Shown in pieces: positions 1 to 64,000 of a DNA stretch of 64,000 nucleotides; within the stretch, counting starts at the first letter, position 1; each line of letters opens with the position of its first letter. Under the pieces are notes generated by a model. It saw only the letters and a list, made by a program, of their open reading frames with translations, ran no database searches and was not told the DNA's origin. The position numbers were made by a program, and so were the translations under genes. Origin of the DNA: Promethearchaeota archaeon (GTDB taxonomy: Archaea > Asgardarchaeota > Lokiarchaeia > Sigyniarchaeales > SOKP01); NCBI GenBank assembly GCA_048940925.1, contig JBHLOC010000007.1, positions 56,064 through 120,063 on the forward strand, in the 5' to 3' direction.

Positions 1-97
1 TCTCAGATAAATCAAGTGGATACCAAAGTAGAGGATTTGGACCCACATTTTCATCTAGTGTCGTGTAAATTATTGAGTTAATTATATCTTCCGACAT
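1..97 (-). CDS. Partial (5' end only) protein with uDENN/longin-like N-terminus
   Basis: Hand translation from the ATG at 97: MSEDIINSIIYTTLDENVGPNPLLWYPLDLSE..., open to the window edge. The hydrophobic strand followed by D-x-x-x-G-P resembles the start of uDENN/longin domains common in Asgard archaea. Not in the ORF track. Confidence 0.5.
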   Translation of the reverse strand, partial: MSEDIINSIIYTTLDENVGPNPLLWYPLDLSE

Positions 98-322
98 TAT
101 TAGCTGTAAATATTGAATATATCTAGTAAGATTTTACCCTTTATTGATTTTTCTGTATTGAATATGATAAATTGAAGATTCATTAAAATTCTAATTATAT
201 TATGCTAATATTAAGAATTCTTCGTAAAAGGTCTGTTTCACGAAGTATTAAAATAGGATTTTTAACATTTTTAAATAAATTTTTATTTAATAGTTTTAAT
301 TTTAAAATGAAAATAAGAAGGA

Positions 323-1147
323 ATGATAATGACAGTTATTCTTAGAAATCCAAATGATTCAGAAATTATACATGCAATTGAGTATAATTCATACGAATGT
401 ATGAAAAATATGATGAATGAATATAAAGATAAATTTCAGAATCTTAAGGATATAGAATATGAAGAGAGCGAAGAGTACTTCAAAGTTTATTCCGGAATTC
501 CATTTCCTATGGCCAATGGAGTGATTAATACTAAACTTACTTCTGAAATTGCTGAGAAAAAAATTAACCAAATTATTACTTATTTTGAAGATAAGAATAT
601 TCCATTTGCTTGGGTGGTTGGTCCATCAAGTGAACCAAAAGATTTAGGAGAGTTGTTAGCAAATAAAGGATTTATTCCAGTACAAAAAGCCCCAGGGATG
701 GCTTGTAATCTTAAAAATTTAATTTACAAAACTGAGCCTTTAGTTAATTTAAAAATAGTGAAGGTTAAAAATTTTGAGATGTTGAAATTATGGGCAGATG
801 TATGCATAACTGCTGCAGAGTGGCCAAAAGAATTATTACTCGATCTTTGGCTTACTATAAGTTCACCCGATAATGCGTTTTTGGCTTATTATGATGGCAA
901 ACCTGTTGCTACCTCTTATGTATTTTATGGTGCTGGTGTTGCAGGGATTTATAATGTTGGGACATTGGAGGATGTAAGAAATAAAGGAATTGGTACCGCT
1001 ATATCGTTAGCACCCCTATATCAAGCTAAGAAATTAGGATATGAAATTGCTATTTTACAATCTTCTGAAATGGGATTAAATATATATAAAAAAATAGGAT
1101 TCAAAGAATATTGTAAAATGGAGACATTTATTTGGAGTCCTAGTTAA
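323..1147 (+). CDS. GNAT family N-acetyltransferase
   Basis: C-terminal GNAT motif A (AGIYNVGTLEDVRNKGIGTAI) and LQSSEMGLNIYKKIGF. Confidence 0.9.
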   Translation: MIMTVILRNPNDSEIIHAIEYNSYECMKNMMNEYKDKFQNLKDIEYEESEEYFKVYSGIPFPMANGVINTKLTSEIAEKKINQIITYFEDKNIPFAWVVGPSSEPKDLGELLANKGFIPVQKAPGMACNLKNLIYKTEPLVNLKIVKVKNFEMLKLWADVCITAAEWPKELLLDLWLTISSPDNAFLAYYDGKPVATSYVFYGAGVAGIYNVGTLEDVRNKGIGTAISLAPLYQAKKLGYEIAILQSSEMGLNIYKKIGFKEYCKMETFIWSPS

Positions 1148-1297
1148 ACACCATAAATTAAATGTAAATATTTTGAATTATTAAGTCTCTAATTTGAATT
1201 TCTGATGGTACACCCATAATTAAAATTATTTTTAAATGATTTACAAATTGAGTTTTTAAAAAAAAAAATAAATTTAATAATTTAAGATTGAAGCCAT

Positions 1298-2233
1298 TTA
1301 GGAGTTTATTTTATGTAGTTTTTTGAGTTTAAAAAGCATAAATACTGAGATTGTACTTATAATTCCAATTAGTAAGAATAGGTCATAACCAGGAATCATA
1401 CTTTTAGAATCTTCAGAAAACTTAATTATTTCATAATTTTCAAATGGTTCTACCAATGGGTATCTATCAATGAGTAATTCATATGAATCATAATAAATCT
1501 GGGGATCATCTCCGATACCATCATTATTATTATCAGTATTTTGGCTAAGACCAGCCCAGTAATTACCTAAATATTTATCAAATGTATTACCCTTATATAT
1601 GTAAGTTGCTTTTTTTGGTGAATGAAACCTATAGGCTGTCTCATCTTTTATTAAAATAAAAAGATCCATCTGTTTACCCATAAGATTATTGAGATACATA
1701 ATTGTCCCGTAACAGATTCCAAGATATAAACCTCTCTTACCCGTCAACCTATTTCCCATAATGATATTATTATCACTTCGATTTAAGAAAAATCCAAAAG
1801 CGTCTCCAGTTACATTATTATTAATTAATTGCCCATTATCAACATCAATTAATTTAACTCCGGCATCATAGTATTCATCTCCAGTATTATTAAAATAACA
1901 ATTTTCTATCTTAAAATACTCATCAGAGTTTTCAATCAGTATGCAACTTCCTGATGCTCCACCATCTATTTCTAAATTTTCTATAACATAAGGACTGGAC
2001 TCTTTACCTGAACCTGTACATATTCCTGCAGATTTAGTGTCAGACCAATTATTATCAATGTGAATTTTCTCGAAATTTTTAGAGACTTTTAAATTTTCGT
2101 TATTAATATTAGAACTTGGGTTACTTTCCGTCTTAATACATAGATTATTGTTAACTATAGTTATGGAGGATATAACAAAGATAACTCCTAAAGTCAATAG
2201 AATAAATATTTTCATTTTCGAATGCAAATTCAT
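1298..2233 (-). CDS. Surface protein with parallel beta-helix (NosD/CASH-like) domain and Loki-CTERM-like anchor
   Basis: N-terminal signal/TM, GSGxxxxPYVIEN cap, Asn-rich beta-helix repeats, GNYW...DGIGD motif, and a C-terminal IPGY + hydrophobic helix + basic tail. Confidence 0.8.
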   Translation of the reverse strand: MNLHSKMKIFILLTLGVIFVISSITIVNNNLCIKTESNPSSNINNENLKVSKNFEKIHIDNNWSDTKSAGICTGSGKESSPYVIENLEIDGGASGSCILIENSDEYFKIENCYFNNTGDEYYDAGVKLIDVDNGQLINNNVTGDAFGFFLNRSDNNIIMGNRLTGKRGLYLGICYGTIMYLNNLMGKQMDLFILIKDETAYRFHSPKKATYIYKGNTFDKYLGNYWAGLSQNTDNNNDGIGDDPQIYYDSYELLIDRYPLVEPFENYEIIKFSEDSKSMIPGYDLFLLIGIISTISVFMLFKLKKLHKINS

Positions 2234-2363
2234 AGAATTTCACTTAAAATAAATTAAGTTTTATTGTATTTTGATAATTCTCTGTCTTAGAGTAATATTT
2301 ATATTTTTTTATCATAGATTTCATTATTCTAAATTTAATAAATTATCAAATTATTTCATAATC

Positions 2364-3230
2364 ATGAAAAAAAAATGGTATAAAGGAAAAGTATTTGTTA
2401 TAACTGGCGCTGCTGGAGATATTGGTTCTGAGGTCTGTCGTATTTTCGCGCCATTAGGGATGAGAATGTATCTGTTAGATCTTCCCAATACTCCATTGAA
2501 TGGATTAAAAATAGAATTACAAGAATTAGGGGCTGAATATGTCGAGACTTATGAGTTTGATCTAACAAATCGAATACAAGTAGAATCGGTAATCAAGGAG
2601 ATTGGTGAAAAGGAACACTATATTGACATTCTACATAATAATGCAGGTATCGGTTCGACTTGTTCAATAACTAATGGTGGGTCATTTGAAGAATATCGAA
2701 AGCTTATGTCAATAAATGTGGATGGAATATGGCTTGTACTTCAAGCTGCGCTTCCTTACATAGGACGTCCTGCACCAAAAAGAAAATTTTCAGAACGAAA
2801 AGAAGGGCAACTCATATTTACTTCAAGTTCAGCAGGTAAAACGGGTATTCCTGGCATGGCAGCATATAGTATGAGTAAATATGCTATAATTGGATTAGCA
2901 AACTCTCTTAGGTTAGAATATAGAGTGCAAAATCATAATATTCAGGTGATAACAATATGTCCTGCACCAGCAAAAACAAAATTCTGGAATGCAACTTCTG
3001 GTTTGAAAGAATGGATTGAAAAATACAAAAAGATGGGTTTTCTTTACAAGTTTGTTGATGTTAAAAATATTGCGAAAACAATTCTAAAGGCATCACGTAA
3101 ATATAAAAGAGAAGTTTTTGTTCCTCGATGGTGGTGGTTATTAGCATATTTGCAACTTAATAGTCATAAAGCTGTTGGAACATTATTAATAAAAATTGAA
3201 AAAAAAAAGGCAAATTTGCTTAAAAATTAG
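2364..3230 (+). CDS. SDR family oxidoreductase
   Basis: TGAAGDIG, NNAG and YSMSK motifs. The ATG at 2364 (MKKKWYKGK) is preferred over the TTG at 2271 because it places the Gly motif near the N-terminus. Confidence 0.9.
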   Translation: MKKKWYKGKVFVITGAAGDIGSEVCRIFAPLGMRMYLLDLPNTPLNGLKIELQELGAEYVETYEFDLTNRIQVESVIKEIGEKEHYIDILHNNAGIGSTCSITNGGSFEEYRKLMSINVDGIWLVLQAALPYIGRPAPKRKFSERKEGQLIFTSSSAGKTGIPGMAAYSMSKYAIIGLANSLRLEYRVQNHNIQVITICPAPAKTKFWNATSGLKEWIEKYKKMGFLYKFVDVKNIAKTILKASRKYKREVFVPRWWWLLAYLQLNSHKAVGTLLIKIEKKKANLLKN

Positions 3231-3340
3231 ATTTTTCACATTTATCTTTTTTTTTTTAGGTTATTTAAAATATAAAAATACTTGCTAATTCAAATGTTAA
3301 TAAAAAAAAAGTAATTCAATGGTATGTTTTTCTAGTTTAA

Positions 3341-4816
3341 TTACTTTTTTTTATTTATCAAATAAGTAAGCCCAATTATGCTGTTTACAATAATCACGAT
3401 TAGAATCAAAAAACTATATCCCGAAATAGCTGGAAGCCCACCCTTCTTTTCAGGAGTTTCAGTAAATTTTGCTAGAAACATTTTATAATCTGTTGTTCCT
3501 GAGCTAAAATTGTGTCCTGCAACAAAATAGTTACCAGAAAAATCAGTATATAAATCAACGCATTGTAAAGATCTTGAAAATGCCTTTATCGGTTCCCCCC
3601 ATTTAAAATACCATTGTTGAGCACCTGTATTATTGTATTTAACTATAAAAATATCGCTTTTGGATCCCCTATCAGATCCCCCAATATAAAGATTTTCTGA
3701 AGAATCAAAAATTATTGATGAAGAAACCTCATCATTCGGTCCAATTAAACTGCGATTCCATTTTAAATTTCCTGAACTATCGAATTTCATTATAAACATA
3801 TCAAATTCATATTGATCCAACATCTCGCTTCCAGTAAGATAAAGATTATTCAAATCATCAATTATTAAAGAAAGAGTTCCACCTAATATATCCGTTTCTA
3901 TACAAGAAACATTCCATAATCGAGTACCATTAGTATCGAACTTTACAAGTGTAATATTACAATAATTTTGGTTATATTCATTACAACGTTTTCCAATAGT
4001 ATAGACGTTATTTAAAGAATCTGAAACTAATGCATCATAAAAACTTAAAGACTTCCAAGTAGTATTTGATAATAGATCACCAGAACTACTAAATTTCAAT
4101 AAAAGATCATCAAAATCAGTAGAACCTCCAAGATAGACGTTATTTGAAGAATCTGTGATTATTGAATATACACAATCATCACCAGATTTACCCCAAGTTC
4201 GATTCCAAAGCTGATTTCCGTCTTTATTATACTTTACTAAAAAAATGTCATAACCATAGATAAGCCCAGTAATATAGATATTATCTGAAGAATCTATTGT
4301 CATTCCATAACAAGAAGCGAATCCTTCTACACCCTCCCAAATCTGTTCCCATTCTAATATACCCTCATTATTAAATTTCAAGAGATAAGAGAATTTTGAA
4401 CCATTGCTGAATGTTGATCCTGCTATATATATATTGTCTTTTGAATCCAAAACCATATCAGTAAACATCTCTGCTTCGTTACCCCCCCATGTTGTATTCT
4501 GCCCAATGATCCATGTTCCTAACTCACTAATAGATTCATTCAATTTGACTAAAAATATATCATGGTCTCCACTTTCCTCTATATATGTTTCCCCTGCAAT
4601 GAAAATGTTTTGTGAAGAATCTACAACCATTCGACCCATTTTAGCAAATTTATATCCAGACCAAACTTGAGTCCATTTATGTTGTAATTCATCAGATTTG
4701 GTTGAAGATGATTTTATGATGCAAACTGCAAAACTCGGCATTAGGAAGAGATTAAATATAAATATTATTAAGAAAATTAATTCTAATCTATTTTTTCTAT
4801 TTTTCATGAATTTCAC
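3341..4816 (-). CDS. Surface beta-propeller protein (SBBP-like repeats) with Loki-CTERM-like anchor
   Basis: Repeats of DSSxNIYIxG...DIFLVKYxxxGxxxW, signal peptide, and a C-terminal ISGY + TM + KKK. Confidence 0.85.
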   Translation of the reverse strand: MKFMKNRKNRLELIFLIIFIFNLFLMPSFAVCIIKSSSTKSDELQHKWTQVWSGYKFAKMGRMVVDSSQNIFIAGETYIEESGDHDIFLVKLNESISELGTWIIGQNTTWGGNEAEMFTDMVLDSKDNIYIAGSTFSNGSKFSYLLKFNNEGILEWEQIWEGVEGFASCYGMTIDSSDNIYITGLIYGYDIFLVKYNKDGNQLWNRTWGKSGDDCVYSIITDSSNNVYLGGSTDFDDLLLKFSSSGDLLSNTTWKSLSFYDALVSDSLNNVYTIGKRCNEYNQNYCNITLVKFDTNGTRLWNVSCIETDILGGTLSLIIDDLNNLYLTGSEMLDQYEFDMFIMKFDSSGNLKWNRSLIGPNDEVSSSIIFDSSENLYIGGSDRGSKSDIFIVKYNNTGAQQWYFKWGEPIKAFSRSLQCVDLYTDFSGNYFVAGHNFSSGTTDYKMFLAKFTETPEKKGGLPAISGYSFLILIVIIVNSIIGLTYLINKKK

Positions 4817-4939
4817 CTTTATTAAGATTATTTAATATGATATTAACAGAACATAATATCAAAAGAAACTTAAGTAAAATTTATATAAAAATTTATCCAT
4901 TTATGTAAATAGCAGAATATAGGAAATATGATTAGATTT

Positions 4940-5458
4940 ATGTATTATAGAGAAGCAATTATAAACGATGTTGCAGAAATTGTTAACGTTAAGGTAGACA
5001 TATAGAAAACTGGCATATAAGGAGATTATTTCAAATAAATATCTTCAGAATATATCATATGAAGAGAATGAATTAAAATGGAAAAAAAGATTTGAGAATC
5101 TAAATAATAAATCAATTATATACGTAGCTGAAACAGAAAATCAAAAGATTGTAGGTTTTGCTTTAGCTCATTTAGAAAAAATCAATCCCATACCAGATTT
5201 ACTTCAAATAAAAAAATTAGTAGGGGAATTAGGTGCAATTTATGTTTTAAAAGAATTTCAGGGCAAAAAGATAAGAACTAAATTGGTTTAAAAAGTGGTA
5301 TGATAGTATGGGTATTAAGAGATAATCCTTATCGTAGTTTTTTTGAAAAATTAGGAGGTAATTATTTAGGAGATCAATTTATTGAAATAGGATAAACTAA
5401 ATATATTGAGGTTTCTTACGGGGGGGAAAATATTAAACTAATTCTCAAGAAAATTTAG
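4940..5458 (+). pseudogene. Degraded GNAT acetyltransferase
   Basis: Hand translation: MYYREAIINDVAEIVNVKVDI*KT / AYKEIISNKYLQ...IYVAETENQKIVGFA...GELGAIYVLKEFQGKKIRTKLV*KV / MIVWVLRDNPYRSFFEKLGG...IEIG*TKYIEVSYG. These are recognisable GNAT motifs broken by three stops and two frameshifts. Confidence 0.85.
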
Positions 5459-5513
5459 TTTTTTTATAAACATTAATAGATAACAACATTGGTGCTAATT
5501 GATTATTACCCAT

Positions 5514-5945
5514 CTAAAATGAAACTATTTGTAATTCTTCTATAGAATTAGCTATTCCTCTTAAAATACAGTTTTTATTACGATAATTATTAAAATTAAG
5601 TTTGCAACCTTTTAGAATTATGCAATTATCTAATTTGAAATTATTGCCAATTTTCACATCATCTAATATTATAGAATTAGATATTTCTACATAATCTCCA
5701 ATTTCTGAATTATTACCAATATAAATATTTGGTCCAATGAGCACATCATCACCAATCTTGACTCTATCTCCAAGAACTACTGGTTCCATAAATGTAGGAT
5801 AATCCCCAATATAATTATCTATCTTCAATCCTTTAACATGTATCTTTAGAAATTCAATCATTAACGCCTGAATTTTTTCAGGCTCTATTTCTTGTCTACT
5901 AAGTAATTGCTCTAATTGGGTTAATAACTCTTTCATTTCTATCAT
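5514..5945 (-). CDS. Stand-alone left-handed beta-helix (hexapeptide repeat) protein, like the C-terminal domain of NDP-sugar pyrophosphorylases
   Basis: PVVLGDRVKIGDDVLIGPNIYIGNNSEIG...SNSIILDDVKIG hexapeptide repeats; no nucleotidyltransferase domain. Confidence 0.8.
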   Translation of the reverse strand: MIEMKELLTQLEQLLSRQEIEPEKIQALMIEFLKIHVKGLKIDNYIGDYPTFMEPVVLGDRVKIGDDVLIGPNIYIGNNSEIGDYVEISNSIILDDVKIGNNFKLDNCIILKGCKLNFNNYRNKNCILRGIANSIEELQIVSF

Positions 5946-5957
5946 TCTAAAATAATT

Positions 5958-6686
5958 TTATAAATCTAATTTTTCAATCAATTTTTCAATATTCAAACCA
6001 GTTTTAGCACTTGTAGTAATAACTTCTATATCTGGATTTATTTCTTTTGCATCCTGAACCATTTTCTTGACATTAGTCCCTAATCTTTCAGCTAAATCGA
6101 TTTTATTTATAACAGCAATTTGCGACATTTTAAAAAGCATCGGGTGTTTTTCTACAACCCATTCACCTTCAGTAGTAGATACAATTGTGATTCTTTTATC
6201 AGTACCAAGCATGAAATCAGAGGGACAAATTAAATTTCCTACATTCTCGATAAATAGCAAATCATAATTATTCAAATCTTTATTTTGTATGATTTGGTGT
6301 ATGTGATAAGCATTTAAAGCACATTCTCGTCCAGTATTGATTTGAATAGTTTCAGCATTATGAGATTGAATTCTATCAGCATCTACTCTTGTAGTTATGT
6401 CCCCACAGATCACTAATATTCTATATTTTGCTGACAAAATTTCAACCATTTTCTCGATAATCGCTGTTTTCCCAGCACCAATAGCTCCAACAATATCAAT
6501 CGATTTTATATTATATTGCTTCAATTCCTGGTTAATCTGTTGGGCCAAGCGATCATTATCTTTTTCGATTTCCCTTTTAGTTTGAACTACAAAATCTCTG
6601 ATCTCATCTGTAGCTAAATTTATACTCTCTAATTCTTTAATCCTTTGAACTTCTTGTTTTCTTTTTTCTGGCATTTGTAATATCAA
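5958..6686 (-). CDS. hypB: Hydrogenase nickel-incorporation GTPase HypB
   Basis: GAIGAGKT, GDITTRVDADRI, ENVGNLICPSDFMLG, NKIDL and SAKTG motifs. Confidence 0.9.
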   Translation of the reverse strand: MILQMPEKRKQEVQRIKELESINLATDEIRDFVVQTKREIEKDNDRLAQQINQELKQYNIKSIDIVGAIGAGKTAIIEKMVEILSAKYRILVICGDITTRVDADRIQSHNAETIQINTGRECALNAYHIHQIIQNKDLNNYDLLFIENVGNLICPSDFMLGTDKRITIVSTTEGEWVVEKHPMLFKMSQIAVINKIDLAERLGTNVKKMVQDAKEINPDIEVITTSAKTGLNIEKLIEKLDL

Positions 6687-6793
6687 ATACTATGCAGACT
6701 ATAAGACTTACTTTTATAAATTAAATATTCAAAAAAAATTATTTGATAAGTCTTCTAAATTTATATATTTAGGATTTCTCATCATTTTTCAGT

Positions 6794-7777
6794 TTAAGAA
6801 TAAACTTTTTTAATAATACTTAAAAAATAATCATTCTCTTTTTTAGAACCTATAGTAACTCGTATATAATCTGATCCCAATTGAGCAGAAGCATTATGTA
6901 CTAAAATTCCTTTTTCTGTTAGAATTTGTGAAATATTAGGTATTTTCATTTTTAATAACAAGAAATTAGTATAACTTGGAAAAACATTAATGTTAAATTC
7001 TGATAGATACTTGCTAATTCTCTCTTTTTCGTTTTGAATTTCATCAACATAATCTGTCATATATCCTGGATTTCTCAAAGCGTTTATTCCTGCTATAACA
7101 CTGGGATAAGGAAGCATTATTTCTAACCCCTGAAATTTTCTACGAATTATATCTCCTGCTATTAAATAACCTATTCCTGAACCTGCCAAACCAAATGATT
7201 TACTCAATGTTCTTACTATAGCAAGATTAGGGTATTTTTCAATTAAGTGAATAAAACTAATATTTGAGAATTCGAAATAGGCTTCATCAATTAGGAGAAT
7301 TACATTATCAATTTTTGATATACTTTCAATGTCCTTTTGATTTATTATTAAATTCCCCGTTGGATTATTTGGATTATCAAAGACTAGTAAAGAAGGTTTA
7401 TCAAGTTCTTTAAGCAGGGGATCTATAGATATTTTGAAATCTGGCTCTTGTAGTCGGATCTTGATAAGTGAACTACCCGTATTTTGAGCAGCATTATTTA
7501 TTATTATAAAAGTTGGGTCTGAAATTATTATTTGTCGATTACTGGAAAAAAGGAAAATAAATTCCTTTATTAAAAGGTCTGAACCTGAACTTAAAAAAAA
7601 TGAATCATTAGGGATATTACAATAGAGAGACAATTCATTAATTAAAGTATCTACTTCCTTTTGTGGAGTATAACGATGAATCTTTCTAATACATTTCTTT
7701 ACAGGATTAGTTACTGTTTTTGGAGGAGACTTATACATTTCATTTAAGTTTAGTTTAACATTCATAATTTGAATCAC
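6794..7777 (-). CDS. PLP-dependent class I/II aminotransferase, HisC/CobD-like
   Basis: KLNLNE, NPNNPTG, DEAYFEF, RTLSKSFGLAG and RVTIG motifs. Confidence 0.8.
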   Translation of the reverse strand: MIQIMNVKLNLNEMYKSPPKTVTNPVKKCIRKIHRYTPQKEVDTLINELSLYCNIPNDSFFLSSGSDLLIKEFIFLFSSNRQIIISDPTFIIINNAAQNTGSSLIKIRLQEPDFKISIDPLLKELDKPSLLVFDNPNNPTGNLIINQKDIESISKIDNVILLIDEAYFEFSNISFIHLIEKYPNLAIVRTLSKSFGLAGSGIGYLIAGDIIRRKFQGLEIMLPYPSVIAGINALRNPGYMTDYVDEIQNEKERISKYLSEFNINVFPSYTNFLLLKMKIPNISQILTEKGILVHNASAQLGSDYIRVTIGSKKENDYFLSIIKKVYS

Positions 7778-7867
7778 AAACTTGAATTTGTTTTAATTGT
7801 AATTTATATTCTTTATTAAAATAAATAACAGAACTTTAAAAAATAAAATAATTTAATTCACTGCTAA

Positions 7868-8974
7868 CTAACATTCTATTGGAATAATTAATTCTTCCTT
7901 ATATCCTATTATTACTTTAGTAAATCCCTTAATTAAATTATCTACTTCAACATCACCACTGTCTACTCTTAAACAATTCAAATCTCTCATTTTTTCTGCA
8001 GTAGCTATGATTGTAATATTATTTTTTCCAATTCTTTTGAGCACTTCAGGGGTGAATTGCTTGTTTCCCCTTCCGAAAATAAAGCCTTGGCCACCTATGG
8101 GTGAAACTATAATTTGCGCATTAGAATATTTATTTAATAACTTGAGAATACCTTTTTCATTAAGATCTTCTTCAATCAATTTCTCATTGCTAATTGCATC
8201 TATTCCAAGGAGAGTTTTAGATAAATTAAGGTTATCTGTAATTGTCTTTACTGTTGTTCCCGGTCCTAATAAATATAATATATCTTTTTTCATATTTTCA
8301 ATGATAAATTCTGCTATTTCTTGCTTATTTTCTTCTATTGTCTTTCCGAATCTTGAACCAGTTTTACTTGATTGAAATAATTCTAGGATTTTAGGGACTT
8401 TTAGGTATCCATATAATCTTGCTTCTAAAATATCTTTCCTAACAAGGCTCTCATCAATATCTAACACTTCTTTTTCCTGTGTTTCAACAGCTTCTTCTAT
8501 GAATTTATCAATTATTTGTGCAGCAGCTCTTGGATTTAAAGCGAACACAGAACTAAACATTTTAACACCAGCAGGTATTGCAACTACAGGTTTTTCTAAA
8601 TCAATTGCATCATAAATATCTCTCGCAGTCCCATCTCCTCCACAGAAAATCAGCAAATCGATATTTTTCTGGAGCATCAATTTTGCAATTTTTTTGGTAT
8701 CATCTGCTGATGTGTCACTACCAATTTTTCCTATTATTTCAAACTTAAATTGTGTTCCCTTGATACTCTCAGCACCCATTTTACCTGGTGGTACTAACAA
8801 AAAAATTTCATTTTTATTACTAATATGAGATAGTAGCTCATTTACTCTTTTTGAAGCTATAGGAGTGGCACCCATTTTTAATGCTTCTTTATATATATCT
8901 CCATCTGTGCCTTTAAGACCTACACTACCACCCATTCCGGCAATGGGATTAATAATCAATCCAATCTTTTTCAT
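7868..8974 (-). CDS. ATP-NAD kinase family protein (AcoX-like)
   Basis: NPIAGMGGSVGLKGTD, GGDGTARD, PAGVKMFS and GGQGFIFGRGNKQ motifs. Confidence 0.85.
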   Translation of the reverse strand: MKKIGLIINPIAGMGGSVGLKGTDGDIYKEALKMGATPIASKRVNELLSHISNKNEIFLLVPPGKMGAESIKGTQFKFEIIGKIGSDTSADDTKKIAKLMLQKNIDLLIFCGGDGTARDIYDAIDLEKPVVAIPAGVKMFSSVFALNPRAAAQIIDKFIEEAVETQEKEVLDIDESLVRKDILEARLYGYLKVPKILELFQSSKTGSRFGKTIEENKQEIAEFIIENMKKDILYLLGPGTTVKTITDNLNLSKTLLGIDAISNEKLIEEDLNEKGILKLLNKYSNAQIIVSPIGGQGFIFGRGNKQFTPEVLKRIGKNNITIIATAEKMRDLNCLRVDSGDVEVDNLIKGFTKVIIGYKEELIIPIEC

Positions 8975-9007
8975 TATTTTTGGAAATTGTAATTAAAATA
9001 AAAAAAT

Positions 9008-10801
9008 CTAGTTTTTAGTCGGTGGGATTTCAAGTATAATTTCGGTTTTTTTCTTAACTCTTCGCTTCCAACTATCAGGGTTATACCCCTCTTTAGCAAG
9101 ATAATTCATTACAGTATTTACTTTAGGATTGATGCGAACGTCAATTACTGATGGTAAACCTGAATCAAAAGCTCGTTGTAAAGCAGGGCGAATCTCATTC
9201 GGATCTGTAACTAGTTCACCATGACATTTAAAAGCTTTAGCATATTTGTCATAACGTGTTTCACTGCTTAATGAAGATCCTAAACCGAAGAATTTCTTAC
9301 CATGAGACATTTTCTGACCTCGAGCAACCATACCCCATAGTTGATCGTTACTAATCACAACAACAATGGGCAAATTAAATCTACGGGCAGTTTCAATTTC
9401 TTTTCCATTAAATAAAAATGATCCATCACCAGTTAAAACAAGTACCTTTTTATTAGGATATACATATTTATTAGCAATAGCCATTGGTACACCACCACCA
9501 AGATGTTGGATACCTAATCCGCCAGAAAAATATAGAGATTTAGGTTGTTTAGCCCTCAAGTAGGTAATACCCCAAATCGTCGTATCACCTCCATCCAAAA
9601 TAACAACTCCATCTTTAGGTATAAAATCTCGAATTTCTTTAACAAGACGCTGTGGTTGGATGGGAACTTTGTCAGAAGATCCTTCTTTCTCAAGACGTTC
9701 TTCAAATTTCAATAAATATTCTTGAACTGTTTTAACCCATTGAGTTTCAGATCTAGGGTTTTTCAATTTATCCTCTGCTATTTTAATAAATTGGGTAAGA
9801 ACACCTTTGACATCTCCCACAATGGGAATATCAATAGCTCTATTTCTCCCAATTTCTTCAGCTTTAATATCAACTTGAATAAGTTTTGCTTCATCAGAAA
9901 AATATGGCATATACCCATAATTCATTAATTCAGTTATTCTCGATCCTAAAATTAAAGCTATATCAACTTTTTGGAGTAATGCTGTTCCTGGACCATCTAA
10001 AGGACTTGCGGGTCCAAAAAATAATGGATGATCGGTCGGAAACTCACCCAATCCAAATCCCCACAATCCTACAGGTATTTGTGTCAATTCAGCAAATTTT
10101 AGCAATTCTAAAGATGCATCGGAAAAAGCACATCCCGTTCCGGCGATTATTAATGGTTGTTTAGCTTTTAGAAGTAAATCAAGCGCGTTAGATATTAAAT
10201 TTTCATTTCCGTAAGGACCGTTAAATGCTCTTAATTTCTGTACTGGTTTAAAAGCTTGTTGTATGATATCTAACTCATCATCACATTCTTTTATCATCAC
10301 ATCAAATGGGATAAGTAAAAGAACAGGTCCAGGGCGACCAGTTGTAGCAATTCTAAACGCCATATTAATATATTCAGGGATTCTAGCTGTTTCATAACAA
10401 TATCCGCTCCATTTTGTCACAGGACGGAAGGAAGGGATTACGTCAATTTCATTTTGTGCTAATTTTTCAAAATCCATAAGGGGAGTACTTGAACAAATAG
10501 CTATTAATGGAATGCTTGCATCATAAGCTATAGGAATTGATGGAAACAAATCTGTTATTCCAGGTCCAGATTGAACTGAGCATACACCTACTTCTCCTGT
10601 AGCAAGAAAATAACCCATTGCTGCATGCCCAGTGGCTTGTTCATGCCGAAAATCTATAATATCAATCCCTTGTTCAGTACAGGAAGAATCTTGACAATAA
10701 TGATAGATCATTCTATTATCCCCACAAAGAGTAAATAAAACTCTAACTCCCTGATTATCTAAAGTGCGAACTATTAATTGAGCTCCGTTAACTTTTGTCA
10801 T
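9008..10801 (-). CDS. Thiamine-diphosphate-dependent enzyme (acetolactate-synthase-like / 2-hydroxyacyl-CoA lyase-like)
   Basis: RHEQ catalytic Glu, GRPGPV, GDGS...ND TPP-binding motif; no ilvN regulatory subunit nearby. Confidence 0.85.
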   Translation of the reverse strand: MTKVNGAQLIVRTLDNQGVRVLFTLCGDNRMIYHYCQDSSCTEQGIDIIDFRHEQATGHAAMGYFLATGEVGVCSVQSGPGITDLFPSIPIAYDASIPLIAICSSTPLMDFEKLAQNEIDVIPSFRPVTKWSGYCYETARIPEYINMAFRIATTGRPGPVLLLIPFDVMIKECDDELDIIQQAFKPVQKLRAFNGPYGNENLISNALDLLLKAKQPLIIAGTGCAFSDASLELLKFAELTQIPVGLWGFGLGEFPTDHPLFFGPASPLDGPGTALLQKVDIALILGSRITELMNYGYMPYFSDEAKLIQVDIKAEEIGRNRAIDIPIVGDVKGVLTQFIKIAEDKLKNPRSETQWVKTVQEYLLKFEERLEKEGSSDKVPIQPQRLVKEIRDFIPKDGVVILDGGDTTIWGITYLRAKQPKSLYFSGGLGIQHLGGGVPMAIANKYVYPNKKVLVLTGDGSFLFNGKEIETARRFNLPIVVVISNDQLWGMVARGQKMSHGKKFFGLGSSLSSETRYDKYAKAFKCHGELVTDPNEIRPALQRAFDSGLPSVIDVRINPKVNTVMNYLAKEGYNPDSWKRRVKKKTEIILEIPPTKN

Positions 10802-10949
10802 TTATTTAACCTTCATAAATAAATTTTTCGTTAAAGTACAATATTGATTTAGATATTCTTTATTTTATAATCTTCCTTTTATCTTCTGATAATTTTAGAA
10901 TATAAAATTTAAATTTTCTTTCCAAATGCATAAGAAATTGTTTAGGTTG

Positions 10950-11801
10950 CTAAGTTTTACCTAATCTTTTTCTTGCCTTTTTATAACTCTTATCTGACCA
11001 AATTCTAATGAGTTTAGGAAAATATCGATTTAATTTCCATATCAATTTAGCCTCTCCAGGTAAAATGTTAAATTTGGTTTTTAAAATACTATGTATAAAG
11101 ACTTCAGCAATATCTTCGGGTGTTTCAAGACCTCCTCTTTCTTCCATTAATCTACATTCCTCCGGTTTGGTTTTGTTCTCTCTTTCAAACCCAGGTGTAT
11201 CCATAGCAGGAGGATATAGAATTGATACCTTAATATTATAAGGTTTTAGCTCATTACGTAATGTTTCTGATAAACCTACTACCGCATATTTAGATGGAAC
11301 ATAAGTTGCAAATCCCATTAATCCCATATATCCTAACATAGAAGCAACATTTGCGATATATCCCTTCTTTTCTTTCATAAAATAAGGTAATAAAATTAAG
11401 ATTGGGACTAACTGACCATAATAATTCACTTCCATGTTCATTTTAAAATCCTCAAGAGATAAATTTTCAATGTAATCAGCAAAAGCATACCCAACACAGT
11501 TGAATAAATAATCGGGAATTCCATGTTTCTCTAAAAATTCAGTCAAAAGTGGGTTTAATTTATCAATAATTGTGGTATCACAGGTAATAATCTCTATAAA
11601 TTGTGAATCAACCTGTTTTACTTCCTCAATCTCATTAGCTGCTTCTTTTAAAATTTCTGTTCTTCTCGCAATAATGCAAACACTTCCCCCTAGTTCAACA
11701 AAGTATTTTGCTGTAGCTTTTCCTAATCCCTGAGATCCACCTGTGATAATAGCAATCTTGTTTTTAAATGGTTGTTTTTTGATTAATTTCTCTTTTTTCA
11801 T
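10950..11801 (-). CDS. SDR oxidoreductase, 3-ketodihydrosphingosine-reductase (KDSR)-like subfamily
   Basis: TGGSQGLG, YVPSK, and YPPAMDTPGFERENKTKP, which resembles the KDSR-type YPPDTDTPGFxxENxTKP signature. Confidence 0.7.
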   Translation of the reverse strand: MKKEKLIKKQPFKNKIAIITGGSQGLGKATAKYFVELGGSVCIIARRTEILKEAANEIEEVKQVDSQFIEIITCDTTIIDKLNPLLTEFLEKHGIPDYLFNCVGYAFADYIENLSLEDFKMNMEVNYYGQLVPILILLPYFMKEKKGYIANVASMLGYMGLMGFATYVPSKYAVVGLSETLRNELKPYNIKVSILYPPAMDTPGFERENKTKPEECRLMEERGGLETPEDIAEVFIHSILKTKFNILPGEAKLIWKLNRYFPKLIRIWSDKSYKKARKRLGKT

Positions 11802-11853
11802 ATAATATCACTTAATTATGTTATTATTTTAATGGAATTAATTTCCTCAAATT

Positions 11854-12249
11854 TTAAATATTTATCAAACCATAAATCATGAAAATTGGTCCAAAAATAA
11901 TACAAAACAAATTAACTGCTAGATTTAAAATAATATCCCATTTTTCACCTGTATATCCCCCATATTGTAAGTTATGTGAAATATCAAGCAATCCTAAGAA
12001 GATCAATGCACTTCCCCCTGCAATTGAGAAGATAAATCCAAACATTTGGTTCATAATAAGACCAATTGCTCCAAAGATTAAACAAGGTGCCGCCCATCCC
12101 AAATCTGGAAGAGGGAATGATCGTTCATATTCAAGATATCCTTCTCTTTGATTAGGTTTCTTATTTTCTACTAAAAAAAAATAGATCCAAAAACCAATAA
12201 TACCTAATGTGATAAAAATTTCTAATCCGGCGATGATTAAATTCATCAT
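11854..12249 (-). CDS. Small 4-TM membrane protein of unknown function
   Basis: Four hydrophobic segments and a YERSFPLPD loop; co-oriented between two SDRs. Confidence 0.75.
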   Translation of the reverse strand: MMNLIIAGLEIFITLGIIGFWIYFFLVENKKPNQREGYLEYERSFPLPDLGWAAPCLIFGAIGLIMNQMFGFIFSIAGGSALIFLGLLDISHNLQYGGYTGEKWDIILNLAVNLFCIIFGPIFMIYGLINI

Positions 12250-12344
12250 TTTAAATTCAATCTAATTATTTTTTATATTAATTTTAGTTAAACACTTATC
12301 TTAATTAAAACTTTAATTTAAAATGAATGCAATATAAATAAATG

Positions 12345-13160
12345 TTAAACATCTGATTTAATATAAAATGCTGGAACTCCAACTTCAGCTATTCCCCCAT
12401 CAATAGGGAAATTATGGCCAGTAATAAAATCTGATAAATGAGATGCTAGAAATAAGACAACATTTGCTACATCCTCAACTTTTCCTAATCTATTTAAAGG
12501 AGTTTTTACGTGTCCATCTTCCATAATCATTTTAACAACATCTTCTCTATTATCATAAATGCCAGTTATATGATATCCCGGAGATATCGAATTAACAGTA
12601 ATTTTTGGAGCAAGACTTTGAGCTAACATCTGAACCATAGCAATGATTCCAACTTTACTAATTGAGTAGATGGGAGTTTTATTATCGACTTTCATTCCTG
12701 CTATTGAGGCCGTGTGAATAATCTTACCAATTAATGGTGTAAAAGTTTGTTTTTTCATTCTTTTACTCACAAATTTAGAAACTAACCATTGACCCTTTAA
12801 ATTAATATCCAATATTCTATCCCAGTCTTTTTCTTTTGTTCGCAAAATGTCTGCTCCATATGGGTAACCCACGCCTGCATTGTTAAATAATACATAAACA
12901 TTATCTAATTCTTGAAAAGCTTGTTTTGCCATAGCTTCTACTTGATCTGATTTTGAAACATCACATATTATGGGAATAGCTTTTTGTCCTGTTTCTTTAG
13001 AGATATTTTTACTAGTTTCTTCCAACAATTCTTCATTGATATCTACTAATGCTATATCTGCCCCTCGTTCAGCAAAATCAAAAGCAACACTTCTTCCAAA
13101 TCCAGAAGCACCCCCTGTAATAAGAGCCCCCTTCCCTTCAAGAAATTTTTCGACCATCAC
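12345..13160 (-). CDS. Classical SDR oxidoreductase (FabG/glucose-dehydrogenase-like)
   Basis: TGGASGFG, NNAG, YSISK, PLNRLG and FITGHNFPIDGG motifs. Confidence 0.9.
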   Translation of the reverse strand: MMVEKFLEGKGALITGGASGFGRSVAFDFAERGADIALVDINEELLEETSKNISKETGQKAIPIICDVSKSDQVEAMAKQAFQELDNVYVLFNNAGVGYPYGADILRTKEKDWDRILDINLKGQWLVSKFVSKRMKKQTFTPLIGKIIHTASIAGMKVDNKTPIYSISKVGIIAMVQMLAQSLAPKITVNSISPGYHITGIYDNREDVVKMIMEDGHVKTPLNRLGKVEDVANVVLFLASHLSDFITGHNFPIDGGIAEVGVPAFYIKSDV

Positions 13161-13598
13161 AAATTCACCATTTATTTAATTTTACTTCTTTTATCATATA
13201 AAGTGATTAATATTAAAATTATTATTCCAATAAAGAAGATTAGAATACTAAAAAATATAAAATTACTTAATCTCTATAATATTCCAATTAGAACGAGACC
13301 TATATCATCGAGAAAAAAATAATAAAACCCCAAAACATTATAAAATCATCTAATTTCATTTTTTTATAAGTATTTTCCATCTCTCTTCACATTCAATTTA
13401 TGTTTTGATATTTCTTGTTTAAATAATTAGATCTAAAAGCGAATTTTTTTATGATAAATATGAAGCTATACCTTCAAAGGAATTGATCAAATTTGATTAT
13501 CAATTTTGAAAAAAAGTTTAATATCAAAAAAAAAAATAATATAACACATACAATAAAAATAATAATTAATTGAACAATTTTCTAAACTCGATATTTCA

Positions 13599-16500
13599 AT
13601 GAAGCAAAAAAGAAGAATCTTAACTCTTATAATTTTAGCTCTTATACTTTTTTCTTTTTCAAATATTCAATTCTTCCTTAAATTTTTTCCAAATTATCAT
13701 GATAATAATGAAGATGAGATATCTGAATTAAATTCTGCGAAATATTGGCCAAATTTAAATAGAATACATATAGATGATAGCAATACTTCTTTAAATTGGG
13801 CAACCACTGCTGCTAATAATGATTGGTGTAATGGTTCAGGAACTTGGAGTGATCCTTATATTATCAAAAATGTAATTATAGATGGTCAGGAGAGAGAAAG
13901 TTGCATTTTAATTAAAAATTCAAATGTTTTCTTCATAATTGAAAATTGTACAGTCTACAATACTGGTGATGAGGGTAAATTTTCTGAAGAACCAGGGATT
14001 AAATTAATCAATACTAATAATGGAACTTTTATAAGTAATAACTGTTCTCTAAATCATTATGGGATAAGATTATTCAACAGCGATAATAACACTTTTTTAA
14101 ATAATATGATAACTAAGAATGAATTTAAAGGAATAACACTTGAAGATAGTTCTAATAATACTTTTGCTGGAAATGAGATAAGTAACAATTATCTCGATGG
14201 AATAGTTTTGGAATCAAATAGTGATCATAATAATATTTCTCAGAATAAATTATACAATAACTTTGGAAGCGGACTAAGTTTGATGTCCGGTGATAATAAT
14301 ACAATAAACAATAATGATATTTTTAAGAACAGAGAATATGGCATATTTCTTGAAGCCGGTCGTGAAAATACTATAAAAGAGAATGCAATGAAAAAGTGTG
14401 GAATTGGTATTTCTCCATCTGAAGAAATAAATACAAATATTATCGATACATCAAATACTGTGAATGGTAAAACTTTTTACATATATTTTAATCAGACAGA
14501 TTTAGATAATTCTGATTTTTCTTCCCCTAGACTAGCCGGGCAAATTATACTAATAAAATGTAATGATTCAATAATTTCTAATTTTAATCTTTCTCAAACG
14601 TCAATTGGATTAATCTTATATGAATGCCAAAATAATACAATATCGAATAACCTTGTTAATAATTGTACCAAATCTGGATTCTATCTGAACTTTTGTAACA
14701 ATAATACAATATATAACAATTCAGTAAATTATAATTTTGATGGTATAGAATTATTCGGATGCATTAATACGAGAATTAATAGAAACAACGCAACAAATAA
14801 TAAATGGAATGGGATAAAATTATCTGAAAATTGTGTTTTTAATATAATTCATGGGAATAATGCTTCCAATAATATCGAAACGGGAATATATACTGAATAT
14901 TGTGAAAGTAATAACATCACTAAAAATCTTGTACTTAATAATGAAAGAGCAGGAATAAGAATAAAAGCAAGCCACTTTACTTTAATTCAAAACAATACCG
15001 CAAATAACAATATCAATACTCGTGTCATTAATTTTGGTGTTGGAATTCAAATAGGAGAAACAGGTTCTTTTGAACAAAGTAATAACAATACAATTACTGA
15101 AAATATAATGAATAATAATAGTTATGTGGGATTGTTTCTAGATGGAAAAAATAACACAATAACAAAAAACAATTTTACTAATTGTGGTCTAATTTTTGGT
15201 TACTATTCAGATATAACTACTATTGATGACTTTAGTTCCCAAACAATTGATAGATCTAATCTAGTAAACAATAAAATTCTTTACTATTATTTTAATTCTA
15301 CCCACTTAAGCAATGATAACTTTTCTAATGCGGGACAAGTGGTCTTGGTCAGATGTAATGATTCCCTAATTTCTAATTTGCAATTAGAACGAGCTAGCCT
15401 ACCAATATCTTCATACTATTGTGATAACATTACTATTTCCAATAACAATCTTACAGAAAATACTTTTAGTGGAATTTATTTAATTCAAAATAGTAATTCT
15501 AATATCTCAAATAATCAATTAAATACAAATATAAATATTTATTTAGAGGTTTCAACTGTGATCACATTTGGATTTGGTATATATTTAGAAGACTGTTATA
15601 ATTGTAATTTTACATTCAATAATGCTACTAATAATGGATATGGAATCTATTTAAAGGATAGCAATAATATTCTCATAAAAAATAACACTTTTTATGATAA
15701 TAATATCGCAGGGATTAGTATTTTAGCAAATCAACCAGGAAAATGCGATGATATTAATTTTTCAGCTAATTACATGAGAAATTGTGGTGTATATATTTAT
15801 GAATCCCCATACTTACAAAACTCTAAATTATATATTGATAAAACAAATTTAATTAATAATAGACCACTTCATTATTTTTCTAACACTAATAGCTTAAAAT
15901 CGAGTGATTTTATAAATCCTGGGCAGATTATACTATTAAATTGTAATAATTCAGAAATTTCAAATCTTAGTTTTTCTAGATGTACAATAGGTATTTCTTT
16001 ATTTTATTGCCACAATGCATCTGTTTATAACATTAATTCCTCAAAAAATTCAATGTATGGATTTGTGTTGGTTCTAAGTAATAATTGTCATCTGTTCAAC
16101 AATACAGCATCTCAGAATCTTTTTGGAATCTTCAATGTGTTTTGTTTTAATAATACTTATACGGGAAATACCTTGAAGAATAGTAAATCGATATTTATAG
16201 ATAATTTATATTTCGGAGGAGGCATTTGTAGTATGTGGTACAATGATAATCTAAATATTGTCCGAAATACTTTTGAAAACTGCTCTAATGGAATTATGAT
16301 ATATTTAGAAGGACCTGGGATTTTTTTTAATGTCTCTGATAATTTATTAGATAATAATATTCAGTATGGTATTTGGTTAAAAAATTGCCATAATAGCACA
16401 TTTACAAAAAACAAAATTCAAAATAATGGAATTGGAATATATTTAGACTTCTACTCTGATAATAGTAATAATAGTTTTTTGTACAATAACTTAAATGGGA

Positions 16501-18392
16501 ATGATTTAAATGCCCAAGATAATGGAGATAATAATAAATGGGACGATGGATTTGCAGGAAATTATTGGGATGATTACACAGGTATAGATGCAAATATTGA
16601 TGCGATAGGTGATAATTCTTACACAATTCGTGGTTTAGCTTATAATAAAGATAATTATCCGTTAATTTATCGAACTGATATTGATACTGACGGAGATGGT
16701 CTAATAAATTACGAAGAATATGTTTTAGGAAAAGATCAATACCGCACTAATGTTACAAATCCCGACACAGATTATGATGAATTATCTGATTATTGGGAAT
16801 GGAAAAATTCTACTAATCCATGGAATCCAGACACTGATTTTGACAGAATGCCTGATGGGTGGGAAGTATTCAATTTTTTAAATCCTATATCCGGAGATGA
16901 TAATATCACTGATGCTGATAATGATTTTCTCTTGAATGTATATGAATTCAAGAATGGCACTGATCCAAATAATGAAGATACTGATGGAGATACATTTTTG
17001 GATGGTATTGAGGCTGGTGCTTTACCAGAATATAACTGGTGGACAGATCCCTTGAATAAGTGGTGGTATCCAATGCCTAATCTAGTGGCTGTAGGTTTTC
17101 AAATAACTTCTGCTGAATTAGGAAAACCATTTGTTTTAAACATAACGATAAAAAACGATGGAATCTGGGATGTAGAAAATATAACAATCATCATTTGGGT
17201 TGAGTATTTGGGACAAGCTTTATATAACAATTCTGAAAATCCTATTCCATTATTAGAAGTGGATGAGGTGTATCAAGATTTTATTCAAAGTGACATACTG
17301 CCAAGTGAGAAAATTCCTCAAGGAGGGCGTTTGGTTATGGAATTAAGATTAGATCCTGAAAATGTAATTAATGAAACTTACAGTAATAAAGATGGATCTG
17401 CTCGACACAGAAGTGAAGATGATAATATCCTAGAAACAATCTTGAATATTGGTGGACAATTACCTGGTGGTGGTTTTGATATCTTTTGGATTATTTTAAT
17501 TGTAATTGGAGTAATAGCTCTAGCGGGAATTACAAGTACTTATATGGTTTTAAGACCAAGAATGAAAAGAAGAGCTGCTTTTAAAAGACAAATTGAAACA
17601 GCGAAAACGGATATTAATAACTTTGAAATCAATATGCGTAGTTTTATTAAAACAAAATTAATAGACACTTACGAATCCAGATGGTGGGATGAAGGAGTCC
17701 CTGAATACATTAGAACCCCCATTGGAACCAAAATAAAAACCTTGAAACCAAAGAAACCAGGAGTGCCAATCGATAGAATGGATTTGTTAGATTTCACACA
17801 TTATAGTGCGATAATCACACAAAGAGATAATTGGGAACATACATTCTCAAAAATCTTTCCCGAAAGAGGCGTGGTTGACACAAATTTCGAAAACCTAAGA
17901 ATTATTAAAAGAGATCTTGCTGAAGGTACAATTACACGTGAACGGTTATCCAGTTATTCATTATTTCTACATAATATAACAAATTTCTTTAGAAAAGGAT
18001 TCAATGTGTTTTTAAGCTACTCCACACTCGATACAGAATACTTTAATGTTAAGGAAATCGCTAAACGTTTAGAATCATTTCCAGAAATTGATAGAGTCTT
18101 TTTCTGGGAAGAAGATAGTGGCGAAAACATCGTCACCTATATGGAAAGGACTTTAGCAATGACAAAGGCATTTGTATTCTTTTGCACGGAACATTCTGTT
18201 AGATCTAAGGCAGTAGAAGATGAGTGGCAAGCAGCTTTTCAGATGAGGAAAAAAGGACTGCTAAAAATAGTACCTGTATATGAAAATGAAAATATAATTC
18301 CCTTCTTATTGATGCCCTTATTAAATGTCAAATACACAAAAGATGATTTTGATGGTTTTATTCAAAAGCTTTATGAGGAAATTCTTAGATAA
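13599..18392 (+). CDS. TIR receptor 1: signal/TM, long beta-helix ectodomain, TSP3-like Ca-binding repeats, CARDB-like domain, TM, Swt1-like HEPN, TIR
   Basis: Asn-rich beta-helix repeats; DTDGDG/DTDxD repeats; TM IFWIILIVIGVIALAGITSTYMVL followed by RPRMKRR; WWDEGVP...LDFTHY...NWEHTFSKIF (HEPN-like); C-terminal VFLSYS...FVFFCTEHSVRSKAVEDEWQAA...IVPVY (TIR). Confidence 0.85.
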   Translation: MKQKRRILTLIILALILFSFSNIQFFLKFFPNYHDNNEDEISELNSAKYWPNLNRIHIDDSNTSLNWATTAANNDWCNGSGTWSDPYIIKNVIIDGQERESCILIKNSNVFFIIENCTVYNTGDEGKFSEEPGIKLINTNNGTFISNNCSLNHYGIRLFNSDNNTFLNNMITKNEFKGITLEDSSNNTFAGNEISNNYLDGIVLESNSDHNNISQNKLYNNFGSGLSLMSGDNNTINNNDIFKNREYGIFLEAGRENTIKENAMKKCGIGISPSEEINTNIIDTSNTVNGKTFYIYFNQTDLDNSDFSSPRLAGQIILIKCNDSIISNFNLSQTSIGLILYECQNNTISNNLVNNCTKSGFYLNFCNNNTIYNNSVNYNFDGIELFGCINTRINRNNATNNKWNGIKLSENCVFNIIHGNNASNNIETGIYTEYCESNNITKNLVLNNERAGIRIKASHFTLIQNNTANNNINTRVINFGVGIQIGETGSFEQSNNNTITENIMNNNSYVGLFLDGKNNTITKNNFTNCGLIFGYYSDITTIDDFSSQTIDRSNLVNNKILYYYFNSTHLSNDNFSNAGQVVLVRCNDSLISNLQLERASLPISSYYCDNITISNNNLTENTFSGIYLIQNSNSNISNNQLNTNINIYLEVSTVITFGFGIYLEDCYNCNFTFNNATNNGYGIYLKDSNNILIKNNTFYDNNIAGISILANQPGKCDDINFSANYMRNCGVYIYESPYLQNSKLYIDKTNLINNRPLHYFSNTNSLKSSDFINPGQIILLNCNNSEISNLSFSRCTIGISLFYCHNASVYNINSSKNSMYGFVLVLSNNCHLFNNTASQNLFGIFNVFCFNNTYTGNTLKNSKSIFIDNLYFGGGICSMWYNDNLNIVRNTFENCSNGIMIYLEGPGIFFNVSDNLLDNNIQYGIWLKNCHNSTFTKNKIQNNGIGIYLDFYSDNSNNSFLYNNLNGNDLNAQDNGDNNKWDDGFAGNYWDDYTGIDANIDAIGDNSYTIRGLAYNKDNYPLIYRTDIDTDGDGLINYEEYVLGKDQYRTNVTNPDTDYDELSDYWEWKNSTNPWNPDTDFDRMPDGWEVFNFLNPISGDDNITDADNDFLLNVYEFKNGTDPNNEDTDGDTFLDGIEAGALPEYNWWTDPLNKWWYPMPNLVAVGFQITSAELGKPFVLNITIKNDGIWDVENITIIIWVEYLGQALYNNSENPIPLLEVDEVYQDFIQSDILPSEKIPQGGRLVMELRLDPENVINETYSNKDGSARHRSEDDNILETILNIGGQLPGGGFDIFWIILIVIGVIALAGITSTYMVLRPRMKRRAAFKRQIETAKTDINNFEINMRSFIKTKLIDTYESRWWDEGVPEYIRTPIGTKIKTLKPKKPGVPIDRMDLLDFTHYSAIITQRDNWEHTFSKIFPERGVVDTNFENLRIIKRDLAEGTITRERLSSYSLFLHNITNFFRKGFNVFLSYSTLDTEYFNVKEIAKRLESFPEIDRVFFWEEDSGENIVTYMERTLAMTKAFVFFCTEHSVRSKAVEDEWQAAFQMRKKGLLKIVPVYENENIIPFLLMPLLNVKYTKDDFDGFIQKLYEEILR
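14452..15980 (+). repeat. Three copies of a beta-helix junction module within TIR receptor 1
   Basis: NTVNGKTFYIYFN...AGQIILIKCNDSIISN / NLVNNKILYYYFN...AGQVVLVRCNDSLISN / NLINNRPLHYFSN...PGQIILLNCNNSEISN, indicating internal triplication. Confidence 0.75.
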
Positions 18393-18441
18393 AATAGACA
18401 TTGATATTTTTAAATGATAATATCTAAAAAAACATAAAGCT

Positions 18442-18454
18442 AAAAGTTTAATTA
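18442..18454 (+). promoter_or_regulatory. Possible archaeal BRE/TATA element
   Basis: AAAAGTTTAATTA about 50 nt upstream of the 18502 start. A similar AAAAGTTTAATAT lies at about 13512-13524, upstream of 13599. Weak evidence in AT-rich DNA. Confidence 0.3.
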
Positions 18455-18501
18455 TTAACTTCTGTTAAAGAATAATAATAGAAAAATAATGTGAATCAAT
18501 T

Positions 18502-20082
18502 ATGGTTGATAGAGTAGTACCATATCTAATTAATATGGATGAAGTAACTCCTGTCCGCTCTCAAGCATCATTATTAAATGAATTAGCAATGGCGTTAATT
18601 GAGTGTATATCAATTAATAGTAAAAAACTAAAAAAATTAGGCAAAATATCTAAAATTTCAACAGCATTTTGGCCAGTTCGTTTAGTCCCGTTGAGTGATA
18701 CGAGAGCATGCGTATTTAGTTATCTATTAAACAAACAAGAGAAGTTAAGTGTTGGTAAATGGGCGCAGATGCCTCCAAAACCAGAAAACATTATTAAGGG
18801 AGCAGATCCAGAATCATTTTTAAGCTCATTACAAAATTATAATAATACTTATTTAAAAAAAAGCAAAAATTTTAAACGTGGAACTGTAATACAAGAAGCT
18901 TTATTTAATGCTAGCGAAGTTGAGTATTTTCAGAATTTTTTCTTAAACCAATATAGTTTAGGTTCTCATTCAACACCTTATTTTCTATTAGAAGGTGGAC
19001 CTATCGCAAAAAGTGTAAATCAAACCAAAATTGTTCCAGAAATTATTGAGTTTGTCTCTCAAAAAGATATTGAAATACTTGATAAAATTGAAGACGGTAT
19101 TATGAAATTATGCGAACGGTGGGTTCAAAAAGGCTCTAAGGAGGTTGATAAAATAAGAGATACTAAAGTTGATACAAGTGAAGAAGAAAAGAATTTATCA
19201 ATTCTAAATAAAGAATTGCAAGCAGAAAAAGAAGAAGAAATAGAAAAAACACCAGAAGAACTAGTCAAAATAGGAAAGTACAAGGTAAATGATAAAACTG
19301 GAGAATTAAATAATGATCTTAGCTCACTTAAAAATAGTGTTGATGGCATGAAAAATGCTATTAATCAAAGAGATCTTTTTTTAGTAGAAGAAGGATTAAA
19401 AGAAATTCAACTAAAGTATCAGGAATTAGGAAATTCAATCAGTCGCTACAATACTGAAATTACACAATTAAGAAAAAATATCCAACGTGAGATTTCTGAC
19501 ACTGAAAGAGCAAAACAACAAAGAGTCCGAGAATTAGAACGAAAAAAAGCTGAAGTGGAAAAACAAATAGAAGCTAAACATTCTGGTTTAAGCAGAGATT
19601 TAACTTCCGCAGAAGATATCATAGCAGCTATAAAAATTGAAAAACAATCTTGTTTAGATAATCTTGAATCTGTAAAAGATATAGAAATGACGAATGTTCA
19701 GAATTTCTTTAATAGCTATTCACTTGCATTAAAGACACAAAATGTTATAGTTGGTATCCCGATTTATATCTTCTATTTCGTAGATCCTAATACAAATAGG
19801 ACTACAGAAAGATCTCCTGTACTTCCTATATTGATTGAAAAAGGGAAAACCGTAAGCACTAAAGTTAATGCAAGTTTCAGGCAGAAATTACGAAATCTAA
19901 TGAATAAGGATAATGCAATGATAGATTTGGTTGAAACTCAAGGCGATAAAAATAATATAATGGAAATAAAAAATCTAGACACTCGACTTGAAGATGCAAT
20001 TAATGATTTGCGAATTCGAAAGATATTGAAAAAAGGTCAAGCTGAAACCGCTAAAGATTTAATTGCTAATCTTATCTGGTAA
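18502..20082 (+). CDS. Hypothetical cytoplasmic protein with long central coiled coil
   Basis: Heptad-rich E/K/Q/L region (about aa 190-400) flanked by globular termini (FWPVRLVP; VGIPIYIFYF); no TM and no Walker motifs. Confidence 0.8.
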   Translation: MVDRVVPYLINMDEVTPVRSQASLLNELAMALIECISINSKKLKKLGKISKISTAFWPVRLVPLSDTRACVFSYLLNKQEKLSVGKWAQMPPKPENIIKGADPESFLSSLQNYNNTYLKKSKNFKRGTVIQEALFNASEVEYFQNFFLNQYSLGSHSTPYFLLEGGPIAKSVNQTKIVPEIIEFVSQKDIEILDKIEDGIMKLCERWVQKGSKEVDKIRDTKVDTSEEEKNLSILNKELQAEKEEEIEKTPEELVKIGKYKVNDKTGELNNDLSSLKNSVDGMKNAINQRDLFLVEEGLKEIQLKYQELGNSISRYNTEITQLRKNIQREISDTERAKQQRVRELERKKAEVEKQIEAKHSGLSRDLTSAEDIIAAIKIEKQSCLDNLESVKDIEMTNVQNFFNSYSLALKTQNVIVGIPIYIFYFVDPNTNRTTERSPVLPILIEKGKTVSTKVNASFRQKLRNLMNKDNAMIDLVETQGDKNNIMEIKNLDTRLEDAINDLRIRKILKKGQAETAKDLIANLIW

Positions 20083-20101
20083 ATCTTTTTTTTATTTTTT
20101 T
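20083..20101 (+). terminator. Possible archaeal oligo-T terminator
   Basis: Two long T-runs directly after the stop of 18502..20082. Confidence 0.4.
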
Positions 20102-20165
20102 AAATTTAAGAATTTTAAGGGTTTCTATTTATTTTAAACTCTTTTTTTAAAATATTACATAAATT

Positions 20166-20349
20166 TACAAAATTCTAAGGATAAGACTAGAATTTCATGG
20201 TTTAAAGATTAGATCACTATATTCCAAAAAAATGGACCAAATTTAAAGTTATACGATACTTTAGGAATATTATTTATGAAATAATTGTTCAAAATCCAGA
20301 TCAATTATCAAAAGGGAATAAAAGAATAAAAATAGATAATATTAACTAG
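20166..20349 (+). pseudogene. Remnant of the C-terminus of a GH94 (cellobiose/chitobiose-type) glycoside phosphorylase
   Basis: Hand translation with one frameshift: YKILRIRLEFHGLKI / DHYIPKKWTKFKVIRYFRNIIYEIIVQNPDQLSKGNKRIKIDN*. This matches the GH94 tail pattern ILGIRPxxxGLxIDPxIPxxWxxFxVxRxFRGxxYxIxVxNPxxxxKGVxxIxVDG. Confidence 0.65.
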
Positions 20350-20518
20350 GATAACATTCTTTTGTTAAAAATTGAATAATAATAGTAGCTACTTAGGAGA
20401 CATGGATGCATGTCCATTGAAAGAAAGTTTTAAATATATTTGTTACAGCATTTAACTTAAAACCTTTATTTAATTATAAAAATAATTTGTTTTAAAATTT
20501 AACAATTGGGAGAAATTC

Positions 20519-23047
20519 ATGAAATTAGGCAAAAATTTACTAATTGCAATAATATTAGGTTCATTGTTAATGATAACTAAACCTATATTCAAAGTTAATG
20601 ATAACTTTTGTGATAATAATTATGTTCCAAACACAATGGAAGAGAAGATTTCTACATCAAATATTCCCCCAATACGCACTACTGAACCTCCTCGTGAAGA
20701 AACGGTCTGGATGACAGGAAGTTATAATTCTCCAACTCAATTTCTTCCATGGAGTGCTCAATTACCCCCAGGTGCAGATGCTGGTATGTATGAAGCTTTA
20801 TTCGGTTATAATAGTGTAACTAAGACACTTGTTCCGTGTATAGGTATTAGTTATTCATGGAGTGTAACTGGTAATAGTATTACTATTGATCTAAATCCTC
20901 TTGCTAAATGGTCTGATGGTTCACCTATTCAGGCTGATGATGTAGTTTATAGTTATGAATTAGCCTCAAATCAAACTAGATACAGAAAGGATTTTACAGC
21001 GAGGTTTATTGATCTTGTTGAAGTAGATACGGATACTGTTCGATTTGATATTAATACAACAGCAGGTTATAACTTTAGTAGGCAAGTTGAAATTTGGATT
21101 ATGTATAATATTCCAATTGTACCTAAACATGTATGGTCTCTAATTGTTGCTGATAAGGGTACTAATGATTTTATAGGAATTGGTTATCAATATGATTGGT
21201 TTGATTCAATAGATGTTCCTAACGAATGGAAAGTGATATCTGGACCTTATGCTCCTGTTTATCGAAATGCATCAAAAACTACTTGTGCATATCAGTATAG
21301 AGAGGATTGGTGGGGTGCTGGAATCCTTTACCAAGATCTTCCTAATGCAGCTGAAGATCCACCAAAATATATAGGAACAATTAGATTAACTTCTAATATT
21401 GAACAAAACCTCGCCTTGTTGCAAGGAGATGTTGATTTACATGCGAGTTATTATTATCATATTTGGGAAATCTGGGAAGATGCTACTCCGTCAGATCCTG
21501 GGTATTATATCAGTTGTTGGTATGATCATGATCCCCCTTATCAATTAGCTATTGGCCCTCTTATAACTCTTGCACCCAATCATCTTCTTGCAGATTCTCC
21601 ATTAGGAGTAAAAAATTTCAGAGAAGCCTTAGCTTATGCTATTAATTATACATCTATCCCTGCTGCAGCCGCTTCTGGATATTGGTCAAAATCTAAACCT
21701 GGATATATTGATAATAATAGCGCATTACATGCCCCATATTATAATGGGTCTATTACAGCAAAATATCAAAAATTTTTGAATGTCACTAATGCTATTGTAT
21801 TATTACAGAGCATTCCTGGTATGACAGGATCTGTAGCATCTGGATGGACATATAACGGACATGCTGTTGGACCTTACGAAGCAATTGTTCCTATTGGTTG
21901 GAGTGATGTTATTGCATATACAGAAATGGTTTGTAATGATATTACTGACAACTTAGGAATTACTATTACAGCCACACAAGTTGATTTTGAAACTATTTTT
22001 CAATCTTCGATAGAAAATAATAATTTTGATTTTGCTATATTTCGTGTCGGAAACCGAATATCAGATCCTCCTCAAAGATTTCTTGATTATATGAGAGGAA
22101 CACACTTATGGAACAAAAATGCAACCAATTGGAATAATCCTACATTTGAAGCTCTATGGCAGACGCTTGAAACTGCAAATGAAACAACTTATGCAAAGAA
22201 TCTGAACCTAATGCAAGAAATTTTAGCTGAAGAAGTTCCAGAAATTCCTGGGTTTGTTGATGGATATTGGTATGCTTTTAGTGAATATTTTTGGGAAGGT
22301 TGGGCAAGCGAAGCAAATAAATTTCAACAACTTGTTACAACTTGGACAGATAATCAGTTTGTAATTAAAACAAGATTAATGTTGAACTTAAAATCAATAG
22401 ACCGCAAAAGTCCGATGATTACTATTAATTCACCAAGTGAAAATCAAGTATACGGTGAATTTGCACCAAATTTTAACGTGGAAGTATATGATGCTAATCT
22501 TGATACGATGTGGTACACCATAGATGGAGGATTTACTAACATTACATTTATTACCAATGGAACAATCGATCAAAATAATTGGAGTGCTCAAGTTGACGGT
22601 CCTATGGAGATAATTTTTTATGCAAATGATACATTAGGTCATATAAACTCCAATCAAGTCATAATCAATAAAGATACTACAGTCCCTGAAATAATTATCA
22701 ATTCTCCATCTCCCGATCAAGTATTCAGAGGTAATCCTCCTGAATTCAGTTTATCTATAAATGAAAGTAATTTAGAATCAATTTGGTATACATTAGATAA
22801 TGGATTAGTGAATATTACATGTGAGATATCAGGACAAATTGATCAAAATTATTGGAATGCGCTAAAACCGGGAAGTTATACCCTTAGATTTTATGCTAAT
22901 GATACAATGGGTTATAAAGGATTTTCGGAAGTATCTATTAAGAAAAAAGCAAGGGTAATTTCTGTGTATAATCCAATAATTATATCTATAATTACTGTAT
23001 TGGTAACTATAACTATTAGGTATAAAATAAAGAAAAAATTGAAATAA
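20519..23047 (+). CDS. Family-5 ABC solute-binding protein (oligosaccharide/peptide-binding type) with two Ig-like stalk repeats and C-terminal membrane anchor
   Basis: MYEALFGYN, AKWSDGSPIQADDVVYSY, SGPY, FREALAYAIN and MQEILAEEVPEIP; WYTIDGG...FYANDTLG repeats; C-terminal ISVYNP + TM + basic tail. Confidence 0.85.
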   Translation: MKLGKNLLIAIILGSLLMITKPIFKVNDNFCDNNYVPNTMEEKISTSNIPPIRTTEPPREETVWMTGSYNSPTQFLPWSAQLPPGADAGMYEALFGYNSVTKTLVPCIGISYSWSVTGNSITIDLNPLAKWSDGSPIQADDVVYSYELASNQTRYRKDFTARFIDLVEVDTDTVRFDINTTAGYNFSRQVEIWIMYNIPIVPKHVWSLIVADKGTNDFIGIGYQYDWFDSIDVPNEWKVISGPYAPVYRNASKTTCAYQYREDWWGAGILYQDLPNAAEDPPKYIGTIRLTSNIEQNLALLQGDVDLHASYYYHIWEIWEDATPSDPGYYISCWYDHDPPYQLAIGPLITLAPNHLLADSPLGVKNFREALAYAINYTSIPAAAASGYWSKSKPGYIDNNSALHAPYYNGSITAKYQKFLNVTNAIVLLQSIPGMTGSVASGWTYNGHAVGPYEAIVPIGWSDVIAYTEMVCNDITDNLGITITATQVDFETIFQSSIENNNFDFAIFRVGNRISDPPQRFLDYMRGTHLWNKNATNWNNPTFEALWQTLETANETTYAKNLNLMQEILAEEVPEIPGFVDGYWYAFSEYFWEGWASEANKFQQLVTTWTDNQFVIKTRLMLNLKSIDRKSPMITINSPSENQVYGEFAPNFNVEVYDANLDTMWYTIDGGFTNITFITNGTIDQNNWSAQVDGPMEIIFYANDTLGHINSNQVIINKDTTVPEIIINSPSPDQVFRGNPPEFSLSINESNLESIWYTLDNGLVNITCEISGQIDQNYWNALKPGSYTLRFYANDTMGYKGFSEVSIKKKARVISVYNPIIISIITVLVTITIRYKIKKKLK

Positions 23048-23277
23048 CTACTTCTTAATTCATTCTCTCTTTGCTCAGTATGTTATTTAAATTAATGTTA
23101 AATAAAAGCATAGTAAAAGGGTAATATAAATATTAAGTTATCATATAGTTAATATAATAAATAGTATAATCCAAAAATCAACAAAGTAAAATTAAAAATA
23201 ATTAAGAGAAAAACCAACTGGAATCTAATTTTTTTAGCGAAAATCATAATAAGATACAAACTACAAGTAAAGGAGTA

Positions 23278-24798
23278 ATGAAAAATATGAATATTTCAAA
23301 ATTTTTAATAATAAGAATTGTTTATGGTGTTATTTTGGCATTGTTTATAACACTTGCTTTTTTTCCATACTTTTCTGTAACTTATACATACGGACCACAT
23401 TCTTATACAGAATATTCTTATGGATTTTTTGAATTGCTTTTTGGAGGTTGGGTTGGAATAGGGCTTATTGGTGCATCAGTTATTCTTTTAAATTCACAAA
23501 AAATAATCAAACCAATACTCTTTGGGATTTCTGGATCTGTCATAATATTGATTAATTTGATTATCCGCACTCGCATTCTCGGGATGACTCTCGAATTAAG
23601 TTATTATGTGAGTATTGTATTACTGATTAGTCTATTCGCAATAAACATATTATCATTTGTATATAGAGAAACAAAAGTTGTAGTAAAATTTATTCCAAAA
23701 AAGAAAAGAATTAAGATCGAGGAACCAGAAGAATTAGAAATTGATTGGGAAAAGAGAAAAGAAGAAGAGGCAAAACAAATTTTGAAAGAACTTCAGCTTA
23801 AAATGATAGATGCTGATAATCTAATTAAAGAACAAAAGATAAAAGTAGCACTAAAAAGTTTAAATAAAATTAAAGCAATAGCTAAAAATCATAACTTAAT
23901 TGAGCTTTTGGACGAATCAAAATCAAAAATCATTCAATGTAAAGAATTGGAATCAGAAATAAAGAGGAGAAAAAAACAACTTAAAGTTAAAGGTAAACTT
24001 GAGAAAAGAATATCAAATGTTGAAGTTTTAATCGAAGATTATGAATTAACTAAAGCATTGGAAAATTTAATCGAAATTAAGCAGATAGCAAAAACTAATG
24101 AAATTTCTGATTTATTAGGAATTATTGAAGACAGAATCAGATATTGTAAGAGTTTAGAAACAGATACAGTTAATAGAATCAAAAATACAATTTTAAACTA
24201 TGCAACAAAGCTTACTCGCCTTGAACTTGTAGATATCAGTGAAAAAAGTGGAATAAAAGATGAAAATTTAATTGAGAATGTGATTCTTGGAATGATTAGG
24301 AATAAAGAAATCAATGCTGAATATTTTTCAAGTTCTAAATCAATCGCATTTTATAAAGAGGAAAAAGAAGCAGTTCCTAAGCCAAAACTAAAGGAAGAAA
24401 AAGTTCTTAAAGTTTTCTTAAGTTATTCTACGTTAGATGCTGATCATTTCAGGATCTCTGATATTGTTAATAATTTAGAAGAATTCTCAGAAATTGGAAA
24501 GGTTTCATATTGGCAAGCAGATAGTAAACAAAACATTGTTGAATTTATGGAGGAAACTCTTAAAGATTGCGATGTTTTCGTGCTGTTTTGCTCTGAAAAT
24601 TCAAGAGGATCAAAAGCAGTAAAAGATGAGTGGCAAGCTGCCTTTCAAATGAGGAAAAAGGGATTACTGAAGATTATTCCCGTCTATGAAGAAGAAGAGC
24701 TTATTCCCGTCTTATTATGGCAGATGCTTAACGTTAAATTTACAAAGGATAATTTTGATGGATTTATCCAAAGGCTTTATGAAGAAATTTTAAGATAA
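23278..24798 (+). CDS. TIR receptor 2: about 4 N-terminal TM helices, helical repeats, PCI-like winged helix, TIR
   Basis: Hydrophobic aa 1-128; two copies of a helical unit (ALKSLNKIKAIAK / ALENLIEIKQIAK); RLELVDISEKSGI...MIRNKEINAEYFSSSKSIAF; TIR VFLSYS...SKAVKDEWQAA. Confidence 0.85.
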   Translation: MKNMNISKFLIIRIVYGVILALFITLAFFPYFSVTYTYGPHSYTEYSYGFFELLFGGWVGIGLIGASVILLNSQKIIKPILFGISGSVIILINLIIRTRILGMTLELSYYVSIVLLISLFAINILSFVYRETKVVVKFIPKKKRIKIEEPEELEIDWEKRKEEEAKQILKELQLKMIDADNLIKEQKIKVALKSLNKIKAIAKNHNLIELLDESKSKIIQCKELESEIKRRKKQLKVKGKLEKRISNVEVLIEDYELTKALENLIEIKQIAKTNEISDLLGIIEDRIRYCKSLETDTVNRIKNTILNYATKLTRLELVDISEKSGIKDENLIENVILGMIRNKEINAEYFSSSKSIAFYKEEKEAVPKPKLKEEKVLKVFLSYSTLDADHFRISDIVNNLEEFSEIGKVSYWQADSKQNIVEFMEETLKDCDVFVLFCSENSRGSKAVKDEWQAAFQMRKKGLLKIIPVYEEEELIPVLLWQMLNVKFTKDNFDGFIQRLYEEILR

Positions 24799-24824
24799 AC
24801 TTTATTCATTTTTAATACTTTTAA

Positions 24825-27812
24825 ATGGTAATATTATTGCTTAAGAATAAAAAAAAGAATTTAACACTCTTATTTAGTTTTTTTATCCTATTCATTATCA
24901 TCAATCTTAACAGCCGTTATAATAATTTCAATATACCTGTTAATAAAAATTTTGAAACCGATAAAAGAACTAATTTGAAAGAGCTTAAGACATCAACGAT
25001 CTATTATGAAATTACAATTAACGATCTTCTAACATCTAATACTACAAATATGGGTAATTGGACCTGGGCAAGAACTCAACCTTGGTGTACTCAAGGATCA
25101 GGAACTTCAGAAGACCCTTATGTAATTGAAAACAGCACATTTACAAATTCTTCATTATATGGTGCAGGTCTTAGTATTTATAATTCAAGAAGATATTTTA
25201 TTATCAGAAATTGTACATTTAAAGATGCGCCTTTTGGTATTCATCTTTGGTATGCCACAAATGGGACAATTATTAAAAATAAAATGCATAACAACTGGGA
25301 AGGTATATGGGCAATTAGAAGTGATCAGAATATTATATCAGAAAATAATGTAACCAACAATGGTATTGGCATTCGAATGTGGATGGGATGTGATAATATC
25401 AATATCACTAAAAATATCGTATCAGAAAGCAGTTATCTTGGAATTTATGTGGATTATGGCCACAATTGTCTTATTTCAGAAAATATAGTAAATGACAATA
25501 AAGCTAATATGGGGATTGGTTTATATAATTATAGTTCTAATAATTTGGTTGTAGATAACACTTTAGAGCGAAATGTAGATGGAATTAATATAGGCTGGGC
25601 TTATAATACTACGATTGCTAACAATATTTTGAATGAAAATAATCATACTGGACTTTATATGAAATTGAGTAAAAATATCACAATTTTAGGTAACATTTTA
25701 GAGGATAATAATGTTAGTGGAATTATTTTGGAAAGTGGTAACAATAACACAATTACAGGAAATGTAATAGAACGTAATAACATCAGTGGAATTGAGACTA
25801 TGGGTGGGTTTAATTTTAACCATATCTATGAGAACTACTTTATCATGAATGGAAAACATGCAATTGAGAAAGGATCGAATAATGACTGGAATAGCACTAC
25901 AATTGGTAATTATTGGGATAATTATACAGGTTTAGATCCAGATCAGGATGGAATTGGTAATATCCCTTATAATATTAGTTTATCGCCTTTAATCCAAGAC
26001 CATTTACCAATTGTAGACAATGAACCGCCATTTATAAGAATTGATTCCCCAAAGCCTGGTGATAAATTTAGTTTTAATGCCCCAAGGTTTAGTGTTTCTA
26101 TAATTGGTGAAGATCCTTATTCTATGTGGTATACTTTGGATGGAGGGTTAAACAACTACACATTCACGGAAAATGGTAAAATAGATCAAACAGCTTGGGA
26201 TGCTCTACCCTCAAGTACAATTACTCTTAAATTTTATGCGCGTGATAAACCATGTAATATTGGGACTTCAGAGGTTTCTATAATAAAGGACATCGAAGTT
26301 CCAAACATAATAATTAATTCACCGAGTTCTAATGAAATTTATGGTAATAAAGCACCAAATTTCAAAATTTCCATTGATGATCCAAATTTGGATTCTATCT
26401 GGTATACTTTAGACAACAATCTAATGATTCTAACTTATGAAAAGAATGGTACAATTAGTCAAAATATATGGAATGGATTTGGAAATGGAACTGTTACTAT
26501 CAAATTTTATGCAAATGATACTCTCGGAAATTTAGGTACAGCAGATATTAATATAAGAAAAGACATAATTTCACCCATAATAACAATTAAAAACATTGAG
26601 GAAAATCAACGATTTGGTAAGAAGCCTCCATCTTTTAATGTCTCTATAAATGAACCAAATTTAAACCTAACATGGTATTCAATATATAATGGTACTCAAT
26701 GGTCTCAAGAGATCATTTTTACAGAACTAATAGGCAATATCGATAAAGTATTATGGAAATCATTACCTAAAGGAAATGTAACAATTAGGTTTTACGCTAG
26801 CGACTTAGCAGGGAATATTGGGTTTGAAGAGATCTTATTCATTAAAAGCTATAAAGAAATCCTCTCTCCAACTGGAGTAGTTATTTTAATCACTGTCATT
26901 GCTATTAGTTCTACAGTGGTAATAAGTGGCACGATTGTATGGAAAAAGAAAAAATTCTCAAGGAAATTAAAAGAAGGAGGAAAAATAGAAGATAAAAAGA
27001 TACCTAAAATTAAAAACATAGTCCAAAAAAGAATGATATTAATTGATAACTTAATCCAAGAACAAAAATTAAAGGAGGCGATTAAACATTTAAATCAGAT
27101 TAGAGAGATAGCCCAAATTTATGGATTAAAATACTTATTGGCGAATATCCAAGAAAAGTTAGACGAGTGTAAAAAAATAGAATTAGATACAATTAATTCA
27201 ATTAAAAAAGCAATAAACGATCTAGGAAGGAAAAATCTTCGCTTTCAAATTGTAGAAATTAGTAAAAAAAGTGGTGTTAAAGATGAGAAGATAATAGAAG
27301 ACATAATTCATGAGATGATTAAAAATAAAGAAATTTCTGCTAAATATTATCCAAAGTCTGACACAATCGTATTAAGTCTAATGTTATTTCCTGTATTAAA
27401 GCTTAAAGAAATGAAGGAAATCAACTTGTTTTTAAGTTATTCAACCCTAGATTCAGAATACTTTCAGATACCCAAAATTGTTAGATATTTAGAAGAATAT
27501 CCTGAAATTGGTAGGGTCATGTTTTGGGAAGCTGATAGTAAAGCAAATATAGTAGAATATATGGAAAAGACTTTGAGAATTACAAATGTGTTTGTATTGT
27601 TTTGTTCTGAAAATTCAATGAAGTCTGCTTCTGTAGAAGGAGAATGGCACGCAGCCTATCAAATGAACAAGGAAGGACTTCTAAAAGTTATATCTGTTTA
27701 TGAAGATAAAGACCATATTCCAAGGTTATTATGGCCTTTATCAAATGTTAAATACTTAAAGGAAGATTTTCATGAATTTATTCAAACTCTTTTTAGAGTA
27801 ATTATGGAATAA
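24825..27812 (+). CDS. TIR receptor 3: beta-helix ectodomain, three Ig-like repeats, TM, PCI-like winged helix, TIR
   Basis: WCTQGSGTSEDPYVIEN cap, beta-helix, GNYWDNY..DGIG; three WY...FYAxD repeats; TM GVVILITVIAISSTVVISGTIVW + KKKK; TIR LFLSYS...SASVEGEWHAA. Confidence 0.88.
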   Translation: MVILLLKNKKKNLTLLFSFFILFIIINLNSRYNNFNIPVNKNFETDKRTNLKELKTSTIYYEITINDLLTSNTTNMGNWTWARTQPWCTQGSGTSEDPYVIENSTFTNSSLYGAGLSIYNSRRYFIIRNCTFKDAPFGIHLWYATNGTIIKNKMHNNWEGIWAIRSDQNIISENNVTNNGIGIRMWMGCDNINITKNIVSESSYLGIYVDYGHNCLISENIVNDNKANMGIGLYNYSSNNLVVDNTLERNVDGINIGWAYNTTIANNILNENNHTGLYMKLSKNITILGNILEDNNVSGIILESGNNNTITGNVIERNNISGIETMGGFNFNHIYENYFIMNGKHAIEKGSNNDWNSTTIGNYWDNYTGLDPDQDGIGNIPYNISLSPLIQDHLPIVDNEPPFIRIDSPKPGDKFSFNAPRFSVSIIGEDPYSMWYTLDGGLNNYTFTENGKIDQTAWDALPSSTITLKFYARDKPCNIGTSEVSIIKDIEVPNIIINSPSSNEIYGNKAPNFKISIDDPNLDSIWYTLDNNLMILTYEKNGTISQNIWNGFGNGTVTIKFYANDTLGNLGTADINIRKDIISPIITIKNIEENQRFGKKPPSFNVSINEPNLNLTWYSIYNGTQWSQEIIFTELIGNIDKVLWKSLPKGNVTIRFYASDLAGNIGFEEILFIKSYKEILSPTGVVILITVIAISSTVVISGTIVWKKKKFSRKLKEGGKIEDKKIPKIKNIVQKRMILIDNLIQEQKLKEAIKHLNQIREIAQIYGLKYLLANIQEKLDECKKIELDTINSIKKAINDLGRKNLRFQIVEISKKSGVKDEKIIEDIIHEMIKNKEISAKYYPKSDTIVLSLMLFPVLKLKEMKEINLFLSYSTLDSEYFQIPKIVRYLEEYPEIGRVMFWEADSKANIVEYMEKTLRITNVFVLFCSENSMKSASVEGEWHAAYQMNKEGLLKVISVYEDKDHIPRLLWPLSNVKYLKEDFHEFIQTLFRVIME

Positions 27813-27975
27813 ATCCATTTAATTATAAACATAAATATATTAATTTCAGTATCTTAATCTAGATTTAGATAGTATTGATCAATGTGAAATCTCAAGAAAG
27901 TTAAATGTCTGTTTTTATTCTTATTAATTCAATTTCATACGAAATTATATGGCATTATGAAGGTAGAATAACAAT

Positions 27976-30936
27976 ATGATAAAAAGAAATAGATATTGTC
28001 TTGTTTTACTTTTTCTAATAGTTATATTTAATATTATTCCATTGATTAGATTCAATTTCAATGAACCTAATAAAAAAATTATTATTACTGATGAGGATTT
28101 TCATGCTAAAATCAATTCTGTAAAAACATCAAATCCAATAGTTTTATCGGACGGATTTGCGGGTATAGAATGGAATGATGATATTAGTCAAACTCCTTCA
28201 ATCGTCATAGATACTAATGGCACTATTCATGCAGTCTGGTCAGACTTTACTAATGGTCCGTGGGGTAATGATCCTGAGATAATGTATGCAAATTATTCCT
28301 CTTCACTTGGATTATCTTATGCTACAGTCATTTCTGATGGATATAATGGTGATTATTGGAATTCGGGTGGTAGCTATTTTCCAGATATTGCTATCGATAA
28401 TTATGGAAATATTCATGTTGTTTGGTATGATGATACTGATGGTCAATGGGGCACTGATGAAGAAATAATGTATGTGAATTACACATCTTCCGCTGGTTGG
28501 TCAAATGCCACTGTAATTTCGGATTTATATGGTGGAAGTGTATGGAATAATCGTTATAGCAGGGATCCTTCAATTGCTATAGATAATATTGGAGGAATTC
28601 ATGTTGTTTGGAATGATGATACTGATGGCGAATGGGGAACTGATACAGAAATAATGTATGTAAATTATACATCTTCCACTGGCTGGTCAAATGCTTGTGT
28701 CATTTCGGATTTATATGGCCAAATTAAATGGAATAATGATTTTAGTGAGAATCCTTCAGTTGCTGCTGATAATATTGGAGGAGTTCATGTAGTTTGGCGA
28801 GATCTCACTGATGGTCTATGGGGCACTGATCCTGAAATAATGTATGTAAATTATACCTCTGATTCTGGTTGGTCAAACATTACTGTAATTTCGGATGGAT
28901 TTGGGGATAAATATTGGAATAATGAGTGGAGTGACTATCCTTCAATTACAACAGATAATTTTGGAGGAATTCATGTTGCTTGGCAGGATGATACTGATGG
29001 TGAATGGGGAACTGATACCGAAATAATGTATTGTAATTATACATCCTCAAATGGATGGTCTAATGCTTCGGTTATCTCAGATTTATATGGAGGAATTGAA
29101 TGGAATGATGGTTATAGTGGTACTCCTTCAATTGCTACTGACAATATTGGAATAGTCCATGTAGCTTGGGTTGATGGAACTGCTGGTCCATGGGGAAGTG
29201 ATGGGGAGATAATGTATTGTAATTATACATCTTCAAATGGATGGTCTAATGCTACAGTAGTTTCTGACGGATTTGATGGGACATATTGGGATACAGGTGC
29301 GAGTGGTAATCCTTCAATTGCTATAGATAATGCTAGAACTATTCATATAGTATGGCAAGATGATTTTGCATTATGGTGGGGTCCTGATTCTGATATAGTA
29401 TATATTTTCATTGATAATATCGTTCCAGTTATTTCAATAAAAAATCCTACTCCAAACCAATTTTTCGGAATAGCTCCTCCAAATTTTAGTATAGAAATTA
29501 GTGAAGATCGTTTGGATAGAATTTGGTATATTTTGAATGATGATATAAAGACTTTTATATCTAAAAGCAATGGTACAATAAATCAAAATGTATGGGATAG
29601 AATTTATAATGGAACTATAACTATCATTTTTTATGCAAATGATACTGTAGGAAATTTAGGTTCTGCAAATGTTAAAATAAGAAAAGATTTAATTTCTCCT
29701 ATAATAATAATTAACAATATTGAAACGAATCAACGGTTTGGTAAAGAATCTCCATCTTATAGCTTATCTATAAATGAACCAAACTTAAACATATCATGGT
29801 ATTCAATATATAATGGTACTCATTGGTCTCAAGAGTTTATTTTTACTGAACTAGAAGGAAAAATTAATCAGTTATTATGGGATTCATTACCTAAAGGAAA
29901 TGTAACGGTTAGGTTTTATGCTAATGATTTAGCGGGGAATATTGGATTTGAAGAGATCTCAATTATTAAAAGCTATAAACAAAATAAATTTCCTATTGAA
30001 TTAATTGCTTTAATTTCAGTTATTGCTATTGGGTCCACAATAGTATTAAGTGGTGTAATAGTACGAAAGAAGAAGATTTTTACTAAGATATCAAAAAAAG
30101 AAGGAAAGATTGAAGCTAAAGAGTTAATCAAAGATAAAAATTATCTCCAAAAAAGAAGGTTGTTAATAGATGATTTAATAAAAAGAAATGAATTTAAAGA
30201 GGCGATTAAAAATTTAAACCAGATTAAGGAAATAGCCCAACGTTATGGATTAAAATATCTATTGACGAATACCGAAGAAAAAATAGATGAATGTAAAAAA
30301 TTAGAATTGGAAACTATTAAATCCATTAAAGAGATAATAAAAAATTTAGGTAGGAAATATATTCGCGTACAAGTTGTAGAGATTAGCAAAAAAAGTGGCA
30401 TTAAAGATGAAAAAATGATAGAAGATATAATTCATGAAATGATTCAGAAGAAAGAAATTCTTGCCAAATATTATTCTAGTTCTAAAACAATCACATTTGG
30501 CCTAATGGTAATCCCTGTATTGAAGCCAAAGTTAAAAAGGAAAAATGATGTATTTTTAAGTTATTCAACCTTAGATTCAGAATACTTTCAGATACCCAAA
30601 ATTGTAAAAAGTTTAGAAGAATATCCTGAAATCGGCAGGGTTATGTTTTGGGAAGCGGATAGTCAAGCAAATATCGTAGAATATATGGAAAAAACTTTGA
30701 GAATTACGAATGTTTTTGTATTGTTATGTTCTGAAAATTCTTTCAAGTCTGAATCGGTAAAAGGTGAATGGCAAGCAGCTTATCAGATGGATAAAGAAGG
30801 CCTTTTGAGAATTATCCCTGTTTATGAAGTTCAAGACCACATTCCCCGGTTATTATGGCCTTTACCAAGTGTCAAATATATAAAAGATGATTTTGATATA
30901 TTTATTCAAAATCTTTATAAAACAATTTTAGAATAA
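27976..30936 (+). CDS. TIR receptor 4: 7-repeat beta-propeller ectodomain, two Ig-like repeats, TM, PCI-like winged helix, TIR
   Basis: Seven 62-aa repeats; TM LIALISVIAIGSTIVLSGVIV + RKKK; TIR VFLSYS...SESVKGEWQAA. Confidence 0.88.
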   Translation: MIKRNRYCLVLLFLIVIFNIIPLIRFNFNEPNKKIIITDEDFHAKINSVKTSNPIVLSDGFAGIEWNDDISQTPSIVIDTNGTIHAVWSDFTNGPWGNDPEIMYANYSSSLGLSYATVISDGYNGDYWNSGGSYFPDIAIDNYGNIHVVWYDDTDGQWGTDEEIMYVNYTSSAGWSNATVISDLYGGSVWNNRYSRDPSIAIDNIGGIHVVWNDDTDGEWGTDTEIMYVNYTSSTGWSNACVISDLYGQIKWNNDFSENPSVAADNIGGVHVVWRDLTDGLWGTDPEIMYVNYTSDSGWSNITVISDGFGDKYWNNEWSDYPSITTDNFGGIHVAWQDDTDGEWGTDTEIMYCNYTSSNGWSNASVISDLYGGIEWNDGYSGTPSIATDNIGIVHVAWVDGTAGPWGSDGEIMYCNYTSSNGWSNATVVSDGFDGTYWDTGASGNPSIAIDNARTIHIVWQDDFALWWGPDSDIVYIFIDNIVPVISIKNPTPNQFFGIAPPNFSIEISEDRLDRIWYILNDDIKTFISKSNGTINQNVWDRIYNGTITIIFYANDTVGNLGSANVKIRKDLISPIIIINNIETNQRFGKESPSYSLSINEPNLNISWYSIYNGTHWSQEFIFTELEGKINQLLWDSLPKGNVTVRFYANDLAGNIGFEEISIIKSYKQNKFPIELIALISVIAIGSTIVLSGVIVRKKKIFTKISKKEGKIEAKELIKDKNYLQKRRLLIDDLIKRNEFKEAIKNLNQIKEIAQRYGLKYLLTNTEEKIDECKKLELETIKSIKEIIKNLGRKYIRVQVVEISKKSGIKDEKMIEDIIHEMIQKKEILAKYYSSSKTITFGLMVIPVLKPKLKRKNDVFLSYSTLDSEYFQIPKIVKSLEEYPEIGRVMFWEADSQANIVEYMEKTLRITNVFVLLCSENSFKSESVKGEWQAAYQMDKEGLLRIIPVYEVQDHIPRLLWPLPSVKYIKDDFDIFIQNLYKTILE
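28141..29415 (+). repeat. Seven tandem 186-bp coding repeats (propeller blades)
   Basis: Consensus VISDxxGxxxWNxxxSxxPSIAxDNxGxIHVVWxDxTDGxWGxDxEIMYxNYTSSxGWSNAT, also visible at DNA level (gatactgatgg..aatgggg; gaaataatgtat). Confidence 0.9.
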
Positions 30937-31077
30937 ATCCAATTTTTTATAACAAAAGTATATAAGATTCAATATCTTAATGTTGATTTAAAAAAATTAG
31001 TATAAATGAAATCTCAAACAAATTATAGACTATTTTAATTTGTAAACTTTCGAATTTAATTCAAATTTAGTGTTTCT

Positions 31078-34017
31078 ATGAAATTAAGTATTAAAATAGA
31101 GAAAATGAAAAGAATCACCCTTATTTTATTATCTATGATTGTCATATTTAGCATTGTTTCATTAATCAAATTTGACACAAAAGAACCTATACACATAAAA
31201 AATGGAAATGATGATGATTTTAATATTGAATTAAGCTCTGTAAAATATACAAATGGAACAATTATTTCTGATGGGTTCAATGATGTGTATTGGAATGATC
31301 AACTAAGTAGTTCTCCTTTAATTGCTATTGATATCTATGGAAACCTCCATGTTGTGTGGCATGATGATACTGATGGTCCATGGGGTGTTGATTCTGAAAT
31401 AATGTATGCAAAATATTCAATATCAGCGGGTTGGTCTAATGTTACTGTAATTTCGGATTTGTATGGCTGGAATGATGGTGATAGTGTAAAGCCTTCAATT
31501 GCTACGGATTCAAATGGTAATGTTCATGTAGCATGGGAAGATGATACTGATGGTCCATGGGGTATTGACTCTGAAATAATGTATGCTAATTATTCTTCAT
31601 CTGTTGGGTGGTCTAACCCTGTTGTAATTTCAGATTTATATGGCGGAGTTGAATGGAATGATGGGAATAGTGGGAATTCTTCGATTGCAATAGATAATGA
31701 TGGAGATATTTATGTAGTCTGGGATGATAACACAGATACAATATGGGGTCCCGACTCAGAAATAATGTTAGCAAAATTTTCACCTTCAATTGGTTGGTCT
31801 AACGCTAGTGTGATCTCAGATAATTTTGGGGGTCAATCTTGGAATGATGGCTGGAGTAGAGATCCTTCAATTGCTATCGACAACGATAAAAACATTCATG
31901 TTGTATGGCAAGATGATACTGACCATGGTTCGTGGGGTACTGATACTGAAATTATGTATAGAAAATATGTTTATTCATGGTCTATGTGGACTAATGATAC
32001 TGTAATATCGGATACTTGGTGGGTTCAAAGTTGGAATGATGGTTATAGTGGAAATCCTTCAATTGCAATAGGTGAGTTTGGATTCCCACATATTGTATGG
32101 ATTGATGATACTGATGGCGAATGGGGCACTGATATTGAAATAATGTATATAGCGCAACCCTATGATAATGCTACTGTAATCTCGGATGGATTTGAAAGTG
32201 TATATTGGAATGATGATTTCAGTGGTTATCCTTCAATTACTACCGATATTGATGGAAACGTTCATGTAGTATGGTTCGATAATACTGATGGCTCGTGGGG
32301 GATTGATTCTGAAATTATGTATGTAAAATATTCTTCCTTAAGTGGGTGGTCTAATGCCACTGTAATTTCGGATGGATTTGGAGGCATATATTGGAATGAT
32401 GATAATAGTAAGAATCCTTCTATTATAACAGATCAGAATGGAAATATCCATGTAGTGTGGGAAGATGATACAAATGGAAAATGGGGTATGGATACCGAGA
32501 TAATGTATATCTTTACCGATTATCCCGCTCCAGTTATTACTATAAATAATCCAAGGTCAAATGAGATTTTTAGATCTCTAGCACCAAGCTTTAATATTAC
32601 TATTAAAGAGTCAAATTTAGACACGTTTTGGTATACCCTTGATGGAGGTATAACAAATATTACGATCACAGAATTCATAGGAACGATTAATCAAATAGAG
32701 TGGGACAAGATTGGAAGATCTACTGTGGAATTAACTTTTTATGCGATTGATGTTGTGGGAAATATTGGTTTTCAATCAGTTATTATTGAAAAAGCTATTG
32801 ATTATTGGCAAGTAAATCCAATTATTATTGATGACAAGGGAACTGGAGATTTCACTTGGTCTGAAGTAGCAATGCAGGGATGGTGTACCGGTTCTGGAAC
32901 TTCAACAGATCCTTATATTATTGAGTTTTTAAAAATTGATGGGCAGAATGGCTATAATTGTATTGAAATTAGGCATTCTAAAGTTTTTTTCGTAATTGGA
33001 AAATGTCTTTTGTTTAATTCTGGAACAGGATCAAGATTTGCAGGATTTAATTTATTCAATGTTTCTAATGGAATTTTGACTGATAATAATTGTTCTTATA
33101 ACAATGGATACGGCACAATTATAATGAATTGCTCATATATCACTATAACAGAAAATGAAGTGAATAATAATGAAATTGGTGGGATATATTTAGAATCTAG
33201 CCGTTTTATCAACATTTCAAATAATAAAGATACTATAAGTTACAATGGATTATATGGAATCTATTTAATATTTAGTAATGATAATACGATTACAGACAAC
33301 ACTATAAACTACAATCAGAATGGTATTTACTTGTATAGATCTAATGATAATACTATAATAGGAAATAAACTTATTGGGAATAAAGTACCAATTACAGAAA
33401 TTGAATGTAGTGGAAATATTATTAAAGGCAATAGCATTGGTATAAAGAAATTTCCCATTGAATTTTTAATAATAATTGGTACTCTAATAGGTATTACAAT
33501 AATATCTAGTGCTATTATTTTATTGAGGAAAAAGATCTTTAAGAAATTATTTCCTAAAAAGGGTGGAATAATCAAAGAGAAAGGCAAAAGAATTTCTGTA
33601 ACTAAAATTGGAGAAAAGCATAAGCTTAATGTGTTTCTAAGCTATTCTACTATAGATTCTGGATATTTTCAGATACCAAAAGTAGTACAACATTTAGAAA
33701 AGTATCCTGAAATTGACAAAGTTTCAAGCTGGGAAGCTGATAGTAAGGAAAATATAGTAGAATTTATGGGAAAAACTTTAAAGGACACTGATGTATTTGT
33801 GTTATTTTGTTCTGAAAATTCTGTTAATTCTGAATCTGTTAAAGGTGAATGGCAAGCAGCTTATCAATTGAATAAAGCTGGTCTTTTAAAAATAATTCCT
33901 GTATACGAAATTCAAGAACATATTCCTCGATTGTTATGGCATATATTAAATGTAAAGTATTCAAAAAAAGATTTCAATGGATTTATTGAAAATCTTTATC
34001 ATGAAATATTAAGATAA
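31078..34017 (+). CDS. TIR receptor 5: 7-repeat beta-propeller, Ig-like domain, beta-helix, TM, TIR (no winged helix)
   Basis: Seven repeats of the same family as receptor 4; WCTGSGTSTDPYIIE cap then beta-helix; TM FLIIIGTLIGITIISSAIILL + RKK; TIR VFLSYS...SESVKGEWQAA. The real start may be the ATG at 31105. Confidence 0.88.
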   Translation: MKLSIKIEKMKRITLILLSMIVIFSIVSLIKFDTKEPIHIKNGNDDDFNIELSSVKYTNGTIISDGFNDVYWNDQLSSSPLIAIDIYGNLHVVWHDDTDGPWGVDSEIMYAKYSISAGWSNVTVISDLYGWNDGDSVKPSIATDSNGNVHVAWEDDTDGPWGIDSEIMYANYSSSVGWSNPVVISDLYGGVEWNDGNSGNSSIAIDNDGDIYVVWDDNTDTIWGPDSEIMLAKFSPSIGWSNASVISDNFGGQSWNDGWSRDPSIAIDNDKNIHVVWQDDTDHGSWGTDTEIMYRKYVYSWSMWTNDTVISDTWWVQSWNDGYSGNPSIAIGEFGFPHIVWIDDTDGEWGTDIEIMYIAQPYDNATVISDGFESVYWNDDFSGYPSITTDIDGNVHVVWFDNTDGSWGIDSEIMYVKYSSLSGWSNATVISDGFGGIYWNDDNSKNPSIITDQNGNIHVVWEDDTNGKWGMDTEIMYIFTDYPAPVITINNPRSNEIFRSLAPSFNITIKESNLDTFWYTLDGGITNITITEFIGTINQIEWDKIGRSTVELTFYAIDVVGNIGFQSVIIEKAIDYWQVNPIIIDDKGTGDFTWSEVAMQGWCTGSGTSTDPYIIEFLKIDGQNGYNCIEIRHSKVFFVIGKCLLFNSGTGSRFAGFNLFNVSNGILTDNNCSYNNGYGTIIMNCSYITITENEVNNNEIGGIYLESSRFINISNNKDTISYNGLYGIYLIFSNDNTITDNTINYNQNGIYLYRSNDNTIIGNKLIGNKVPITEIECSGNIIKGNSIGIKKFPIEFLIIIGTLIGITIISSAIILLRKKIFKKLFPKKGGIIKEKGKRISVTKIGEKHKLNVFLSYSTIDSGYFQIPKVVQHLEKYPEIDKVSSWEADSKENIVEFMGKTLKDTDVFVLFCSENSVNSESVKGEWQAAYQLNKAGLLKIIPVYEIQEHIPRLLWHILNVKYSKKDFNGFIENLYHEILR
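31261..32520 (+). repeat. Seven tandem ~180-bp coding repeats (propeller blades)
   Basis: Same consensus as 28141-29415, with small indels in units 2, 4 and 5. Confidence 0.9.
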
Positions 34018-34027
34018 ATATATTTTT

Positions 34028-34195
34028 TTAATCTACATAAGTCATTTTCATTCCGCAACATTCAGGAATAGGTTGATATCCACACTCATCAGAACAACAA
34101 CAAAGCAGATAACCATCTTTTACAATCATTGATTTATTACAGCAGGTAGGAACTTCTTTTTTAGAACCGCAAATATTACAAACTAATTCTGGAAT
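34028..34195 (-). CDS. Small Cys-rich metal-binding protein (55 aa, tandem desulforedoxin-like motifs)
   Basis: Hand translation: (I/M)PELVCNICGSKKEVPTCCNKSMIVKDGYLLCCCSDECGYQPIPECCGMKMTYVD*, with 10 Cys. It begins at an ATT codon 6 nt after AGGTGAT (SD-like). Below the ORF track cutoff. Confidence 0.7.
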   Translation of the reverse strand: MPELVCNICGSKKEVPTCCNKSMIVKDGYLLCCCSDECGYQPIPECCGMKMTYVD

Positions 34196-34484
34196 TTTTT
34201 TATCACCTATCCTTTATAATTTAAATTTAATAAGAGAAATAGATAACAAAAATACTTCCTTTATATGATATAATCTTTTTCAATCTACTGTTTTCAATAA
34301 TTAGGTAGAGCAGTGGCAAATCTTGTGAAATATTAACAACTTTTCTTTACTGACAAGGATTATGAAATAAGGTCAAATTTTAATATAGAAGTCTTTTAAA
34401 TTGTCATTTAAGATAAATATAAATAATAGAGTATATCAATAATAATAAGACGAATTCAAGAATAGTCAAAATAAAAAATGATAT

Positions 34485-37073
34485 ATGAATTATGGTGGAA
34501 TTATGGAAGTAGAACAACGTAAGATTTATGAAGAACAAATTAATAAGTATAAGGAATTACGTCCGCTTTATAAACAGTATAGTAAGATTTTGAAAAAAAT
34601 ATTGGATAATTTAGTTTGTGGTTGTTCGTCTGAATTTATTATAGAACGAAGAGTCAAATCTATTTCTGGTTTTGCAAATAAAATATTCAATCCCGAAGAA
34701 ACATATACTAATCCTATTTTGGAAATAAAAGATTTATGTGGGATTCGGATTATTCTTCCTAATATTAGTGAAATGAATGCTGTTTGTAACGTTATTCGTG
34801 ATAATTTTATTGTTGATATCACTGAAAGTAGTGAGATAATTGGACCAAGTACAGGTATGGATATTTTAGAGCATTATCGCACATATATAGTCCAGCTTAT
34901 CCCAACATTAAGTCTTTATGAGAGATTAAATTTGAAAATTCCTGATGAAATTTTTAATTTAAAAGCAGAAATACAAGTTCGCACCTATCTTAGTCAGGGT
35001 TGGGCAGCAAATCAAGATCAAATTTTCAAAAAGTATGAATTTAAAGTACCAAGAGCGTATGAACAGGAATTTAGTCGCGTAAAATCATTATTAACGATTG
35101 AAGATGATGCTTTAGATAATATTATGAAAAAAATGCAGGATTACAAATCAATATATGGTGCTTATATGTCAAATGAAAAAATAAAATCAGAGATTGAAAG
35201 ATTAGAGATGGTTTATGAAGCAGATAAAAGTAATTATGAAATAGGTCATAGAATAGCAAAATTAGCAATGACAGTTAACAATATGGATAAATCTATAGAA
35301 ATTTTAAATGAAATCATTAATAATCCTGAATTTAAACAAGCTCCTGCTATAGAAATTGCTAATATATTGCGAGATTTTGGAACTTCACATCATATAAAAT
35401 ATAAAAAAGAGCCACGGGGTGCAAATTTCTTAAAAGGACAATCTTACTTAAAAGAAGCAGTTCAGAAAAATCCTCTTGATTATGATGCGTGGTCATCTTT
35501 AGGGGGGACCTATAAAGACCAAAAAAACCTTGATAAGGCATTAGAATGCTATAAACAAGCATTAAAAGTCAATCCTGGTGATCCTTATCCATTAGGGAAT
35601 TATCTAGTTTTAAATATTCAACAAACAGGAAATTTATTACATATTGAAAAAAACCATGAAATGATTAAAAAAGCGATTGAAAAAAGGTTAAGACAAGTAG
35701 AAGTTATGGTAGACATGCCTTGGGCTTATTTTGATTTAGGGTTGTTTAATTTATTTTTAGGAAACCTACATTTAGCTCTAGATAATTATTTGAAAGGAAT
35801 TCGATTCAGCCCGAATATTTGGATGATTGAAACTACATTAAATACCTTAAATAATCTTAATATTGTTCAAAATAAGTTAGAAGGCATAAAAACCGTAAAA
35901 CATTTATTACTGCTAGGAATATATTTTCATCCGAATCTTGAAGAAAAAACTGAAAAACTGTTAGAGGAAACTATTCTTAAATTAGATGCTGACTTTGACC
36001 AAAAAGAAAAAGATTTTGGTGATTCTATAGTTATTATAGCTGGAGGAACAGATGAGCGAATAGAAAGAAGCCTGGATGCTATAAGAAATAATCTAATTGA
36101 GTCCTTTAGCGATTTTGGATGCACAATTATCTCAGGAGGCACAAAATCTGGTATTAGTAAGATAGTAGGAGATATACAAGAAAAATACCCAAGTAATATT
36201 AAAACGGTTGGATATATCCCAAGTCATATTCCCGCTCATGTAGAATTGGACAAAAGGTATTCCGCAATCCATATTACAGAAGGAAAAGATTTTAGCATCT
36301 TGGAACCTTTGCATTATTGGTATGATTTAATGAAATCTGGAATTGAACCGAGTAGAATTAAACTTATTGGAATCAATGGAGGAAATATTGCGGCTTTTGA
36401 GTTTCATGTTGCGATTGTATTTGGAGCGCAAGTGGGTATAATGAAAAATAGTGGTAGAGCATCTTCAGAATTAATTAACGATCCTAGCTGGGAAGAACCA
36501 ACGGGACCTGAATATGGCTATAAACCAAAGAAATTGATTAAAGTTTTGAAAAATTCAACAGAAGATATTTATAACTTTTTGACAAAGCCATTTATAATTG
36601 ATCCTGATATAGATAATATTCAAAAGTTACTTATACAATATCGAGAAAGCGGAGCAGATATGTATGAATTAAATTTTACCTCAGAAGAAATCGATAATAC
36701 TATATTTTCTGGATTTTTAACGGCCTTGGATCTTATCGCAAGCCAAGAATTAAAGGTAGGCGAAATTGTATCAATAAAGTTCAGTGAAGGTCATTTGACT
36801 GGAGGATTCTTTACTAATAAGGAATTTAAAATAGTATTTTTACTAAATGAGACACCCTCACCATCGTTAGAAGAAAAAATTACTGATTATATAAAAGAGG
36901 TAGAAAGTAAATTAGGTGAACATTTTCATACTCTACAACAAAGTTGTCGGGGTTATCTTGGGGGTAAAGAGATGAATATGATTCTTTCAAATATCTTTGG
37001 TTCAGAAATTTTAAAATTTGTAGACACAAAATTCGAGCAAGAATCTTCAGAACTAGTTCAAGTGCCTGAATAA
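34485..37073 (+). CDS. Multidomain protein: RelA/SpoT-like synthetase, TPR, SLOG-like domain, longin-like domain
   Basis: RRVKSISGFANK, DLCGIRI and EIQVRT (RSH synthetase motifs); DAWSSLGGTYKDQKNLDKALECYKQALKVNP (TPR); IIAGG, ISGGTKSG, GINGGNIAAFE and SGRASSEL (SLOG-like); SG..MY...FSGFLTAL (Asgard longin-like). Confidence 0.75.
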   Translation: MNYGGIMEVEQRKIYEEQINKYKELRPLYKQYSKILKKILDNLVCGCSSEFIIERRVKSISGFANKIFNPEETYTNPILEIKDLCGIRIILPNISEMNAVCNVIRDNFIVDITESSEIIGPSTGMDILEHYRTYIVQLIPTLSLYERLNLKIPDEIFNLKAEIQVRTYLSQGWAANQDQIFKKYEFKVPRAYEQEFSRVKSLLTIEDDALDNIMKKMQDYKSIYGAYMSNEKIKSEIERLEMVYEADKSNYEIGHRIAKLAMTVNNMDKSIEILNEIINNPEFKQAPAIEIANILRDFGTSHHIKYKKEPRGANFLKGQSYLKEAVQKNPLDYDAWSSLGGTYKDQKNLDKALECYKQALKVNPGDPYPLGNYLVLNIQQTGNLLHIEKNHEMIKKAIEKRLRQVEVMVDMPWAYFDLGLFNLFLGNLHLALDNYLKGIRFSPNIWMIETTLNTLNNLNIVQNKLEGIKTVKHLLLLGIYFHPNLEEKTEKLLEETILKLDADFDQKEKDFGDSIVIIAGGTDERIERSLDAIRNNLIESFSDFGCTIISGGTKSGISKIVGDIQEKYPSNIKTVGYIPSHIPAHVELDKRYSAIHITEGKDFSILEPLHYWYDLMKSGIEPSRIKLIGINGGNIAAFEFHVAIVFGAQVGIMKNSGRASSELINDPSWEEPTGPEYGYKPKKLIKVLKNSTEDIYNFLTKPFIIDPDIDNIQKLLIQYRESGADMYELNFTSEEIDNTIFSGFLTALDLIASQELKVGEIVSIKFSEGHLTGGFFTNKEFKIVFLLNETPSPSLEEKITDYIKEVESKLGEHFHTLQQSCRGYLGGKEMNMILSNIFGSEILKFVDTKFEQESSELVQVPE

Positions 37074-37235
37074 AATCAGAATAATTATTTTTTTCATTTT
37101 TGCATTTAAATTTTCACCGTTAAGTTATATAATTCAATCCTTAAAATCCTATAAAGAAATATATTTGGTTCGGATTATTCCATTTAGAAATCTTCAATAA
37201 TTATGCTAAATAATTAAATGCTATAATTATAAAAC

Positions 37236-38498
37236 ATGGAGATATATTTGTCCAAAAAATTATATCTTGAAAATTCTTTCACGCTTTATAAAGAAGCGCT
37301 TGAATTAATACCTGGAGCAATATTAGGGATCCGAAGACCTTATAATTTTGTAGAAGGAGAGTATCCTATATTTTTCGAAAGCGCTAAAGGGGGAAAGGTA
37401 TCAGATGTGGATGGAAATGAGTATATTGATATGCTTTGTGCCTATGGGCCAATAATAATAGGACATAGAGAAGAAGAAATCGATAATGAAGTTATTAAGC
37501 AAATACAAGAAAAAGGATTTTGTATGTCATTAACTCAACCACTACAAAATCAATTAGCTAAGAAATTGAGAAAAATGATACCTTGCTGTGAAAAAATGGT
37601 TTTTGTTAAAACGGGTTCGGATGCTACTACAACAGGTATTAGAGTTGCTAGGGCATATACCAAACGTGTTAAATTATTAAGATGCGGATATCATGGATGG
37701 CATGATTGGGCTATAGGACATACTCTTGACGGCGGAATCCCCAAAAAATCATTTGAAGATGTGCATGAATTTGAATTTAATAATCTTGATCAAGTAACGA
37801 ATTTAATGGAAGAACATGGTAATGATGTAGCGGCTATTATTACTACGCCTATAGATCATCCTGGTGGGCATGAAGTAAAAAAGCCAAATCCTGGTTTTTT
37901 AGAAGGCCTTCAAAAGTTAGCAAATGACTATGGATCTTTACTGATGTTTGATGAAATTCGTACTGGTTTTAGAGTTGATTTAGGTGGAGCACAAAAACTA
38001 TTTGGAGTAATTCCTGATCTTGGTGCTTTTGGGAAAGCAATGGCAAATGGTTACCCAATAAGTTTTCTTGCTGGAAAAGAAAAAATTATGAATGTACTAA
38101 TCGAAGAGGTTTTTCTCAGCTCAACATTTTTCCCAAATAGTCTAGCTCAAGTAGCAGCTCTTAAAACAATAGAAATTATTGAGCGTGAAAAAGTCTTAGA
38201 GAATATCAGTAAAAAAGGGAATGTTTTTGCAAAAAATATTAGAGATTTAATAGAAGATAGTAGGATTCCTTGTGTTTTTACGGGAGATCCTTGGATGCCT
38301 TATATTACTTTTAACCCTGATCCAAATTATTTATATAGAAAATTGAGAGAGGAATTTTATACGCAATTGATTCGACGTAAAGTTTTTCTTCAGCCTTTCC
38401 ATCATGGATACATTTGTTATCGTCATACAAATGAAGATTTAGATTATGCAGCAGATATGATAAGAGAATCATTAAAAGAAACTAAAAAATTAATGTGA
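37236..38498 (+). CDS. kat: 3-aminobutyryl-CoA aminotransferase (class III PLP enzyme)
   Basis: GSA-aminomutase-like fold with GIRRPYNFVEGEYPIFF, FDEIRTGFR, FGKAMANG and VFLSSTFFPNS, as I recall for the Cloacimonas Kat; it heads the lysine fermentation cluster. The true start may be the TTG at 37248 after GGAG. Confidence 0.85.
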   Translation: MEIYLSKKLYLENSFTLYKEALELIPGAILGIRRPYNFVEGEYPIFFESAKGGKVSDVDGNEYIDMLCAYGPIIIGHREEEIDNEVIKQIQEKGFCMSLTQPLQNQLAKKLRKMIPCCEKMVFVKTGSDATTTGIRVARAYTKRVKLLRCGYHGWHDWAIGHTLDGGIPKKSFEDVHEFEFNNLDQVTNLMEEHGNDVAAIITTPIDHPGGHEVKKPNPGFLEGLQKLANDYGSLLMFDEIRTGFRVDLGGAQKLFGVIPDLGAFGKAMANGYPISFLAGKEKIMNVLIEEVFLSSTFFPNSLAQVAALKTIEIIEREKVLENISKKGNVFAKNIRDLIEDSRIPCVFTGDPWMPYITFNPDPNYLYRKLREEFYTQLIRRKVFLQPFHHGYICYRHTNEDLDYAADMIRESLKETKKLM

Positions 38499-38542
38499 AT
38501 TTTATTATCATTTATTCTTGTATATTCCAATAGTGAAATTTT

Positions 38543-39367
38543 ATGGAAAATTTGATAATAACTGCCGCTATATGTGGTGCTGAGGTATCAAAAGAAAATA
38601 ATCCAAATATTCCATATACTGTTAAGGAAATTGGAAAAGAAGCAAAGTATGCTTATGATGCAGGGGCTAGTATAATACATTTGCATGTTAGGGAAGATGA
38701 CGGAACTCCAACCCAAGATAAAGAACGATTTCGAATGTGTATCGAAGAAATAAAAAGAAAATGTCCCAATGTTATTATACAACCTTCAACTGGCGGTGCA
38801 GTTGGAATGACTAATGAAGAACGTTTACAACCCATATATCTAGATCCTCATCCTGAGTTAGCAACCTTGGATTGTGGTACTATGAATTACGGTGGCGGAG
38901 ATGAGATCTTTATCAATACAGAAAAAACTATAATCTACTTTGCTGAGGAAATGAATAAGCGTGGCATAAAGTATGAATTAGAATGTTTTGATAAGGGTAT
39001 GGTTGACATGGCATTGAGATTACATGATAAAGGCTATATTAAAGATCCTATGCATTTTAATTTCGTATTGGGAGTTATAGGGGGAATTGCCGCTACATCT
39101 CGCGATTTGGAATTTCTTAAACATAGTATTCCACCTGGATCAACTTTTACTGTATGTGCTGTAGGTAAACACGAGTTTCCTATGGTTATACAATCAATAA
39201 TAATGGGTGGACATGCTAGAGTAGGTTTTGAAGACAACGTTTATTTGTCAAAAGGAGTCTTGGCAAAATCTAATGGAGAACTAGTAGAAAAGGTTGTTAG
39301 GATTTCAAAAGAATTGGGGAGAGATATTGCTAGTCCTGATGAGGCACGCAAAATTTTGAAATTATAA
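38543..39367 (+). CDS. kce: 3-keto-5-aminohexanoate cleavage enzyme
   Basis: LIITAAICGAE, IIHLHVR, QPSTGGAVG and RVGFEDN motifs, plus gene context. Confidence 0.95.
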   Translation: MENLIITAAICGAEVSKENNPNIPYTVKEIGKEAKYAYDAGASIIHLHVREDDGTPTQDKERFRMCIEEIKRKCPNVIIQPSTGGAVGMTNEERLQPIYLDPHPELATLDCGTMNYGGGDEIFINTEKTIIYFAEEMNKRGIKYELECFDKGMVDMALRLHDKGYIKDPMHFNFVLGVIGGIAATSRDLEFLKHSIPPGSTFTVCAVGKHEFPMVIQSIIMGGHARVGFEDNVYLSKGVLAKSNGELVEKVVRISKELGRDIASPDEARKILKL

Positions 39368-39397
39368 TAAATAAATTGGTAAACCAAGGGAATAATA

Positions 39398-40108
39398 ATG
39401 TTGTACAATAAGTTAGCAAAATATTATGATTTAATATATTCATGGAAAGATTATAAGCAGGAAGTCAATAGCATTAAGAGTTTAATTAAAAAATATAAAA
39501 ATTCTGATGGTAATGAATTACTTGATGTCGGGTGTGGAACAGGAAAGCATTTAAAATATTTAAAACTCGATTTTTCTTGTATCGGGATTGATATTAATAT
39601 CGAAATGCTAAAAATTGCAAGAGACAATATAAAAGATGTAATTTTTACTCAAGCAGATATGATAACTATGGATCTCAACAAAAAGTTCGATATAATAATA
39701 AGCCTTTTTAGTTCTATTGGGCATGTAAAAACCTACAATAATTTAAAACAAACGATTCTAAACTTCTCAAGACATTTAAAAAAAGGTGGAGTGGTAGTTA
39801 TTGAACCATGGCTTACTAAATCAACTTACGATGTTGGACGTCCCGGAATGACTACTTATGAGACAGAAGATATAAAGATTGCAAGATTAAATACTACAAA
39901 ATTAGAAAATGACTTGTCAATCTTGGAGATGCATTATTTAATTGCTGAAAGAAATAAGGATATTGAATATTTTTCTGAAAGACATGAAATGGGACTTTTT
40001 GATATTAATAAATTTCTGAAGTATATGACTCAAGCAGGATTAAAGTCAGAATTTTTAAAAGATGGTTTAATGAAAGATAGAGGACTTTATGTAGGTATAA
40101 AAGAGTAA
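39398..40108 (+). CDS. Class I SAM-dependent methyltransferase (TylM1/DesVI-like N-methyltransferase family)
   Basis: YDLIYSWKDY, LLDVGCGTGKH, LFSSIG, EPW and C-terminal RGLYVG. Confidence 0.85.
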   Translation: MLYNKLAKYYDLIYSWKDYKQEVNSIKSLIKKYKNSDGNELLDVGCGTGKHLKYLKLDFSCIGIDINIEMLKIARDNIKDVIFTQADMITMDLNKKFDIIISLFSSIGHVKTYNNLKQTILNFSRHLKKGGVVVIEPWLTKSTYDVGRPGMTTYETEDIKIARLNTTKLENDLSILEMHYLIAERNKDIEYFSERHEMGLFDINKFLKYMTQAGLKSEFLKDGLMKDRGLYVGIKE

Positions 40109-40139
40109 AAAATATTTTATAATAATTTTCGGTATAATT

Positions 40140-41180
40140 ATGAAAAAAGGATCTAAATATGGAACTCATAGAGTGATTGAACCAGAAGGTGCATTACCTC
40201 AACCTGCTACAAAAATTTCAAATGAAATGGATATCTATGATAATGAAATCTTAATTAATGTAGATTATTTAAATATTGATTCGGCAAGCTTTACACAACT
40301 CAGAGAAGAAGCCCAGGATGATATCGAAAAAGTGAAAAAAAAAATATTAGAGATAGTAAAAGAAAAAGGAAAAATGCAGAATCCTGTAACTGGCTCTGGT
40401 GGAATGCTTATAGGAAAAGTGGAACAAATTGGAGATGCTTTAAGAGATAAAATTGATTTAAAAGTTGGTGATAAAATAGCTACGCTTGTGTCTCTCTCCC
40501 TCACCCCACTTAGGATAGATAAAATAATAAATATTCAGCCGGATATAGATAGAGTTGAAATTGAGGGTAAAGCAATTCTTTTTGAAAGTGGGATATATGC
40601 AAAGCTTCCTGAAGATATGGAAGATACGTTAACATTAGCAATTCTTGATGTAGCAGGCGCTCCAGCTCAGGTAAAAAATTTGGTCAAACCTGGATATACT
40701 GTTCTAATTTTAGGAGCCACAGGAAAGTCTGGATTGATGTGTTCTTTAATGGCAAAAAAATTGGTTGGTGATGAGGGTAAAGTTATTGGACAAGCAAGAA
40801 ATGAAAAACGTGCAAAGTTTCTGGAAGATACCGAATTTTGCCATGAAATTATAATTGCGGATGTACTTAATCCTGTAGATATATTAAATAAAGTTCTTGA
40901 AGTGAATGATGGAAAAGAAGTAGATATTTCAATAAATTGTTTAAGTATCCCCAATACTGAGATGTCAAGTATACTTCCGGTGAAGGATGGTGGAATAGTT
41001 TATTTTTTTTCTATGGCGACAGAATTTACAAAAGCAGCATTGGGGGCAGAAGGAGTTGGTAAGGATGTTAAAATGTTGATTGGATGTGGATATGCTAAAA
41101 ATCATGCGCAAATTGCTTTAGATTTAGTTCGGGAATCAGAAACAATACGAAAAATATTTGAAGAAAGATATGTTAAATAA
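40140..41180 (+). CDS. kdd: L-erythro-3,5-diaminohexanoate dehydrogenase
   Basis: YGTHRVIEPEGALPQPA, NIDSASF, NPVTGSGGML and AALGAEG motifs. Confidence 0.95.
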   Translation: MKKGSKYGTHRVIEPEGALPQPATKISNEMDIYDNEILINVDYLNIDSASFTQLREEAQDDIEKVKKKILEIVKEKGKMQNPVTGSGGMLIGKVEQIGDALRDKIDLKVGDKIATLVSLSLTPLRIDKIINIQPDIDRVEIEGKAILFESGIYAKLPEDMEDTLTLAILDVAGAPAQVKNLVKPGYTVLILGATGKSGLMCSLMAKKLVGDEGKVIGQARNEKRAKFLEDTEFCHEIIIADVLNPVDILNKVLEVNDGKEVDISINCLSIPNTEMSSILPVKDGGIVYFFSMATEFTKAALGAEGVGKDVKMLIGCGYAKNHAQIALDLVRESETIRKIFEERYVK

Positions 41181-41216
41181 ATTGTTGAGTCAAAAATAAA
41201 ATTATAGAGTAGAATC

Positions 41217-42455
41217 ATGAAAGTAAATAGAAGAGAAGAATTATTTGGACATGTAAGCGATGAGGACTGGAATGATTGGCGCTGGCAAGTTAAAAACAGG
41301 ATAACAACTTTAGAAGAACTCAAACAATATATCACATTAACTGAAGAAGAAGACGATCCTAGAATTTTGCAAGAATATAGGATGGCTATAACTCCTTATT
41401 ATTTGTCATTAATCGATCCGAATGATCCTTATGATCCAATTAGAAAACAATCAATTCCCACAATCCATGAGTTAGAGAAATATGTTGGTGAACTTCAAGA
41501 TCCACTGAGTGAAGATGTTGATTCTCCTGTTGAAGGATTAACACATCGTTATCCTGATAGAGTTTTATTTTTAGTTACTGAAAACTGTTCAATGTATTGT
41601 AGGCATTGTACAAGAAGACGATTTGCAGGTCATCATGATATGGCACCTCCACAATCACAAATAGATGCTTGTATAGAATATATACGAAAAACACCTTCTA
41701 TTCGAGATGTATTATTATCTGGGGGTGATGCATTATTAATGTCTGATAAAAAGTTAGAAGATATTCTGAAAAAATTAAAAGAAATTCCTCATGTTGAAAT
41801 AATACGTATCGGATCTAGAGCTCCAGTTACAAATCCTTTCCGTATTACTCCAGAATTGTGTGAAATGCTGAAAAAATATCATCCTATTTGGTTTAATACC
41901 CATTTTAATCATCCAAATGAAATCACCATAGATTCTACAAGAGCGTGCGAAATGCTAGCAGATGCAGGGATGCCACTTGGAAATCAATCTGTTTTGTTAA
42001 GAGGGATAAATGATTGTATTCATATTATGAAAAAATTAGTACATGAATTGGTAAAAATTAGAGTTAGACCATATTATATTTATCAATGTGATCTTTCTAT
42101 AGGATTAGGACATTTTAGAACAAGTGTTGCCCAAGGTATTGAAATTATTGAAGGTTTGAGAGGGCATACTTCTGGTTTATGTGTACCCACATTTGTAGTT
42201 GATGCACCTGGAGGAGGCGGAAAAATTCCAGTTATGCCAGATTATACGATCTCTCAGGGACATAAAAGAGTAGTATTGAGAAATTTTGAAGGAGTAATTA
42301 CAACTTACGAAGAACCTGAAGATTATATTCCTAACTGTCATTGTGAAGATTGTGAAAAGCAAATTGGAGTCAGTGCATTACTAAGCGGAGAAAAAGTCAC
42401 TATTGAACCTGAAGATCTAAAAAGAAAATTAAGAAGAAAAAAACTTACCAAGTGA
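41217..42455 (+). CDS. kamA: Lysine 2,3-aminomutase (radical SAM, PLP)
   Basis: [29 protein letters not shown] and C-terminal Zn Cys (CHCEDC). Confidence 0.97.
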
Positions 42456-42552
42456 AAACTTCTTCTTTTAAATATACTTATATTATTCCTATTCTTAACT
42501 ATTACTTGAATTTTCCAATTTTACATAAAGTTAATAAAGAAAGGATTCAAAT

Positions 42553-44319
42553 TTGTCTGATTCAACACAAAAAGACTTAGTTCAGATTAAAGAACTCATT
42601 GATGAGAGTAAGTATAATGAAGCTCTAGACTTAATGAAAATTTTCGAGGAAAAAGGAGAGTATTCAGTAGAAGACTTAATAAAATGCCATCTCCTCAAGT
42701 GTGAGCTATTGGGACAACGAGGATTATATAATGAGGCTCGTGAACTCGCTAATCAAGCATATGAAAAGAGTTTAAGTTTAGGGAACCCTCTTTTAACTAT
42801 TGATACCTTACTTTCACTTTCTAAGACCTTACCTTTTTTAGGATATCAAGATACTCTTCTAAAAACAATAAACCAAATTGAAAAATTACTAGAGTTTTAC
42901 CCGCAAAAAGAATCAAATGATTTCATGCAAAGAAAAGCAACTATTTTTGCGTTAAAAAGTTTTCTAGATATCTATAGCGTAGATCAACAATTGAAATTTA
43001 GGGAACATTGTTTATCAATACGGAAAAAGATTGGCTCTAAAGTAGAAATTGTTGAAGCATATACGTATTATATTAATCATGTAGTAGCATTAAAGGGTGA
43101 AATAGATCGAGCCTTAAAACTTACAGAACAAACATATAACCTTGCTCAGGAAATAAATAATAAATTTTGGATTGGTTTCACTTTAATTAACTTTATGCTA
43201 TTTTATAAAATTAAAGGTGAATTTGATAAAAGTCTTGATTATTGCAAACAGAGTATGGCCTTATTCGAAGAAATTGGAAATAAAAGAATTATAGGGGGTT
43301 TGCTTAGTCAATTTGGAGAGATCTATAGAATGAAAGGTGATCTTGACATTGCTCTCGAGTATGCAAAGCAAGGCTTATCAATTCGCGAGAAAACAGGAAT
43401 CCCAGTTGATATTGCAACTGCTCTTGGTATTTCGATTGATCTAGCTGTTGAGATGAACGAAATTGACTTAGCTAAGCAATATTTATCTCGTTTAAAAGAG
43501 TTAGATGATCGGAAAGATAGTCAATGGATTCATATCATGTATCTCTCCTGTAAAGCTTCAATCTTAAAAACGAGTCCTAGAGCCAAAAATCGAGCTGAAG
43601 CAGAAGATATCTTAAAATGGATAATTGAAGAGGGAGAGAGAGGTGGTATTAAGAGTGATGCATTGATAGGATTATGTGATTTATTATTAATTGAATTACG
43701 TATGACCAACGATATTAAAGTTTTGGACGAGTTAGATCAATATATACATCAGCTAGTGGAACTTTCTGAAAGCTCTAATTCGTTTTATCTTTTAGCTGAG
43801 ACCTGTCTTCTACAAGCTAAATTGTCATTAATTACTTTAGATATGAATGAAGCTCGCAGATTCTTGACTCAAGGCCAAAAAATTGCGGAAAGACATGGGT
43901 ATAACCAGTTGGCTGTTAAACTTTCAAAAGAGCACGAAAATTTGATTAACCAATTAGATATTTGGAAGGAAATCAAGACATCAGAAGTAATCCTTGCTGA
44001 AAGAATAGAAATGGCTAAGATTGGTGAACAAATGGAAGGAATGATTCGTAATCGTAAGACGCTACTTACCCAAATTTTTGAAGAAAAAGTTGAAATTCAT
44101 AAAGAACAGAAAATCTGCCTTGTCTGTAAAGGACAGGCATTAGGATTTACATACATATGTGATTGCGGTGCAATTTATTGTGAAAATTGTGCCCTGGCAT
44201 TAAGTAACTTAGAAAATATTTGTTGGGTATGTGATTCTCCAATAGATAAATCAAAACCTATAAAACCATATCAAACAGAAAGTCCAATAATAGAACCAAG
44301 AAATTTCAAAAAAAAGTAG
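42553..44319 (+). CDS. TPR-repeat protein with C-terminal Zn finger (Lokiarchaeia-expanded type)
   Basis: Helical TPR repeats (GEIYRMKGDLDIALEYAKQGLSIRE) and CLVC...YICDCGAIYCENC...CWVC. Confidence 0.85.
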   Translation: MSDSTQKDLVQIKELIDESKYNEALDLMKIFEEKGEYSVEDLIKCHLLKCELLGQRGLYNEARELANQAYEKSLSLGNPLLTIDTLLSLSKTLPFLGYQDTLLKTINQIEKLLEFYPQKESNDFMQRKATIFALKSFLDIYSVDQQLKFREHCLSIRKKIGSKVEIVEAYTYYINHVVALKGEIDRALKLTEQTYNLAQEINNKFWIGFTLINFMLFYKIKGEFDKSLDYCKQSMALFEEIGNKRIIGGLLSQFGEIYRMKGDLDIALEYAKQGLSIREKTGIPVDIATALGISIDLAVEMNEIDLAKQYLSRLKELDDRKDSQWIHIMYLSCKASILKTSPRAKNRAEAEDILKWIIEEGERGGIKSDALIGLCDLLLIELRMTNDIKVLDELDQYIHQLVELSESSNSFYLLAETCLLQAKLSLITLDMNEARRFLTQGQKIAERHGYNQLAVKLSKEHENLINQLDIWKEIKTSEVILAERIEMAKIGEQMEGMIRNRKTLLTQIFEEKVEIHKEQKICLVCKGQALGFTYICDCGAIYCENCALALSNLENICWVCDSPIDKSKPIKPYQTESPIIEPRNFKKK

Positions 44320-44448
44320 AAAAAAGAGCAATATATTATTCGATCAATAACCTTTAGAAAATCTAGTCTAATATAAAGCTGAAATTATATTTTAATTACT
44401 TAAGATTATTTCGTATGTTATCAAAAACACCTTATATTTAGCTAGAAA

Positions 44449-45483
44449 ATGGACTTAATGATTGAATACCTGAAAAGTCTTGGTAAAAATAAAATTATTT
44501 CGATAATAGGACTCGCAAAAAATGTTAGTAAAACTACCACATTGAACTATATCATACGAAATATCGGAGAACAATTCACTTTAGGTCTTACATCGATAGG
44601 AAGAGATGGGGAACAATATGATGTTATCACTGAATTACCAAAACCAAAAATATACATTAGAAATAAGACCTATGTAGTAACTGCTAAGCAGTGTTTTGAA
44701 GAGAGCTCAATAACTTTTGAACTAATAAAAAACACTGGATTTAATACACCCTTAGGAGAAATCGTGATATTAAGATCTAAAAGTGAAGGGTATATTGAAT
44801 TGGCTGGACCTTCAATTAATAGCCAACTATCTAGAATTTGTTTAGAACTTAAAAATTTAGGATGTGATTTTATATTAGTGGATGGGGCGTTTGACAGAAG
44901 ATCCTATGCAACTCCACAAATTTCAGATGCTACCATACTCTCAACTGGTGCCTCTGTATCAAGAAATATAAATGAAGTAATTGATATAACGATTCACACG
45001 ATTAAGTTATTAACCTTAGAGCAAGAGAAAAACTTAGAATTAAGGAAACTCTCAGAAGATATCTTAAAAAAATCAAAAGTGATTATTATTGATAAAAGTT
45101 ATAAAGTAAATTCTTTAAATGTAACAACGGCTTTAGATTCTGCTCAAGAAATTAGTGCAAATTTAGATGACAATTCTCAATATGTTATAATAAATGGAGC
45201 TATTACAGATAAACTATTGGAAGATTTGATGAAATCTACCCAAAATTATAAAGGAATTACTTTTCTAGTGGAAGATAGTACAAAATTGTTTTTAAGTCAA
45301 AGAACAACAAATAAATTTCTCAAAAAAGGAGGAATTTTAAAAGTTTTAAACCCTATAAATATAATTGCAGTAACAATAAACCCGACTTCTCCGTATGGAT
45401 ATAATTTTAATAGAGATAAATTTTTAAAATCATTACAGGAGAAATTGAATATTCCTGTTTATAATCTTGGAGTTAATGATTAA
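44449..45483 (+). CDS. kamB: Lysine 5,6-aminomutase reactivase subunit KamB-like P-loop protein
   Basis: SIIGLAKNVSKTTTLN, LTSIGRDGE, LAGPS and DGAFDR; located just upstream of kamDE. Confidence 0.8.
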   Translation: MDLMIEYLKSLGKNKIISIIGLAKNVSKTTTLNYIIRNIGEQFTLGLTSIGRDGEQYDVITELPKPKIYIRNKTYVVTAKQCFEESSITFELIKNTGFNTPLGEIVILRSKSEGYIELAGPSINSQLSRICLELKNLGCDFILVDGAFDRRSYATPQISDATILSTGASVSRNINEVIDITIHTIKLLTLEQEKNLELRKLSEDILKKSKVIIIDKSYKVNSLNVTTALDSAQEISANLDDNSQYVIINGAITDKLLEDLMKSTQNYKGITFLVEDSTKLFLSQRTTNKFLKKGGILKVLNPINIIAVTINPTSPYGYNFNRDKFLKSLQEKLNIPVYNLGVND

Positions 45484-45516
45484 ATTTTTAAAATTTTTTA
45501 AAAAAAAGTGAGATAA

Positions 45517-47106
45517 GTGAATGAAAAAGAATTAAATCGAAAAAGTAAGTTAAATTTAGATTTTTTGATTGTAGAGAAAGCAAGAGATACAGCAAAAAAT
45601 ATAGCATTAAGTACTCAAAAATTTATAGATCAACACACAACTACAACAATCGAAAGGACTGTATGTAGATTATTTGGAATTGATGGTGTAGATGAATTTG
45701 AAGTACCATTACCGAATATAGTAATTGATAGTATAAAAAAAGGAAAAGGACTTGGGAGTGGAGCAGCAGTTTACATCGGAAATGCAATATTGCACACAAA
45801 TTTTTCACCACAAGAGATTGCAGAAAAAGTAGCACATGAAGAATTGGATTTAATGGATCTACCCTTGAAAAGCCTTTCTGAAATCAAGGCAACAGTAAGA
45901 ATTATTGGCCAAGAATCACTGACAAAAATTACTCAAAACAAGAAAATAAGGGATAAATTACTTAAAAAATATGGTGATAAGGAAGGCCCCTTAATTTACG
46001 TAATTGTCGCTACTGGAAATATTTATGAGGATATCATCCAAGCTCAAGCAGCAGCTAGACAGGGAGCAGATGTAATTGCAGTTATAAGATCAACAGTGCA
46101 AAGTTTACTAGATTATGTCCCTTATGGTGCCACAACAGAAGGTTTTGGAGGAACTTATGCTACACAAGAAAACTTTAAACTTATGAGAAAAGCCTTAGAT
46201 GAAGTTAGTGAAGAAGTGGGAAGATATATACGATTAACTAACTATTGTTCTGGATTATGTATGCCTGAAATTGCGGCTATGGGTGCTTTTGAACGACTTG
46301 ATATGATGCTCAATGATGCTTTATATGGCATTTTATTTCGAGATATCAATATGAAAAGGACAATAATTGACCAATATTTTTCACGGATGATTAATGCTTA
46401 TGCGGGAATTATAATTAATACAGGAGAAGATAATTATCTCACAACAGCAGATGCATATGAAGCTGCTCACACAGTTCTAGCATCTCAATTTATAAATGAG
46501 CAATTTGCATTGTTAGCTGGATTAAAAGAAAATCAAATGGGATTAGGACACGCTTTTGAAATGAATCCAGATCTTAAAAATGGTTTTCTATATGAACTTG
46601 CTCAAGCACAAATGGCAAGAGAAATATTTCCTAACGCGCCATTAAAATATATGCCTCCGACTAAATATATGACGGGAAATATATTTAAGGGTCATATTCA
46701 GGATGCTTTATTCAATACTATTACTATTATGACTAATCAAAGGATACATCTGCTTGGTATGTTGACAGAAGCAATTCACACTCCCTTTATGTCAGATCGA
46801 GCTTTATCAATTGAAAATGCAAAATACATTTTCAATAATATGGAATCTATAAATGAGGAAATTGAATTTAAGAAAGGGGGAATAATGGAACGAAGAGCCA
46901 ATGAAATAGTAAATAAAGCTTACCATTTATTAAAAGATATTGAAAAAGAAGGTCTATTTAAAACTATTGAAAAAGGTATTTTTGCTAGTATTAAAAGACC
47001 TATTGATGGGGGCAAGGGATTGGGTGGTGTAATTAAAAAAGAAAAAGATTACTTTAATCCATTTATGGAACTCATGATTAATGAATTAAAGAAGGGAGGT
47101 AATTAA
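45517..47106 (+). CDS. kamD: Lysine 5,6-aminomutase alpha subunit
   Basis: YVIVATGNIYED, GATTEGFGGTYATQENF, NYCSGLCMPE and KYMPPTK motifs. Confidence 0.97.
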   Translation: MNEKELNRKSKLNLDFLIVEKARDTAKNIALSTQKFIDQHTTTTIERTVCRLFGIDGVDEFEVPLPNIVIDSIKKGKGLGSGAAVYIGNAILHTNFSPQEIAEKVAHEELDLMDLPLKSLSEIKATVRIIGQESLTKITQNKKIRDKLLKKYGDKEGPLIYVIVATGNIYEDIIQAQAAARQGADVIAVIRSTVQSLLDYVPYGATTEGFGGTYATQENFKLMRKALDEVSEEVGRYIRLTNYCSGLCMPEIAAMGAFERLDMMLNDALYGILFRDINMKRTIIDQYFSRMINAYAGIIINTGEDNYLTTADAYEAAHTVLASQFINEQFALLAGLKENQMGLGHAFEMNPDLKNGFLYELAQAQMAREIFPNAPLKYMPPTKYMTGNIFKGHIQDALFNTITIMTNQRIHLLGMLTEAIHTPFMSDRALSIENAKYIFNNMESINEEIEFKKGGIMERRANEIVNKAYHLLKDIEKEGLFKTIEKGIFASIKRPIDGGKGLGGVIKKEKDYFNPFMELMINELKKGGN

Positions 47107-47107
47107 A

Positions 47108-47905
47108 ATGGGAGGAGGTATGTATTCTACTGAAGAAAAAGATTTTGATAAAACTCTTGATCTAACAAGAATCAAAGCTTATGGAGATACTATGAATGAT
47201 GGTAAAGTTCAAATTAGTTTTACACTTCCGGTAGAAGATAGCGAAAAAGCAATCATAGCGGCGAAAAGTTTAGCTAGAAAAATGGGTTTAGAAGATCCTT
47301 CAGTAGTATATCATACGTCACTAGATAAGGACTTCACATTCTTCATTGTATATGGCAGTTTGATTCATACAATCGATATCACTAAAATTCAAGTAGAATC
47401 TGTAGAAGTTGAAGTTATGTCTAAAGAAGAAATTAATGAATTTATTAATGAGAATTTTAAGAGAAAAATAGTTGTACTTGGTGCTTCAACAGGATCAGAT
47501 GCTCATACTGTAGGAATTGATGCCATTATGAATATGAAAGGATTTGCTGGACATCATGGACTTGAAGTGTACGAAATGATCAAAACTTATAATCTTGGAA
47601 GTCAAGTAACAAATGAAGAATTTATAAAAAGGGCTATAGAATTACAAGCAGATGTGTTGCTTGTCTCTCAAACTGTTACTCAAAAAAATATTCACATGAA
47701 AAACTTAACTAATTTAGTAGAACTTTTAGAGGCTGAAGGAATAAGGGATCGAGTAATTTTAATATGTGGTGGAGCAAGAATAAGTAATGAATTGGCAAAA
47801 GAACTAGGATATGATGCTGGATTTGGACCTGGGACATATGCTGAAATTGTAGCAACCTATTTTATTAAAGAACTTGAAATAAGAAAGAATTTCAATAAAG
47901 AATAA
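47108..47905 (+). CDS. kamE: Lysine 5,6-aminomutase beta (B12-binding) subunit
   Basis: YGDTMNDGKVQ, DAHTVG B12 motif, MNMKG (PLP lysine); GGAGG SD upstream. Confidence 0.97.
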   Translation: MGGGMYSTEEKDFDKTLDLTRIKAYGDTMNDGKVQISFTLPVEDSEKAIIAAKSLARKMGLEDPSVVYHTSLDKDFTFFIVYGSLIHTIDITKIQVESVEVEVMSKEEINEFINENFKRKIVVLGASTGSDAHTVGIDAIMNMKGFAGHHGLEVYEMIKTYNLGSQVTNEEFIKRAIELQADVLLVSQTVTQKNIHMKNLTNLVELLEAEGIRDRVILICGGARISNELAKELGYDAGFGPGTYAEIVATYFIKELEIRKNFNKE

Positions 47906-47925
47906 GTAAAAAAATATATTAAAAC

Positions 47926-49299
47926 TTAACCTGATACTGTAAAACCTTCAAATGCTATCGATGGAATTTTTCCTCTATAAGTTAATTCAGTTTCATTTCC
48001 AATGGCAATTATTTGATTAAAACCTTTATAGAAGTTTCCTGCAATGGTAACTGGTTCTAATGGAGTAGTTATTTCACCATTTTCTATTTTAAAACTAGTC
48101 GGAGACACAATAGAAAAATCTCCAGATACAAAGTCAGAATGTCCTTCACCCATCAAATATCCTGTAGCAAATATCCCATTCTCGATTTCAGAAGCAATTT
48201 CGTTTAGATTTTTAGATCCTGGATTAATTGAAATAGTTGTCAGTGCTATCGAAGGTACTGATTCATAGGATTGAGGCCCTCTTCTATTAGCATTTCCTGT
48301 ATTTTCTGCTGAATAAATTTGACTGTAATAATGGTCAAAAATGAAAGATTTCAACTCTCCTTTTTCAATAATTAATGTTTTCTTATGTGGAAATCCCTCA
48401 TCATCAATTGCCACCATTTTGGGATCTTCAGGAATTTGAGCATCATCATAGATATTTAGAAAAGGAACCCCAACTTGGGTATTCAGTTTATCAGCAAAAG
48501 TACATCTTCCCTCAATAACACTTTTACCACTTACACTATTTAGTAAACTTGCATATATCAATTGAGATGCTGTTAAATTGTTAAAAAGTACACGCATTTG
48601 ACCTGTCTTATTAAGTGGCCTAGACTTTAAGAACTTTAATGCTCTCTCAGCACCAGTCTTCCCAAAACCTTCAAATTTTGGAACTCCTCGTCCTATTATC
48701 ATATTTACTCCTGTTTTACTCTTATTACCTTCGTTAGCTACAAACTCAGCATCCATCATTCCAAATGAAGTTTTGCTGGATTTAGAAAGGCCTTCCGTAT
48801 TTCCTACAGCAAATGCTCCATAACCAATTGAAATTGTACCTCTTACAGATGATATCCTAGAATCATAATTTTTAGCTTCGTTAAAAATCAAATTAGCACC
48901 ATTTACAACTTCTTCACTATCAATTTCCAGAACAGAATCGTCTATAATTCCTTCCTTACCTTTTTCTGAAGAATTGACAAAGTTATTCCACCGATCATCT
49001 TCCTTAGTTAATGTTCTGGAAATTTTTGATGCAGATTCAATAGCAAAATTTATAGCATTGTCTGTAATTCCCGAAGCAGAAGCAAATCCAACTTTTTTGG
49101 CTATTACACAACGACACCCTACGCCAATATTTCCTCCTTGAGTTGCATCAATCATACCGCTTTTTATTTTAATATCTAATGATTGCAGTTTAGTGATATA
49201 AAGTTCAAGAGCATCGATCCGTAAAGATAAACCAAATTTTAAACCACGATCGATACGAAAAAGAAGATCTGATTCCCAATCATCAAAATCTATGTTCAT
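47926..49299 (-). CDS. pmbA: TldD/PmbA family protein, non-catalytic PmbA(TldE)-like partner
   Basis: DDEG, TGNANR, SGDFS and IAGN motifs; no HExxxH; immediately downstream of tldD. Confidence 0.85.
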   Translation of the reverse strand: MNIDFDDWESDLLFRIDRGLKFGLSLRIDALELYITKLQSLDIKIKSGMIDATQGGNIGVGCRCVIAKKVGFASASGITDNAINFAIESASKISRTLTKEDDRWNNFVNSSEKGKEGIIDDSVLEIDSEEVVNGANLIFNEAKNYDSRISSVRGTISIGYGAFAVGNTEGLSKSSKTSFGMMDAEFVANEGNKSKTGVNMIIGRGVPKFEGFGKTGAERALKFLKSRPLNKTGQMRVLFNNLTASQLIYASLLNSVSGKSVIEGRCTFADKLNTQVGVPFLNIYDDAQIPEDPKMVAIDDEGFPHKKTLIIEKGELKSFIFDHYYSQIYSAENTGNANRRGPQSYESVPSIALTTISINPGSKNLNEIASEIENGIFATGYLMGEGHSDFVSGDFSIVSPTSFKIENGEITTPLEPVTIAGNFYKGFNQIIAIGNETELTYRGKIPSIAFEGFTVSG

Positions 49300-49301
49300 T
49301 T

Positions 49302-50729
49302 TTATTCTTCACCTCCAAATCGAACATTATTTATTAATAGTTTTGGACCCCCAAGCCCTACAGGAAGAGGTGATTGGCCATCTTTTCCACATCCACCAAA
49401 ATAAGTAGCAAACATAACTAGATCTTTTGTAGCACCTTCCACATTTTTAAGCAATTGAAGAATATTTCCCGTCAAAGAAACATCTTTTAATGGATATTTC
49501 TTTTCTCCATTTTCAACCCAATAACCTCTAACTGCTTTAAAGAAAAACGATCCATCCATGCCTACTTGTCCTCCTAAAGTATTAATAGCATAGATCCCTG
49601 TTCCTAATTGTTTTATAGCTTCCTCTTCTGTAAGATCTCCTGGCAAAAAATAAGTATTTTTCATTCTTGGTATTGGAGCAAATGTGAAGTTTACAGCTCT
49701 AGCATTACCAGTAGGTTTTGCCTTTAATAGTTTAGCTGTAGAACGTGAATGCAAGAATTCTTTTAATAGACCATTTTCGATAAGAACATTATGTTTCGTT
49801 TTTACTCCTTGGTCATCATAAGGAAGCCAAAAACCAGAAACATTCTCATCTTGTATTGGTGTTCCTTCATCAATTATTGTTACATATTCAGAACCTAGTA
49901 TTTCTCCCAATTTATTATGAATCGGAGTGCCTTTAGAAACAACAAAATCGCCTTCAGTTAAATGACCAAAACTTTCATGAGCCAGAACTCCAACTAATAT
50001 ATTCTCACAAAGTGCTCGAAATATACCAGCTGGTGCTACTTTAGCTTTTATCTTCTCTCTTGCCCATAACGCAGCATTTTTACCCAAATCTTCCGGTGAA
50101 AAATTTTTCATTTTTAAATGTTCTAAACCTATAGAACCTGATCTTACATCTGAAGCATTTACAAGATCTCCTTGAGAAGTCTTACTAGTGACTTCGCATC
50201 TCACGTCTAATAGGAATGGATGCCAATGAATCTCAGTCCCCTCTGAATTTGTAAATAATTTCTCTCCAGACAATTCTCCATAAAGAGCTTTTATAGATGC
50301 GATATCTTTACCATTCTCTTTCATAGAGTCTTCCATCCGGCTTAATAACTCTAATTTTTCATGATTTTCAACTAACCACGCTGGTTCTCTGATTTTTGGT
50401 TTAAGATATACATTTTTTATCGGTTCTAGGGGTTCTATTTCAGATTTAATACTAACCGCTAAGGCACTAGCTTTAGCTATACTTAAAGCATCCATAGCTG
50501 ATTGTTCAAGATTGGTTTTAGATAAATCCGCTGAAAAAGCATAACCGGTAGCCCCTTTATAATACACATTAAATCCAACACCAGCTCGTTTCATTGCTTT
50601 ACATTCTTGAATTCTCTCATTGTCTTTTATTATAGTCCTAAGTAAAAGTTCGTCATAACGAGCTTCAACAAAATCTGCACCTTTAGTCTCAACTTTAGAA
50701 ATTATAGTTTGCAACTCATCAAACATCAA
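49302..50729 (-). CDS. tldD: TldD metalloprotease
   Basis: HESFGH, YDDQG, PRMKNT and GGCGKDGQ motifs. Confidence 0.9.
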   Translation of the reverse strand: MMFDELQTIISKVETKGADFVEARYDELLLRTIIKDNERIQECKAMKRAGVGFNVYYKGATGYAFSADLSKTNLEQSAMDALSIAKASALAVSIKSEIEPLEPIKNVYLKPKIREPAWLVENHEKLELLSRMEDSMKENGKDIASIKALYGELSGEKLFTNSEGTEIHWHPFLLDVRCEVTSKTSQGDLVNASDVRSGSIGLEHLKMKNFSPEDLGKNAALWAREKIKAKVAPAGIFRALCENILVGVLAHESFGHLTEGDFVVSKGTPIHNKLGEILGSEYVTIIDEGTPIQDENVSGFWLPYDDQGVKTKHNVLIENGLLKEFLHSRSTAKLLKAKPTGNARAVNFTFAPIPRMKNTYFLPGDLTEEEAIKQLGTGIYAINTLGGQVGMDGSFFFKAVRGYWVENGEKKYPLKDVSLTGNILQLLKNVEGATKDLVMFATYFGGCGKDGQSPLPVGLGGPKLLINNVRFGGEE

Positions 50730-50921
50730 ATTACCTCTAATTTTAAGATTTTTAATAATATATTTGCTAATAATTCTATATATCCGGTATAATGATAAAA
50801 AAGTAACTTAAATCAATTATTTTTAATTAATCCCACTTCATTCCCTTATTCATTAAAAATCTAAAACTTTATGGATATTTTCATATTATAAAGTAATAGA
50901 ACAACTACTAAATTTGAAAAG

Positions 50922-52193
50922 ATGTGTACAATGCCAACTACAAAAGATTTTATTAATATGGATCTTGAATATTGTGCTCATAATTATCATCCTATTCCTG
51001 TTGTTATATCAAGAGCAGAAGGTGTTTGGGTCTATGATCCTGAAGGAAATAAATATTTAGATTGCTTATCAGCTTATTCATCTCAAAATACGGGACACTG
51101 CCATCCAGAAATTATTGCTACTCTCAAGGAACAAGCAGATATTGTGACATTAACCTCTCGAGCGTTTCATAATGATAAGATGGGACCTTTTTTAAAAATG
51201 TTAGCTGAGGTTGTAGGTCCACATATAAACGATCCTCATAATTCAGGAATAATGTCAATACCTATGAATACCGGAACGGAAGCAGTATCAACTGGTATTA
51301 AAATGGTAAGAGCATGGGGGTATATAAAGAAAAAAATTCCAAAAAATAAAGCTGTAATAATTGTATGTAGAAATAATTTTCATGGAAGAACAATCACGAT
51401 AGTAGGATTTAGTTCTGATATTTCAGCGGTTCGATATTATGGAAATTTTGGGCCTTATACTCCGGGATTTACTATTATACCCTATGGTGATGCTGAAGAA
51501 TTAGAAAATACAATTTTAGAAATCGGTCCTGAAAAAGTAGCTGCTTTTTTAGTAGAACCTATCCAAGGCGAAGCTGGAGTTAATGTTCCTCCAGAAGGAT
51601 ATTTAAGAGCAGTAAGAGAAATTTGTACAAAATATAATATTTTAATGGTTTTAGACGAGATTCAAACTGGTTTTTGTAGAACTGGTGAACTTTTTGCATG
51701 TGACCATGAAAATGTGAAACCAGATATGTTACTATTAGGTAAAGCGTTAGGAGGAGGAATTTATCCTGTGTCTGCATGCGTTACTACAAAAGAGGTTATT
51801 GGACCAGATGTAATCAAACCAGGAACTCACGGAAGTACTTTTGGTGGAAATCCTTTAGGCGCTGCTATTGCAATGAAATCAATTGATATCCATTTACGTG
51901 AGAATCTCGCTGAACGTGCGAAAGAAATGGGTGCCTATTTTATTAAAAGACTTAGAGAAATTGGAGAGAAAAAAACAAAAATTCCAATAAAAGAGATCAG
52001 AGGTAAAGGATTACTTGTTGCTGTTGAATTTACTGCGGATGCAAGATCCATCGTTGAGGAATTGAAGAACAACGGAATTTTAGCTAAAGATACCCATTCA
52101 ACAACCATACGATTTGCTCCTCCCTTAATAATAACTAAAGAAGAGATAGATTGGGCTCTTAAAGTAATTGAAAAAGTCTTTGTGAAACATTAA
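50922..52193 (+). CDS. rocD: Ornithine aminotransferase
   Basis: AHNYHPIPVV, LSAYSS, LTSRAF, EPIQGEAG, LGKALGGG and HGSTFGGNPL motifs. Confidence 0.93.
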   Translation: MCTMPTTKDFINMDLEYCAHNYHPIPVVISRAEGVWVYDPEGNKYLDCLSAYSSQNTGHCHPEIIATLKEQADIVTLTSRAFHNDKMGPFLKMLAEVVGPHINDPHNSGIMSIPMNTGTEAVSTGIKMVRAWGYIKKKIPKNKAVIIVCRNNFHGRTITIVGFSSDISAVRYYGNFGPYTPGFTIIPYGDAEELENTILEIGPEKVAAFLVEPIQGEAGVNVPPEGYLRAVREICTKYNILMVLDEIQTGFCRTGELFACDHENVKPDMLLLGKALGGGIYPVSACVTTKEVIGPDVIKPGTHGSTFGGNPLGAAIAMKSIDIHLRENLAERAKEMGAYFIKRLREIGEKKTKIPIKEIRGKGLLVAVEFTADARSIVEELKNNGILAKDTHSTTIRFAPPLIITKEEIDWALKVIEKVFVKH

Positions 52194-52234
52194 AAAATAG
52201 TAAATGAATTTTTCTTTAAATAATGTCTATTAAT

Positions 52235-53149
52235 TTAATTATCTCTAAAAATATGAGTTCCTGCTTTTCCTTCTAAAGCTTCTTTTATTTTTTCAATGGA
52301 GGTAATAATCGCTTTTTCTCCCCCTGATTCCATAAAATTAATTATTGCTTGAATTTTAGGTCCCATACTTCCAGCTGGGAATTGACCTTCTTTCAAATAT
52401 TTTTTAGCATCAGATATTGAAATCTTATCAAAATCTTTTTGGTCAGGGGTCTTATAATTAATAGCAACTTTCTCTACATCAGTAGCTATCAATAAAATAT
52501 CTGCTCCAATTTGTTCAGCTAATTTTGAACTAGCAAGATCTTTATCTATAACTGCCTCAACACCATATAATCTTTTTTTTTCTTTTATAACAGGAATTCC
52601 ACCGCCTCCACAGGCTATTACTATCCAACTTCCTAATTCCATAAGCCTTTTAATTTCACGCCATTGATAGATCTTTATAGGTTTTGGAGAAGGTACCACA
52701 CGACGATATCCCTTGGTTGTTTTCACATATCCCGGTTTTGGAACATCATATGCAGGACCGATTGGTTTAGTTGGATTATAAAAAGCTGAGTCTTCTGGAT
52801 CAACCTTCACATAAGTGAGAACAGTAAGAAAAAGTTTATCTTCATCAAGTCCTAATCTCATCAATTCTTCATCTAAAGTTGATTCAATCATAAAACCAAT
52901 TTGTCCCTGTGTTTCTGCTACTAAAATCTGTAAAGGTCTTTTTGTAACTGCCATCGTTGCCTCTTGTTGTAATAGAAGATTTCCTACTTGAGGTCCATTA
53001 CCATGTGTTATAATTATATTATAATTCTTCGCTAATTCAGCTATCTGACTAATAGGAACTCTTAAATTCTTGAATTGCTCCTCTGTTGTGCCTTCCTCTC
53101 CAAATTTAATTAACGCATTTCCTCCAAGCGCGATTATTAATGTTTTCAA
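52235..53149 (-). CDS. arcC: Carbamate kinase
   Basis: ALGGNAL, THGNGPQVG, PTKPIGP, RRVVPSP, GGGGIPV and GSMGPK motifs. Confidence 0.95.
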   Translation of the reverse strand: MKTLIIALGGNALIKFGEEGTTEEQFKNLRVPISQIAELAKNYNIIITHGNGPQVGNLLLQQEATMAVTKRPLQILVAETQGQIGFMIESTLDEELMRLGLDEDKLFLTVLTYVKVDPEDSAFYNPTKPIGPAYDVPKPGYVKTTKGYRRVVPSPKPIKIYQWREIKRLMELGSWIVIACGGGGIPVIKEKKRLYGVEAVIDKDLASSKLAEQIGADILLIATDVEKVAINYKTPDQKDFDKISISDAKKYLKEGQFPAGSMGPKIQAIINFMESGGEKAIITSIEKIKEALEGKAGTHIFRDN

Positions 53150-53324
53150 TTAATGTACCTCTAGGTAAAATTACATAAAAGTAAATGAAAAATAAATAAT
53201 ATTAAACGTTTTATTTAAAATTTATCTCATAGAGAGATTCTTATTTCGTTTTCCTTTTTATTAATTTCTGAAAACATCAAAATCATCAGTAAAAAGGCTG
53301 TACACTATTCAATATCTTTATTAT

Positions 53325-54242
53325 TTAACCTAACCTTGGAGTTATATTCTTGAAAGGGGTAGTAACCGCTCTAGGCCACCCCGGATTTAATTTTATAAGT
53401 GCAGCAAGATGAAATACCGCCCAAGCTCCACAAAGATCGCAATTTACATCATTTCCATAACAACAAAATGGCAATTCAAATCCCTTATCTCCAAGATATA
53501 AGGGAACCATATAATTTTTAACAGGACAGTTTTGAGTAAATTCTAAGGCATTTTGAGATAACATAAGTTCTAAAACCTTCAAATAATTTAGAATAAATTT
53601 AGGATATTTTTTCTTAAGTTTCATTATTTTTTTAATGGCTAAATCTCGTTTCTCCAAAGACTTCCAGCAGAAACCGCTTATATCATTTTTTTTCGGTACA
53701 TAGAAGGTGAAATTCACCCCCCTAATGGGTGTTTCTTTTTGTAAACATTTTATAAAAGCTTCTAGATGATTTTCATTCCTTTTAGTTATTACACAACTAC
53801 ATTGAAGGTCACCACTAAAATTTCCAGGTAAATTATTTAAATTATTAATAACTTTCTCAAAACTCCCCTTACCCCTTAACTCATCATTTATACCTTCAGG
53901 GCCATCTAAAGAAATTACCCATCTTATTTTTGGTCCAAGATTAAATAAGGGTAAAGTTCCATTAGTTGTAATCGTATTTTGAGGGAAAATTTTGACACCT
54001 AATTCTAATACATCTTTTCTTAGAAGTGGTTCTCCACCCATCCAAACCATTCGAACAATCCCATATCGTTTTTTAAATTTTTTAATTTCATTTATCATTT
54101 GCTTTGCAGGCATTTCATTCTTCTTAGTAGGAGTATGAGGTGTGCCCTCCCTATAAATAAAACAATGTTTACATTTTAAAGTACATCTATTTGTTATATT
54201 TACCATTGCAATAGGACGCAACTCTTTATTCAATGTTTCCAC
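53325..54242 (-). CDS. Radical SAM protein with C-terminal Cys cluster
   Basis: CTLKCKHC, GGEPLLR, TNG, ISLDG and CCYGNDVNCDLC. Confidence 0.88.
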   Translation of the reverse strand: METLNKELRPIAMVNITNRCTLKCKHCFIYREGTPHTPTKKNEMPAKQMINEIKKFKKRYGIVRMVWMGGEPLLRKDVLELGVKIFPQNTITTNGTLPLFNLGPKIRWVISLDGPEGINDELRGKGSFEKVINNLNNLPGNFSGDLQCSCVITKRNENHLEAFIKCLQKETPIRGVNFTFYVPKKNDISGFCWKSLEKRDLAIKKIMKLKKKYPKFILNYLKVLELMLSQNALEFTQNCPVKNYMVPLYLGDKGFELPFCCYGNDVNCDLCGAWAVFHLAALIKLNPGWPRAVTTPFKNITPRLG

Positions 54243-54442
54243 TTTTTATAATAACTAGTTACTGATCTCAAGATCATCAATTCAATCAGAATATTTTATA
54301 GTTTTTAATAGTATTTAATTTAATTTGATCCAAGAAATAGATTTAAATAATATTCTGAAAAGATTCTATTAATGATTATTTTAAAATATTCTTATTATGA
54401 GCAATTCTATTAAAAGATTAATTAAAATTAAGTCAAGAAGAA

Positions 54443-55426
54443 ATGCCAAAAAAGAATTTTCGTATCTTTAAGGGAATTATTATTTTATGTTTCATCATTT
54501 TGAGTTATGTTGTTCTTAATTTCTTTTTTTACTACAACCAACACTATAACTGGAATAATATAAAATTAAGACTCAATTGGATGTTTACTATACTTTATTT
54601 TACTATTATGTTTTATACTCTTTTTTTTATGATTAGCTTTAAACTTTACAACCAAATTTTTATTTTTATAGTTACAATCGGCACTTTATTATGGATCATA
54701 ATTTATCTGTTTGATCTTCTTAAGATTGAGCTAAATTTTTGGGATTGGTATACGCTGAGAGATTCTGCCACAATTATATCTATATCTGTATTAGCTCCTG
54801 GAGTTGCATTGAATCAAATTAAATATATCAAGAATCATTCTAATCAAAATGAAAAAGGAAAGATTTTTAAGAATTATCATATTCATGAAGGATTTGTTGG
54901 GATTATATTTGTTATATTAGCGATTATCTTATTGATTACATTTTATATTTTCATCCAATATAAGATAATGAATAATGAATTAAAAGTAATCTTAGCTATA
55001 ACTATGATATTGTTATATCTGTTTTTATTTAGTGGAAGCTTCCTCATTTTCCGAGATAGAAGAGATTTAGTTAATTTAAAAATGATTGAAAGACGAAATT
55101 CTACAATTGAAAACAATACATTATCAATTTTTAATCCAATTACTCAAGATTCTATAGAATTTTTTAAAACTCCCCGTTTTTTGTTATATCCTTATGGACT
55201 TCTACTTAATAGCTTGTCACTAAATATGCTTATACATGGAACGGATTTCTTATTAGAAGAAATATTTAGTCTTAAATATGAAGTCATTGTTTTTTTAGGA
55301 TTTATTTTTTGTTTCATTGGAGGAGTTTTAATGGGAATAGACTGGTATCGTTTATTTGGAAAAATTTATCCCGTTGAGTTTAAAGAGATTGAAAAAATTT
55401 TAAATGAGTTAAGAATTTCAGCTTAA
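54443..55426 (+). CDS. Polytopic membrane protein of unknown function
   Basis: About 8 hydrophobic helices and a YHIHEG motif. Confidence 0.75.
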   Translation: MPKKNFRIFKGIIILCFIILSYVVLNFFFYYNQHYNWNNIKLRLNWMFTILYFTIMFYTLFFMISFKLYNQIFIFIVTIGTLLWIIIYLFDLLKIELNFWDWYTLRDSATIISISVLAPGVALNQIKYIKNHSNQNEKGKIFKNYHIHEGFVGIIFVILAIILLITFYIFIQYKIMNNELKVILAITMILLYLFLFSGSFLIFRDRRDLVNLKMIERRNSTIENNTLSIFNPITQDSIEFFKTPRFLLYPYGLLLNSLSLNMLIHGTDFLLEEIFSLKYEVIVFLGFIFCFIGGVLMGIDWYRLFGKIYPVEFKEIEKILNELRISA

Positions 55427-56355
55427 TATTTATCTCGTAAAAAGAGCATTATTGCTTTTTGAATATGTAAACGATTTTCAGCCTGATCAAAAACTACTGA
55501 TTGAGGACCATCGATCACTTCACCTGTTTGCTCATATTCTCTCATTGCTGGTAAACAATTCATAAATATAGCATCTGACTTAGCAGCTTGCATCAGTGAG
55601 GATGTAACTTGATAGGACATAAAAGCTTTTTTTCGCTCTTCTTCTTGTTCTAATGGGATTCCATAACTCATCCAACTATCAGTATATATGACGTTGGCAT
55701 CTTCAGCAGCTTCTAAAGCATTATGGATTACTTTTACCTCTGCACCACTATTTTTTGAGAGTTCTAATACTTCTTCTATAACTGATTGCTCAGGTGAATA
55801 ATCAGATTTGTTAGGACAGGCAACATCCATCCTCAAACCAAACATAGCACTTATTCTCATTAAATCATAAGTTACATTATTATAAGCATCTCCAAAATAA
55901 GATAATTTAATATTATCAAATCGTCCTATTTTTTCTTTAATGGTTTGAAGGTCTCCAAGAATTTGGCATGGATGTGCAAAATCATCTAGCATATTAATGA
56001 CAGGAACATCTGAGTACTGTGCAAGTTCCCAAATGTCTTGTCTTTTAAAGACACGAGCAGCAATTAAATTAACAAATCGAGAAGCAACTTTCGCAGTATC
56101 GCTTATATTTTCCTTTTTACCTAATGGAGAATCTTTAATTGAATAAAAAATAGCATGACCCCCTAATTGTTGCATCCCTGTTTCAAACGATATTCGAGTT
56201 CTCAAAGATGGCTTTTCAAATAGCATCAAAAGTGTTTCTCCTTCCAAAAGTAAATTATACTTTTTAGGATTTTTCTTAATTTCAATTGATTTATTTATTA
56301 CCTTTTCACATTCTTCTTTTGAAAAATCTGAGACTTTTAATAGATGTCGTACCAT
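55423..56355 (-). CDS. argF: Ornithine carbamoyltransferase (probably catabolic)
   Basis: SLRTR, HPCQ, YTDSWMSY, NCLP and QAENRLH; carbamate kinase nearby. Confidence 0.93.
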   Translation of the reverse strand: MVRHLLKVSDFSKEECEKVINKSIEIKKNPKKYNLLLEGETLLMLFEKPSLRTRISFETGMQQLGGHAIFYSIKDSPLGKKENISDTAKVASRFVNLIAARVFKRQDIWELAQYSDVPVINMLDDFAHPCQILGDLQTIKEKIGRFDNIKLSYFGDAYNNVTYDLMRISAMFGLRMDVACPNKSDYSPEQSVIEEVLELSKNSGAEVKVIHNALEAAEDANVIYTDSWMSYGIPLEQEEERKKAFMSYQVTSSLMQAAKSDAIFMNCLPAMREYEQTGEVIDGPQSVVFDQAENRLHIQKAIMLFLRDKY

Positions 56356-56453
56356 TTCTGAATTCCTTTTTCAATTATTAATTATTATTAGATAGTAAAA
56401 GAAAATATCAAATTAAATTTACTATAGAGTTTTATTCCTATTTAATTTTATAT

Positions 56454-58076
56454 TTATAAATTGTGTTTTAATACTTTTCCTGGAAATTTTCGCTTTTGTT
56501 TATTATTATCAACAACAATAACGCCATTAACTATTACATAGGGAATGCCTTCAGGAAATTGATGGGGTTCTTCATAAGTTGCTTTATCAATTATAGTATC
56601 TGGATTAAAAATAACGATATCTGCCCAAAAATTTTCATGTATTAATCCACGATTATTTAATCCTAATCTTAATGCAGGAAATGAAGTCATTCTACGAATC
56701 GCATCCTCTAATGTCAACAGTTTTTCTTCTCTTACATATCTACCCAAAATACGGGGATATGTTCCGTAAAATCGAGGATGATATTTTCCTAAACTTGGTA
56801 TGTTTGGAATTCCTAAACCATCTGTTCCAACCATGTGATATCTTCCCGTCATAATTCTGCGAATATCTTCTTCTCCCATAGTTTCAAGTGTTACTGTTGA
56901 CCCACCCTCATCATCAATCAAAATCGAAAATATTGTCTCCCAATTATCTCTCAATCCTTTAATTTTTGTTATTTCAGGTATATTTTTACCTTCAATATCT
57001 TTCCATTTCTCCGAAACAACAGATGAAATGTAAATACTTTCGAATCCATTTCTCTTTATAAAATTTTCCCATCCTTCTATTGCTTTCTCTGTTTCTTCCT
57101 TAATTCTTTCTTGATTAATTTTTTCCTTTATCCGTTCAATTAATTTATCAGGACCACCCTCATGTACCCAAGGAGGAAGAATTGAACTTAAAGAAGTAAA
57201 TCCTCTATTATATGGATATTGATCATATGTAATACTAATTCCCCTATTATTTGCATCTTCAATTAGCTCTAATGTATCTTTACTCTTGCCCCAAGAGACT
57301 TTTCCCGAGATTTTATGGTGAGCGATATGTCCCCCTCTACATCTTGATTTTTCAACAATTTCAATAACTTCTTTAATTGCATCAATTATATCTTCTCCTT
57401 CATCGCGAATATGAGAAAAATATAATCCATCATACTGAGTAACAACTTTAGTTACTCCTATGATTTCTTCAGTCTTTGCGTAAACTTGTGGGGCATAGAT
57501 AAGACCAGTGCTCATGCCAAAAGCTCCTGCTTCCATCGCCTCTCTAACATATTCTTTCATCCTAGTAATCTCATTTGAAGTTGGAGGGCGATTCTCATAG
57601 CCAGGTCCGCCAGCAATTCGAATATTTTCAAATCCAACAACAGGTACTATATTTATAGCACAACGATCTTCTTCTAATTTCGTTATATACTCCCCAAACG
57701 TATTCCATGTGAATTCATAATCTTCATAAAGAGGAATTGTACGAGCAGAAAATTTTCGAAAATCTTCCATATATTCAGGAGGGATTGGAGCGAAACTACC
57801 TCCACACATCCCAATTACATTAGTAGTTATACCTTGATGTACAAAAGACTCCACTCTATTAAAAAGTGGCAAAATCATATCAGTATGAGAATGCATATCA
57901 ATGAAACCTGGACAAATTGTCATATCCTCTGCATCTATCTCTATGGATGCTGACTCCTTTATATTTGTTTTAATTTTCTTTATTTTTCCATCTTTAATTC
58001 CAATTTCTCCTTTATACCAAGGATTTCCTGTCCCATCAATTATTCTCCCCTTTTTAATTATAATATCAAGACTCAT
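56454..58076 (-). CDS. N-acyl-D-amino-acid deacylase family amidohydrolase
   Basis: PGFIDMHSHTD, STGLIYAP, SHIRDE, HPRFYGTYPR and ADIVIFNP motifs. Confidence 0.9.
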   Translation of the reverse strand: MSLDIIIKKGRIIDGTGNPWYKGEIGIKDGKIKKIKTNIKESASIEIDAEDMTICPGFIDMHSHTDMILPLFNRVESFVHQGITTNVIGMCGGSFAPIPPEYMEDFRKFSARTIPLYEDYEFTWNTFGEYITKLEEDRCAINIVPVVGFENIRIAGGPGYENRPPTSNEITRMKEYVREAMEAGAFGMSTGLIYAPQVYAKTEEIIGVTKVVTQYDGLYFSHIRDEGEDIIDAIKEVIEIVEKSRCRGGHIAHHKISGKVSWGKSKDTLELIEDANNRGISITYDQYPYNRGFTSLSSILPPWVHEGGPDKLIERIKEKINQERIKEETEKAIEGWENFIKRNGFESIYISSVVSEKWKDIEGKNIPEITKIKGLRDNWETIFSILIDDEGGSTVTLETMGEEDIRRIMTGRYHMVGTDGLGIPNIPSLGKYHPRFYGTYPRILGRYVREEKLLTLEDAIRRMTSFPALRLGLNNRGLIHENFWADIVIFNPDTIIDKATYEEPHQFPEGIPYVIVNGVIVVDNNKQKRKFPGKVLKHNL

Positions 58077-58102
58077 TTTTATTCTACTTATTTCTTTTAT
58101 TT

Positions 58103-59269
58103 TTATTTTAATTCTTCTTCTGCACTAAAATCACGAGAATAGGAAAGAGATTCTAAAATTTCTTTATCGTGTGAAATTAGTTTTCCTGTTAGAAGACGGC
58201 TTAAAAGTTCTCCCAAACCAGGTCCTAACATAAATCCTTGACCACACATTCCAACTGCATTGATATAACCCTCTAATTTTGCAACTTGTCCGATAATTGG
58301 GTTACCATCTGGCGTCATCGGATATAAACCTCGCCAAGTTCTTCTTACTTTAACATTTTTTAAGCGAGGGATCAGTTTTATCATTCTCTTTGAAATCTGA
58401 GGTAAAAAAGAACTAGTTTCACGACGATCTACTCCGGGAATTGTTGGTTCAGGAGTTAAACAAAAGATTATTTTTCCTTCTTTATTTTGATAAAAATAAT
58501 AATTGCTAGAATCACCAAATTTTGGATCAGAATAAGGTCTAATATCTACAATCATTGGTGAAAAGATTTTCTTTACTGGCTCTGTTATTCCCGCTTCATG
58601 TGATTCTGGTTCTACGGGAATAGAGATACCCACCATATTACCTATATCTTTAGCGTGAGCTCCCGCAGCATTAATTATATTTTTTGTATTATATTGACCT
58701 TGTGTAGTTTTAACATTAAACATTTTATCATTTTTAGCCATAATATCAATAACTTTCTCATTAAAAAGATATTCAGCACCATAGTTTTTAGATTGTCTGT
58801 AGAAAGCGTGTAAAGCTAATAATGGTGAAGCATTTCCATCCTCGGGGCTATAAGTACCCCCTAATAACCCATTATCATTTATACCAGGGATAATTTGCTT
58901 GATTTTCTCAGCATCAACAAAATTGATGTTTAATCCATAACTTTTTTGAAGTTGAACAGTTTCTCGCAATAATCTATTATCATTTTCTGTATATGCTAAG
59001 AAAGTATAACCTCCTTGATTCCACCATATATCATCACCGAACTTTTCTTCCCATGTAGAAAATATTTCTATTGATTTTTGACATAACCATATCTTTCCTT
59101 TGTGGGAATGAGTTGCTCTAATACCACCAATTGCATGTTTATTATCAGCTTGAGCTACAGAGGGCAATGAATCAATGACCAAAGTTTTAAGTCCATCATT
59201 TGCCATAGCTAAAGCTGTTGGAACACCTACACTTCCAGCACCGATAATTATAACATCATATTCAACCAT
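58103..59269 (-). CDS. FAD-dependent oxidoreductase, proline dehydrogenase / sarcosine oxidase beta-subunit-like
   Basis: IIGAGSVG, INAAGAHA, GLYPMTPDGNPIIG and GQGFMLGP; translationally coupled to the upstream gene. Confidence 0.85.
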   Translation of the reverse strand: MVEYDVIIIGAGSVGVPTALAMANDGLKTLVIDSLPSVAQADNKHAIGGIRATHSHKGKIWLCQKSIEIFSTWEEKFGDDIWWNQGGYTFLAYTENDNRLLRETVQLQKSYGLNINFVDAEKIKQIIPGINDNGLLGGTYSPEDGNASPLLALHAFYRQSKNYGAEYLFNEKVIDIMAKNDKMFNVKTTQGQYNTKNIINAAGAHAKDIGNMVGISIPVEPESHEAGITEPVKKIFSPMIVDIRPYSDPKFGDSSNYYFYQNKEGKIIFCLTPEPTIPGVDRRETSSFLPQISKRMIKLIPRLKNVKVRRTWRGLYPMTPDGNPIIGQVAKLEGYINAVGMCGQGFMLGPGLGELLSRLLTGKLISHDKEILESLSYSRDFSAEEELK

Positions 59270-61354
59270 TCAGAAGTCCTCCTTCTTATCTTTAACATTA
59301 GCAAAGATGCCCATAGGAACTTCAATAAATAACGGACGATTTGTTCCAGGAATAACATCTTGAGGAGATATTCCTTCTTCTTGAAATATTAATTCAATTA
59401 AAGGAGTACATGTTTTACCTCCACAAGCACCCATTCCAACCTTAGTGAGTGCTTTTAATTCATTGAAATCTCTAACACCTAACTTAATCCACTTTCTGAT
59501 TTCTCCAACTGATACACGTTCACATCTACATACAATTATATCATCGTCAGTAGAAGATTTCTGATATAATTCTATAGGTTCACTATAACGGGTTTTATAT
59601 AATTTAATTGCTACAGCTTGCTTAGCTATTTCTAAAGGCAATTGAACAGTTATTAATTGAGTTTTAGGAAATTCTTTTAATATTCGTGATCTATATATTT
59701 TAAATTCTCCCAATTCTCTCTTATTACTTACTACTACAACTTTTTCTCCTTTATTTAATTTCTTATTTGTTAGTTCAAGGGGAAATGTTACTAATGGATT
59801 AGCTTTATCTTTTCTATAATCCATTAAAACAACTGCTAATCCAGGGCAAACTGCAACACATTTCCCACACCCAATACAATCTTTCTCACCCTTGAAATAT
59901 GGTAATTGTGTAATGAGATTATCGATAGTTTCAATTTGTTCTTGGGGACAAACGGATGTGCATGGATTGCAAGGAATTTCCTGATCACAATAAAAAACAG
60001 GATAAATTGATTCTTCTTTAAATGAAATATCGGATTTTATTGGTTGAGAGGGTTTAGCTTTCATTATATCCGCAAGTTTTTGAAGTTCATCAACATTTTC
60101 AGAAATTTTAATACCCATTTCTTTTAGGATTTTTAAAGCTTCAATTTTACCTGTAAAAATCGCGGCAGAAGCTTCTGCGATTTCTTGAGCATCACCAGCT
60201 ACCCAAACTTTAAATCCAAATTCTCTTGCTTTATGATAAAATTCATTTACAGGATTTAACCCAACTGCAATCAAGATAGTGTCGCATGGATATGTTCGTT
60301 CAGTTCCAGAAATGATATTAAAATTATTATCAAGTTGACCAATAGTAATAGATTCTACTTCATTATTTCCATTAGCAGAAATAATTGTATGATTAGTATA
60401 AATTGGTACACCTAACCGTCTTAATTTATCTTCATGAACCTTATATCCACCACACTGAGGTAATGCTTCAATCAATCCTATTACTTCTATTCCTGCTTGG
60501 ATAGCATGATATCCCGCTATTAATCCTACATTACCTCCTCCTATTATAAAAATTTTGTCAGCTGCTTTAATCAAATCTCGATTTACTAAAGTTTGAAATG
60601 CACCAGCACCATATACTCCAGGAAGAGTATTCCCTGGAAAGACCAACATTTTTTCCCTAGCACCAGTTGCAATTAACAAATAACTTGGTTTTACAAGAAT
60701 ATATTCCTCGTTATTTTTTAAAATTCCCACAAAACCATCACTAAAAACTGCCAAACAAACACTATTTTTCCAGATTTTAATATTTGATAAAGATTTTACC
60801 GATTCACCCAGGATTTTCGCAATTTCAATACCACGTTTACCGGCATAAACATCTTCTTGTGATCCAAAAAATTTATGTGTCTGAAGAACTAATTTTCCCC
60901 CAAGTCTACTCTTATCATCTATTAAAATAACCTGAACTTTATAATCTCCTAAAGCTTGAGTTGCTGATAATCCAGCTGGTCCTGCACCTATTACAAGGAC
61001 TTCAGTATTAATAATTTTTGGATCTCCTACACTCACAGCATTGTTTATTGGAGGTAATTCTGGTAGACCATTACAACTTTCAATAACCATACCTTCTTTA
61101 AGGAATCTCATGCATGCTTTTACGGGAATACCATCTGCTATAACATTGCATTGTGCGCACTGTCCATTGGCACAAAACATTCCCTGTGAACTATTATCTT
61201 TTACATGGTGACCGAAAATTTTAATTTTATTAAGAAAAAGGGCAGAAGATATAACTAATCCTTCAAATCCAGTTAATTCTTGCCCATCAAAACTAAAATT
61301 TATCTTTTTTCTTTTTGGTGTCTCTATAATAGGATGTTTTGTTATGTCTTCCAT
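59270..61354 (-). CDS. Fe-S flavoprotein, proline dehydrogenase / sarcosine oxidase alpha-subunit-like fusion
   Basis: N-terminal 2Fe-2S (CANGQCAQC), GAGPAG, ATGARE, 2x4Fe-4S (CNPCTSVCP, CIGCGKCVAVCP) and C-terminal BFD-like CRCE...GACGGKTC. Confidence 0.85.
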   Translation of the reverse strand: MEDITKHPIIETPKRKKINFSFDGQELTGFEGLVISSALFLNKIKIFGHHVKDNSSQGMFCANGQCAQCNVIADGIPVKACMRFLKEGMVIESCNGLPELPPINNAVSVGDPKIINTEVLVIGAGPAGLSATQALGDYKVQVILIDDKSRLGGKLVLQTHKFFGSQEDVYAGKRGIEIAKILGESVKSLSNIKIWKNSVCLAVFSDGFVGILKNNEEYILVKPSYLLIATGAREKMLVFPGNTLPGVYGAGAFQTLVNRDLIKAADKIFIIGGGNVGLIAGYHAIQAGIEVIGLIEALPQCGGYKVHEDKLRRLGVPIYTNHTIISANGNNEVESITIGQLDNNFNIISGTERTYPCDTILIAVGLNPVNEFYHKAREFGFKVWVAGDAQEIAEASAAIFTGKIEALKILKEMGIKISENVDELQKLADIMKAKPSQPIKSDISFKEESIYPVFYCDQEIPCNPCTSVCPQEQIETIDNLITQLPYFKGEKDCIGCGKCVAVCPGLAVVLMDYRKDKANPLVTFPLELTNKKLNKGEKVVVVSNKRELGEFKIYRSRILKEFPKTQLITVQLPLEIAKQAVAIKLYKTRYSEPIELYQKSSTDDDIIVCRCERVSVGEIRKWIKLGVRDFNELKALTKVGMGACGGKTCTPLIELIFQEEGISPQDVIPGTNRPLFIEVPMGIFANVKDKKEDF

Positions 61355-61391
61355 AAAGAATCTAAATTAAAATTGTTAAGATTATTATTAT

Positions 61392-63572
61392 TCATTGATA
61401 AGGTTTTATGAAGTTTATTACATCATCATAATCAATTCCTAATTCTTTGACTTTTTCAATTGTCGGACATCCTTTCTGATTCCAACCACGTTCTTTATAA
61501 ACAGCATCTTGAAGCTGTGAATATTGCTCTTCACGATATTTTCGAAGAATTTTTATCTTTTCTTTTGTAGTTTTATTAATTATATCAATTCCTAATTCTT
61601 TGAGTTTATTATCATATCTTTCTTGACGACTTTCATATTCTAGTGATAAAACGGGACCCATTGATCGATATGGCAAATTAGAATCATCTTCTCTTAACCC
61701 ATGTCCTAGTCTAATATTAAAAATTCTTTGAAAGTTGTAAACTCTTTCGGACATTTTAATGAGATCATTTGGAACAGATTTTCTTCCCGTAACTGCTGAA
61801 AAATATTTTGCATACCATTCAACATGGTCAGGAACTTTTGCACGAACTAATTCTCCTGTCTTTGGATCTTTAATTGGATAATCATTTTGAGATTCTGGTT
61901 GTATATCATTCCAGGGAAGTTTACAAAGTCCAGCAAGACTAAACCAAGTTCGCCATAATGGAAACCAACGAAGAGCTTTTGCTTTATCCTCAAAACTAGG
62001 GATAGAATTCCGAATCATATCTTCAAAAATTAACCAGGCTTCATCATGTTGAGGTCCTTTATTAGTCAACCCATATCCAGCTTGTTGTGCTAAAGATTCT
62101 TTTGTCATATATTCAGAAAATTCCAAACCCTTATGTTCCATTCCAATATCTTGTAAGAATTGGGGATCAGCACCGTATTTTTCTATGAAGATTTTTTTCA
62201 TTTCTCGGATTCCTTGACCTACTATAACTCCAAAACCTTTCCCTTTAGCCATTTGATGTATTAGTTCTAATGCTTCTTTCGCGTTCCCAAAATTAAGTTC
62301 TAAACCACCAGTAATCTCATTATTCAATATACCTTCTTCATAACATTCCATTACAAATGCAATACCTGTACCAACAGATATTGTATCTAAACCATAGGTG
62401 TCACAATAAAAATTAACTTCTAATACCCATTTTGGATCCCATACTCCCCAATTTGAACCACATCCAGCAATAGTTTCATATTCTGGCCCATCAACAATAA
62501 CTTTTTCGCCTTTAAAAGGACCAGTTAAAACAGTATGATTTTCGCTATAATGAGAACAACTAACCGTGCAGCCAAGCCAACATCCATCCGCTCCTTCTCT
62601 CCCAGAATAGATATTTCTCATAACTTCACGACTATAGGGAATATTTTTACCACTAATTTCTTTATGCATTCCAAAACGAAAATTTTCAGTTGGCAAAAGA
62701 TCAGTCACATTCATTATATCTGGAAGGTGCCCAGTCCCTACTCTCCGCATTTCATTTTGCTTCGGATCAAGTTTTATGATTTCTTGACTATGGATTTTTC
62801 CTAATTCTCTAGCCGTTACTAAATCTGCTGGGTTATTTGAGTTAATTGATACTTTGGGTGTTAAGCATAATAATGCTTTGAGATTTTTATCTTTAAATAC
62901 AGTCCCAATCCCTCCTCGTCCTGCTTGTTTAGAAGAAGCCCAATTTCGAATAGGAACAAACCAAGAAAAATTGAGCATTCCCCATTTAGTATTTTTTGCA
63001 GCAGGTCCCGAACTCACTACTGAAACACGTTGTTTTTCTCGCTCATCTGAAGCATAATTTTCAGTAAGCTGTTGAGTAAGTTTATGAGAATATTCTGAAA
63101 GTCCTTCTGACTTTTCAACACTTTTTATTTGAACTACTCCTTTTATACCATCTATAAATATTATTACCTCATTAGATGCTTTTCCTTGAATTTCTAACGC
63201 ATCAAAACCAGAAAATTTGAGAAATGGCCCAAAATATCCTCCAACATTCGAATCAATAATTATACCCGTTAAAGGTGAGATAGATGTAACGATAGATTTA
63301 CCGGATCCTGGATAGAAAATACTACCTCCTAATGGACCAGAGGAAATGCATATTTCATTTTCGGGATCATCCCACTTTACTATCTTATCTTTAGGAAGAG
63401 AATTCCACATTAACCATAAATCAAAACCCTTACCACCGGTGAATTTTTCTTTCATTTCAACGGTGACCGGTTTTATTTGTATCTTATTTTGGGAAAGATT
63501 AATATATAAGGTTCTATTGACATAGCCCTTCTGGATTTCGTCGGATTCATATCTTTCTTCTGCTAAAATCAT
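61392..63572 (-). CDS. Aldehyde:ferredoxin oxidoreductase family (tungsten-pterin) enzyme
   Basis: SPLTG...DSNVGG, AGRGGIG, CWLGCTVSC, GPEYET, DTYGLDTIS, GLCK and RGW motifs. Confidence 0.92.
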   Translation of the reverse strand: MILAEERYESDEIQKGYVNRTLYINLSQNKIQIKPVTVEMKEKFTGGKGFDLWLMWNSLPKDKIVKWDDPENEICISSGPLGGSIFYPGSGKSIVTSISPLTGIIIDSNVGGYFGPFLKFSGFDALEIQGKASNEVIIFIDGIKGVVQIKSVEKSEGLSEYSHKLTQQLTENYASDEREKQRVSVVSSGPAAKNTKWGMLNFSWFVPIRNWASSKQAGRGGIGTVFKDKNLKALLCLTPKVSINSNNPADLVTARELGKIHSQEIIKLDPKQNEMRRVGTGHLPDIMNVTDLLPTENFRFGMHKEISGKNIPYSREVMRNIYSGREGADGCWLGCTVSCSHYSENHTVLTGPFKGEKVIVDGPEYETIAGCGSNWGVWDPKWVLEVNFYCDTYGLDTISVGTGIAFVMECYEEGILNNEITGGLELNFGNAKEALELIHQMAKGKGFGVIVGQGIREMKKIFIEKYGADPQFLQDIGMEHKGLEFSEYMTKESLAQQAGYGLTNKGPQHDEAWLIFEDMIRNSIPSFEDKAKALRWFPLWRTWFSLAGLCKLPWNDIQPESQNDYPIKDPKTGELVRAKVPDHVEWYAKYFSAVTGRKSVPNDLIKMSERVYNFQRIFNIRLGHGLREDDSNLPYRSMGPVLSLEYESRQERYDNKLKELGIDIINKTTKEKIKILRKYREEQYSQLQDAVYKERGWNQKGCPTIEKVKELGIDYDDVINFIKPYQ

Positions 63573-63724
63573 CGAGCTTCACTTCAATTTAGAATAATAC
63601 GTCAAAATTATAAATTTGATTATAGATGAGTTAATGAGACTTTAGAAATAAATTTTATTTAAATGAATTTAAAAAAGAAATATAAAAAATAGATTCAGGA
63701 TGTTTTATTCTGAATAGGGTTTTT

Positions 63725-64000
63725 TTAAATCATACTAACTAGCTCTTTAGCCCATTTACGAATCTTATCCCAATTTCTTGAATCGTAAACTCCTGGCTCT
63801 GTTTCTTTAAATCCTGCCGGTATGAAATTGTCTTTATCTGCTTCGAGGAATTTTCTATAAATTTTACCCATCTGATTATAATCCCAGATACCTCCAAACA
63901 TGGTCATAGAGATTGGATTCAAATCATATTTAGAAGCTTTATCTTCAAGATATTTTTTAGTAATTCTCTTTATTTCATCATATTCTCCTTTATATTCCAT
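63725..64000 (-). CDS. Partial flavodoxin-domain protein (HemG/Flavodoxin_5-like), N-terminus outside the window
   Basis: MFGGIWDY...DSRNWDKIRKWAKEL C-terminal signature; the frame is open to the window edge. Confidence 0.7.
   Translation of the reverse strand: MEYKGEYDEIKRITKKYLEDKASKYDLNPISMTMFGGIWDYNQMGKIYRKFLEADKDNFIPAGFKETEPGVYDSRNWDKIRKWAKELVSMI

What the first reader, a model, noticed from the sequence alone, without database searches (positions are those of the whole stretch)
34485..37073. RelA/SpoT-like + TPR + SLOG-like + longin-like fusion protein
RSH enzymes are uncommon in archaea. The N-terminus shows synthetase motifs RRVKS..K, DLCGIRI and EIQVRT. The usual GY..xH and H.W..xEH..YK segments appear as EHYRTY and QGWAANQDQIFKK, so it may make a non-canonical product or be inactive. 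TPRs follow (about 35300-35850), then a SLOG-like nucleotide-binding domain (about 36027-36570) and a C-terminal Asgard-type longin-like domain (about 36625-37020). Grafting a eukaryote-signature longin-like module onto a conflict-system-type nucleotide enzyme could couple alarmone signalling to small GTPases (inference).
Basis: partly seen in the sequence, partly recalled or inferred. Interest (0 to 1): 0.8.

Follow-up and report, generated by a model that had tools for sequence, protein, structure and literature searches.

The report
TIR-linked SLOG-gated RelA/SpoT enzyme, longin tail
This Lokiarchaeial gene really does fuse an alarmone-synthetase-type enzyme, TPR repeats, a TRPM-type nucleotide-sensing SLOG domain and a longin-fold tail, and because it nearly always sits beside TIR-domain receptor genes it is most likely the signal-reading output enzyme of an undescribed Thoeris-like nucleotide signalling pathway.

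Summary
ORF 34485-37073 (+) encodes 862 aa, or 856 aa from the likelier start at 34503. It has four parts:
- a RelA/SpoT synthetase domain (Pfam 36.9 bits, cut-off 27);
- a conserved TPR region;
- a SLOG domain of the LSDAT/TRPM type (model pLDDT 92; the top 50 Foldseek hits are all TRPM MHR1/2; VIA Z up to 17.5);
- a C-terminal domain with longin topology (pLDDT 82; Z 9-10.7 to TRAPP, BLOC-3, AP-3 and VAMP7 longin domains).

Most ATP-donor and Mg2+ residues of the enzyme are kept. The GDP/GTP acceptor loop is not, so (p)ppGpp is not the obvious product.

The conserved partner is TIR. Of 13 full-length orthologue loci with usable context, 9 have a TIR_2 neighbour and 2 have a TIR-like DUF4062 neighbour. 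A distant RyR-tailed relative is also operonic with a TIR gene. In this window five single-pass membrane TIR receptors lie directly upstream.

Best reading (0.55): TIR-made NAD-derived signal, then SLOG sensor, then RelA/SpoT output. This is Thoeris-like logic with an output enzyme I did not find described.

Other follow-ups in this scan reached the same reading on orthologues in other genomes.

The parts
34485..37073 (+). ORF for the four-domain protein: 862 aa, or 856 aa if the start is ATG 34503. It has no transmembrane segment, so it is cytoplasmic.
34650..35009 (+). RelA/SpoT-type nucleotidyltransferase (synthetase) domain, residues 56-175. Kept: R56, K58, K66, D83, G86, R88, E162, Q164, R166. 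Diverged: the G-loop and the EH..YK motif.
35181..35984 (+). Conserved helical/TPR region, residues 233-500. Pfam TPR hits cover 315-410, with a sub-threshold TPR-S hit.
36027..36554 (+). SLOG domain of the LSDAT/TRPM type, residues 515-690. It has the IIAGGT, SGGTKSG and NGGxIAxxE loops and a conserved E607, W612 and D614.
36603..37022 (+). Longin-fold C-terminal domain, residues 707-846.
13599..18392 (+). TIR receptor 1 (1597 aa): signal/TM segment, NosD beta-helix ectodomain, TM at 1293-1311, C-terminal TIR_2.
23278..24798 (+). TIR protein 2 (506 aa): N-terminal membrane segments, coiled region, C-terminal TIR_2.
24825..27812 (+). TIR receptor 3 (995 aa): beta-helix and Ig ectodomain, TM at 684-702, TIR_2 tail.
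27976..30936 (+). TIR receptor 4 (986 aa): ectodomain, TM at 677-695, TIR_2 tail.
31078..34017 (+). TIR receptor 5 (979 aa): propeller and beta-helix ectodomain, TM at 797-815, TIR_2 tail. It ends 467 bp before the RSH ORF.

Best explanation
The protein is a cytoplasmic, ligand-gated enzyme of the RelA/SpoT family. It serves as the receiver and output of TIR-based nucleotide signalling.

Proposed chain:
1. A TIR-domain sensor is triggered. In this window the sensors are five single-pass membrane receptors with large ectodomains and cytoplasmic TIR tails.
2. The TIR domain converts NAD+ into an ADP-ribose-derived messenger.
3. The TPR-SLOG module of this protein binds that messenger.
4. Binding switches on the N-terminal RelA/SpoT domain. 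That domain uses ATP as pyrophosphate donor on an acceptor other than the canonical GDP/GTP: another nucleotide, a tRNA 3' end, or the messenger itself. The result is growth arrest or a second signal.

The longin-fold tail is an Asgard-specific add-on. The same module forms the cytoplasmic tail of other single-pass receptors, so it probably mediates dimerisation or docking.

Shown here: the four domain identities, the residue patterns, the absence of a membrane segment, the conserved TIR neighbourhood, and the membrane topology of the TIR proteins.

Inferred: TIR catalysis, the identity of the ligand, gating of the enzyme by SLOG, the enzyme's product, and whether the pathway serves immunity or environmental sensing.
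For: Domains. RelA_SpoT scores above the Pfam cut-off. The SLOG fold matches ADPR-binding TRPM2 MHR1/2 (Foldseek 7e-8; VIA Z 15.2) and the ThsA SLOG bound to 3'cADPR (Z 11.4).

SLOG conservation. The SLOG Gly-rich loops, E607, W612, D614 and E639 are unchanged in 23 of 26 family members.

Donor site, mapped on SaRelP (PMC5794853). Kept: the two adenine-stacking Arg (R56, R88), the two Mg2+ ligands (D83, E162) and the phosphate-binding Lys (K58, K66). Changed: S84 to G62, R91 to N69, H190 to D178.

TIR linkage. Of 13 full-length orthologue loci (36-91% identity), 9 have a TIR_2 gene within about 2.5 kb, in varied arrangements: same strand, convergent, divergent or on both sides. Two more have a DUF4062 neighbour, whose domain also hits TIR_2 at E=7.6e-4. 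In a 26%-identical RyR-tailed relative, the TIR gene ends 15 nt before the RSH start. The own genome has only 8 TIR_2 genes in 4.8 Mb, and 5 of them lie in this window.

TIR residues and topology. One Glu is invariant in all the aligned TIR and DUF4062 domains. The TIR proteins have signal/TM, ectodomain, TM and TIR-tail order.

Distribution and gene content. The family is patchy: 11 of 22 genomes of the genus and 20 of 301 of the phylum sample. This is the genome's only RelA_SpoT and only LSDAT_prok gene, and no HD_4 hydrolase was found.

Literature. RelA domains occur in conflict systems (PMC7159879). SLOG domains act as sensors of cADPR variants (PMC9503650).
Against: No biochemistry exists for any member of this family.

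Eight of 26 family members have lost R56/K66/G86/R88 and/or E162 while keeping the SLOG motifs. The family's function therefore cannot depend on RSH catalysis everywhere.

Two full-length loci (L003, L030) have no TIR-superfamily gene within 10 kb. The 669-aa forms without longin mostly lack one too.

The orthologue loci are related, so the neighbour counts are not independent.

In this window the gene has a 467-bp AT-rich spacer upstream and a metabolic cluster downstream. It is not obviously in an operon or a defence island.

The SLOG domain keeps LOG-like acidic residues, so an enzymatic role for it is not excluded.
Confidence: 0.55

Rival explanations
1. The RelA/SpoT domain is a pseudoenzyme or a nucleotide-binding regulatory module. 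The protein is a non-catalytic sensor or adaptor: the TPR-SLOG part reads a nucleotide, and the longin part recruits partners.
For: Eight of 26 family members have lost donor-site or catalytic residues. E162 is Lys in P0030, P0032 and P0037, and R88 is lost in six. Their SLOG, TPR and longin parts stay conserved. The RSH domain is the least conserved part of the family: mean identity to the query is 48%, against 58-63% for the other parts. Natural split forms exist in which a paralogue has TPR-SLOG-longin without RSH.
Against: In this protein, and in 17 of 26 members, the donor set R56, K58, K66, D83, G86, R88, E162 and Q164 is complete. That pattern argues for retained catalysis in this lineage.
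Confidence: 0.17
2. One reading: the longin tail couples alarmone synthesis to small GTPases. The tail would act as a GAP/GEF-type platform or as an effector site.
For: The fold is longin or roadblock. Those folds serve GTPase regulation in eukaryotes, in Myxococcus MglB and in Asgard Rag-like systems (PMC10933270). The genome encodes about 95 Ras-superfamily proteins. One own-genome receptor that carries the same module (C11:6307-8580) is flanked by small-GTPase genes.
Against: There is no GTPase gene in the window and none as a conserved neighbour of any orthologue examined. An Arf-family gene (PF00025) lies about 6 kb downstream in L003, but it does not recur at other loci. The family core works without the longin tail: RyR-tailed and 669-aa forms exist. 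With one GTPase per about 50 kb, chance proximity is common.
Confidence: 0.12
3. A housekeeping, stringent-response-type (p)ppGpp synthetase of the archaeon.
For: It has a RelA_SpoT domain above the cut-off, and the nearest solved relatives by sequence are RelP and RelQ. It is the only RSH in the genome.
Against: The G-loop/GYxSxH and EH..YK acceptor-side motifs are not kept. The NCBIfam YjbM equivalog scores 27.6 bits against a cut-off of 320. No HD_4 hydrolase is found in a genome estimated 100% complete. The gene is present in only half of the genus genomes sampled. The fused sensor domains and TIR neighbours point to conditional signalling.
Confidence: 0.06
4. A toxSAS-like toxin of a toxin-antitoxin pair, as in CapRel or FaRel.
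For: The acceptor site is altered as in toxSAS enzymes, which pyrophosphorylate tRNA or make (pp)pApp. There is a weak PADLOC PDC-S33 match over residues 12-107.
Against: No small antitoxin gene or fused antitoxin-type domain was seen. The protein is four times the size of a toxSAS and carries sensor domains. The neighbours are TIR genes, not antitoxins.
Confidence: 0.05

Closest known systems
Type I Thoeris (ThsB TIR + ThsA SIR2-SLOG) and the wider set of Thoeris types
   Same: A TIR-domain gene lies next to a gene for an effector that carries a SLOG sensor. The SLOG fold matches the ThsA SLOG bound to 3'cADPR (Z 11.4). The TIR partners have variable sensor parts while the reader protein is conserved.
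   Different: The output domain is a RelA/SpoT nucleotidyltransferase, not SIR2, Macro-TM or the other effectors in the main text of the Thoeris survey I read (10.64898/2025.12.03.692087). The SLOG is of the LSDAT/TRPM clade rather than the ThsA/YpsA clade. Many TIR partners here are single-pass membrane receptors with ectodomains. No anti-virus phenotype is known.
RelA/SpoT-TPR-SLOG-RyR proteins (for example P0055-P0057 and P0204-P0206; unnamed in databases)
   Same: They have the same N-terminal three-part core. The SLOG is 40-42% identical in P0204-P0206. In the one locus examined (L035, P0057) a TIR gene lies directly upstream.
   Different: The C-terminal module is a RyR domain instead of the longin fold. 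Whole-protein identity is only 26-33%.
Small alarmone synthetases RelP/RelQ (PDB 6fgk, 5dec)
   Same: They are the best sequence matches among solved structures. The RxKxxxSxxxK, DxxGxR and EIQxRT motifs are shared.
   Different: The G-loop and the EH..YK motif are not kept. The protein is 862 aa with three extra domains. It is far below the YjbM equivalog cut-off.
TRPM2 N-terminal MHR1/2 (LSDAT_euk SLOG), an ADP-ribose-binding site
   Same: This is the best Foldseek match of the SLOG model: the top 50 hits are all TRPM channels, and TRPM2 with ADPR scores E=7e-8. LSDAT_prok is the Pfam family matched.
   Different: Here the domain gates an enzyme, not an ion channel. Ligand binding is untested.
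Eukaryotic and Asgard longin/roadblock domains (TRAPPC, Mon1-Ccz1, AP mu/sigma, VAMP7, MglB, Lokiarchaeal Roadblock-Longin 8yqg)
   Same: The topology and fold are the same (Z 10.7 to 7.2).
   Different: There is no sequence match to any Pfam longin family. The module belongs to a separate sequence family of 588 representatives, often at the cytoplasmic end of single-pass receptors. No GTPase link has been shown.

Membership tests
RelA/SpoT homologue (RSH) synthetase superfamily, Pfam PF04607 | Profile match above the curated cut-off | tested here: met
   36.9 bits against 27; 41.2 bits in the genome search; 22 of 26 orthologues match.
RelA/SpoT homologue (RSH) synthetase superfamily, Pfam PF04607 | ATP-donor and Mg2+ residues (SaRelP R78, K80, S84, K88, R91, D107, R112, E174, H190; PMC5794853) | tested here: inconclusive
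   Six of nine are kept: R56, K58, K66, D83, R88, E162. S84 becomes G62, R91 becomes N69 and H190 becomes D178.
(p)ppGpp synthetases (RelP/RelQ/Rel type) | G-loop with the conserved Tyr in a GYxSxH context, and the EHxxxYK motif | tested here: not met
   The segments read EHYRTY and NQDQIFKK. The aligned Tyr (Y131) is aromatic in only the eleven closest of the 25 aligned homologues. The YjbM equivalog scores 27.6 bits against a cut-off of 320.
(p)ppGpp synthetases (RelP/RelQ/Rel type) | Synthesis of (p)ppGpp from ATP and GDP/GTP | not testable with these tools
   Needs an enzyme assay.
SLOG superfamily, LSDAT_prok (PF18171) | Profile match | tested here: met
   23.9 bits on the protein (cut-off 25.4), 27.2 bits in the six-frame search, and 23 of 26 orthologues match, best 3.5e-9.
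SLOG superfamily, LSDAT_prok (PF18171) | Rossmannoid SLOG fold with Gly-rich nucleotide loops | tested here: met
   Model pLDDT 92.1. The top 26 VIA rows are all SLOG proteins (Z 17.5 to 10), and the top 50 Foldseek hits are all TRPM. The loops are unchanged in 23 of 26 members.
SLOG superfamily, LSDAT_prok (PF18171) | Binding of an ADPR-type ligand | not testable with these tools
   Needs binding assays.
Longin domain fold | beta-beta-alpha-beta-beta-beta-alpha-alpha topology and structural similarity to solved longin domains | tested here: met
   Z 10.7 (TRAPPC), 10.1 (BLOC-3), 9.9 (Fuzzy) and 9.7 (AP-3, VAMP7), each covering model residues 15-147.
Longin domain fold | Sequence membership in a curated longin family (Pfam Longin, Sybindin, Sedlin_N, Clat_adaptor_s, SRX) | tested here: not met
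   No such family appears at E<=1, and none in NCBIfam. It is a longin-like fold, not a member of a named family.
Thoeris-type TIR signalling system | TIR-domain gene as a conserved neighbour of the effector gene | tested here: met
   Of 13 full-length loci, 9 have TIR_2 and 2 have TIR-like DUF4062; the RyR-tailed relative also has one.
Thoeris-type TIR signalling system | TIR with a catalytic Glu | tested here: inconclusive
   One Glu is invariant in the 7 aligned domains, and it aligns with a Glu of the TIR in 9m0n_A. That this is the catalytic position is inferred.
Thoeris-type TIR signalling system | Effector with a signal-binding domain fused to a described killing or arrest domain | tested here: inconclusive
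   A SLOG sensor is present. The output domain (RelA/SpoT) is not among the effectors in the main text of the Thoeris survey I read; its supplementary tables were not read.
Thoeris-type TIR signalling system | Protection against viruses | not testable with these tools
   Needs a genetic system or heterologous assay.
toxSAS toxin-antitoxin modules | Small single-domain toxin with an adjacent or fused antitoxin | tested here: not met
   An 862-aa four-domain protein with no antitoxin-like neighbour.

The most novel reading that the evidence does not exclude
Asgard archaea run a Toll-like-receptor-shaped pathway with enzymatic TIR chemistry. Diversifying single-pass surface receptors sense something outside the cell. 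Their cytoplasmic TIR tails make an NAD-derived messenger. A SLOG-gated RelA/SpoT enzyme converts that messenger into a second, pyrophosphorylated nucleotide or RNA mark. The longin-fold tail ties the enzyme to a second class of receptors that carry the same module, or to small GTPases. This would be a new Thoeris-like type with a new output. It would also be a prokaryotic case of surface-triggered TIR signalling in the lineage closest to eukaryotes.
Probability: 0.3. Interest if true: 0.9.

Novelty: new variant of a known kind. Interest (0 to 1): 0.7.

Why it matters
TIR-to-SLOG signalling (Thoeris) is known in bacteria with NAD-depleting or membrane-disrupting effectors. A RelA/SpoT-family output would link two major nucleotide-signalling worlds: TIR/ADPR messengers and alarmone-type pyrophosphotransfer.

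The setting is Asgard archaea. There the TIR partners look like membrane receptors with ectodomains, and the enzyme carries a longin-fold module otherwise tied to eukaryote-like trafficking and GTPase regulation. That makes the gene relevant to the origin of eukaryotic innate-immune and signalling architecture.

It also gives a concrete candidate for the unexplained observation that an Asgard virus encodes a Tad2-like Thoeris-signal sponge although no complete Thoeris system was predicted in the putative host genomes (PMC13700489).

The prediction is directly testable with purified domains.

Tried and rejected
Complex prediction. I tested the longin tail (alignment A2) against the cytoplasmic tail of an own-genome receptor carrying the same module (A4). 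The score was 0.00 and the verdict 'no answer'. This is no evidence either way.

Expression. No RNA holder is listed for the gene. DNA holders are sediment and mangrove metagenomes.

An early wrong turn. From the Pfam summary of locus L001 I first concluded that TIR genes were not conserved neighbours. BLASTP showed that the 1638-aa NosD protein there ends in a TIR domain, so I reversed that conclusion.

The conserved 526-aa neighbour (18502-20082). It has no Pfam family and is unrelated to the RyR protein of L033. The Atlas places it in a widespread archaeal hypothetical family. I dropped it as a likely synteny passenger.

Sequence search of the SLOG+longin part against PDB. Nothing useful was found.

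Literature. Burroughs et al. 2015 (NAR) could not be fetched. Text searches for SLOG together with RelA/SpoT found no paper describing this fusion.

Promoter and terminator scan. Not run, because the tool models bacterial sigma-70 sites.

RSH domain. Structural comparison with CapRel, FaRel or Tas1 is therefore missing.
Full report
**The gene.** The window has about 30% G+C. An uninterrupted ORF lies at 34485..37073 (+) and encodes 862 aa. All 25 aligned homologues start at the residue aligned with M7, so ATG 34503 is the likelier start, giving 856 aa. A 467-bp AT-rich spacer precedes the ORF and a T-run follows the stop. A hydropathy scan finds no membrane segment; the one window over the threshold (residues 635-653) lies in the hydrophobic core of the SLOG domain.

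**Domain 1, RelA/SpoT.**
- Pfam RelA_SpoT matches residues 56-175 at 36.9 bits against a cut-off of 27.
- The best solved relatives by sequence are the small alarmone synthetases RelP/YwaC (6fgk, E=5e-7) and RelQ.
- I used the residue roles given for S. aureus RelP by Steinchen et al. 2018 (PMC5794853). The two adenine-stacking arginines map to R56 and R88. The two Mg2+ ligands map to D83 and E162. The phosphate-binding lysines map to K58 and K66.
- Three donor-side positions differ: S84 to G62, R91 to N69, and the ribose-contacting H190 to D178.
- The acceptor side is not kept. The G-loop reads EHYRTY. The aligned Tyr is aromatic only in the closest homologues. EHxxxYK reads QDQIFKK.
- The NCBIfam RelQ (YjbM) equivalog scores 27.6 bits against a cut-off of 320.
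- The domain therefore looks able to bind ATP-Mg and transfer pyrophosphate, but GDP/GTP is not its obvious acceptor. Kurata et al. report that tRNA-targeting toxSAS enzymes have no clear sequence signature (10.1101/2021.04.30.441581), so the acceptor cannot be read from sequence.

**Domain 2, TPR.** Pfam TPR families match residues 315-410. The whole 233-500 region is strongly conserved across the family. Twelve of the 26 members scanned (the query among them) also touch the TPR-S 'sensor' model.

**Domain 3, SLOG.**
- LSDAT_prok scores 23.9 bits on the protein, just under its 25.4 cut-off.
- It scores 27.2 bits in the six-frame genome search.
- It matches 23 of 26 orthologues, best 3.5e-9.
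- A model of residues 500-700 has pLDDT 92.1 and pTM 0.90.
- The top 50 Foldseek matches are all TRPM channel N-terminal MHR1/2 regions, led by TRPM2 with ADP-ribose at 7e-8.
- The independent aligner ranks only SLOG proteins in its first 26 rows: TM1055 Z 17.5, TRPM2 15.2, LOG 13.8, DprA 13.6, ThsA SLOG with 3'cADPR 11.4, YpsA 10.0.
- The Gly-rich loops (IIAGGT, SGGTKSG, NGGxIAxxE) and E607, W612 and D614 are unchanged in 23 of 26 family members.

**Domain 4, longin-like.**
- No Pfam or NCBIfam family matches residues 696-862.
- The model (pLDDT 82.4, pTM 0.77) has the order beta-beta-alpha-beta-beta-beta-alpha-alpha.
- Its best matches are longin domains: TRAPPC Z 10.7, BLOC-3 10.1, Fuzzy 9.9, AP-3 mu and VAMP7 9.7, and Mon1-Ccz1. 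Each covers model residues 15-147.
- Roadblock proteins (MglB, MK-D1 roadblocks) score 8.4-9.4 over a shorter span.
- 'Longin-like' is therefore correct as a fold call. It is not membership of a named sequence family.

**Where the longin module occurs.**
- A profile of the tail finds 588 representatives (E<=1e-3) among 1.8 billion proteins.
- Many of them are about 750-aa or much larger proteins. They have a signal/TM segment, an ectodomain that is Ig-like in the two largest carriers scanned (P0078, P0092; the others scanned match no Pfam family), one TM, and the module in the cytoplasmic tail.
- Two such receptors are in this genome, at C11:6307-8580 and on C52.
- The carriers that have a source name are Lokiarchaeota.
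- The module is therefore a common cytoplasmic tail of Asgard single-pass receptors.
- A complex prediction between the enzyme's tail and one receptor tail gave no answer.

**The family.**
- Full-length homologues of about 855 aa range from 88% down to 36% identity. Where they carry a source name, it is Lokiarchaeota or Promethearchaeota.
- In a sample of 301 genomes of the phylum, 20 have a match: 11 of 22 in the genus and 17 of 68 in the family. The gene is accessory, not core.
- Variant forms exist. There are 669-aa RSH-TPR-SLOG proteins without the tail, often beside a paralogue that has TPR-SLOG-longin but no RSH. There are also RSH-TPR-SLOG-RyR proteins.
- The RSH domain is the least conserved part. 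Eight of 26 members have lost donor or catalytic residues while keeping the SLOG motifs. This is the main argument for the pseudoenzyme rival. This protein and 16 others keep the full donor set.

**Context.**
- In this window five genes upstream on the same strand end in TIR_2 domains. Four are type-I membrane proteins with a signal/TM segment, a beta-helix, propeller or Ig ectodomain, one TM and a cytoplasmic tail.
- The genome has only eight TIR_2 genes.
- I first misread a relative's locus as lacking TIR. BLASTP and my own TIR profile corrected this.
- Among 13 full-length orthologue loci with usable flanks, 9 have a TIR_2-type gene within about 2.5 kb. The arrangements differ: upstream on the same strand, convergent, divergent, or on both sides.
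- Two more loci have a DUF4062-LRR or DUF4062-TPR gene next door. In the one case tested, the DUF4062 domain also hits TIR_2 at E=7.6e-4.
- Two loci have no TIR-superfamily gene.
- In a 26%-identical RyR-tailed relative, an Asp-protease-TIR gene ends 15 nt before the RSH start.
- One Glu is invariant across the aligned TIR and DUF4062 domains. It aligns with a Glu of a solved TIR-TPR protein.
- None of the genome's roughly 95 Ras-superfamily genes lies in the window.
- The genome has no second RelA_SpoT, no second LSDAT_prok, and no HD_4 alarmone hydrolase.
- The genes downstream are metabolic.

**Interpretation.** The evidence fits a Thoeris-like logic. A variable TIR sensor makes an NAD-derived messenger. 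The conserved TPR-SLOG module reads it. The RelA/SpoT domain is the output. The domain identities, the residue patterns and the linkage are shown here; the chemistry is inferred.

**Literature.**
- RelA domains in conflict systems (PMC7159879) and SLOG domains as cADPR sensors (PMC9503650) are established ideas.
- The Thoeris survey with eleven verified types does not mention a RelA, alarmone or RyR effector in its main text. I did not read its supplementary tables.
- I found no paper describing this fusion.
- Atkinson et al. 2011 confirm that RSHs are few and sporadic in archaea.

**Earlier work in this scan.** Other follow-ups reached the same TIR-linked reading for orthologues in other genomes.

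**Verdict.** This is a new variant of a known kind of system. Interest 0.7.

Noticed in passing
window 34485-34503: All 25 aligned homologues start at the residue aligned with M7. The true start codon is probably ATG 34503 rather than 34485.
   Followed up: partly
G000:C11:6307-8580 (L020) and L021:6565-8880(-): Two own-genome type-I membrane proteins (757 and 771 aa, no Pfam family) carry the same longin-like module in their cytoplasmic tails. The C11 copy is flanked by small-GTPase genes (C11:4067-4471 and 10508-10990), on a contig with many Ras-superfamily genes.
   Followed up: partly
L033:6850-7689(-) and L033:8002-9741(+): In the locus of a 36%-identical relative, two genes lie between the TIR receptors and the RSH-like gene. 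One is a stand-alone 280-aa SLOG paralogue and the other a 579-aa RyR-domain protein.
   Followed up: partly
L038:9992-12711(-) (G071:C47): The orthologue in this genome is split into two overlapping frames with an in-frame TAG. It is probably a pseudogene or an assembly error. It is still flanked by TIR genes on both sides.
   Followed up: no
L003:8284-8946(-) and L030:8108-8770(-): The two full-length loci without a TIR neighbour both have a 220-aa metallo-beta-lactamase-fold gene one or two genes upstream, with a weak Anti-Pycsar Apyc1-like hit. It is a possible nucleotide-signal-degrading enzyme.
   Followed up: no
L032:3217-7931(-): The TIR gene next to a 39%-identical relative is followed by ThiF (E1-like), Prok-JAB and UFC1-like (E2-like) genes. 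This is a ubiquitin-like conjugation set of the kind seen beside bacterial immune signalling genes.
   Followed up: no
window 20519-23047: An 842-aa SBP_bac_5 solute-binding-type protein with Ig-like repeats and a C-terminal TM sits inside the TIR receptor array. Its C-terminal repeats resemble those of a 2604-aa giant protein at the same place in G279 (L025:4685-12499).
   Followed up: partly
L029:3929-8072(-), L034:10001-14233(+): These are natural two-gene forms. A 669-aa RSH-TPR-SLOG protein sits directly beside a 700-723-aa gene. In L029 that gene is shown to be a paralogue with TPR-SLOG-longin and no RSH domain. The L034 neighbour carries no annotation and matched none of my profiles. 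The L029 pair suggests the two halves work as a complex.
   Followed up: partly
window 18502-20082: A 526-aa coiled-coil-rich protein with no Pfam family is conserved (75-79% identity) between the TIR receptor and the RSH gene in three relatives. It belongs to a broad archaeal hypothetical family.
   Followed up: partly
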